A DNA stretch of 32,000 nucleotides from Candidatus Lokiarchaeum ossiferum (GTDB lineage: Archaea > Asgardarchaeota > Lokiarchaeia > Sigyniarchaeales > Promethearchaeaceae): positions 1,770,001 through 1,802,000 of the forward strand of contig CP104013.1 of NCBI GenBank assembly GCA_025839675.1, written 5' to 3'. The notes below the pieces were generated by a model. It was not told the origin of the DNA. It ran no database searches and saw only the letters and a program-made list of their open reading frames with translations. The position numbers were made by a program, and so were the translations under genes. This document shows positions 1 to 32,000 of the stretch, piece by piece; within the stretch, counting starts at the first letter, position 1, and each line of letters opens with the position of its first letter.

Positions 1-1
1 T

Positions 2-2593
2 GAAGGTAGTCCTGTTTCTCCTATCACAATAATCGTGATTGTATTGTTTAATGTAATTGTTGCCATTAGTCAACAATTTCGAGCAGAAAAAACGATTGAA
101 GCCTTAGAAAAACTGACGGCTTATAAAGCCACCATTCTTCGAGATGGATTCACAACAGAGGTAGAAACAAATGATTTAGTTCCTGGAGATATTATGATTT
201 TAAATCAAGGTGCCTATATATCTGCAGATGCACGAGTTATAGAATCAAATGAACTAAGTATTGATGAATCGAATCTAACGGGAGAGTCCGCACCAGTATT
301 AAAGAAAACTGCTTCTTTAGAATCAGAAAATGTACAAATTCAAGAACAAAATAATATGTTATTTAATTCGACTTTTGTTAATTCTGGAAGTGGAAAAGCC
401 ATTGTCACTGCAATTGGAGTCGAAACAGAGATAGGTAAAATTGCAAAAGGTATTGCTCAAAATGACCAGAGAGATATACCGTTAACAAAAATGATGAATA
501 AACTTGCAATGGGTTTAGGAATATTTGTTATTTTTGTTATTTCTCTATTATTTATCGTAAAATCTATAAATGGAATTGAAAATATTCAAGAAGAAATAAG
601 TTGGTTGATTTTTATTGCTATTGCTGCAATTCCAATTAATTTTCCATTGATAACAGCCTTAGTGTTATTATCCGGAGTTATCAAACTTTCTCGAAATCAA
701 GCAATTGTTCGGAATTTAAGTGCAGTAGAAACAATGGGTCGATTGAATATAATTTGTTCAGATAAAACTGGAACTTTAACACAAAATGAAATGACTGTGC
801 AAAAAATATTCTATAACAATATGAATTATGAAGTATCAGGCCAAGGATATGATCCGAAAGGATTTATTACCTTAGAAGGTAAAAAAGTCAATGTATTGCA
901 AGATATATATCTTTGGAAGATGTTAATAAATGGTGTTGTAAATAATAATGCAAATTTAATCGAAGAAGAAGTTGCGATTAAAAATGGAACAATAAAGAAA
1001 TTCAAAGTTTTAGGAACTCCAACTGAAGGGAGTTTACTCACTTTAGCGAAAAAAGGGAACATAAATCCACAAATTGAAAGGGCTAATTATGATGTTCTCA
1101 AAGAATTGAGTTTTTCTTCTGAAAGAAAACGCATGTCTAAGATAGTAAAACGTGAAGGAAACATTCATTGTTTATCGAAGGGAGCCCCCGAACAACTATT
1201 GAGTATTTGTTCAAAAATTGTTTTAAATGGTTCGATTGTAGCTTTAACAGAAGAAATTTCCAGTAGAATAATCTTCCAAATGGAAAAATATGCAGAAAAT
1301 GGTTATCGCAATTTAGGGTTTGCATTTTCTCCACTTGATGAAACACTCGATATGGATGAGGTAACACCAGAACTAGTCGAAAAAGATTTAATCTTTTTAG
1401 GATTAGTTGCATTATCCGATCCTCCACGTAAAGGTGTAAAAAAATCAGTGGATTTATGTAATCAAGCAGGAATGAAAGTCGTAATGATTACAGGCGACCA
1501 CCCAATAACCGCAAAATCGATAGCCAAGGAAGTTGGAATATACCAGGATGGAGATAAAGTCTATTCTGGAGCAGAGATTTCACAATTAGCAGAGAATGAA
1601 ATTTCTAACGCAAGTGTATTTGCACGAGTTGCACCCGAAGACAAGAATGAAATTGTTTTAAAATTACAAAATCAAGGCTTCATCGTTGCGATGACTGGTG
1701 ATGGGGTCAATGACGCTATTGCATTGGAAAATGCAGATGTAGGAATATCTATGGGAATTACGGGAACAGATGTTGCAAAGAGTGCCTCCGATATAATTCT
1801 CACTGATGATTCCTTTAACACAATTGAAAGGGCAATTTATCATGGTAGGGGTTTGTTTAACAACATAAGATCAAATACAGTATTTCTATTGGTCTGCAAT
1901 ATTATGGAAATTTTAATTTTGTCTTCAATTTACCTTATATATCAAGAAAGGCTTTTTTCAGAATGGCAACTCTACTTTCTATATGTTTTACCACATTTCT
2001 TCCCCCCTTGGGGACTCATTTTCGATAAGTATAATGAAGAGATTATGAAAGATCCACCTAAGAAGAAAAGTGAATCTTTAATTAATAAAAAATACTTATC
2101 CATGATGGTAATCCAGATTTTAATTATTGGCGGGGTGGTTTTTGTATTGTGGATCATGATTCAGCAAGATATCTATGGTATCAATCCAACCAATGAAATT
2201 GATGTTCATGTATTTAATATTTTTTCAGGAAATGAGTACGATGGGTGGTTTGCTAGTGAAGGAAACACCATTAAAATTGAAGATTTAACTGATCTTGAGT
2301 TATTGACAAAGAAAGCTCAAACAATGTGTTTTATTGTCGTAGTATTCTCAGAAATTTGGATCGCTTTTGAAGCCCGTTCAGTTAAAAAAAGTATGTTCAA
2401 AGGAGAAAAAAATATTGCATTGATACTTTTAGTCTCTTTCGTAATTGTTGTGCTCCTTTTGGTACTTAATTGGGGATTGGCTCAATCTTATATTGGTTTT
2501 ATTAATTTATCTGCTTTTGATTGGATTTTGGCGATTTTCTTATCACTTCTAGTTGTAATTATTTCTGAAATCTTCAAAATAATTCAAAAGTAA
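2..2593 (+). CDS. P-type (E1-E2) cation-transporting ATPase, P2-like; 5' end cut by window edge
   Basis: The frame is open back to nt 2, so the true start lies upstream of the window. Motifs: LTGES (A domain); ICSDKTGTLT with the phospho-Asp codon at 761-763; SKGAPE; MITGDHPITA; MTGDGVNDAIALENADVGISMG hinge. Hydrophobic helices flank the cytosolic domains. Confidence 0.9.
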   Translation, partial: EGSPVSPITIIVIVLFNVIVAISQQFRAEKTIEALEKLTAYKATILRDGFTTEVETNDLVPGDIMILNQGAYISADARVIESNELSIDESNLTGESAPVLKKTASLESENVQIQEQNNMLFNSTFVNSGSGKAIVTAIGVETEIGKIAKGIAQNDQRDIPLTKMMNKLAMGLGIFVIFVISLLFIVKSINGIENIQEEISWLIFIAIAAIPINFPLITALVLLSGVIKLSRNQAIVRNLSAVETMGRLNIICSDKTGTLTQNEMTVQKIFYNNMNYEVSGQGYDPKGFITLEGKKVNVLQDIYLWKMLINGVVNNNANLIEEEVAIKNGTIKKFKVLGTPTEGSLLTLAKKGNINPQIERANYDVLKELSFSSERKRMSKIVKREGNIHCLSKGAPEQLLSICSKIVLNGSIVALTEEISSRIIFQMEKYAENGYRNLGFAFSPLDETLDMDEVTPELVEKDLIFLGLVALSDPPRKGVKKSVDLCNQAGMKVVMITGDHPITAKSIAKEVGIYQDGDKVYSGAEISQLAENEISNASVFARVAPEDKNEIVLKLQNQGFIVAMTGDGVNDAIALENADVGISMGITGTDVAKSASDIILTDDSFNTIERAIYHGRGLFNNIRSNTVFLLVCNIMEILILSSIYLIYQERLFSEWQLYFLYVLPHFFPPWGLIFDKYNEEIMKDPPKKKSESLINKKYLSMMVIQILIIGGVVFVLWIMIQQDIYGINPTNEIDVHVFNIFSGNEYDGWFASEGNTIKIEDLTDLELLTKKAQTMCFIVVVFSEIWIAFEARSVKKSMFKGEKNIALILLVSFVIVVLLLVLNWGLAQSYIGFINLSAFDWILAIFLSLLVVIISEIFKIIQK

Positions 2594-2649
2594 CCCTTTT
2601 TTCTGACTTTTCAGTAATGTTTTTTTAATTAATTTCTATTATATTCTCA

Positions 2650-4401
2650 ATGACTGAAATCGCAGCTGCAGATGATCTTAAGAGATTACGAGAAACCACA
2701 AATATCATCGAAAAGCTCATAATCATCCAAAGATTTGGATATTTAGACTCTTCTACAGTAATCTATCCAATATTAGAAGCAGTTTCTTTAGGTGAACAGG
2801 AGGTCATTGCACAAGCCACAGAATCACTTTTTAAATTAAAAAAATATCTTCTTCCATCCTTGAAATCAGAAATTACAAATCCCAATGCATTTATTAGATG
2901 GACTTTAACTCTAGTGATAAAAAAAATGAATGAACCTCGTTTTTTACCAATTCTGATTCCTGCATTGGGTTGTGGATATCGGCCAGTGGTAGAAATCATT
3001 TTGGAAACATTGAATCAATTAAATGCTGAAAGATTTCCGACAAAAAATCTCAAATCTGTTTTTCAAAACCTTTTACCAGATGAAAAAGAATCAGTTACAC
3101 ACTATGCAATTAGACAACTAGGAATTCTTGCATTGGACACAACAGAAACACTTTATGCTTTACAAAATTTGCATGATTTACGGTTTCCCAATGCGATTGT
3201 TCCCCTATTCAAAGTATTACATCATTCGGATTATAGAGTGAGAGATCAAGCAAGGAAAATACTAAATTCTTTTTCCAATGAAGAAAAATTGAAAATTTGT
3301 TTACAAACTATTAAGAACAAAGAGTTTTACAATGAAAACTATGATTTCCAACTTATCTCAGGAAGTAATTATCCTTTACATCTCTATGCAATTCAGGGGC
3401 TTGGATCTATTGGAAATGATACGGTAAATACGCGAAAAATATTATGGTCAATTTTGAGAGATGGAAATAAAGCAGAAAAAATCTTTGCACTGAAAGCTTT
3501 AGAACAACTACAAAAGAGTTCTAAAAACAAAATTCAAATCACCACTGAAATAAAAAATGAAATCACATCATTTCTGAACACACTTGAGGGCAAAAATAAG
3601 TTGATTGCAATTAAAACACTTGGAAGACTAGGAGAAGAATGGGCCACAACTACAATATCTTCACATTTAGACGATAAAGATCCTAAAATTCGTTTATCTG
3701 TAATAAATGCTTTAACAAATTCAAAACACCAAAACATAGTAGATAAAGTTGCGTATTTATTAATTGACAAAGACCGTCAGATTCGGCGGGCTACGGTACG
3801 CTTGTTTGAAGATTTAGACCGAGATTATTTTCAAATGCAAACAAGTGAAGGCAATGTTATTGACAAATTGCCAGAACCTATTAGAACGGAACTGTTAAAC
3901 AAACTTCTTGAAAAAATGCAGCATGAATCGGAAGATTACCAATGTTTTGCAACATTTTGGTTAGGTACATTAGGATACAAACCAGCGTATGATATTTTAA
4001 TAGGCAATCTTAAGAGTTCGTCAGAAAAATTGGTGTTAACCACCATTAATGCCTTGGGAATGCTTGGTTTAGCAAAAGCAATCCGTGAACTTATTCCATT
4101 TATATATTATATTAAAAATAACCAGATTCGGAAAAAAGCAATTGAAGTTATTGGTATGCTGGGAGAAGACAAGGAAGGACTTCACGCGTTAATCCATCAA
4201 CTTTTTTTACAAAAAGAAATCAATCCTCCATATTTAGAAGAACATATAATATCCTATGGAGCAGGAGTTATTCCCCTTCTTACTTTAGAAATTGAAAATG
4301 AATCTTCCATCCAGAGAAAAATTTTGCTCGAAAATTATTGTTCCAAAGTTAATGGTATGTATGAAGTTAAAAATAAACAAGATTTCAATATCTTATTATA
4401 A
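2650..4401 (+). CDS. HEAT/PBS-lyase-like repeat protein
   Basis: Repeated helical units carry the D/N-x-x-x-(V/I)R...A...L signature, e.g. HHSDYRVRDQARKILNSF, DDKDPKIRLSVINALTNS, LIDKDRQIRRATVRLFEDL, NNQIRKKAIEVIGMLG. No TM segment or signal peptide. Confidence 0.7.
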   Translation: MTEIAAADDLKRLRETTNIIEKLIIIQRFGYLDSSTVIYPILEAVSLGEQEVIAQATESLFKLKKYLLPSLKSEITNPNAFIRWTLTLVIKKMNEPRFLPILIPALGCGYRPVVEIILETLNQLNAERFPTKNLKSVFQNLLPDEKESVTHYAIRQLGILALDTTETLYALQNLHDLRFPNAIVPLFKVLHHSDYRVRDQARKILNSFSNEEKLKICLQTIKNKEFYNENYDFQLISGSNYPLHLYAIQGLGSIGNDTVNTRKILWSILRDGNKAEKIFALKALEQLQKSSKNKIQITTEIKNEITSFLNTLEGKNKLIAIKTLGRLGEEWATTTISSHLDDKDPKIRLSVINALTNSKHQNIVDKVAYLLIDKDRQIRRATVRLFEDLDRDYFQMQTSEGNVIDKLPEPIRTELLNKLLEKMQHESEDYQCFATFWLGTLGYKPAYDILIGNLKSSSEKLVLTTINALGMLGLAKAIRELIPFIYYIKNNQIRKKAIEVIGMLGEDKEGLHALIHQLFLQKEINPPYLEEHIISYGAGVIPLLTLEIENESSIQRKILLENYCSKVNGMYEVKNKQDFNILL

Positions 4402-4422
4402 AAATTGATCGGTCGAAAAACC

Positions 4423-5535
4423 ATGATGGTAAATTTGGAACGCTATTTTTTTCCTAGTTGGATGTTTATCTTCATTTCAGGAGTTTTGATTGCGTTCGAT
4501 AATATATCATCATTTTTTTTTATGATTTGTGTGCAATTATACTTAATTTCATTTGGATTTATTAACATTCATTATGCTTTTAATTCTCGGAAAAATGTAG
4601 AAAAGTCCCAATTTGAAGAATATTTTATCAATGAAATAATTACAGGAATATTATTTTTCTGCTTAGCAGTGTACTATCCATTTTTATTCACAGGTATTCC
4701 GTCAGAAATTAAATCACAATTTTATTTTCATCTGTGGGATTCACTAACAGTTCACCTTCTTTGTTGGAAAATATATTTATATTTTTCAAAAAAAAATAAT
4801 ATCAAAAAGAATCGTGGATTCCCGTATTCAATTTGGAAAATGATAATAATTGGGATGCACAATGAAGAGGATGATAGCAGACTCGATTTAAAAAGAAAAA
4901 TAATGCATTTTTTGACATCTGCTGGTGTAGTGGGGGCATATTTATTATCAGCTAAAGTAAATTCTTGGTTGTTGGGATTTGGACTAACTGGGGAATATAT
5001 TACAAGGTATATATGGGTTGTTTTCGGAATTCATTTAATCTGGATCATGAATATTCAAGATTTGATTCGTTTAACTCAATTTAATCGTTTAGGAAGATTT
5101 GCTACGCGATGGTTGGAAAATTCCATCCGACCAAAAGAATTGAATACTTTCACTTCTGCAGCGATAATGTTACTATCATGGCTTCCTTTTGTCTTAGCGC
5201 CATTCCAGGTAATGATGGCAGCAGCATTAATTGGAGCCAACTCTGATGCTATGGCCAGTATTTTGGGGAAGAGATTTGGTAAAAAAAAAATCAATTCATC
5301 AAAAAAAACATATGTTGGTTTAATTGCGGGAGGTTTATCGACTATTTTAATAATAAATATAACCCACATTATTCTTCCATTTCAAAATTTAAATATAATT
5401 CAAATCCAAATACTTTCCTTAATTACAGCAATTGCTTTTATGGGAATTGATTATTTTGTCAAAAATATTTCTGATAATTTTTTAAACCCGATCATTTGTG
5501 GTGGTATCATTTGGTTTTTCATGTCAATTTTTTAA
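4423..5535 (+). CDS. Polytopic membrane protein, CTP-dependent polyprenol kinase / cytidylyltransferase superfamily (dolichol- or phytol-kinase-like)
   Basis: The C-terminal motif SDAMASILGKRFGKKKINSSKKTYVGLIAGG (nt ~5242-5340) matches the GDxxAxxxG(K/R)(K/R)(F/Y)G...K(S/T)xxG signature of the dolichol kinase / phytol kinase / CDS family. Many hydrophobic helices. The ORF track starts at TTG 4405; the first ATG is at 4423. Confidence 0.55.
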   Translation: MMVNLERYFFPSWMFIFISGVLIAFDNISSFFFMICVQLYLISFGFINIHYAFNSRKNVEKSQFEEYFINEIITGILFFCLAVYYPFLFTGIPSEIKSQFYFHLWDSLTVHLLCWKIYLYFSKKNNIKKNRGFPYSIWKMIIIGMHNEEDDSRLDLKRKIMHFLTSAGVVGAYLLSAKVNSWLLGFGLTGEYITRYIWVVFGIHLIWIMNIQDLIRLTQFNRLGRFATRWLENSIRPKELNTFTSAAIMLLSWLPFVLAPFQVMMAAALIGANSDAMASILGKRFGKKKINSSKKTYVGLIAGGLSTILIINITHIILPFQNLNIIQIQILSLITAIAFMGIDYFVKNISDNFLNPIICGGIIWFFMSIF

Positions 5536-5647
5536 TTTTATTTTTCATTGGCGGATAAACTTTCTAAAATGCTTAAATAATTCCTACCTATAGAGCTATT
5601 GAATAAATTTTTCAAATTTACATTATTTGGAGGAATCATTTTAGTCT

Positions 5648-5932
5648 ATGTCAGTGGATTTTGAGCAGCAAATATACGGGGAAATAATGGATGCTTATTC
5701 CAAAAATGACCCCGAAACACTTTTCGAATATAAAGAGTTGATCAAATTAATGAGAATGAAAGGCGAATTTGATGGGTGTAAGGAAAATCAATTCAACTCA
5801 ATAATTACAAATTCAATTATTTTACTCATGGTACTATTTTTTCAAAAAAATACCTCAAATTTAGCGTATGAACAAAAATTGAATAACCACGAAAGAAAAA
5901 AAATAATACAGATTTTTGAAAAATTGATATAA
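5648..5932 (+). CDS. Hypothetical small protein (94 aa)
   Basis: Intact ORF with GGAGG at 5629-5633 upstream of the ATG. One hydrophobic stretch (IILLMVLFF). No recognisable motif. Confidence 0.4.
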   Translation: MSVDFEQQIYGEIMDAYSKNDPETLFEYKELIKLMRMKGEFDGCKENQFNSIITNSIILLMVLFFQKNTSNLAYEQKLNNHERKKIIQIFEKLI

Positions 5933-5994
5933 AATGCTCAATAACTGGTTTTAATTTAATTTTTAAATAAGAACTTTATATCATAAATATTGAA

Positions 5995-7164
5995 ATGACT
6001 GAATTAATTTTGTGTGAAAAATGTGGAGAAGAAGCCCACTTCAATGATACATACTGTGCATATTGTGGTGCGAATTTAAAAATCCAAAAAAATGCATGGA
6101 AAGCAATAAATGAGCCAAATAATACAACAAATTTAATATTAGATGGCCAGTTTTTAGAAGTGTATTATGATTTAACTGCTAAATTAAAAAATCTAGAAAA
6201 TATAGATCTTGGTTTTGACCAACATCAACAATATTTCAAACAGTTATCTATTGAATTACAAGCATCTCAGGAAAAATTGAATACATTCCACAATTTTACT
6301 GAAAAAGAATTAAAAGATGTGGAAGATCTTAAAAAAATTACTTGGAAAAGCATCAAAGCAGGAGTTAAAGGTAATAAAGATGACTTGTTAAAGAAAGAAG
6401 AAGCAGAATATTTAAACGCCTTAAATAGAGAAGAATCTTTAAAACAAGATATTCTTGAACTTCAAAAAAGGTATTCAATTGCAAAAACAGAAATGGAACA
6501 CCTTTCTAGGCTGAAAAAGCAAAAGTATGATTATAACATCCAATTAATACGCTTGATCGATCAGGTATGCGAAGGAGTTCCAGATCCTATTGAAGATAAA
6601 ATTGAAGCAGATTTGTTGCAGTTAAAAAATCAATTACAACCCATTTCAGCCGAACGTATAAATCTGAAGAATGCTCTGGGCCATATTAGTAATGCTCAAC
6701 AACATTTTCAATTCACATTGAATAAGCTTGGAAGTGCTAAAGGATTAAGTGATTGGGACACTTTTTTTGGAGGAGGATTTCTCGCCGATTCAATGAAGCA
6801 CTCTCGAATGGCGGAAGCTCGAAATGGAGTCCAACAAGCCCAAAGAAGTTTGAATCGCGCCTATCAACTGGTTCCATCTCTACCCAAAATTCGCGGAGCA
6901 CAAGTAGAAGAAATGAATATGTTCTGGGACACATTTTTTGATAACATTTTTAGTGATCTCAATGCCCGAGAAAAAATTATTAGATCTCGCCATTCTGTAG
7001 AACAAGCATTTTATGAAACTCAGCAAGCATCCCAATGGTTAAACTCCCGAATAGTTGAGAAACAACAGATATTCCAAGGTATAAATTCCAAAATTCAAAG
7101 CAAAAGGCAAGATCTTATCAGAGAAAGAAAACGAATGATAGAAAACGCATTGAAACAACAATAA
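5995..7164 (+). CDS. N-terminal zinc-ribbon protein with long coiled-coil region; function unknown
   Basis: CEKCGEEAHFNDTYCAYCG is a C-x2-C-x10-C-x2-C ribbon at residues ~7-25. About 200 aa of heptad-like K/E/L/Q-rich sequence follows. The C-terminal region carries GGGFLADSM...WDTFFDNIFSDL. Confidence 0.7.
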   Translation: MTELILCEKCGEEAHFNDTYCAYCGANLKIQKNAWKAINEPNNTTNLILDGQFLEVYYDLTAKLKNLENIDLGFDQHQQYFKQLSIELQASQEKLNTFHNFTEKELKDVEDLKKITWKSIKAGVKGNKDDLLKKEEAEYLNALNREESLKQDILELQKRYSIAKTEMEHLSRLKKQKYDYNIQLIRLIDQVCEGVPDPIEDKIEADLLQLKNQLQPISAERINLKNALGHISNAQQHFQFTLNKLGSAKGLSDWDTFFGGGFLADSMKHSRMAEARNGVQQAQRSLNRAYQLVPSLPKIRGAQVEEMNMFWDTFFDNIFSDLNAREKIIRSRHSVEQAFYETQQASQWLNSRIVEKQQIFQGINSKIQSKRQDLIRERKRMIENALKQQ

Positions 7165-7181
7165 TTTTTTTGTCCAATGAA

Positions 7182-7256
7182 GATCCAGAGGGATCGGCCG
7201 GAATCCGACCGATCCGATGTCAGGATCAAACGAGATTTGACTCGCCAGTCAAATTC
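7182..7256 (+). other. GC-rich island with two hairpins (candidate small structured RNA or terminator structure)
   Basis: Hairpin 1: GGATCGG (7191-7197) pairs with CCGATCC (7209-7215). Hairpin 2: ATTTGACT (7235-7242) pairs with AGTCAAAT (7247-7254) around a CGCC loop. The island lies 18 nt after the stop of the upstream CDS and is embedded in very AT-rich DNA. Confidence 0.3.
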
Positions 7257-7625
7257 TCAAACAATTGGTGGCATGTTAATTACAGTCGGCTTTGTATTAA
7301 TATTTGAGTAATTGGAATTATTTTAAGTTTAATTTCTTGCCGTGATTTTTTCTATTTATAGTTGATTTTTGGAAAATTTCTCTAATTTTACAACAACTTT
7401 GAAAATATCATCCATCTTATTAATAACAATCAAAAATTAAACTAGCACAACAGCTAAATTATTCAATAGGATGAATTATATCGCATGCACCCAAATATTT
7501 TTCATTTTGTTGAAGTAATTTTATTTTAAACAGATAAAAAACGAATATTTTACTTTTCTATGATTTATCTAAGAAAGGCAAGATAAAATGTATTAAACAA
7601 ACGAGAAAATATAATTTACTGGTGG

Positions 7626-7659
7626 AAAGGATCAATAACAAGAAAATTATTGATCCTTT
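7626..7659. repeat. Perfect 13-bp inverted repeat (hairpin) with 8-nt spacer
   Basis: AAAGGATCAATAA (7626-7638) / caagaaaa / TTATTGATCCTTT (7647-7659), followed by TT. Confidence 0.6.
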
Positions 7660-8013
7660 TTGTCAGGATTTTGTAAAAACAGAGTTTCTACAAGAACAAA
7701 TGGTGGCAAGATAATGAAGTTTCTCTTCGTATTTATTTCTGGGTTTTTCCAAAAATTCCAAGTTAATTTCTTACCCCGAAAAGAAACATATTAATAATTG
7801 GGGTTTAAAAAAGTATCTCAAATTTATTAGTTCATTAAAAAGCGGACTAACGCTAAAAAATAGTCTTGAATAATACTTATTAGGAAAAAAGACCACCATA
7901 TAATTAATAAAAAATTGCTCAATCAATCACAGCAATTCTTAAAAAGGGCAAAAAATAAATGCATTTGAATAGTATATTTTCGATTAACAAATAAAAATTG
8001 GAGATTTTAAAAT

Positions 8014-9003
8014 TTGATCTTAGCAGTTCCATGGGCGTCTGGGGGATTTTTCTTTATTATTTGGACAGGTTTCTTTTTAGGGGTTTTACATACAATTATG
8101 CCCTGTGAAGATAAGTTTGTATTTTGTTTCTATGCTTTTGGAGTTGCCAGAGATTGGAAACAAGCATTTCGCATAGTAAATTTTTATGGAGCGGGACTGT
8201 TTATAATGAATTTAATATTGGGAACCATCATTACATGGTTTTCAAAAATTCTTGTTGAAACTTTTTCGAATATAGAACCTGCAATTTGGAATTACTTGGT
8301 GGCATTCAGTTTAACGTTAAGTGGAATCATTATGATGTATCAAATTCGAAAGAAAACTTATTGGCCTCATTCCGATCAATTCCAAGAATTAACTGAAAGT
8401 ATTAGTACCTTAAGAGCCAAAAAAAGAACAGCATTGTTATTGGGATTATTAGCAGGTATTCCACCATGCATCTTTGAATTAGGTGTCTATTTTGAAGCAG
8501 CTTTCTTAGCTGGAAATTATGGATGGGGAAATGGAGTATGGATTATCTTTTTCTTTGGAATTGGGACATGGTTAGGGTTATATCCACTGGTTTTCATAGG
8601 AACAATGAGTGGAAAATTGTCAAAATCAATGAAAAGCTCATCTATTCAACGATTGCAGCAAAAAATTAAAAATAAGATTCGAAGACAAAAAAAAGTCGTT
8701 GATGAAGAACCTGAAGATATTCTTGAAAAAGATGAAATATCAAGTTACTCAAAGTTAGAATATTTCAGTGCTTGGAGCTTAATTGGTATTGGGGGAGTTT
8801 TTCTGCTTTTTGGAATTTTCAAGGTGGAATTAGTACCCGCTGAAGATGTAACCCATGTTCCATGGCCTTTTAATGATGATACTTTGAATATTTTCTGGAT
8901 TATTTTTTTCTCCCTTATAGGATTGATCATCGTGTTAATTTTTCTAACCCTATGGTCCAAAAATAAAAAATATGTCAAAAGTATTGAAACTAATAACAAA
9001 TGA
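8014..9003 (+). CDS. Polytopic membrane protein, function unknown (paired transmembrane Pro-Cys motifs)
   Basis: TTG start at 8014 preceded by GGAG at 8000-8003 (10-nt spacer). At least six hydrophobic helices. Motifs LHTIMPCEDK and GIPPCIFELG. K/R/E-rich loop (QQKIKNKIRRQKKVVDEEPED). No confident family assignment. Confidence 0.6.
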   Translation: MILAVPWASGGFFFIIWTGFFLGVLHTIMPCEDKFVFCFYAFGVARDWKQAFRIVNFYGAGLFIMNLILGTIITWFSKILVETFSNIEPAIWNYLVAFSLTLSGIIMMYQIRKKTYWPHSDQFQELTESISTLRAKKRTALLLGLLAGIPPCIFELGVYFEAAFLAGNYGWGNGVWIIFFFGIGTWLGLYPLVFIGTMSGKLSKSMKSSSIQRLQQKIKNKIRRQKKVVDEEPEDILEKDEISSYSKLEYFSAWSLIGIGGVFLLFGIFKVELVPAEDVTHVPWPFNDDTLNIFWIIFFSLIGLIIVLIFLTLWSKNKKYVKSIETNNK

Positions 9004-9109
9004 GGATTCTACCAATTTTTTTTTATTTTATTCCAATATTGAGTCTATCGCAATTCCTATGACAAAAATTTTAACCCTAAGGATGCTAAATTAAATTAGG
9101 TGTTATATC

Positions 9110-9832
9110 TTGGGAATTCGTGAAATTGAAGATCGAGCAAAAATGCGGGATTTGATGAAAAAAAAAGCCGCAGAATTGAGAATGCATCGTTTAGCAACTC
9201 AAACGGCAACAACGAAGATGACTAAAGAAAAACTCGCAGAAATCGCCAAAAAACATGGTGTAATTGTTGCGTTAGATCCTGAGATGAAGGAAATCATCGA
9301 AGAAATTCGGAAAAAATATAATATTCCAAAAGAACGAATTATTCGGGAAGAAATTACTGAAGAATCTGTTTTGAAAAAGGGCAAAAAAGTTGACATTAAA
9401 AAATTAGCGATGCTGTCCTATCAACGTGTAATGTTGGAAAAACAAGAAACAGGAGGATTATTGACTCTACCTGATGTTTTTGACATGATTAATACGGGAA
9501 GTCTTAAAAATAGAATCACCATGGATGATACAGAAAAAGCAGTAAAAATATTGAAGAAAGATAAGGTGATCCCTGAAATTAAAAAACTCCCAAGTGGAAT
9601 ACTAGCTATTTCATTTTTCCCTGTTCAATATACAAAGGATCAGACTTCAATCTTAGAACTAGTCACAGAAGATGGAGTTATCACCACAGGGGATGTTTGT
9701 AAGGCACTTAATTGGACAGTTGAAAGAGCAGAACGCGCTTTGCAAAATTTGGTTGACACTCGAGTAGCTCGAATTACCGAAACTTTTAGAACTGGAAAGA
9801 AATATTTCTTCCCAAGTTTGAAAACGAAATAA
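9110..9832 (+). CDS. ESCRT-II subunit, Vps22/Vps36-like (EAP30 domain, tandem winged helix)
   Basis: TTG start with AGGTG at 9098-9102 (7-nt spacer). It aligns by eye with human SNF8/EAP30: TGGLLTLPDVF vs NGGLITLEEL; KALNWTVERAERALQNLV vs ASLKWETERARQVLEHLL; KKYFFPSL vs AHYWLPAL. The N-terminal basic helix KKKAAELRMHRL resembles SNF8 KKKLAEAKYKER. Confidence 0.85.
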   Translation: MGIREIEDRAKMRDLMKKKAAELRMHRLATQTATTKMTKEKLAEIAKKHGVIVALDPEMKEIIEEIRKKYNIPKERIIREEITEESVLKKGKKVDIKKLAMLSYQRVMLEKQETGGLLTLPDVFDMINTGSLKNRITMDDTEKAVKILKKDKVIPEIKKLPSGILAISFFPVQYTKDQTSILELVTEDGVITTGDVCKALNWTVERAERALQNLVDTRVARITETFRTGKKYFFPSLKTK

Positions 9833-9867
9833 AAAAAAGACATTATTACAAACTTCTTGAGATTTTT

Positions 9868-10749
9868 TTAAACAATTTTAAATTTTATTCCAAATTGGTT
9901 ATCGTCAAGTTCGACCACAGTTCCTTTATGGTTTTGCTCAATTTTACCAAAAATAATCTTAAGATCTTCTTCTGGTAAGTTGGAAAATTCTGTTTCTGAA
10001 TTGCGAATATCTGGAACCATAACCATATCAAAAATTGCATTATTTTTTGCCCAATCTTCGATTAAAGTGGTCCACTCTTCAATAGATTTCCAATAGACTC
10101 GAAGTTCTTCTTTTTTCTTTGGTTTATCGCCAACCCACTTTGCTAAATCTTTATCTATTAGAGCTTCCGCTAGGATAGAAATGGCTTTCTTTCTATCAAT
10201 GAATTTATTAAAGGGTTTTTCGGTTAATAAGCGTTTAGGATAAATGATATGGATAAGTCCAACATGAGCATAATCAAGTAATACTTGTGACCACTCTTCT
10301 CGCCATGATTCAAAATCCTGCTTGTTTTTCTTCTTATTAGGTGTTGAATACATAAATCCATATTGAGGTGCTTCAATCCAATCATGTATTTCTAACAATT
10401 TTTCATAAGGAGATTTAACCTTCACCTTTGCTTCTACCGCAACTTCTTGTTCAAGAGCAGCCATTTCGGCTGCAATTGAAGCATCATTGGTGGAAACTTC
10501 TAAAAGAATTTCTCCTTTGGTAGCCCCTTTAATCCCCTGTTGAATGGAAGATTCTAAATCATCAAGACCATCCACTTCAGAACCAGAATCTATTGATTCA
10601 GATTCTAAAGAATTCAATTGTGATTGAAGAGCTTCTAATTTCTGAAGTTTTTCGAGTTTAGCTAATTTCTCTTTCTTTTTTTTTTCTTCATTTATAGATT
10701 TAGATTTCTGTGATGCCTTCGGGCGTTGTTGTTCCGCGATATTTATCAC
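9868..10749 (-). CDS. vps25: ESCRT-II subunit Vps25-like with ~115-aa N-terminal coiled-coil/acidic extension
   Basis: The C-terminal ~175 aa align by eye with eukaryotic Vps25: [22 protein letters not shown] vs LIMWRRPEEWGKLIYQWVSRSG; [23 protein letters not shown] vs EFHGLDEATLLRALQALQQEHKA; the terminal GIKFK vs GVKFF. The GTG start overlaps the vps4 stop (GTGA at 10746-10749). Confidence 0.8.
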
Positions 10750-11963
10750 CCTCCGAATTCTTCAGTCCATTCTGCAAATTTTTGGAGCTCTTCTTCTGAC
10801 ACAACCGGTTTTATCTTTTGAATTACATTCAAGAAATCCTGTTGAGAAATGGGGCGAACTTTTAGCGAATCATCCCCTTCACCTAATTGACCTGCTACAT
10901 CTAATTCTCGAACAGGTAACATTACGACTTCACGGCATATGGTGGCGATATCTGATCCAGAATAGGTATCAGTTAATTCTCCTAAAGCATCGAAATCTAC
11001 TGTTTCATCCATTTCAATTTCTTTGGTGCATAATTGGAAAATTTTTGCTCGTCCTTCTTGCGTTGGAGGACCTACATAGATTTTTTTTTCAAATCGACGT
11101 AATACAGCACTATCAATAGACCAAGGAAGGTTCGTTGCCGCCATAAGGGTAACAATTTTATCTCCCGTACTTTTTACCCCTTGCATTTCTTGTAATATCT
11201 GGGTTTTCAAACGTCGTTCTCCGCCCCCTTCATTACCAGTTCCCCGTTTTCCTGCAATACTATCAATTTCATCCATGAAAATTAAGGAAGGAGCGTCCAA
11301 ACGAGCAACTTTAAAAAGCGTTTTTAATAGTTTTTCCGATTCCCCTAACCACTTGCTTACTAAGCTAGCCGAATCTGCAGCAAAAAATTGAACACCACAT
11401 TCATTCGCCGCGGCTTTTGCCAATAATGTTTTTCCACATCCGGGTGGACCAAATAATAATATCCCACGCCAAGGTTTTCGAGCACCCCTAAACAATTCAG
11501 GATGTGCCATTGGTAATACAACCGCTTCTCGGATCGCCTGTTTTGGATCCTCCATACCAGCCACATCACCCCAAGTCACTGTGGGTCTCTCAGTAACGAT
11601 TGTTCCTTCAATGGTTTTTCGTAATTCTTTTTCATCATCAGACATCTCGCTCTCTTCTTCTGAATCTTCAGAATCATCTTTTTTAGAATGATGACTATCT
11701 TTCTTTGGAGATCTGCCAGTGGGAACTTTTTCCTTCTTTTTGCGGTTAGTTAACTGATCCGCACGTTTAAAATATTGTAAGGCTTTTTCTTGTGCAAGAG
11801 CTTTAAGTTTAGAATTTTTACAAAATTTAGCGAAATCATTCAACGTTTCGCTGGCTTGCAAATATTTATCTGCAGCTGCATCATATTGTTTGCCTTGATC
11901 AAGCTGAATTGCTTCATTCGCAAGCTTAATAGCGGCATTGAAAATTGCGTTATCATTAGCCAT
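10746..11963 (-). CDS. vps4: Vps4-type AAA+ ATPase (N-terminal MIT domain + single AAA cassette)
   Basis: MIT-like helices: [31 protein letters not shown]. Walker A GPPGCGKT at nt 11430-11450. Walker [12 protein letters not shown] region [16 protein letters not shown]. Start chosen at ATG 11963, which has GGAG at 11973-11976 and a TATA-like ATATATAC at ~12003-12010 upstream. The longest ORF extends to a TTG at 12062. Confidence 0.9.
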
Positions 11964-12180
11964 GGGTTTAAACTCCAAGGGATCATTAGGATCCATTTCT
12001 TGGTATATATGTGTTATAGTTTTTTTAGTCTTTAAAATGCTTTTTAGTCTTATGATCTCCAATTTTTAGCATTCTGATTTCCATCCATTATATCAAGAAT
12101 CGGGTTATAATTTGAAAAGTTACTTTTTTCTCGGTAAAAGGGTATAAAATTCTTTTAAGGGATAAATTCCGACCAAAATT

Positions 12181-12873
12181 ATGAAGTATTTTTTAGATTC
12201 AGCGAAAATTGATGAAATAAAGTATGCCTATGAAAACTGGGGTATTGATGGAGTCACCAGTAATCCGAAACACATCCAAAATTCGGGAAAACCTTTTTTC
12301 ACAGTTGTAAAGGAATTAGCCGAATTTGCCAAAGAAGTAAGAGTTCAACAAGAAGATTTTTCAATTTCAGTTGAAATTAATCCACATTTGGAAAAAGCGG
12401 AAGAAATGATTGAGGAAGCGCAAAAGATTTTCAACATTTGTCCAGAAACCTTTGCAATAAAAATTCCTTGTAATGAACAAGGATTAATTGCTGCAAAAAA
12501 ACTTACAGAAGCGGAGGTAAGAGTTAATGTCACGTTAGTATTTTCAGCATCCCAAGCGTTACAAGTAGGAAGAATCGGAGCAGCCTTTTGCTCTCCCTTC
12601 ATAGGTTGGCAAGAATCTGCAGGAGTGGATTGTGAAGATTTCATGGAAAGAATTGTTCAAATGTATAATAATTTTGGCATCCAAACAGAAATCATTACCG
12701 CAGCAGTTAGAAATGGTAAACAAATTTCGGATGCTGCTTGTTTAGGTGCAGATATTGTCACCGCGGGTTTTGCTGTATATCAAACAAGTTTCGAACATCC
12801 CTTTACCAATAAGGGGCTAAAGATTTTCCAAGATTCGTGGGATGCAACGGAAATAGGTAAATTTGAAGATTGA
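12181..12873 (+). CDS. Transaldolase / fructose-6-phosphate aldolase family (short class, TalC/FSA type)
   Basis: N-terminus MKYFLDSAKIDEIK...GVTSNPKH. Schiff-base lysine context FAIKIPCN. The ~230 aa length is typical of the FSA/Tal subfamily. Confidence 0.9.
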   Translation: MKYFLDSAKIDEIKYAYENWGIDGVTSNPKHIQNSGKPFFTVVKELAEFAKEVRVQQEDFSISVEINPHLEKAEEMIEEAQKIFNICPETFAIKIPCNEQGLIAAKKLTEAEVRVNVTLVFSASQALQVGRIGAAFCSPFIGWQESAGVDCEDFMERIVQMYNNFGIQTEIITAAVRNGKQISDAACLGADIVTAGFAVYQTSFEHPFTNKGLKIFQDSWDATEIGKFED

Positions 12874-12893
12874 ATTATAAAATGTGAAGAACA

Positions 12894-13766
12894 ATGACAC
12901 AATTTAAGATAGGGTTTATCGGATTGGGAGTTATGGGAGAATCAATGTGTGAAAATATAATTAAACGAACTTCCCAAACAGTGTTCGTATATGATATACT
13001 TCCTCAACAGGTTAATAAACTCGTACAATTAGGTGCAACAGCGTGCCAAAATATACCACAACTTGCGGATCAGACAAACCTCATATTCATTATGGTCCCA
13101 AATAATGAACATGTCAATTCAGTAATAGATACACTTCTTCCATCTCTTAAAAAGGGAACAATTGTATGCAATATGAGTTCCATTTCTCCAGCAGTTCAAC
13201 AAGATTGTGCTAAAAAAATTGAAGCAGCAGGAAGCATTTCTTTAGAAGCACCCGTCGTAAAGAGTAAGGGGGCTGCAATTAGTGGAACATTAGGTATTTT
13301 AGCCGCCGGAAATGGAGAAGCACTAAAAAAAATTGAACCGATATTGCTTCATATGGGTGAACAAGTCATTGATTATGGAGAACATGGAAAAGCCATGGCA
13401 ATGAAAATTCTCCATAACATGCTAGTTGGTAATATACAAAATGGTGTGAATGAAATGTTTACAATGGCTGAGGCAATTGGCATAGATTTTGATTTAGCGA
13501 TCAAAGGATGTAAAGCAGGAGGGGGACAAAATTTCTACCTCGATGGAAAAGGCCCTTCAATAATTAAACAAGACTATTCACCAAAATTTTCAGTGAAAAA
13601 TATGGCCAAAGATACTAAATTGCATGGCATGTTGGCAAAAGACTTAGGTTTATCTTTACCTGGATCGGATCGAGTGAGACAAGTATATGATGAAGCTTTG
13701 AAATCTTTCCCCACTCAGGATTTTTCAGCGACGTACAAAATAGTTGCCAAGTTGAGCAAATTATAG
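12894..13766 (+). CDS. NAD(P)-dependent beta-hydroxyacid dehydrogenase (3-hydroxyisobutyrate / tartronate semialdehyde reductase family)
   Basis: Rossmann motif KIGFIGLGVMGESM at the N-terminus. Family-typical blocks: MSSISP, EAPV...GTLGILAAG, GKAMAMKILHNML. Confidence 0.85.
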   Translation: MTQFKIGFIGLGVMGESMCENIIKRTSQTVFVYDILPQQVNKLVQLGATACQNIPQLADQTNLIFIMVPNNEHVNSVIDTLLPSLKKGTIVCNMSSISPAVQQDCAKKIEAAGSISLEAPVVKSKGAAISGTLGILAAGNGEALKKIEPILLHMGEQVIDYGEHGKAMAMKILHNMLVGNIQNGVNEMFTMAEAIGIDFDLAIKGCKAGGGQNFYLDGKGPSIIKQDYSPKFSVKNMAKDTKLHGMLAKDLGLSLPGSDRVRQVYDEALKSFPTQDFSATYKIVAKLSKL

Positions 13767-13979
13767 AATTTATTGCCCGACTCACCTTTTTTTTCATATT
13801 CATGTTTATAGTTATAATTTAACCTTAAACTCATTTCATCGAATAATTTTATTATGAACCGCTAAAGTGAAAATATCTGCGGTGACTTTTTCTATAAATT
13901 TTTAATATTGAATTATGCTTTATTTTATTATACATATTTGGGATAAATTTCTCAAGTAAAAATAATTAGAGGGGTATAT

Positions 13980-14243
13980 TTGGAAACCGTATTCAAACAG
14001 AGCTCTTTAGATCATTCAATCTTAATTAAACGAAGAAATCAAATTCAAACCGTGATGAAGCAAGTAGACGGACACTACATCTACAAAGATGGGTTAAATT
14101 TCAATTTCCTATATTCACTTTATTCGCAGAAATTAGAATACCTACTAAATGGAATCGATAAAATCGCAGACAATGAGTTTCAAGAAAAGGTATCCATGTT
14201 AAACCGATCTGTGAAAGAAATACATAAGTATGTTATTAAATAA
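13980..14243 (+). CDS. Hypothetical small protein (87 aa)
   Basis: TTG start preceded by GAGGGG with a 6-nt spacer. T9 run downstream at 14307-14315. No motif recognised. Confidence 0.4.
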   Translation: METVFKQSSLDHSILIKRRNQIQTVMKQVDGHYIYKDGLNFNFLYSLYSQKLEYLLNGIDKIADNEFQEKVSMLNRSVKEIHKYVIK

Positions 14244-14306
14244 TCGATTAATCTCCATTGTTGCAGATGATTATTTCAAATTCAGTATCAATTCTTTTAA
14301 CTTCGG

Positions 14307-14315
14307 TTTTTTTTT
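14307..14315 (+). terminator. Oligo-T tract (archaeal-type termination signal)
   Basis: Run of nine T about 60 nt after the stop of the 87-aa ORF. Confidence 0.35.
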
Positions 14316-14352
14316 CTTCGATTATACTAATCACTTTTTATTTTGTATTGCG

Positions 14353-14364
14353 TTTATATAAATA
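14353..14364 (+). promoter_or_regulatory. TATA-like box upstream of the FKBP gene
   Basis: TTTATATAAATA ends 14 nt before ATG 14379, consistent with a leaderless or very short-leader mRNA. It lies inside the longer TTG-14343 ORF model, which argues against that start. Confidence 0.4.
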
Positions 14365-14378
14365 GCGAAGGGAATTCT

Positions 14379-15026
14379 ATGGGAAAGAGTAAGTTTCAAG
14401 TTAAAGCGCAAGATAGTATAAAAAAAAAAGCGACCAGTCCAAAGGGCCGCGCTCAATATTATGATGAAGACCTTCCTAAGAAGAGCAAATCAAATATTGG
14501 ATTTGGAGTTTTTATAATTCTAATGGTTGTCGTTGCAGGGGGATTTATTGGTAATTCCATTAATCAAGATAATAAAGCAAAAGAAGCAGCCGAACAAGAA
14601 GCTCGTGATTTTTTGAATCCAGGAGTGACGTATTCTCCTTCAAATGATGGAAGTACCACAACTACCACTTCAACACCAGGCTCCGGAATTCAAGTAGGGG
14701 ATGATGTTGAATTAGAGTATACGCTATGGATCGCAACACCTCAAAGCGGAAATGGAGGTGTAATTGATACAAGTAGTCCATATCAAGGACCTGCAACTTT
14801 TCCTACAACAGTTCAAAAGGGAGGGTTAATTAATGGATTCTATTATGCAATCTTAGGAATGGAAGAAGGGGAATCTAAAACATTCGAATTACCAGCGAAT
14901 ATCGATGCTAACGGTGATGGGATAGATGATAATTCAGGATTAGAAGTAGAAAGCTATGGTGCACCTTCCCATGATTTGTACAATACAAAGTTGAAATTCA
15001 CTGTCAGAGTTATCTCAATAAGTTAA
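14379..15026 (+). CDS. Membrane-anchored FKBP-type peptidyl-prolyl cis-trans isomerase
   Basis: Basic N-terminus, then TM helix IGFGVFIILMVVVAGGFIG and a Thr-rich linker (TTTTSTPGSG). FKBP core: GDDVELEYTLW...IDTS...F...GGLINGFYYAILGMEEGESKTFELPA...YG. Confidence 0.7.
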   Translation: MGKSKFQVKAQDSIKKKATSPKGRAQYYDEDLPKKSKSNIGFGVFIILMVVVAGGFIGNSINQDNKAKEAAEQEARDFLNPGVTYSPSNDGSTTTTTSTPGSGIQVGDDVELEYTLWIATPQSGNGGVIDTSSPYQGPATFPTTVQKGGLINGFYYAILGMEEGESKTFELPANIDANGDGIDDNSGLEVESYGAPSHDLYNTKLKFTVRVISIS

Positions 15027-15638
15027 CCCAAGTAACTCTTTTTTTTACTAAATTTTAGCCTTCCTAATTTGCCTGCATGATTTTCACGTAGAAAACATCC
15101 TATCTGCAATTCCATAAAAGGGATAAATTCGCATACACAAATCTTATGGCATATTGGTAATTAAGAGATTACTAAGCAATGCAATTGTTTGGATTAAAAA
15201 ATAAAAAACTTCAAAAGAAAAATTTTTGAACAAGGTCGATTTCTTTTTGAGAAAGACTAATTTAAAAAAAAAGTCCGTTAAATATTAATTCGATAAATCT
15301 TTTTAAAAAAAGGAAATAATTGAGAACTATCTGTTCCCGATTCGAAAAAGACTTGATTTCGAGAAGTTAATATTAAACACAACCATGGCTTTGTCTATAA
15401 AATAAATGAACATTTTTAATCATTTTTTATCAAGAACTCCATTTCAATAAATATAATATGTAGAAATCATAGATCATACACTTTTTTTAATCAAATCTAT
15501 ACATTATCTTTTTATTGGATGTCCACAATATTACTATTAACTTATTGTTATTTGATCAAATATTTGTTTAATTAAAGAAGATTGATTTGATGGACCAAAT
15601 AATATACAAGAGTCTAGAAATCCGAAATCTCTTACAAA

Positions 15639-16886
15639 ATGGTGAACTCTATGACAGAATCTAATGTAATTCAACCAGATAACGCTCAATTAAGCACGAA
15701 AAATAGGATAAAACCATCCCCTCGTGTTAATATGGCACATTTAGCTAAAGATATGGGCATTTATCCATATTTTATCCCTAATTATGGTCAAATTGGACCT
15801 CGTACCATAATTAATGGTAAAGAAACTATCATGCTTGGAAGCAATAACTACATGGGACTCGCAAATCATCCTGAAATGATCCGAGTCGCAATGGAAGCCG
15901 TACAAAAATATGGAACGGGATGCACCGGATCTCGCTATCTTAACGGAACTTTAGATCTTCATATAGAATTGGAAGAAAAATTGGCCAAATTTACCGAAAA
16001 GGATGCAGGAATTTGTTTTTCAACAGGTATGCAAGCAAATTTAGGAGTTATCTCGGGATTAGCACAAAAAGGTGATTACATAATCTCCGACGCTAAAAAT
16101 CATGCTTCCATTGTAGATGGTTGCCGATTATCTTATGCTGAAACTAAAGTTTTTGATCATGATAATATGGAAGATTTAGAACGAGTTCTCCGCACTTTAC
16201 CACGGGATGCAAATAAACTTGTCATTTCCGATGGAGTATTTTCGATGGAAGGTAATTTAGCCAACGTTCCTGACCTCTCAGAACTTTCGGAACAATATAA
16301 TGCCCGTTTGATGATAGATGACGCTCATGGAGTAGGGTATTTAGGTAAACATGGTGAAGGAACAGGAGGTTACTATAATATGATGGATAAAATAGACCTT
16401 TTGGTTGGTACTTTTTCTAAATCCTTCGCTTCTATCGGTGGATTTGTGACCGCTCGAGAGGATATCATTGATCACTTACAACATCATGCACGGAGTCTAA
16501 TCTATAGTGCATCTCTCCCCCCTGCATCTGTAGCAGCCGCTTCAAAGGCGATCGATTTATTCTATGAAGGGGATGAAAGACGTGAGCAAGTAATGAAAAA
16601 TGCTAAAATGTTCCGCGATGGTTTAGACGAATTAGGATTTACTACAATTCAAGGAAAAACCCCTGTTGTTCCAATCATTATAGGTGATGTCATGAAAATG
16701 CTCAAATTCAATCACAAATTGATTGAAGCAGGTGTTTATACAAATCCTGTTCCACCACCCGCTGCGGTGAAAGCTATGTTACGAACCAGCATGATTGCTA
16801 CTCATACAGAACAAGATGTCCAAGAAGCCTTAGAAATTTTTGAAAAAGTGGGAAGAAAAACTCGAATTCTTAAAAAGAAAAAATAA
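15639..16886 (+). CDS. PLP-dependent alpha-oxoamine synthase (Kbl / BioF / serine palmitoyltransferase family)
   Basis: GSNNYMGLANHP, TGSRYLNGT, FSTGMQANLG, NHASIVDGC, DDAHGVG. PLP lysine in GTFSKSF (Lys codon 16419-16421). Confidence 0.9.
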   Translation: MVNSMTESNVIQPDNAQLSTKNRIKPSPRVNMAHLAKDMGIYPYFIPNYGQIGPRTIINGKETIMLGSNNYMGLANHPEMIRVAMEAVQKYGTGCTGSRYLNGTLDLHIELEEKLAKFTEKDAGICFSTGMQANLGVISGLAQKGDYIISDAKNHASIVDGCRLSYAETKVFDHDNMEDLERVLRTLPRDANKLVISDGVFSMEGNLANVPDLSELSEQYNARLMIDDAHGVGYLGKHGEGTGGYYNMMDKIDLLVGTFSKSFASIGGFVTAREDIIDHLQHHARSLIYSASLPPASVAAASKAIDLFYEGDERREQVMKNAKMFRDGLDELGFTTIQGKTPVVPIIIGDVMKMLKFNHKLIEAGVYTNPVPPPAAVKAMLRTSMIATHTEQDVQEALEIFEKVGRKTRILKKKK

Positions 16887-16997
16887 TTTTTTTATCACCG
16901 ATTTATTTTTTTACACATACTCTTTTTTTACTAGCATTAGATAAAGATTTGAACGAAATTTCTTTAAATCATTTATTACGATTTATTGTTGAACATT

Positions 16998-17930
16998 ATG
17001 GCAAGTGTCAATTTTACCTTCTTCTTATCTTTCTCCATTATAATGCTGGGATTTTTCCTCCGGCAAGTGAAAATTTTTCGAATTGAGGATGGGAGAACTC
17101 TTTCAAAAATCATCATTAACATTACTCTTCCAGCCGTTATTTTGAATACCATATCCAAGATTCAAATTGATTTTTCTCTCGGTATCATGCCCCTAATTTG
17201 TTTAATTTATACAATTATAGTCTTAGGGTTTAATATGATTGTTTCTCGAAATTTAGTTCCACAGGATAAAGGTGTTCTATTGATGACAGTTATTACCTTT
17301 AATGTCGGAAATTTCGCTTATCCTATTTTTGAAGGAATTTGGGGTGAAATAGGTCTAGCTTATGCTGCAATGTTTGATATTGGAAATGCTTTTGTAATTT
17401 TCGCGTTGTGTTATATTATTGCTGCAATAAATTCCCCTAAAAATTTGGTAGAAGAAAAAAAGCCTGAAATCAAGGTGATCCTCAAGAAAGCTTTGACATC
17501 ACCCCCCCTTGTAAGTTATTTTCTAGCCCTATTATTAAATATTCTTCATTTGACCATACATCCCTCAATAACAGCGTTTTTGGATGTTTTTGCTAAAGCA
17601 AATATGGGCATTGTTTTATTATGTCTTGGAATATTACTCGATTTTCACTTTAATAAACAGCAATGGCACTCCATCTTACAAATCTTTTTAATTCGGTATT
17701 CCTTTGGGATAGGTTTTGGTCTTCTTTGTTATTTCTTCTTACCCTTTTCCGAGTTAGTACGAACGTTAATCTTTATTTTACTAATTTTACCAGTTGGGAT
17801 GTCTATCATTCCTTATGGGGTAGAATTTGGATTTGATGAGCAAAAAATTGCAACGATATGTAATTTAACGATCATCATTAGTTTCTTGCTAATGTGGCTA
17901 ATTATTGGGATATTCGGGACGGGGCTCTAA
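16998..17930 (+). CDS. AEC (auxin efflux carrier) family permease
   Basis: About ten hydrophobic helices. The N-terminal pattern SIIMLGFFLRQ...LSKIIINITLPAVILNTI is typical of the Mem_trans/AEC family. First ATG is at 16998; the ORF track starts at TTG 16986. Confidence 0.75.
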   Translation: MASVNFTFFLSFSIIMLGFFLRQVKIFRIEDGRTLSKIIINITLPAVILNTISKIQIDFSLGIMPLICLIYTIIVLGFNMIVSRNLVPQDKGVLLMTVITFNVGNFAYPIFEGIWGEIGLAYAAMFDIGNAFVIFALCYIIAAINSPKNLVEEKKPEIKVILKKALTSPPLVSYFLALLLNILHLTIHPSITAFLDVFAKANMGIVLLCLGILLDFHFNKQQWHSILQIFLIRYSFGIGFGLLCYFFLPFSELVRTLIFILLILPVGMSIIPYGVEFGFDEQKIATICNLTIIISFLLMWLIIGIFGTGL

Positions 17931-18017
17931 CACTATTCGTTTTTCAATTTATTTTAATAACTTAATTCATTGAAGAAAATGGATTTAATTTATACCTAAG
18001 TTCACCTTCATGTAATT

Positions 18018-19346
18018 ATGGCTCAAAAACATCAAATAAAAGTCGGAATAGCTTGTATAGCACGAAAGACTTTTGATTTTAAAGCAGCTTTAGATATTTT
18101 TCACAGTATTCAAACTTCTAAGCTTCAAAAAATTTCCAATATTGAGTGGGTTATCATTCCAAACTTAGTAATCGAAATTCAAGATGCCCAAATCGCCGCT
18201 CATCATTTAGCTAGCAAGGAGATTGATGCGTTTATTTGTTTATCCGGTACTTTTGCCTTGGGACATTTAATTTTGGAATTTAATAAAGTTTTAAAGAAAC
18301 CTATTCTCCTTTGGGGGTTGGATGAACTCCCCTATAATGGAGGAAAAATTCGACTAAATTCGGTATGTGGAATAAATTTGAATGCATCAAATTTATATAA
18401 GGCAGGAGTTAAAGATTTTCATGCTATCGTAGGAGAGGAATTAGTCGAATTAGAAAACTGGCTTGATGCAATTCGAATTATGGCCGCATTTCAAACGGCT
18501 CATATAGGGATAATTGGGTATCGTGCTCAAGGTTTTTTTAATCTTGATGTGGATGAGTTGGATCTCTATAACCAAACGGGAGTGTTGATCGATCATTATG
18601 AACTGTCCCAAGTGTTTCAAATGCCAGTTGAAGACAGTGAGATTAATATTAGGAAACAACAAATCATAAAATTGTTCGATATTTCCCAAATTTCGGAAGA
18701 TCAAATTGAAAAAGTGGCATTATTGACCACCAAATTTGATCAATTTATGAAAACAAATAATTTAACCACTTGTGCTATCCGCTGTTGGCCAGAATTTGCA
18801 GGTTCATTTGGAATATCCCCATGCGCGGCTATGTCTATCCTCCAATCGGAAGGAAAAATAATGGCATGTGAAGGAGACATTCTGGCAAGCATGAGTATGT
18901 TAGCTCATCAAGCCATTGGAGCTGAAACCCCCTTTTTAGCAGATTTTTCCCAAGTCAATTTCAAAGAAGATTTTGCTCTTCTCTGGCATTGTGGTGTCGC
19001 CCCATGCAATTTATGGGATGAAAAATGTACGCGTTCTTTAGACGGGTATTTTGCAGGAGGCAAGGGAGTGACCGCTGATTTTGTCATGAGACCAGGAGAA
19101 ATTTCTTTGGCGCGTATTGATTATGCTCCAGGTGAATATCGAATATTATTGCAAAAAGGATTAGGTATTCCAATGAAAAAAGAATTGAAAGGAACTTATT
19201 TGAAGGCAACTTTTTCGAGTGGAGTAAGAACTTTAATGGATAAAATCGTTTATAATGGGATCGCTCACCACCTATCGGTAGTTTATGGTGATTATATTAA
19301 ACCTTTTGAGATCTTTGCCAAATTAAAACATTGGAAAAAAATTTAA
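18018..19346 (+). CDS. L-fucose / L-arabinose isomerase family protein
   Basis: Size ~440 aa. Motifs IGIIGYRAQGF and KIMACEGDILASMSML (the CEGD block), plus the overall pattern of COG2407-type sugar isomerases. Confidence 0.75.
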   Translation: MAQKHQIKVGIACIARKTFDFKAALDIFHSIQTSKLQKISNIEWVIIPNLVIEIQDAQIAAHHLASKEIDAFICLSGTFALGHLILEFNKVLKKPILLWGLDELPYNGGKIRLNSVCGINLNASNLYKAGVKDFHAIVGEELVELENWLDAIRIMAAFQTAHIGIIGYRAQGFFNLDVDELDLYNQTGVLIDHYELSQVFQMPVEDSEINIRKQQIIKLFDISQISEDQIEKVALLTTKFDQFMKTNNLTTCAIRCWPEFAGSFGISPCAAMSILQSEGKIMACEGDILASMSMLAHQAIGAETPFLADFSQVNFKEDFALLWHCGVAPCNLWDEKCTRSLDGYFAGGKGVTADFVMRPGEISLARIDYAPGEYRILLQKGLGIPMKKELKGTYLKATFSSGVRTLMDKIVYNGIAHHLSVVYGDYIKPFEIFAKLKHWKKI

Positions 19347-19535
19347 TGATTTTTTTTCATAAAGAATTTTTTTTTAAAAAAATGTGGTTTTTTATTGAAA
19401 AAGTCTAAAGGGATTCTTTTAATTAAAAGGTTCGATCTAAAATCTATTTCTGGAAGGAACTAGAATTTTTGATATCGTAGATTCAGAAAAATAGAAGAAA
19501 AATAAAAAAAATAATCAAAAAGATCTTATATAATT

Positions 19536-22500
19536 TTAAGAACGTTTAGATTTTCGAATTAACAACGCTGCTGCACCTAAAGAGGCAAAGATAAGTGCCC
19601 CCACAGCAAAGCCTGGAACACCACCTTCTTCTTCAGTGGTTGTTGTTTCAGTTTCAGTTTCGGTGCATGTTTCAGTAATGGTCACAGTAGGTGGAGTATA
19701 ATCACGATGAAGATACACTAGATCAATTTCATCCCCTTTTGGAACCATTCCATATACACCATCAAAGCAAACTGTCAAATAGAACTGAATTTCAGATGTT
19801 CCACCATAACCATCAATAACTTCAATTCTAATTGTATAATTCCCATCAGCTAAGCCTAAAGAACTATCTCCATAGATGGTTAGAGCAACATCTCCAACAA
19901 CCCAATCTCCACTTCCAACTTCAATATCATTTGCATAGATTGTATAATTTGCGTCTGCGATGCTTAAATCTGCAACATTGAATACTGCAGAAATATTTGT
20001 TGTAGATGCAATGAGTTCAAATCCACTTAATACAGGTGCATAATTGACCACATCAATATCTACTGTTTCTGAAGCAGAATATCCAAATTCATCATCAGCA
20101 ATAAGTTCAAATTCATATGTTCCAATGGCAGTTCCTGTGAAATCATAGGATACTAAATCTTCGAAATCACCAGTATCTACTTCAACACCATCTTGGAGTA
20201 AAGTATAATTACCACTTTTACATGTATCTGAAACATCAAACAATAAAGAGATTGTATCAGTTTGTTCTACTTCGGAATCTCCAATAAATTCAATAACAGG
20301 AGCAGAAGTATCATATAAGAACTTAGTAGATACAGTATGATCGAAGTTCCATCCAGCAGTTGAAGTGGTTACTAAATAGGTTCCTTCAGATACACCAGCA
20401 GCTTCAAGATCAAAATTCATGAGATCTCCTGGATCTACATTTGCAGTATATACTACATCTCCTAATACTGAGAAGGAAAGATAATACTCTACATCTGCTG
20501 GACCACTAGGATTATCAAACCATTCTATAACAATTTCATATAATCCAGTTGATGGAATAACTCCTTCAAAGTGTTCCGGTTTAGCACCAGTAGCAGATTG
20601 TCCAAATATATCAGAATCGAAATCATAAGGATCGCCCGCTCTGATAATTAATAGGTCAAAATCAGAATCATCTGACCAATCGAGTTCACCAACTGCATAG
20701 TCACCTTCATTTAGGAAAACAGTATAAGATGCTTCAATGGTCATTCCTCCAGCATACGCAACCAAATCTTCAGCCAACAATAATTCAGATTCTTCAAGAA
20801 CAACTGCAGATGTAATTTGCATAGTGTTGTTGTATGCATCATTTCCAAAGGCTGGAATTGCATTATCATCAACTACACTCCAATTCGCTGTGAAGTTGCT
20901 ATTTGTGATCATTACTCCCATAGGAGTCTCTACCATACCTGGAGTTGAGAAATCAACAGTTGGAACTGCAAAATCAGAAACAGATTCATTAGTCCAAGCA
21001 ACCTTCAATGAGAAGTTTTCCAAAGGTAATGTTTCAGCAACAGGGTCTAAATCTGTGGCATGAACAATTAGAGTAAACTGATCAAATCCATAACCCGTTG
21101 TTACATTTTCAGCCCATCCACCATAGAAGTAATTGCTTGAAGCATTTTCATAGTAATTATAAATATCTATGAGTAATCTTTGTTTAGTCTCTCCAGCATT
21201 TTCTGTTGAAATATAATGCCCACCAGCTGTGAAATAGTCGGTTTCACCAATAACATAACCTTCATGGTCTACAACCCACATATTCATCTCAGAACCAGCA
21301 TTAACCCACTCTAATTCGAGTAACATGGATTTAACATCTGAACGATTTGTGTATCCATCTAAAACAATATCATAGAATCGCCAATCTCCAGTTTCTGGAC
21401 GCCAATCGTAATCAGCACATCCATACAATCCATTGTCATTTGGTCTACCAGTTAATTGTCCATCACTTACAATTGTCCATCCATCTGCTTCGTATCCAGT
21501 TACATTTGCAGCGATAGTATAACCATAAGGAACAAGCATTTGATTATAATCTGTTGTGTTGAATATAACATATCCTTCATACATCCCAGGTACTGCATCT
21601 GTTTCAATATCAATGGTCACTTCATACTCACCGCCAGATGTTTCTACTACGGAAACACGACTATCATCAGTACGAGTAAAAGCTCGGACACTTAATGAGA
21701 AGTTTTGACCACTCCAAGGATAATACAATCCATGATCACACATATGATTGAAACCAGGATCTCTGATTCTTACAAACGCAGGATCTTCAGAAGCCTGAAG
21801 GAAATCAGTAGGTAAGAATAAATCTTGGAAATTATTGTTGTCATATGCATAGTTCACAAATGCAAAATCTTCTTCGCCAGAAATATTTGATTCTAAAGCC
21901 CCGACGTACATAATCGGAGGACGACCACCAAAAGTATCTCGGTAAAACTCTCCAACTTCATAGGGTACTGAAAATTCTAATTGGAAGTAATCAGCAGATC
22001 GTAATTGAGCAATATCAAATAGAGCTTCTATTGAGAAAGCAGAATAATAGTCATACGTCCTCAAATTTTCAACTACAGCAGTATAAGTGGTATCAAATGT
22101 AACATCTGCAAAATCAGCACCAGTTACGCCACCATCTAAGGTGACCGTTGAGGTGTAGGATTCTTCAGGGAATAAAGTACCACCGTAGATTGCGGTATCC
22201 TTCATTGTATAAGGTCCAAATAAAGGATGTTCATCAGTATCACTAGTTGTATTTATTATGTCTGCACGGCTATCCCAATAATAGAGTCCACCATCTATAT
22301 CTCGTCTAAACCAAGATGATGAATTAAAGTATCGGTGATAAGGAACTTCATAACGTTGGGCAGCAGTGGCGGTTGCATCAGTAGTATAGGCAACTAATAT
22401 ATCACTACTAGTTCCATCTGCATATTGAACTCCAGCAGAAACATTAATTCGTCCGGTCCCTTGCATATATGGATCATATCCAAAATCGTCAGCAGTACTT

Positions 22501-24674
22501 TTCATAATAGCCTTAGCCATGTCTGGATCTAAAGATTCTCCAGGATGCGCTGAAGCCCATGCTTGATAAATCAAAGCCATTCCACCTGCAAGGGCAGGAC
22601 ATGATGCGGAAGTTCCACCGAAAACATGATAGAAATATGGATTACCTACTGTAATTGGATTCAAACTCCAATCGAAGGCTCCAGGTGCGAGAATATCAAT
22701 TTTAGGATATCCTATATTTGATGGACCGTTATCACTCCATCCAATGACTTGATCAGCTATACCATAGCTTGCATTCCATTCTGTTGAAGTATTTCTCCAC
22801 CAATTTACGGTTGAAGCACCAACTGCAACAGCTGCGGTAGATTGACTTGGTTGTTTGCTTGTACCCATACCAGAACCTCCATTACCGGTTGAAGTTAAGT
22901 AGAGTACTCCAGGATAATCCGGATGCAAGAAGCCAGGAACAGATAGTAAATCAATAAACAAGGTTTCAAAATCCCAACCCATAGCAACATCATTTACTTC
23001 AACAGCACTGGTTCCCCAACTGTTTGAACTTATGTTAGCAATATGAGTGCTTTGAGGATTGAATGCCCAAATTCCATTAGCATCAGGTTCAAATCCTGCT
23101 GCCCATAACCATCCAAAAGTAGTTGCAGAATCGGAAAATCCAGCAGTAGCTAAAATTTTAGCTTCAGTTGACATTCCACCTATTGTGAACGTTTCATCAG
23201 ATGGTAAATCTTCATTTTCTAATAAAGTGTAATTAATTGGAGCACTTGCAGCTAATCCTGCACAACCTGTTCCATGACCACCAGTATCCCACAAGTGAGC
23301 AAGGGTTTTTCCATCTGCTGGGATACCAGTTACAATACCTCCACCAGTGTAATTATTTGTATCTAAAACGTTTGCAATTGATCCTAAAGAGATATCTGTA
23401 TATCCATCTAAAACACCATAATCTGTTGTATTCCATACGTCTTTGGATAATGCAAGATTTGCATTGTTTTTATGGGCAACTTGGCCAGTGAAATTAAACG
23501 GAGCGAGATCATACCATGAAGAATCACCAGTCAAGAACCCTTGTGTAATACAAAATCCGGATTCATAATCAACGTACAATGTGTCATAATCTCCATCATC
23601 GTCATCATCAGCTTCGATAAATGGTGTTATAGAAATAGTCCCGTCATTGTGAATTACACTCATTCCGAATGCAAAGCCAGTTACATTTCCATTGATTCCA
23701 GTTCCTACTGTATAAGTAGCAGGCATATTGAATCCAGTTCCATCAAATAATTGCCAGATTGGATTATAAAAACCGATATCTGGTGCATTTACAGGTAAGT
23801 TGTTGTATCCAGCTAAATAAATTGTTCCATTTTCGTCTGTATGTTTTGGTGAAAACCATCCATCCAATAACTCATAGGTACCATCACCAGGAGTAAAAAT
23901 ATCACCCCAAAAGTCCATAGCATTCAATGCAGTGAAAGACATACGACCGCTTGGTTCCAATGAAAGAGGATAACCATTTTCATCGACAGCCATTTGATTG
24001 CGTAAAGCAGTATGACCAAAATCAACGCCAGTATCATGAATTTGGATAACAATACCATCTCCATCATATCCAAGATCTTCAGCATCATCTACACTCATTA
24101 CTTCACGTGTTTCCACCGAATGAGGTTGAACAATGCCAGACTCATAATTTTCCATTGGTAGGAATTCGTCTGCTACATCAACATTTATATATTTCAAATC
24201 CTGAATATCTGCGTTTTTATCATAGGATGGCCCATAAAATTGGTCCGCTTCAATTTTTAAAACAGCAGGATTTGCTTGTAATTCTTCCATTTCCCGTAAA
24301 TTATCGACTGTAGTATGTACAAAACTATAGCCAGGGGATAATGGAACTATACCCAAAGGTTCGATTGTGCCACCTAAAGTGAAATCATCACCATAGACCA
24401 TAAGCATAAGACTTATTTCATCATTGATGATGTTCATAGATGCAGGTAGCTCATTTGTCTCTTTCCACTCAGAAAGAAAACCATCCAATTTTACATTAGA
24501 TCGATCGAATTTTGGAGTGTCATTAAATAACTCCGGTTGAGTTATACTCGATTTTTCAGTATCATTAGTTGTCATATTCAAAGAGATGACCATTGGCAAT
24601 ATAAATAATGTCAATGCGAAAACAACCAATGCTGGATTTCGAGCATTAGAGAATGAGAAATTTTTTACCTTCAT
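19536..24674 (-). CDS. Giant secreted subtilisin-like (S8) serine protease with C-terminal beta-sandwich repeats and PGF-CTERM anchor
   Basis: AGGAG lies 8 nt upstream of ATG 24674. Signal/anchor helix ALVVFALTLFILPMVISL. Catalytic triad contexts: IHDTGVD (Asp codon 24033-24035), GGHGTGCAG (His 23274-23276), GGTSASCPALAG (Ser 22608-22610). Thr/Glu linker and PGFAVGALIFASLGAAALLIRKSKRS at the C-terminus. Confidence 0.9.
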   Translation of the reverse strand: MKVKNFSFSNARNPALVVFALTLFILPMVISLNMTTNDTEKSSITQPELFNDTPKFDRSNVKLDGFLSEWKETNELPASMNIINDEISLMLMVYGDDFTLGGTIEPLGIVPLSPGYSFVHTTVDNLREMEELQANPAVLKIEADQFYGPSYDKNADIQDLKYINVDVADEFLPMENYESGIVQPHSVETREVMSVDDAEDLGYDGDGIVIQIHDTGVDFGHTALRNQMAVDENGYPLSLEPSGRMSFTALNAMDFWGDIFTPGDGTYELLDGWFSPKHTDENGTIYLAGYNNLPVNAPDIGFYNPIWQLFDGTGFNMPATYTVGTGINGNVTGFAFGMSVIHNDGTISITPFIEADDDDDGDYDTLYVDYESGFCITQGFLTGDSSWYDLAPFNFTGQVAHKNNANLALSKDVWNTTDYGVLDGYTDISLGSIANVLDTNNYTGGGIVTGIPADGKTLAHLWDTGGHGTGCAGLAASAPINYTLLENEDLPSDETFTIGGMSTEAKILATAGFSDSATTFGWLWAAGFEPDANGIWAFNPQSTHIANISSNSWGTSAVEVNDVAMGWDFETLFIDLLSVPGFLHPDYPGVLYLTSTGNGGSGMGTSKQPSQSTAAVAVGASTVNWWRNTSTEWNASYGIADQVIGWSDNGPSNIGYPKIDILAPGAFDWSLNPITVGNPYFYHVFGGTSASCPALAGGMALIYQAWASAHPGESLDPDMAKAIMKSTADDFGYDPYMQGTGRINVSAGVQYADGTSSDILVAYTTDATATAAQRYEVPYHRYFNSSSWFRRDIDGGLYYWDSRADIINTTSDTDEHPLFGPYTMKDTAIYGGTLFPEESYTSTVTLDGGVTGADFADVTFDTTYTAVVENLRTYDYYSAFSIEALFDIAQLRSADYFQLEFSVPYEVGEFYRDTFGGRPPIMYVGALESNISGEEDFAFVNYAYDNNNFQDLFLPTDFLQASEDPAFVRIRDPGFNHMCDHGLYYPWSGQNFSLSVRAFTRTDDSRVSVVETSGGEYEVTIDIETDAVPGMYEGYVIFNTTDYNQMLVPYGYTIAANVTGYEADGWTIVSDGQLTGRPNDNGLYGCADYDWRPETGDWRFYDIVLDGYTNRSDVKSMLLELEWVNAGSEMNMWVVDHEGYVIGETDYFTAGGHYISTENAGETKQRLLIDIYNYYENASSNYFYGGWAENVTTGYGFDQFTLIVHATDLDPVAETLPLENFSLKVAWTNESVSDFAVPTVDFSTPGMVETPMGVMITNSNFTANWSVVDDNAIPAFGNDAYNNTMQITSAVVLEESELLLAEDLVAYAGGMTIEASYTVFLNEGDYAVGELDWSDDSDFDLLIIRAGDPYDFDSDIFGQSATGAKPEHFEGVIPSTGLYEIVIEWFDNPSGPADVEYYLSFSVLGDVVYTANVDPGDLMNFDLEAAGVSEGTYLVTTSTAGWNFDHTVSTKFLYDTSAPVIEFIGDSEVEQTDTISLLFDVSDTCKSGNYTLLQDGVEVDTGDFEDLVSYDFTGTAIGTYEFELIADDEFGYSASETVDIDVVNYAPVLSGFELIASTTNISAVFNVADLSIADANYTIYANDIEVGSGDWVVGDVALTIYGDSSLGLADGNYTIRIEVIDGYGGTSEIQFYLTVCFDGVYGMVPKGDEIDLVYLHRDYTPPTVTITETCTETETETTTTEEEGGVPGFAVGALIFASLGAAALLIRKSKRS

Positions 24675-24905
24675 ATTTATTCTCCTAATTTAATATATTG
24701 CGTTGAATTTCCATTTAAGCCTTGCCAAAAAAGAGATAGTATTAAATAACCTATGGCCCAGAATTGAAAAACATCTTGGGGAAGAGTATGGGAAAAAACA
24801 GAAATGGTGTTTATCAAGGGAATGCATCAAAATTAAAAAATATCAACCGTTCAAGATAAAACTATTTTTTACAGAAACGATGGAAAAAAAAAGCAATATA
24901 GATTA

Positions 24906-25484
24906 TCAATTTTGGAAAAATTTCCGACGTTCTGACCGTCGAAAGATAGATGTAATTATTAAAACTTTTAAAATCCGAATAACATCAATATATTTAAGAT
25001 CTTTAATCTGCCAGACAATTTGCTGAAAATCATAGGATAGATTCATATTTTTAATTCTTTCATAGACCAGAAGGGCTTGATCCGTCAAATCTTTAAGATT
25101 CTCCAATTGGGTAATCTGTAAATGAGGTTGATAAAATTTTACATCTTGAATATATGTCGTGATCAACTTATTTATTCCAGTTTCAATTATGGATTTTAAT
25201 TGATTCCCAACTTCTTTTGTATTTATCTGATGCAAACTGGATCCTTGGATTCGACTAAATTGCATTTGCATAGACATGCCCAGCGATTCAATCTCTAAAG
25301 AAAGTCGTTCGATTAAATTCCCGTGAAGATAATCTTTAGCAACCTTATCCCCAGAATTAGCTCGTTTTTTCAAAAAAATCTCTGAGATATCGGTTGGGCT
25401 CATTGCAAGTTTAAAAAAGAAATAGAAAATTAAAAAAATTTGGATTTCCCCGATAATAACGCTTTTTCGGCGAGTCCACCACAT
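24906..25484 (-). CDS. Hypothetical protein (192 aa; may start at internal ATG 25403)
   Basis: ORF lies 22 nt downstream of the MFS gene on the same strand. Hydrophobic N-terminal segment, then a helical region. No motif recognised. Confidence 0.4.
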   Translation of the reverse strand: MWWTRRKSVIIGEIQIFLIFYFFFKLAMSPTDISEIFLKKRANSGDKVAKDYLHGNLIERLSLEIESLGMSMQMQFSRIQGSSLHQINTKEVGNQLKSIIETGINKLITTYIQDVKFYQPHLQITQLENLKDLTDQALLVYERIKNMNLSYDFQQIVWQIKDLKYIDVIRILKVLIITSIFRRSERRKFFQN

Positions 25485-25506
25485 TCATGTGATACTAATG
25501 GATATC

Positions 25507-26952
25507 TCAGTCATCTTGCCTATAAGCTTCTTGATATTCTTTCAAAGTATCAACACTTATATCTTCATCCCCAGATTTTACTTTCAAAAATAACATAAGG
25601 GCAATAAAACTGCTTACGAGGAAGAAGGGAAACATGGCCAAATATCTTCTATCACCAAGGAAGTTAAAAATATCCAAAATGGCTCCGGTTAAAATTGGAC
25701 TTAATGTATAAGCCGCTTGGTTGAACATATAATAATAACCCGTATATGTTCCAATTTCTCCTTCAGGAGATATTGCCCATAATACTGCGAATGTTTGAAT
25801 AATTACACCCATCCAAGGGATACTTACACAAGCAAGGAGAAGCATTGCTAGAATAAGATTAGGATTCTGATAAGATAGGGGGACATAAATGAAACTCCAA
25901 ACACCAATGGCTACCATTTGTAAAATTAAATTGCCGATAAGTGCCTTTTTTCGCCCAATTTTTTGCCCAATAATCCCATGAAGAGGAGCAGAAAGAATCA
26001 TCGGACCAGAATATGCTAATAAAACAGTACCAGCTTGCCCTTCAGTAAATCCAATATACTGAATGGCAAAACTACTAAAGAAGGTTTCTAAAGAAGCAAA
26101 ACCGAGATACATAAAAGTTACACTCAACAACATAAATGCCATATCTTTATTTTCTTTAAAGATTGTTTTAATTTCCAAATAGACATTCTTTTTTGATTGT
26201 TTTTCTTCCGTTGACAATTCTCTTTCATGAACTGTGAAATCATTTGGGTTTATTTCAATTTCATGATCTGCGAGTTTAAAGATTTTATCACCTGTAGGCG
26301 TCTCTTTAATGTAGAGCAATTGTAAAACTAGCATCGTTATCATCAGCACACCAATGATGAGAAAACCCAAATAACGGTCAAGAGACTCAGGAGGATTAGG
26401 GATCATGCTGATGAGAGGTGCAATAACAAATGCAATCACCCCACCCATATTTGACACAAATTGCTGGATACCACTCGCTTTTGATCTCACTTCATCCCGG
26501 GTATAATCTGGGAGAATAGCAATAGCAACAGATCTGAAGGAACACATAAAAATATCAAAAAGCAGGATGATTAAAATTAATCCGAATAATATCTGAATAA
26601 AAGGGATTAAAATATAACAAATTGCTGAAAGCACAGTTCCGAAGAAAATATAGGGCATCCTTCTTCCAAACTTACTTTGAGTTTTATCCGACATATTTCC
26701 AAATAAAGGTTGCAATAGGACAGCCACAATATTGTCCAAAGCCATGATTAATCCTCTTATTGTATCTTTACCTGGAAAATTGGGAAGTGCTTCATCTAGA
26801 AGTAAAGGAACTTTGAAATTGAAATAAGTCCAAGCAAGCAAAACAGTAAAAAAAGAGAACGAAATCAAGATTGTGCGGCCCATATTTAGCTTATTGGGTT
26901 GATTTGGTTTCATACGTGGTTTATAATTAGAGTAATTATTTTCCATACCCAT
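25507..26952 (-). CDS. MFS-fold transporter, glycoside-pentoside-hexuronide / sucrose-transporter (SLC45/SUT)-like
   Basis: About 12 TM helices with a central charged loop. The loop 2-3 motif MSDKTQSKFGRRMPYIFFG resembles the D-x-x-x-S-(R/K)-x-GRRRPFI signature of the GPH/SUT family. Confidence 0.75.
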   Translation of the reverse strand: MGMENNYSNYKPRMKPNQPNKLNMGRTILISFSFFTVLLAWTYFNFKVPLLLDEALPNFPGKDTIRGLIMALDNIVAVLLQPLFGNMSDKTQSKFGRRMPYIFFGTVLSAICYILIPFIQILFGLILIILLFDIFMCSFRSVAIAILPDYTRDEVRSKASGIQQFVSNMGGVIAFVIAPLISMIPNPPESLDRYLGFLIIGVLMITMLVLQLLYIKETPTGDKIFKLADHEIEINPNDFTVHERELSTEEKQSKKNVYLEIKTIFKENKDMAFMLLSVTFMYLGFASLETFFSSFAIQYIGFTEGQAGTVLLAYSGPMILSAPLHGIIGQKIGRKKALIGNLILQMVAIGVWSFIYVPLSYQNPNLILAMLLLACVSIPWMGVIIQTFAVLWAISPEGEIGTYTGYYYMFNQAAYTLSPILTGAILDIFNFLGDRRYLAMFPFFLVSSFIALMLFLKVKSGDEDISVDTLKEYQEAYRQDD

Positions 26953-27021
26953 AGGAAATTCTTGATCTATAAAAGAATATTTTAACTTTAGAAAGTGAGA
27001 ATACTGGATTTTTAGGATGGT

Positions 27022-27032
27022 AAAAAAAAAAA
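27022..27032 (-). terminator. Oligo-T tract (T11 on minus strand) after ESCRT-III paralog A
   Basis: A11 on the plus strand is T11 on the coding strand, ~22 nt downstream of the stop codon at 27054-27056. Confidence 0.45.
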
Positions 27033-27053
27033 GGCAAATTATTGGATCGATTT

Positions 27054-27710
27054 TTAATTTTTTCGACTTTCTTTGAGTTTCTTAATTTCTTCTTCAAGAT
27101 CTTCTATTTGTGCTTCAGGTTCATCAGAAATAGGAACGGAAGGTAATGCCATCACTGAATCCATACTCATTTCGGTGTCAATTTCGGCTAAAGCATTTTC
27201 CACTTCTGAATCGGACACTTCAGTCTCCGATGTCGCCCCTTCACTTTGCTCTAACTGAGAAGTAGTGGTATCCATCATCGCATCCATGCTTCCAAATCCA
27301 AGATCCATTTCTTTTAACATTTTGACCATTTCAGGCATTTTAACATTTAATTGAAGACCTTGCAAAGTGCCCACAATATCTTCTGCGACTTCATTAAATT
27401 GCCCCATTACCTTCGCTTGTTGCAATCGAAACTGAATGTTTTCAATTTTCATTCGAAAATGTTCTGTAGAATGACCCCATTTTCGGTATTGTAAGGAATT
27501 TTTCATATGAAGCTTGGAGCCAGCTATATCACCCGATTTACGAGCATCTATAGCCCGTTTTTTGGCCATTTTTTCTTGAACTTCGATTTTCCTGATTTGA
27601 CGGGCAAGACGTTTATTAAAAACTTTTATTTTAATTAGGGGGGAGGTAGTCTGTTCTTCATCACTAAACCCTCCGGAGAGCCATTCGGCAAATTTTTTCA
27701 TTGAACCCAA
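27054..27710 (-). CDS. ESCRT-III subunit, Vps2/24/46 (CHMP1-3)-like, paralog A
   Basis: 218 aa of Snf7-fold helical hairpin sequence. LQLNVKMPEMVKMLKEMD resembles CHMP2A LKLPQIQKIMMEFE. SDSEVENALAEIDTEMSMDSVMALPS resembles CHMP2A SDAVVSQVLDELGLSLTDELSNLPS. C-terminal MIM1-like helix IEDLEEEIKKLKESR. The start codon is TTG (27708-27710). Confidence 0.85.
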   Translation of the reverse strand: MGSMKKFAEWLSGGFSDEEQTTSPLIKIKVFNKRLARQIRKIEVQEKMAKKRAIDARKSGDIAGSKLHMKNSLQYRKWGHSTEHFRMKIENIQFRLQQAKVMGQFNEVAEDIVGTLQGLQLNVKMPEMVKMLKEMDLGFGSMDAMMDTTTSQLEQSEGATSETEVSDSEVENALAEIDTEMSMDSVMALPSVPISDEPEAQIEDLEEEIKKLKESRKN

Positions 27711-27734
27711 AAATTTTCACATTCCGTTATTACG

Positions 27735-27742
27735 TTATTTAA
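27735..27742 (-). promoter_or_regulatory. TATA-like core TTAAATAA for ESCRT-III paralog A
   Basis: The 8-mer TTAAATAA on the minus strand ends 24 nt upstream of start 27710. The identical 8-mer sits at mirrored spacing before paralog B. Confidence 0.4.
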
Positions 27743-27852
27743 TAAAGAAGTTGTTGGCTCCCTATTAAAGTATTTGTAGTCTTTTTGTTACTAAAATTTG
27801 GCCTCACAATCAATTATTAAGGATTGAAGCTATGTAACAGTTATATAGGATT

Positions 27853-27860
27853 TTAAATAA
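27853..27860 (+). promoter_or_regulatory. TATA-like core TTAAATAA for ESCRT-III paralog B
   Basis: The 8-mer ends 23 nt upstream of ATG 27884 and no Shine-Dalgarno is present, consistent with a leaderless or short-leader transcript. Confidence 0.4.
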
Positions 27861-27883
27861 AATACTGGAAGCATGAAAAACCC

Positions 27884-28540
27884 ATGGGTAGTATGAAAAA
27901 ATTCGCTAAATGGCTATCAGGTGACCGAAATAAGCGTGGAGTAGATCCTGTGCGTTCTACCATCACCAGCCTAAAAATATTTAATAAACGATTACAACGA
28001 CAAATACGTAAAATGGAACAGCAACAGAAACTTGCTCGAAAAAAAGCCATTGAACGGCGACAAGCAGGAGATATTCCTGGTAGTAAATTACATATGAAAA
28101 GTTCCCTTCAATTTCAAAAATGGACCCATAATACAGAAAATTTCCGTGTACGATTGGATGGAGTTCAATTCCGATTAGAACAAGCCAAAGCGATGGGAGA
28201 TTTTAGTAATGTTGCTCAAGATATAGTTTCAGCTTTAGGAGGCTTACAAATGCAAGTTAAAGCACCTCAAATTTCACAAATGTTAAGCCAATTGGATCTT
28301 GGTTTCGGGAATATGGAAGCCATGTTTTCCGAAACAAGTGAAGAGTTGGAAATGCAGGATGATGCAAGTGCAAGTGGTGTATCTGAAGATGAAGTGGAAA
28401 ATGCACTTGCCGAAGTGGACGCTGAGCTCTCAATTGGTACCCGTGAAGCCCTACCTTCAGTTCCAGGCATGGCCCCTGGTGAAGAAATCAGTGATCTTGA
28501 AAAGGAAATTCAACGTTTAAAAAATTCCCGAAATCAATAG
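27884..28540 (+). CDS. ESCRT-III subunit, Vps2/24/46 (CHMP1-3)-like, paralog B
   Basis: 218 aa, roughly half of residues identical to paralog A by eye. Shared blocks: MGSMKKFA, FNKRL, RQIRK, GSKLHMK, VQFRLEQAK, DLGFG, VENALAE, ALPSVP. C-terminal MIM1-like helix ISDLEKEIQRLKNSR. Confidence 0.85.
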   Translation: MGSMKKFAKWLSGDRNKRGVDPVRSTITSLKIFNKRLQRQIRKMEQQQKLARKKAIERRQAGDIPGSKLHMKSSLQFQKWTHNTENFRVRLDGVQFRLEQAKAMGDFSNVAQDIVSALGGLQMQVKAPQISQMLSQLDLGFGNMEAMFSETSEELEMQDDASASGVSEDEVENALAEVDAELSIGTREALPSVPGMAPGEEISDLEKEIQRLKNSRNQ

Positions 28541-28554
28541 TTTTTATTTTTTTT
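28541..28554 (+). terminator. Oligo-T tract after ESCRT-III paralog B
   Basis: TTTTTATTTTTTTT begins immediately after the TAG stop. Confidence 0.45.
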
Positions 28555-28617
28555 GCTCTAATTTCTCTAAAGGATAAAATTCTAATCATTTCAAATTTTT
28601 ATAAAGATAGGTTTACG

Positions 28618-30048
28618 ATGGAAAAATATCTTTTTATTTTGGGAAGAAATTGGCGGTTATCTCTCGCGGAAATTGATAGCTTTTTACAACAAGAAGCTTA
28701 TTTAGGAAGGATAACAGATTTTTCAGCAAATGTCGCTATCGTTGAATTCGATCACCCAAAATTTAGCAATCCAGAAAAATCTTTAGAAATAATTTCGGAA
28801 CTGATGATAAAATTAGGATCTGTTCAAAAAATTGGAAAATGTCTTGATTTTATTGAACGGGAAGTATTTGAAAATGGATTTCCCTTAAATGCCGACATCG
28901 CAGATCAACGTGCCTTAGTTTATTCAGGGCGAAGATACGTTGATAACACTTTGAAGGATATTGTTTTCGAGTTATTTCCAAAAATTAAAAATCAAAAATT
29001 TTTTATTGCCAATTCAATCTATCCTGAAGCCTTTAATGACTCCTATTACAAAGAAGTATTGGTTTCCTATTTTCTACACTATGTCAATAAATTTTTCAAC
29101 ACCCATTTACGGGAAGAAGGGGCAAAGCAAGCAATTTATTATAAATACCCCCAAAAAAATATTGAATCAGGGAACCTAAATCCACTCTTTCCCCACCATT
29201 TCTTACGATATCGTCTTTACGAACCAAATCGAGTCGAAATTCTTTATTGCATGACAGAAGAAGGAATGTATGTTGGCAAAACACTCACTGTAGTAGATAG
29301 TAATTTCCAAAAAGAAATGGACGAAGAACGTCCTTTTAAACAATTTCGGCAATCAATACCCCCAAAATTTGCAAAAACATTAATCTCCTATCTTGGAATA
29401 AAGCATCCATACAAAGGTAAAAAAATCTATGATCCATTTTGTGGATCTGGAACAATCCTCCAATTCGGTCAAATGTTGGGTCTTCAAGTGTATGGATCCG
29501 ATATCATAGAGGAACAAGTTAAGGGAACACGTCAAAATATTCAATTTGCGGCAAATTTAATGGAAACGAATCTTTCTAAGAAAAATTTGGAAGAAAATAT
29601 TCAAGTCGCTGATATTGCGAATGTTCAAGATATTTTTCCAGATAATTACTTTGATGGGATTCCAACTGAACCAGTGCTCCTTCCCTATTACAGGGAAGCT
29701 CCAAGTTATGAAGAATTGCGAGAAATTTTAGACAACGAATCAATCCCCCTTTATAACCAACTATTAAAAAAAGCGTTTCGATTATTGAAGCCTGGAGCCC
29801 GATTAGCACTTGTGGCTCCTATTATTCAAACCAAGGAAGGACAAAAAATTGGATTTCCTATTACCCAACTTGCGATGAAAATCGGATTTAAATCAATTCA
29901 ATTACTCGATACATCTCGAATTGATGAAAAAGAAAATCCCCGCTTCAAACTCCAAGGTCAAAATCAAAAAAGCATTTTTGATGCGGGATCCAAACATATT
30001 TCCCGAGAATTCTTTGTGTTTGTCAAACCACGAAAATCCAAAAAATAA
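28618..30048 (+). CDS. SAM-dependent methyltransferase, Trm11/UPF0020-like (putative RNA methylase) with enlarged N-terminal region
   Basis: Motif I DPFCGSGTIL at nt 29431-29460. Acidic residue after beta-2 (YGSDI). Post-motif LKPGARLALVAP. The N-terminus MEKYLFILGRNWRLSLAEIDSFL resembles the start of Trm11/TIGR01177 proteins. Confidence 0.65.
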   Translation: MEKYLFILGRNWRLSLAEIDSFLQQEAYLGRITDFSANVAIVEFDHPKFSNPEKSLEIISELMIKLGSVQKIGKCLDFIEREVFENGFPLNADIADQRALVYSGRRYVDNTLKDIVFELFPKIKNQKFFIANSIYPEAFNDSYYKEVLVSYFLHYVNKFFNTHLREEGAKQAIYYKYPQKNIESGNLNPLFPHHFLRYRLYEPNRVEILYCMTEEGMYVGKTLTVVDSNFQKEMDEERPFKQFRQSIPPKFAKTLISYLGIKHPYKGKKIYDPFCGSGTILQFGQMLGLQVYGSDIIEEQVKGTRQNIQFAANLMETNLSKKNLEENIQVADIANVQDIFPDNYFDGIPTEPVLLPYYREAPSYEELREILDNESIPLYNQLLKKAFRLLKPGARLALVAPIIQTKEGQKIGFPITQLAMKIGFKSIQLLDTSRIDEKENPRFKLQGQNQKSIFDAGSKHISREFFVFVKPRKSKK

Positions 30049-30053
30049 ATTTT

Positions 30054-30827
30054 TTATCTTAAATTTAAAAGCAAAGCGGTCGGAATCAACCGTTCTTTCC
30101 CTTGAACTTGGGAATCCAGAGGATGGGGTTCTGATCGAAAAGCAAAACGGGGTTCATTAATTAATTTATTCTCCACAATAAGTGTACAAGAACCGCCACC
30201 ATCGAGATTAATAGCTTCGGTCATTCCACATTTCTGAGCAAGAAGAGCCGTCTCTTCTAAGAATAGTCCATGACTCCGATCCGATCTTCCTTCCACAACT
30301 AAAAGGAAATAGTGTTTGGAGTCATATCCAAAAACAGATCGAGGATTTCGGTCAACGGTAATATCAGTATCAAAATCATATGCTTTTTCTTGAAAATCCG
30401 AGTAATCAGTTTGAATAATGTTATTATGTACTAATAATGGCCCCGCTTGTAGTACGGAATGGAATTGATCTTGATTTGATGGAGAAGCAATATATGCACC
30501 TCCATCAAAAATAAAAACACATGGACGCGATTGATTCCGAAGGGATTGAATCTCGAACTTATTAACTATTAACCAATCTAAAGGAGTTCGATTTCTCTCA
30601 GTAAGTTTATAAAACCCCCCGTTTATCGCGGCAATATTTTTAGGGTAAGAACAAACCATTTCTGAAACTTTTTGTGGAGGATTTGAGTGATGAATGCGAC
30701 ACACAATACTTAATTTCTCCACTTTGAAGAAAAATGCTTCAAATGGATATTTCTTTTCAACTTCCCCTCGAATTTTTACTAGTTGATAGTTTGGGGTGTG
30801 TAAAAGAACAGACTCGGAATATAACAT
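30054..30827 (-). CDS. Phosphodiester glycosidase family protein (NAGPA / DUF2233 domain)
   Basis: AINGGFY, PRSVFGYD...LLVVEGRSDRSHGLFLEETA and EAINLDGGGSCTL are the hallmark blocks of the NAGPA ('uncovering enzyme') domain. No N-terminal signal peptide. Confidence 0.85.
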   Translation of the reverse strand: MLYSESVLLHTPNYQLVKIRGEVEKKYPFEAFFFKVEKLSIVCRIHHSNPPQKVSEMVCSYPKNIAAINGGFYKLTERNRTPLDWLIVNKFEIQSLRNQSRPCVFIFDGGAYIASPSNQDQFHSVLQAGPLLVHNNIIQTDYSDFQEKAYDFDTDITVDRNPRSVFGYDSKHYFLLVVEGRSDRSHGLFLEETALLAQKCGMTEAINLDGGGSCTLIVENKLINEPRFAFRSEPHPLDSQVQGKERLIPTALLLNLR

Positions 30828-30857
30828 CTTATCTCATAAATCCTATATGCGGATGGT

Positions 30858-32000
30858 TTACAATATACTCCCTTGAACCAGAATTTTCTGTCGTTGATTT
30901 ACAATGGAATCCAAAAGAATGATTAATTCCGATGAAACATTCTTTTCTAAAATTAATTTAACATCTTTGATAATTGATATTTGATGTGATTCTGGTTTGA
31001 TTTTAGAAAATGAATCACCATTTTGGTGATTAAGCACAATATCTGCCACAGTAAATTCATCATTCTGAGTTTGAGATGAAGTCATGTTTAATCGTATCTG
31101 CACATCTTGTATCATTTCATTGGATAATCCTATGATTGGCATAAAATGTGGAATGGTGAGATTCTGTCCTAACGCACAATAAAGAGAATCGGTTAAACGA
31201 AAAGAAGTAAGAATTCCCTTTATCCAAAGATCTTTACTATTGAAACGCAATTCCCGATTGAAATTCACTTCTTTTCCCAAATTGTCTAATAAATACATTG
31301 TAGAATAGGCGAGTAGAATATTTTTCACAGCTTCGTCAGAAATTTGATTTAGATATTCTCCCAATGAATGAAGATCCAGTTGTAGAACGGTGATTGGTTC
31401 TGGAAGATATTTGGCGATTAACTTTATCTCTTCAATTGCACTGCTCATTGTTTTGTGTGAATTAAAAAGCTGATTCTTTTCATCAAAAAATATGATTGGG
31501 AATATGATCGACCCTCTACGCAACATCAATTGAGCAGCAACGGTATCATTAAAATCTCCTCTCCATAAAGCGATAACAGGCTTGTCAATTTCAATTGGAT
31601 TTCCCCCCCAGATAGTATTAATTTTCTTTGAAAAGAAATAAGTTGCAGCTTCTCTGACTTCAATATAGATAGTTTTTGTTGGATTTTTCATTTTGACAAA
31701 AATTTCTCGCCCTAATTTAGCAGCAGTATCTAAAACCACTTCACCCATCTCCCGTTCTATTTCAAGAGATGTTTTTGGATGTGATTTCACTCTTCGAGCT
31801 CTAATCACAAAGGAATCCCCAGATTTAATATCAGCAGTGGCGAAATCTTTAACTTTTTCAATGATAGAAGAATTTGAACAATCCACAGAAATTGCTGGTG
31901 AGAAAGAATGTAATCCAATGATATATTTGAAAATTTTTAGTGCTTTGGGCATATTTTCCAAAGAAAATTCAAAAATGAATCGCCCCCATTCCCTTTGCGC
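30858..32000 (-). CDS. ThiI-like THUMP-domain protein with degenerate PP-loop; 5' end beyond window edge
   Basis: The frame is open to nt 32000. SFVIRARRVKSHPKTSLEIEREMGEVV aligns with ThiI [27 protein letters not shown] (THUMP). The following PVIALWRGDFNDTVAAQLMLRRG aligns with ThiI [22 protein letters not shown], but SGGFDS is replaced by RGDFND (31545-31562). Confidence 0.75.
   Translation of the reverse strand, partial: AQREWGRFIFEFSLENMPKALKIFKYIIGLHSFSPAISVDCSNSSIIEKVKDFATADIKSGDSFVIRARRVKSHPKTSLEIEREMGEVVLDTAAKLGREIFVKMKNPTKTIYIEVREAATYFFSKKINTIWGGNPIEIDKPVIALWRGDFNDTVAAQLMLRRGSIIFPIIFFDEKNQLFNSHKTMSSAIEEIKLIAKYLPEPITVLQLDLHSLGEYLNQISDEAVKNILLAYSTMYLLDNLGKEVNFNRELRFNSKDLWIKGILTSFRLTDSLYCALGQNLTIPHFMPIIGLSNEMIQDVQIRLNMTSSQTQNDEFTVADIVLNHQNGDSFSKIKPESHQISIIKDVKLILEKNVSSELIILLDSIVNQRQKILVQGSIL

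Follow-up and report, generated by a model that had tools for sequence, protein, structure and literature searches.

The ESCRT-II and Vps4 gene cluster of Candidatus Lokiarchaeum ossiferum and its conservation across Asgard archaea

Gene order, source and surroundings of the cluster

Within the window, by which we mean the whole stretch of 32,000 nucleotides that was analysed, three adjacent genes for ESCRT components and the intergenic regions that adjoin them are found at the following positions:

9110-9832, plus strand: vps22-like gene for an ESCRT-II subunit of the EAP30 family, 240 aa, TTG start
9833-9867: convergent intergenic spacer of 35 bp, with oligo-T runs on both strands
9868-10749, minus strand: vps25, ESCRT-II subunit, 293 aa, GTG start
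10746-11963, minus strand: vps4, AAA ATPase with a MIT domain, most likely 405 aa (longest ORF 10746-12062, 438 aa)
11964-12180: putative divergent promoter region between vps4 (minus strand) and a transaldolase-family gene (plus strand)

All three open reading frames called in the first-pass annotation (9110-9832, 9868-10749 and 10746-12062) are present. Their strands are mixed, with vps22 on the plus strand convergent with a vps4-vps25 pair on the minus strand, in which the stop of vps4 and the start of vps25 overlap in the sequence GTGA. The spacer between the convergent genes has T7 on the plus strand immediately ahead of 9867, and its positions 9833-9840 are A8, read as T8 on the minus strand; it is probably a bidirectional archaeal terminator. 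The TTG start of vps22 has AGGTG 7 nt upstream, and its homologues begin with MGIR. Although 10746-12062 is indeed the longest ORF for vps4, position 12062 did not hold as its start: homologues begin at the ATG at 11963 (aa 34 of the 438-aa ORF, 'MANDNAIF'), which has GGAG 9 nt upstream, and the public versions of the protein have 405 aa in RefSeq and 416 aa in GenBank (start 11996). Either 11963 or 11996, and not 12062, is probably the true start; the ATG at 11963, giving 405 aa, is the most likely one, because the homologues start there and GGAG lies upstream. Farther out, the region 11964-12180 between vps4 and the transaldolase-family gene contains a 22-bp direct repeat at 12041-12083, located by tandem repeat finder, and TATAAT/TTATAA-like matches at 12116-12087. 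These matches come from a sigma-70 promoter and terminator scan, which has no meaning in archaea beyond locating TATA-like strings. The window contains neither an Rfam family nor a tRNA, also not in the 850-bp gene-free stretch at 7165-8013.

Vps22 and Vps25 are 100% identical to NEF87_001464 and NEF87_001465 of Ca. Lokiarchaeum ossiferum, respectively, which places the window in a published, cultured Asgard genome, and all of the best 80 genomic relatives (80/80) are Asgard archaea; the lineage that had been read from the cluster was thus correct. In GenBank, both L. ossiferum ESCRT-II genes are named 'hypothetical protein' and vps4 is named 'Cell division protein C'. A DsbD_2 gene adjoins vps22, an adjacency shared only with the two clades nearest to the window; as a functional partner of vps22 this gene was discarded, since the arrangement, which takes in an S8 peptidase gene as well, seems to be synteny by descent that includes an inversion.

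By Pfam, the window has no gene for Vps28, UEV, a steadiness box or ubiquitin, in agreement with the original observation that no ESCRT-I or ubiquitin gene lies next to the cluster, and seven unannotated neighbours (4405-5535, 5648-5932, 5995-7164, 13980-14243, 24906-25484, 24703-25026 and 19536-24674) gave no Pfam match at E<=1 to Vps28, UEV, Vps23_core, Mod_r or ubiquitin. An Asgard Znr_PH_CC_SB protein has been put forward as an ESCRT-I candidate (Makarova et al. 2024; PMC11188069). The 389-aa Zn-ribbon/coiled-coil protein encoded at 5995-7164 belongs to an Asgard-wide family of about 385 aa with homologues of about 300 aa in Firmicutes; nothing pointed to its being ESCRT-I, a 36-sequence profile having returned only coiled-coil noise in the PDB and only the Zn-ribbon in Pfam. 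The 94-aa ORF at 5648-5932 has its only homologue in locus L009 and shows no relation to the 74-aa Zn-ribbon-adjacent genes of L001 and L003.

Family membership, folds and catalytic motifs

Profile HMMs, profile searches against the PDB, and structure prediction with fold search agree on the identities Vps22, Vps25 and Vps4 proposed at first pass, and the EAP30, ESCRT-II/Vps25, MIT, AAA and Vps4_C families all score above their curated Pfam cut-offs. Neither of the outcomes named beforehand as refuting the first-pass reading occurred: the EAP30 and Vps25 matches are significant, and the ATPase carries a MIT domain. For the 240-aa protein, Pfam EAP30 (PF04157) reached 48.4 bits (gathering cut-off 26.8) over aa 2-217 and profile positions 2-212 of 219. 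The initial description as 'Vps22/36-like' stood in its first half: a profile of 42 homologues matched human SNF8/Vps22 (2e-15) and yeast Vps22 (8.5e-9) better than Vps36 (4.9e-6), whose identity was rejected given this weaker match, its lower rank in the fold search and the lack of any GLUE/PH or other additional domain by Pfam. The AlphaFold2 (AF2) model is moderately confident (pLDDT 72.6) and shows a helical region at the N-terminus (aa 3-69; helices 3-35, 39-49 and 57-69) followed by two winged-helix domains at aa ~96-168 and ~176-233, each in the order helix-helix-helix-strand-strand. In Foldseek, its best match was human Vps22 (3cuq_A, 1.8e-8), the Vps22 chains 2zme_A and yeast 1u5t_A being the other top matches, and the TM score to solved Vps22 is only about 0.5 because the domain orientations differ.

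The 293-aa protein matched Pfam ESCRT-II (PF05871) with 39.4 bits (cut-off 27) at aa 141-244, and its profile retrieved from the PDB 9uyv, an 'ESCRT-II complex subunit' (8.7e-95), the crystal structure 7pb9 of Odin Vps25 (2.2e-36), human Vps25 (8.5e-10) and yeast Vps25 (1.2e-7). Its tandem winged-helix core, aa ~112-293, was predicted by AF2 with pLDDT >90 and places 7pb9 first in Foldseek (E 1.5e-11, TM 0.84, rmsd 2.3 A), with the yeast and human Vps25 structures next. In the models of both ESCRT-II proteins the winged helices are in tandem, and the best solved matches are from their own families. Of the L. ossiferum protein, only this core (profile positions 124-292) is matched by the 7pb9 chain (173-179 residues). 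Unlike eukaryotic Vps25, the L. ossiferum protein carries an N-terminal helical extension of ~110-130 aa (aa 1-~111) with three conserved predicted helices at 20-51, 63-74 and 89-106, which is kept in 38 homologues and in all Lokiarchaeial ones; its conserved motifs argue that it is not simply disordered. A conserved segment with invariant M133 and P137 (aa 127-137) stands where the core begins. The N-terminal PPXY motifs of eukaryotic Vps25 contact Vps22 and Vps36; the L. ossiferum segment occupies a PPXY-like position without being a PPXY motif, which is at most degenerate here ('APQYGFMY'). An N-terminal extension of Vps25 is already on record in the literature for Asgard archaea.

The ATPase has the domains of a Vps4, with Pfam scores of 44.4 bits for MIT (cut-off 30), 131.5 for AAA (21.2), 33.9 for AAA_lid_3 (27.2) and 45.4 for Vps4_C (21.3); the AAA cassette is single and the MIT domain lies at aa 43-105 of the 438-aa ORF. 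In phmmer, VPS4B aligned with 313 bits in a single stretch, aa 34-390, which includes the MIT domain and begins at VPS4B residue 1. In the 438-aa numbering, the catalytic motifs are Walker A GPPGCGKT (205-212), pore loop 1 KWLG (237-240), Walker B DEID (264-267), ATN (309-311) and the SRH arginine fingers RR (322-323), and all of these residues fall within invariant columns of a four-sequence alignment. The Vps4_C match, to the C-terminal oligomerisation helix, is limited to profile positions 22-61, which suggests a shortened beta-domain, and an insertion of human VPS4 has been described as absent from the archaeal protein in a preprint on MK-D1 (bioRxiv 10.1101/2025.11.01.685982). The best NCBIfam model was CdvC (NF041006), with 282.8 bits against an equivalog cut-off of 650.

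ESCRT-III paralogues and conservation across Asgard archaea

The ESCRT-III genes that had been noted ~15 kb from the cluster were located as two Snf7 genes, about 15-16 kb from vps4:

27054-27710, minus strand: ESCRT-III paralogue 1 (Snf7 family, Vps2/24/46-type), 218 aa, Pfam Snf7 31.8 bits (cut-off 27.3)
27884-28540, plus strand: ESCRT-III paralogue 2 (Snf7 family, Vps2/24/46-type), 218 aa, Pfam Snf7 47.1 bits (cut-off 27.3)

The two proteins are 54% identical to each other. The best PDB match of paralogue 1 is CHMP1B (3.4e-8), and that of paralogue 2 is Heimdall ESCRT-IIIB (1.1e-6), marginally better than CHMP1B (7.5e-6). Both end in MIM1-like motifs, 'DLEEEIKKLK' in paralogue 1 and 'DLEKEIQRLK' in paralogue 2, and a Leu/Ile-rich, MIM1-like C-terminal motif has been described for Asgard Vps2/24/46 (PMC7240154); the assignment of both paralogues to this class is one made solely from the motif and the best matches. 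A Vps20/32/60-like ESCRT-III, the expected binder of Vps25, was not found within the window, where the Snf7 genes are Vps2/24/46-like. Paralogue 2 is collinear and 37-40% identical with the vps4-adjacent Snf7 of loci L004, L085 and L086; it is orthologous to the ESCRT-III gene that most Asgard genomes carry immediately upstream of vps4.

Among 80 species-representative Asgard loci, the order vps22> <vps25 <vps4 occurs in 71, and an ESCRT-III gene lies directly upstream of vps4 in 58 of the 63 loci long enough to judge. The vps22/vps25/vps4 trio is therefore an intact canonical Asgard unit, and the system can be called fragmented, as it was in the first-pass annotation, only in that ESCRT-III is detached: unlike in most Asgard loci, it stands not beside vps4 in L. 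ossiferum, being about 16 kb away and duplicated. Its nearest relatives, MK-D1 and Harpocratesius among them, have no ESCRT-III within 5.9-7.8 kb of vps4, so the detachment is a trait of the clade and not peculiar to the L. ossiferum genome. Likewise, it is normal in Lokiarchaeia for the cluster to have no ESCRT-I or ubiquitin genes adjacent to it, as in L. ossiferum (see also Hatano et al. 2022; PMC9192718), in contrast to the Hel-/Heimdallarchaeal genomes, in which ubiquitin and ESCRT-I/II/III share one cluster (PMC9192718).

Proposed working of the module, alternatives and significance

Taking family membership, folds, catalytic motifs, gene order and conservation as the observed basis, we consider it very probable that the cluster is the core ESCRT-II and Vps4 module of Ca. 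Lokiarchaeum ossiferum, working as in eukaryotic ESCRT. By analogy, a Vps22 homodimer would probably stand in for the eukaryotic Vps22-Vps36 stalk and combine with two Vps25 subunits into a Y-shaped ESCRT-II, in which the C-terminal winged helix of Vps25 would nucleate the filaments of ESCRT-III on the membrane. Hexameric Vps4 would then bind through its MIT domain to the C-terminal MIM helices of ESCRT-III, whose subunits would be unfolded and recycled at the expense of ATP, leading to membrane remodelling or scission. At the level of expression, vps4 and vps25 would form one translationally coupled operon, with vps22 transcribed separately and convergently. The stoichiometry and interactions of this scheme are drawn from related systems, and the cellular process it serves may be vesicle or protrusion budding, division, repair or the sorting of ubiquitinated cargo. 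Several published results agree with it: Heimdall Vps22 homodimerises, and in yeast two-hybrid assays of Loki proteins Vps25 binds ESCRT-IIIB and Vps22 interacts with itself (PMC9192718); Asgard Vps4 complements a yeast vps4 deletion (PMC7240154); and ESCRT-II, ESCRT-III and VPS4 of MK-D1, whose VPS25 has been crystallised, go to ESCRT sites in human cells (bioRxiv 10.1101/2025.11.01.685982).

The stalk in this scheme might instead be a Vps22-Vps36-like heterodimer with a second EAP30 paralogue encoded elsewhere in the genome, a tentative alternative that we regard as possible and as the less probable form. A preprint on MK-D1 speaks for it, reporting VPS22 and VPS25 together with a VPS36 that has an N-terminal OB fold (bioRxiv 10.1101/2025.11.01.685982), and so does the monomeric state of Odin Vps22 in vitro (PMC9192718). 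However, the window holds a single EAP30 gene, and a full-length Vps36 was not found in Asgard genomes by Hatano et al., who did see Loki Vps22 interact with itself (PMC9192718). The Odin and Heimdall ESCRT-II share the single-Vps22 architecture with L. ossiferum. Compared with eukaryotic ESCRT-II (yeast 1u5t/1w7p and human EAP30/EAP45/EAP20 3cuq/2zme), the L. ossiferum proteins have in common the tandem winged-helix cores and the N-terminal helical region of Vps22, and profiles and folds match directly, but no GLUE/PH-bearing Vps36 is present in the window and identity is only 14-20%.

It is unlikely that the module is instead a Cdv-like division machine of the kind found in Sulfolobales, with Vps4 as CdvC and the winged-helix proteins as division-site adaptors. 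TACK archaea do divide by ESCRT-III and Vps4 (PMC11188069), and the CdvA/CdvB/CdvC system resembles the L. ossiferum one in combining a MIT-AAA ATPase with ESCRT-III-family proteins, a likeness that extends to the best-scoring NCBIfam model and to the GenBank name of vps4. Nevertheless, the CdvC score is far under its equivalog cut-off, CdvA is not detectable within the window, and the L. ossiferum ESCRT-III proteins end in a MIM1-like motif, not in a winged helix or MIM2. To our knowledge, moreover, Cdv systems have no ESCRT-II subunits. Asgard Vps4 and ESCRT-III have also been reported to group with the eukaryotic and not with the TACK proteins, and Asgard Vps4 complements the yeast vps4 deletion better than its crenarchaeal and bathyarchaeal homologues do (PMC7240154). 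Roles in sorting or budding and in division are not mutually exclusive, because eukaryotic ESCRT also performs abscission.

The idea that the small proteins are ordinary winged-helix transcription regulators and the ATPase a generic AAA protein (Cdc48/PAN) is effectively refuted, since the HTH_24 and HTH_Mga matches in the EAP30 protein (E about 0.03) are below their gathering cut-offs while the family-specific ones are above theirs, Vps22 and Vps25 in particular head the structural and profile searches, the genes are strictly syntenic with Snf7 in Asgard genomes (the 58/63 loci above), and the ATPase has a MIT domain, as the first reading had held, together with Vps4_C, and matches Vps4B far better than a single Cdc48 domain (about 180 bits per domain), the higher phmmer total of Cdc48 arising because both of its AAA domains match.

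Returning to the ESCRT-II and Vps4 module, its genes, family assignments, order and Vps25 extension have already been described for Asgard archaea, including MK-D1, and no new biology is claimed here. The Asgard ESCRT cluster has been described since 2015, and the Lokiarchaeial one is covered by Hatano et al. (2022; PMC9192718), by Makarova et al. (2024; PMC11188069) and by a preprint (bioRxiv 10.1101/2025.11.01.685982). The clusters of Lokiarchaeum GC14_75 and Promethearchaeum syntrophicum MK-D1 contain the same three proteins in the same vps22> <vps25 <vps4 order, and the Vps22 of MK-D1 is 82% identical to that of L. ossiferum. A small practical value lies in better names for the two GenBank entries called 'hypothetical protein' and for 'Cell division protein C'. 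One could go further and read the break of an ancestral vps4-ESCRT-III adjacency in the Lokiarchaeum/Promethearchaeum/Harpocratesius clade, the duplicated Vps2/24/46 gene of L. ossiferum and the conserved Vps25 extension as a lineage-specific rewiring of the coupling between ESCRT-II and ESCRT-III, a speculation that we hold to be quite improbable; were it true, a steadiness-box-like N-terminus of Vps25, for example, might bridge to ESCRT-I-like or membrane partners, and there could be a tie to the long membrane protrusions of cultured Asgard archaea. More generally, few eukaryotic signature systems of Asgard archaea are as clear as ESCRT-II, which has a bearing on the origin of eukaryotic membrane trafficking, and since L. 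ossiferum belongs to the very small number of Asgard organisms in culture, this locus is in principle open to experiment.

Identity of the ESCRT-II and Vps4 genes

The first-pass annotation had proposed a eukaryote-type ESCRT-II plus Vps4 cluster at 9110-12062, and this identification is correct and well supported, with three open reading frames at those positions and every expected domain scoring above its Pfam cut-off.

Genes of the cluster, with Pfam bit scores (curated gathering cut-offs in brackets)
ORF 1: 9110-9832, + strand, 240 aa, EAP30 48.4 (26.8)
ORF 2: 9868-10749, - strand, 293 aa, ESCRT-II/Vps25 39.4 (27)
ORF 3: 10746-12062, - strand, 438 aa, MIT 44.4 (30), AAA 131.5 (21.2), AAA_lid_3 33.9 (27.2), Vps4_C 45.4 (21.3)

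The EAP30 and Vps25 proteins are NEF87_001464 and NEF87_001465 (100% identity) of Ca. Lokiarchaeum ossiferum, a cultured Asgard archaeon with a published genome (PMC9834061), and the ATPase corresponds to UYP45181.1 of Ca. Lokiarchaeum sp. B-35, named "Cell division protein C". GenBank names both L. ossiferum ESCRT-II proteins "hypothetical protein" and vps4 "Cell division protein C". The Asgard ESCRT-II/Vps4 system itself is already known, having been described since 2015, with structural and biochemical work from 2020-2025 that includes the cultured close relative Promethearchaeum syntrophicum MK-D1.

The product of 9110-9832 is Vps22-like, not Vps36-like. A profile of 42 homologues matched human SNF8/Vps22 at 2e-15 and yeast Vps22 at 8.5e-9, Vps36 reaching only 4.9e-6; the AlphaFold2 (AF2) model (pLDDT 72.6) shows two winged-helix units and a helical region at the N-terminus, and Foldseek ranked human and yeast Vps22 as its best matches among solved structures, then Vps36. 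The 240-aa protein has no GLUE/PH domain. Hatano et al. 2022 (PMC9192718) likewise placed the Asgard protein nearer Vps22.

For Vps25, a profile of 39 homologues matched PDB 9uyv ("ESCRT-II complex subunit"), a chain that covers profile positions 99-295 only, at 8.7e-95, as well as Odinarchaeota Vps25 (7pb9, 2.2e-36) and human and yeast Vps25. The core (aa 112-293) was modelled with pLDDT >90 (AF2) and superposes on 7pb9 with a TM of 0.84. Residues 1 to ~110-130 form an extension beyond the 7pb9 chain, which eukaryotic Vps25 lacks; this extension is already published, and was termed unstructured in the MK-D1 preprint (bioRxiv 10.1101/2025.11.01.685982). It is present in 38/38 aligned homologues, with a conserved N-terminal "AExxR", a K/L-rich heptad-like helix, "LxxLExxIxxxIxxATKGE" and "ELxxLExEI", segments for which AF2 predicted three helices at low confidence. 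Across 1.84 billion representative proteins scanned, the core begins at residue ~100-185 in the closest relatives, ~45-100 in more distant ones and ~20-35 in the most distant.

The ATPase is not a Cdc48/PAN-like protein devoid of MIT: phmmer against the PDB aligned VPS4B from its residue 1 through MIT and AAA in one stretch (313 bits; yeast Vps4, 299 bits), and Cdc48/p97 had the highest totals only because both of its AAA domains match, at ~177-184 bits each. The best NCBIfam model was CdvC (282.8 bits, below its equivalog cut-off of 650), CDC48 and PAN scoring lower. Walker A (GPPGCGKT), Walker B (DEID), the pore loop (KWLG), sensor-1 (ATN) and the RR arginine fingers are all present and invariant in four Lokiarchaeial sequences. 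The Vps4_C profile was matched over positions 22-61 only, in keeping with a reduced beta-domain. The 438 aa are a maximal reading; homologues start with "MANDNAIF", which corresponds to aa 34 and to an ATG at 11963 preceded by GGAG at a distance of 9 nt, and public records differ (RefSeq 405 aa, GenBank 416 aa). Between TATA-like boxes (~12116-12087) and this likely start, a 22-bp direct repeat occurs in two copies (12040-12083, - strand reading; TRF score 58) followed by a third, partial copy, AAGACTAAAAA; the repeat is a possible regulatory site of the vps4-vps25 promoter or leader.

Gene order and the displaced ESCRT-III genes

vps22 (+) converges with vps25 and vps4 (-) across a 35-bp gap, with oligo-T runs flanking on both strands, and the vps4 stop overlaps the vps25 GTG start (GTGA), which implies that the two genes form a bicistronic unit with coupled translation. 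In GTDB, with each species represented by one genome, a profile-guided scan found 143 relatives of the Vps22 protein; in the best 80 of these loci, all from Asgard archaea or archaeal MAGs with the same synteny, ORFs were called and searched with the window's proteins. The order vps22> <vps25 <vps4 was found in 71/80. Sequence beyond vps4 was long enough in 63 loci: 58 of these have a divergent Snf7 gene less than 1 kb from vps4 and one has it at 4.3 kb, while in the other four, which are the window's closest relatives (Vps22 identity 73-82%), no Snf7 gene lies within 5.9-7.8 kb. These four are MK-D1, a second Promethearchaeum, Harpocratesius repetitus and one MAG. Gene tables with precomputed Pfam domains for further loci agree: three related Asgard loci (L004, L085, L086) have the four-gene unit vps22, vps25, vps4 and Snf7, and within ±10 kb none of them carries a gene for Vps28, UEV or ubiquitin; two Harpocratesius-like loci (L001, L003) lack the Snf7 gene.

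ESCRT-III genes in the window (Pfam Snf7)
27054-27710, - strand, Snf7 paralogue 1
27884-28540, + strand, Snf7 paralogue 2

The L. ossiferum ESCRT-III gene lies ~16 kb away, duplicated and with its relative orientation kept. The two divergent paralogues are 54% identical, and collinear with the vps4-adjacent Snf7 of canonical loci (37-40% identical). At their C-termini, DLEKEIQRLK and DLEEEIKKLK are consistent with the Leu/Ile-rich MIM1-like motif of Asgard Vps2/24/46 (Lu et al., PMC7240154), and CHMP1B is among the best PDB matches of both; no Vps20/32/60-type ESCRT-III was found within the window. For MK-D1, one CHMP4-like and two CHMP1-like proteins have been named (bioRxiv 10.1101/2025.11.01.685982). 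The ancestral four-gene unit has therefore come apart in this clade, with ESCRT-III separated from vps4. The description of the system as fragmented stood only in part: ESCRT-III is displaced, as a clade trait, but the trio of ESCRT-II and Vps4 genes is unbroken and has its canonical layout, and Lokiarchaeia, which keep ubiquitin and ESCRT in two discrete genomic regions (Hatano et al., PMC9192718), normally have no ESCRT-I or ubiquitin genes close by.

Neighbouring genes

No hidden ESCRT-I component was found among the cluster's unannotated neighbours in the window. The 389-aa protein of 5995-7164 (+) combines a zinc ribbon at its N-terminus with a long coiled coil, and its C-terminal region is conserved ("WDTFFGGG..DS.KHS", "FFWD.FFDNIFSD"). 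In outline it is similar to the Znr_PH_CC_SB candidate described by Makarova et al. (PMC11188069). No sign that it is an ESCRT-I component emerged: the protein shows no steadiness-box, PH or Vps23/28/37 similarity and belongs to an Asgard-wide family (~385 aa) with ~300-aa Firmicutes homologues (Proteiniclasticum, Sporosarcina, Solibacillus), its gene being near vps22 in the closest relatives only.

Past its stop, an 850-bp AT-rich stretch without genes (7165-8013) holds a locally GC-rich segment (7182-7258, +) with two stable hairpins, GGATCGG...CCGATCC and GAGATTTGACT...AGTCAAATTCTC (7165-7300 folds at -41.3 kcal/mol, z -2.86 versus shuffles). The segment matched no Rfam family; a terminator, small RNA or mobile-element remnant is possible. 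Further upstream, a 583-aa HEAT-repeat protein (2650-4401, +) and a 376-aa multi-pass membrane protein (4405-5535, +) without a confident family match are kept as a pair upstream of vps22 in MK-D1 (L006) and two other loci (L007, L009).

The gene at 8014-9003 (+) encodes a polytopic membrane protein of DsbD_2/CcdA-like type that has a long K/E-rich loop; this gene adjoins vps22 in 12 related loci (L001, L003, L005-L011, L013, L057, L061), probably as inherited synteny; it is upstream and co-directional in the Lokiarchaeum/MK-D1/Harpocratesius clade, and downstream and convergent in a sister group without adjacent vps25-vps4. In L061 (7790-11565, Asgard MAG Zod_Metabat.1044), several trafficking-type eukaryotic signature proteins stand in one place: genes for an Arf-family small GTPase and a weakly Yip1-like membrane protein precede vps22, DsbD_2 and a 1672-aa S8 peptidase follow it, and vps25/vps4 are not adjacent. 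Subtilase homologues (1672-1764 aa, with DUF4350) are a few genes from vps22 in L001, L003 and L061; the window's 1712-aa secreted-type subtilase (Peptidase_S8; 19536-24674, -) lies on the opposite side of the ESCRT genes, a sign of local rearrangement.

Putative role in the cell

Family membership, folds, catalytic motifs, operon structure and conserved synteny are direct observations of this work. Eukaryotic ESCRT and the biochemistry published for Asgard proteins suggest that a dimer of Vps22 binds two Vps25, although a variant ESCRT-II with a Vps22/Vps36-like heterodimer may occur. Vps25 would nucleate ESCRT-III on membranes, and the MIT domain of Vps4 would bind the MIM helices of ESCRT-III, the polymer being recycled with ATP. 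The process served in L. ossiferum may be budding, the dynamics of protrusions, division or repair.

Follow-up and report, generated by a model that had tools for sequence, protein, structure and literature searches.

Introduction

The ESCRT-III system of Asgard archaea is commonly shown as a minimal two-subunit model of the eukaryotic machine, made of one A-type and one B-type protein as these types are defined for Asgard archaea (PMC11804906). In Heimdallarchaeota AB_125, the B-type ESCRT-IIIB (9ftl) recruits the A-type ESCRT-IIIA into composite polymers, with ESCRT-IIIA arriving late, preferring highly curved membrane and binding the MIT domain of Vps4 (Souza et al. 2025, PMC11804906). The lokiarchaeon GC14_75 encodes an A-type CHMP1-3 protein (KKK42122.1), which has a MIM1-like tail (Lu et al. 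2020), and a B-type CHMP4-7 protein (KKK44605.1; 9fn1) (Melnikov et al. 2025; Lu et al. 2020). The first-pass annotation of the DNA analysed here had started from the premise that Asgard genomes hold one member of each family, which is a simplification: a preprint already reports CHMP4 together with CHMP1A and CHMP1B in Promethearchaeum syntrophicum MK-D1 (bioRxiv 10.1101/2025.11.01.685982). Here we describe a pair of ESCRT-III genes in a stretch of 32,000 nucleotides from Candidatus Lokiarchaeum ossiferum, hereafter the window, and compare it with these systems.

Results

A divergent pair of ESCRT-III genes

Two genes of the window, copyL (27054..27710, minus strand) and copyR (27884..28540, plus strand), are transcribed away from each other with 173 bp between their open reading frames. 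Each encodes 218 amino acids, copyR from an ATG and copyL when read from a TTG. The two proteins are identical at 118 of 218 positions (54%, with 77% positives; BLASTP E 1e-84), a similarity far beyond chance and in line with the "roughly half of all residues" judged by eye in the first-pass annotation. Both exceed the gathering score of 27.3 bits for Pfam Snf7 (PF03357), with 31.8 and 47.1 bits for the pair and E-values of 1.4e-7 for copyL and 2.8e-12 for copyR, so that by this curated score they are members of the ESCRT-III superfamily. The head-to-head arrangement of ESCRT-III paralogues proposed earlier is thereby confirmed. The equal length and the common N-terminus MGSMKKFA hold only if copyL begins at TTG, since the start given by NCBI, an ATG at codon 4, yields 215 amino acids. 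Gly2-Ser3 is present in both copies and its serine codons come from different families (TCA and AGT), an argument for translation of codons 1-3. The length of 218 amino acids in both copies is a coincidence, as orthologues span 215 to 231.

copyR encodes the same protein as L. ossiferum UYP45193.1 / XEO76513.1 (NEF87_001478). At the DNA level the window matches a Logan contig of run SRR32148622 with 100% identity and CP163304 (strain B36) with 93-97%, and is not B36 itself. An AF2 model of copyR, the only copy modelled, reached a pLDDT of 79 and shows the expected ESCRT-III helices, namely an α1-α2 hairpin, α3-α5 and a tail (α0, residues 2-11; α1, 22-60; α2/3, 64-124; α4, 128-158; α5, 168-189; α6, 205-216). 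Foldseek matched copyR to CdvB2, CdvB, CHMP1B, IST1, CHMP2A/3 and Asgard IIIB, and did not separate A-type from B-type proteins.

The window also encodes a Vps4 ATPase, the presumed disassembly and recycling partner of the pair (10746..12062, minus strand; Pfam MIT 1.8e-11, AAA 3.4e-38, Vps4_C 8e-12), which bears out the MIT-bearing Vps4 that had been placed at 10.7-12.0 kb. A Vps25-like ESCRT-II subunit (9868..10749, minus strand; Pfam ESCRT-II 8.6e-10) is co-directional with Vps4, and an EAP30 / Vps22-36-like ESCRT-II subunit (9110..9832, plus strand; Pfam EAP30 1.3e-12) was also found. The pair lies about 15 kb from Vps4 and does not adjoin it; the A-type gene adjoins Vps4 in Helarchaeota and, in the accessible part of the source, in GC14_75.

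Conserved tails and the Vps4 MIT domain

The MIM1 consensus is (D/E)xxLxxRLxxL(K/R). At residues 203-216, copyR has a MIM1-like amphipathic helix (28490..28531, plus strand; SDLEKEIQRLKNSR) and copyL a MIM1-like helix (27063..27104, minus strand; EDLEEEIKKLKESR). In copyR, L205, I209, L212 and K213 match the hydrophobic and basic positions of the consensus, and E208 stands where the consensus has Arg. Across 39 sequences, E208, I209, L212 and K213 are invariant and L205 is found in at least 90%. The C-terminal helix fitting the MIM1 pattern that the first-pass annotation described therefore stands at L205, I209, L212 and K213, and departs from the pattern at the consensus Arg, which is an invariant Glu. 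In the copyR model the terminal helix (205-216) is predicted at low confidence, with a pLDDT of ~57-64. The C-terminal motif LExE[IL]xxLK also occurs in Heimdall ESCRT-IIIB, and thus does not discriminate between the types. When the MIT domain of the window Vps4 was aligned to that of yeast Vps4, the MIM1-groove residue L64 was found to be Phe, and E68 to be Asp. Charge-swap covariation between Glu208 of the MIM and the Vps4 MIT domain was considered and rejected, because the acid of yeast E68 is retained here as Asp and only N65 is changed to Lys.

Between α5 and the terminal helix, copyR carries the conserved proline motif LPSVP (residues 190-194; 28451..28465, plus strand), which resembles the core of a Type 2 MIM (MIM2). 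L190 and P191 are invariant among the 39 sequences, and S192 and P194 are present in at least 90%. We take this motif to resemble the LPxVP motif of Snf7, CHMP4 and CHMP6. A Type 2 MIM is not exclusive to B-type proteins, since the A-type IST1 carries tandem Type 2 and Type 1 MIMs (PMC9477494). The tails and α0 are nearly the same in copyL and copyR.

Distribution, regulation and divergence of the two copies

Both copies were found together at at least seven further related loci, in B36, GCA_964413395, GCA_963986595, Harpocratesius, HM1_B6_4, a Logan contig and Promethearchaeum sp. Six of these are head-to-head and directly adjacent, and one, in Promethearchaeum sp., has an M3 peptidase gene inserted between the copies. 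Beyond these loci, one deeper MAG carries both copies in tandem. Among the matches listed, head-to-head adjacency is therefore found at six of eight related loci, across genera, which suggests co-regulation. The peptidase gene in Promethearchaeum sp. interrupts this adjacency and the deeper MAG has a tandem order, so the copies need not share a promoter. In the 12.6 kb examined of a Helarchaeota locus, there is one A-type gene, beside Vps4.

The AT-rich spacer between copyL and copyR (27711..27883) contains, by eye, one TATA-like box for copyL (~27736-27747) and one for copyR (~27850-27862), at a distance of 28-32 nt from the respective start codon, as well as a central conserved block (27797-27822; TTTGGCCTCACAATCAATTATTAAGG). 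Alignment of the spacer with four orthologous intergenic regions revealed conserved TTTAATAAA and TTGGnCTC...TTAAGG blocks. From these features we infer that the spacer acts as the promoters for both copies.

Purifying selection acts on both copies and the pair is selectively maintained: against strain B36, copyL has a dN/dS of 0.043 and copyR a dN of 0 at a dS of 0.19. copyL is the faster-evolving and more acidic copy, with 56-64% identity to its orthologues and a net charge of -7, and copyR is the slower, with 71-83% identity over the same comparisons and a net charge of +1. Only 8 differences between the copies are clade-fixed, and copyR has the outgroup state at 4 of these 8 diagnostic positions. 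copyR probably keeps the ancestral role, and we propose that copyL has become specialised, as its partner or as a variant.

Each copy encodes a complete ESCRT-III subunit, in which an amphipathic N-terminal α0, the α1-α2 hairpin and α3-α5 are followed by the conserved LPSVP motif and, at the end, the MIM1-like helix. The pair may work as follows, by analogy with Heimdall ESCRT-IIIA/B and the eukaryotic A-types. A single B-type protein, encoded elsewhere, would nucleate on the membrane downstream of ESCRT-II; both A-type paralogues, expressed from back-to-back promoters, would join late and narrow the membrane; and Vps4 would grip both tails through its MIT domain, leading to remodelling of the polymer and recycling. 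Co-regulation, co-polymerisation or sequential action, and Vps4 binding are what we infer for the pair from these analogies. Alternatively, the copies may have become subfunctionalised and act separately, with no obligate heteropolymer. Each would then form a homopolymer with the B-type protein and serve its own process or condition, one, for instance, in vesicle release and the other in protrusion or in remodelling linked to division. The asymmetric evolutionary rates and differing net charges are consistent with separate action, as are the inserted gene and the tandem arrangement described above and the fact that a single A-type protein suffices at the Helarchaeota locus and, in the accessible part of the source, in GC14_75. 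However, the head-to-head arrangement kept across genera suggests co-regulation, and the few clade-fixed differences and nearly identical tails and α0 also count against separate action, which we regard as possible but somewhat unlikely. The most specific form of joint action, in which Promethearchaeaceae independently evolved a three-subunit ESCRT-III of one B-type and two co-regulated A-type proteins, with copyL and copyR forming an obligate A-A' co-polymer, is offered tentatively, and we judge it rather unlikely.

Assignment to the A-type family

The first-pass annotation had assigned both copies to the CHMP1-3 (Vps2/24/46) type, and this assignment was supported by a family profile, an exhaustive HMM search and neighbour-joining (NJ) trees. 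The profile, built from 39 family members and run against the PDB, matched the A-type proteins CHMP1B (7.8e-12), Vps24 (3.2e-7), CHMP2A (4.3e-7) and CHMP3 (1.9e-6), as well as CdvB (1.7e-7). Its B-type matches were Heimdall ESCRT-IIIB at 5.7e-5 and Loki CHMP4-7 at only 0.44, and it found no match to Snf7 or CHMP4 in the PDB. The exhaustive HMM search covered 1.84 billion representatives; its non-Asgard-like matches scored 100-238 bits against human CHMP1B or 132-162 bits against CHMP2A, and none of the 101 relatives exceeded 38 bits to the B-type references (Snf7, IIIB, CHMP4-7). In the trees, built in numpy by NJ rather than maximum likelihood, from Kimura distances and with reference sequences that were partial, the split between A-type and B-type received 94% and 97% bootstrap support with the pair on the A side. 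The tree check that the first-pass annotation had set beforehand thus puts both copies in one ESCRT-III family by NJ. Inside the pair clade, NJ support was weak, with the copyR clade at 74% and the copyL group, to which the window copyL belongs, forming a grade. These results argue for membership of both copies in the A-type (Asgard ESCRT-IIIA, asCOG cog.001760) and against membership in the B-type (Vps20/32/60, CHMP4-7, asCOG cog.001938).

Single-sequence searches were ambiguous on this point. The best PDB match of copyR alone was Heimdall ESCRT-IIIB (9ftl) at 1.1e-6, versus 7.5e-6 for CHMP1B, and BLASTP gave 4e-11 to Heimdall ESCRT-IIIB versus 2e-6 to CHMP1B. We attribute this preference to the N- and C-terminal motifs that the pair has in common with Heimdall ESCRT-IIIB, namely an N-terminal xWLxG(K/R), an LPxV box and an LExELxxLK tail. 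The earlier reasoning from motifs, such as SD..V...L.E...LPS for a CHMP2-like type, does not discriminate, because the LPS box and the LxxxIxxLK tail are present in this B-type protein too. These matches and common motifs would be expected if both copies were B-type (Vps20/32/60-like), yet the profile search flips the ranking by 7 orders of magnitude, the exhaustive HMM search yields CHMP1/2-like rather than Snf7-like proteins, the NJ trees concur, and the Helarchaeota orthologue occupies the A-type position adjoining Vps4 and matches CHMP1B at 1e-12; we therefore consider a B-type pair very improbable. That the pair represents the two canonical families, one A-type and one B-type, as Asgard genomes are usually described, can practically be discounted, being refuted by the 54% identity of the copies against ~21-23% to true B-types (Loki CHMP4-7, Hel_B), where these are alignable at all, across the 94-97% split, and opposed by the existence of a separate Lokiarchaeal B-type family.

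This Lokiarchaeal B-type family is highly conserved, with 345 matches, and twelve opened B-type clusters held no L. ossiferum member. Published orthogroup tables annotate an L. ossiferum/MK-D1 orthogroup as cog.001938, the Vps20 family (Makarova 2024), and according to these tables one B-type gene lies elsewhere in L. ossiferum. A Helarchaeota B-type query matched 9fn1 (Loki CHMP4-7) in the PDB, and a PDB query with the C-terminal 66 amino acids of Heimdall IIIB matched only itself. The GC14_75 A-type protein KKK42122.1 was absent from 14 opened clusters, and the supplement of Souza 2025 held no information on Loki.

Age of the duplication

The dN/dS check proposed for the two paralogues was run, and the ratio was uninformative as synonymous sites between copyL and copyR are saturated (pS ~0.73). 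A recent, genome-specific inverted duplication, for which the equal length, identical 8-residue N-terminus and mirror arrangement might speak, is vanishingly improbable, being refuted by this saturation, by orthologues of each copy in several genera and by the NJ trees. The common N-terminal residues are written in different synonymous codons, and a recent gene conversion is therefore also rejected as the source of their identity. Lokiarchaeum, Promethearchaeum and Harpocratesius all belong to Promethearchaeaceae. By the refuting condition that the first-pass annotation had itself set, its lineage-specific duplication fails at the level of genome and genus, given the further loci with both copies and the saturated dS, and survives only at roughly the level of the family, against the Helarchaeota locus with its one A-type gene. 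We consider it likely that the copies are ancient paralogues from one duplication in the ancestor of Promethearchaeaceae, which have been neighbours since, mostly head-to-head.

Discussion

Our results are an incremental refinement and describe no new kind of system. Instead of the two subunits of the common model, the cultured Lokiarchaeia (L. ossiferum and MK-D1), which are amenable to cell biology, appear to carry B, A and A'. Both A-type genes have been together and under selection since before the divergence of these genera, so reconstitution or localisation in these organisms should use both A-type subunits. The pair is a small, independent natural experiment on A-type specialisation after duplication, which took place on a larger scale in eukaryogenesis. 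If true, the A-A' co-polymer would represent convergence, in a prokaryote, on CHMP2-CHMP3 or CHMP1B-IST1. It could be tested in the two Asgard archaea in culture, and would escape in vitro studies that use only one Loki CHMP1-3.

Closest to the pair by description are the two CHMP1-like proteins, next to one CHMP4-like protein, of MK-D1, which belongs to the same family as Lokiarchaeum. The preprint names them after their nearest human neighbours, and its searched passages say nothing on whether they are paralogues, how their genes are paired or how widely they occur. The Promethearchaeum sp. MAG has orthologues of both window copies, but with the M3 peptidase gene between them. The pair is thus only modestly new, being family-wide and with two such copies already reported in the sister genus. 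GC14_75, in the accessible part of the source, has one A-type gene (209 amino acids) directly beside Vps4, whereas the window has none there.

Sulfolobus CdvB, CdvB1 and CdvB2, the top Foldseek matches of copyR, are likewise lineage-specific ESCRT-III paralogues, which form a composite polymer stepwise. However, they belong to a different clade and are described without MIM1 (Lu et al.), and the pair scores 16-18 bits against the TACK CdvB/CdvB1/CdvB2/CdvB3 NCBIfam equivalogs, below all of their cut-offs of 170-370. The eukaryotic Vps2-Vps24 / CHMP2A-CHMP3 and CHMP1B-IST1 pairs resemble the window pair in being duplicated A-types; they act late and together, and their C-terminal MIMs bind the Vps4 MIT domain. 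The window duplication is independent and, at 54% identity, much shallower, and has Glu in place of the MIM1 Arg. Compared with Heimdallarchaeota AB_125, whose B-type protein has tail and N-terminal motifs in common with the pair, both window copies would correspond to the recruited A-type, of which AB_125 has one subunit and the L. ossiferum window two.

A divergent pair of ESCRT-III paralogues

Open reading frames, sequence identity and Pfam scores confirmed the head-to-head ESCRT-III pair proposed in the first-pass annotation. The left copy (copyL, 27054..27710, − strand, TTG start) and the divergent right copy (copyR, 27884..28540, + strand) each encode 218 aa, share 54% identity and 77% similarity over their full length (E 1e-84), and both exceed the Pfam Snf7 gathering score. 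The expected ESCRT-III helices are present when copyR is modelled with AF2. The copyR protein is identical to L. ossiferum UYP45193.1 (B35) and XEO76513.1 (B36), labelled 'hypothetical' or 'Snf7 family protein' in databases. Window DNA is 93–97% identical to the chromosome of strain B36 (CP163304; bioRxiv 10.64898/2026.02.13.705702) and matches a Logan contig of run SRR32148622 at 100% identity, which places it in L. ossiferum or a strain very near it.

Codon 4 is ATG in both copies, while codon 1 of copyL is TTG (27699-27710 in copyL, 27884-27895 in copyR), and the NCBI annotation begins copyL at the codon-4 ATG, giving 215 aa. We think that codons 1–3 of copyL are translated, because Gly2-Ser3 is kept in both copies despite serine codons from different codon families. 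In orthologues, codon 1 is ATG, TTG or ATH, or else the start lies 2–6 codons upstream; annotated lengths (215–231 aa) therefore differ, while the a0 motif GS(L/I/M)KKF is conserved irrespective of the start used.

The 173-bp spacer contains back-to-back TATA-like boxes, recognised by eye, 28–32 nt from each start codon. In its middle lies a conserved block, TTTGGCCTCACAATCAATTATTAAGG (27797-27822), partly common to the related locus L009 and Harpocratesius, which may bind a regulator or belong to a core promoter. To the eye, this layout is consistent with coordinated transcription.

Both copies are placed with A-type ESCRT-III

A-type proteins are defined as CHMP1-3/IST1 and Asgard ESCRT-IIIA, and B-type as CHMP4-7 and Asgard ESCRT-IIIB (Souza et al., PMC11804906). 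In a single-sequence search the best PDB match of copyR was a B-type protein, Heimdall ESCRT-IIIB, narrowly above CHMP1B, and BLASTP gave the identical order. This ranking arises because the termini are shared: Heimdall AB_125 ESCRT-IIIB (PDB 9ftl) and copyR have in common an N-terminal xWLxGxxxK, an LPxV box and a C-terminal LExE[IL]xxLK tail. Judging from these sequences, single-sequence searches are misleading for A/B assignment, and the MIM1-like tail in Asgard archaea is evidently not A-type-specific. The motifs behind the original CHMP2-like assignment do not discriminate either, since the Heimdall B-type protein has all three terminal motifs. Foldseek with the copyR model matched ESCRT-III folds and did not tell subfamilies apart.

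A profile built from 39 family members and searched against PDB matched CHMP1B (7.8e-12), then CdvB, Vps24, CHMP2A and CHMP3, with Heimdall IIIB (5.7e-5) and Loki CHMP4-7 (0.44) well behind all five and no match to Snf7 or CHMP4. An exhaustive HMMER search of 1.84 billion representatives yielded 457 relatives, 101 of which, full-length, were scored against references; the non-Asgard-like ones reached 100–238 bits to human CHMP1B or 132–162 bits to CHMP2A, and none exceeded 38 bits to Snf7, Heimdall IIIB or Loki CHMP4-7. In two NJ trees, with references recovered from PDB alignments, the A/B split had bootstraps of 94% and 97%, and the pair fell among the A-type proteins. Controls came from a Helarchaeota cluster (Vps23-Vps28-Vps22-Vps25-Vps4, A-type gene, HerA, B-type gene): the A-type control matched CHMP1B (1.4e-12), and the B-type control Loki CHMP4-7 (4e-17) and Snf7 (1e-7). 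Profile, exhaustive search and trees thus agree and place both copies in the A-type, so that the proposed CHMP1-3 identity stands.

The duplication is a family-level feature

The pair had been read as a lineage-specific inverted duplication, which the data contradict at the level of genome and genus. pS between the copies is ~0.73, a synonymous saturation that makes the duplication old and the paralogue dN/dS meaningless. Both orthologues occur together in at least seven further loci: strain B36, Ca. Harpocratesius repetitus, MAG HM1_B6_4, a Promethearchaeum sp. MAG, GCA_964413395, GCA_963986595 and one Logan contig. They are head-to-head and directly adjacent in six of these seven; in Promethearchaeum sp. 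(L003, 1563-4860) an M3 oligopeptidase gene separates them. In GCA_963986595 (L013, 8935-10657) the two genes are inverted together with respect to a conserved methyltransferase/THUMP/PfkB flank. A deeper MAG (L006, 5233-6684) carries the copies in tandem on one strand, which may be the original state. Because orthologues of both copies co-occur across genera of Promethearchaeaceae (Lokiarchaeum, Promethearchaeum and Harpocratesius), the duplication is a feature of the family rather than of one genome.

In an NJ tree the Helarchaeota A-type protein falls as outgroup, and a group from other Lokiarchaeal MAGs (L007-type, 205–221 aa) is sister to the duplicated clade (96%), a position poorly resolved in a broader NJ tree. 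L007-type genes lie directly downstream of homologous giant ORFs (L016, 4890-10666; L017, 4108-10627) of 1672 and 1876 aa, 34% identical and with no Pfam match. The neighbourhood includes Arf-like GTPase and HEAT/adaptin-like genes. L016 also encodes a 385-aa AAA ATPase that matches the Vps4 ATPase domain at 35% identity; no MIT match was recorded for it.

In reviews and in the primary literature, Loki and Heimdall are described as having two ESCRT-III proteins. For MK-D1, a 2025 preprint (bioRxiv 10.1101/2025.11.01.685982) lists CHMP4, CHMP1A and CHMP1B, so two CHMP1-like paralogues in Promethearchaeaceae are on record. No description of the conserved pairing, its distribution or its asymmetric divergence was found in the literature searched. 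The pair is real and was assigned to the correct family, and is neither genome-specific nor unprecedented.

Asymmetric divergence of the two copies

Against their B36 orthologues, copyL has a dN/dS of 0.043 and copyR zero non-synonymous changes at dS 0.19. Identity to orthologues is 62, 64 and 56% for copyL versus 83, 74 and 71% for copyR, and to the sister group 37.5% versus 44.7%; by these comparisons, copyL is the faster-evolving copy. Only eight differences are clade-fixed (R24T, I27L, L30I, R58A, F77Y, L91M, D106Q and Q136E), and for four of these the sister group has the copyR state. In the a0-a1 linker, copyR is basic, whereas copyL is acidic or neutral; net charge is +1 for copyR versus −7 for copyL. 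Overall, it is copyL that seems derived, with copyR the conservative member of the pair.

C-terminal tails and the Vps4 MIT domain

Six tail residues (L190, P191, E208, I209, L212 and K213) never vary within the family, and L205, S192 and P194 are retained in at least 90%. The proposed MIM1 pattern holds in part: the terminal helix fits the hydrophobic and basic positions, but Glu208 replaces the consensus Arg of eukaryotic MIM1. About 10 residues before this helix lies an LPSVP motif (residues 190-194; 28451-28465 in copyR, 27129-27143 in copyL), which we take to resemble the MIM2 (Type 2) core of Snf7, CHMP4 and CHMP6. Asgard A-type tails were previously called MIM1-like with Leu-to-Ile changes, with a distinct predicted binding mode noted for Loki (Lu et al.).

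The MIT-containing Vps4 noted earlier was recovered by Pfam at 10746..12062 (−), with MIT, AAA and Vps4_C domains. L64D in the MIM1 groove of the Vps4 MIT domain abolishes MIM1 binding; in the window Vps4, L64 is Phe and E68 is Asp. We rejected a charge swap between Glu208 and the MIT domain because E68 is Asp.

ESCRT neighbourhood and proposed mechanism

Vps25-like and EAP30/Vps22-like ESCRT-II genes precede Vps4 (cluster 9110-12062). A transaldolase and a 6PGDH-like dehydrogenase follow it, no ESCRT-III gene in the window adjoins it, and the A-type pair is 15 kb away.

Several other genes were observed in the window. First, a 583-aa HEAT-repeat protein (2650-4401; HEAT_2 1.7e-26) is encoded near this cluster; HEAT/adaptin-N-like genes recur near L016 and L017. 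Second, 2 kb upstream of the ESCRT-II genes, a 389-aa protein (5995-7164) has an N-terminal zinc ribbon, with no Pfam/NCBIfam assignment beyond it, and a long coiled coil; it might be a candidate Asgard Zn-ribbon/coiled-coil/steadiness-box ESCRT-I-like protein. Third, a 1712-aa S8 subtilase (19536-24674; L015 homologue 50% identical) is a hypervariable large protease: BLASTN to B36 gave no alignment over ~19.3-24.6 kb, with flanks 93–97% identical.

As to the suggested Vps20/32/60-like gene, an L. ossiferum/MK-D1 orthogroup is annotated cog.001938, the Vps20 family (Makarova 2024 tables), which indicates that L. ossiferum encodes a B-type subunit; its protein was not recovered directly among the Lokiarchaeal B-type matches and clusters examined. 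Our searches, covering that genome non-exhaustively, gave no sign of a third A-type gene.

The best-supported reading is that two co-maintained A-type subunits would act after a single B-type subunit and be recycled by Vps4. The copies may co-polymerise, act sequentially or serve separate processes; an obligate heteropolymer of the two seems unlikely.

Gene order differs from that of Helarchaeota and GC14_75: in Helarchaeota an A-type gene directly follows Vps4, as does a 209-aa Vps24-family gene in GC14_75, according to the Makarova 2024 supplement. In IST1, an A-type protein, tandem Type 2 and Type 1 MIMs bind VPS4 together (PMC9477494), a layout that the LPSVP box and terminal helix of copyL and copyR appear to mimic.
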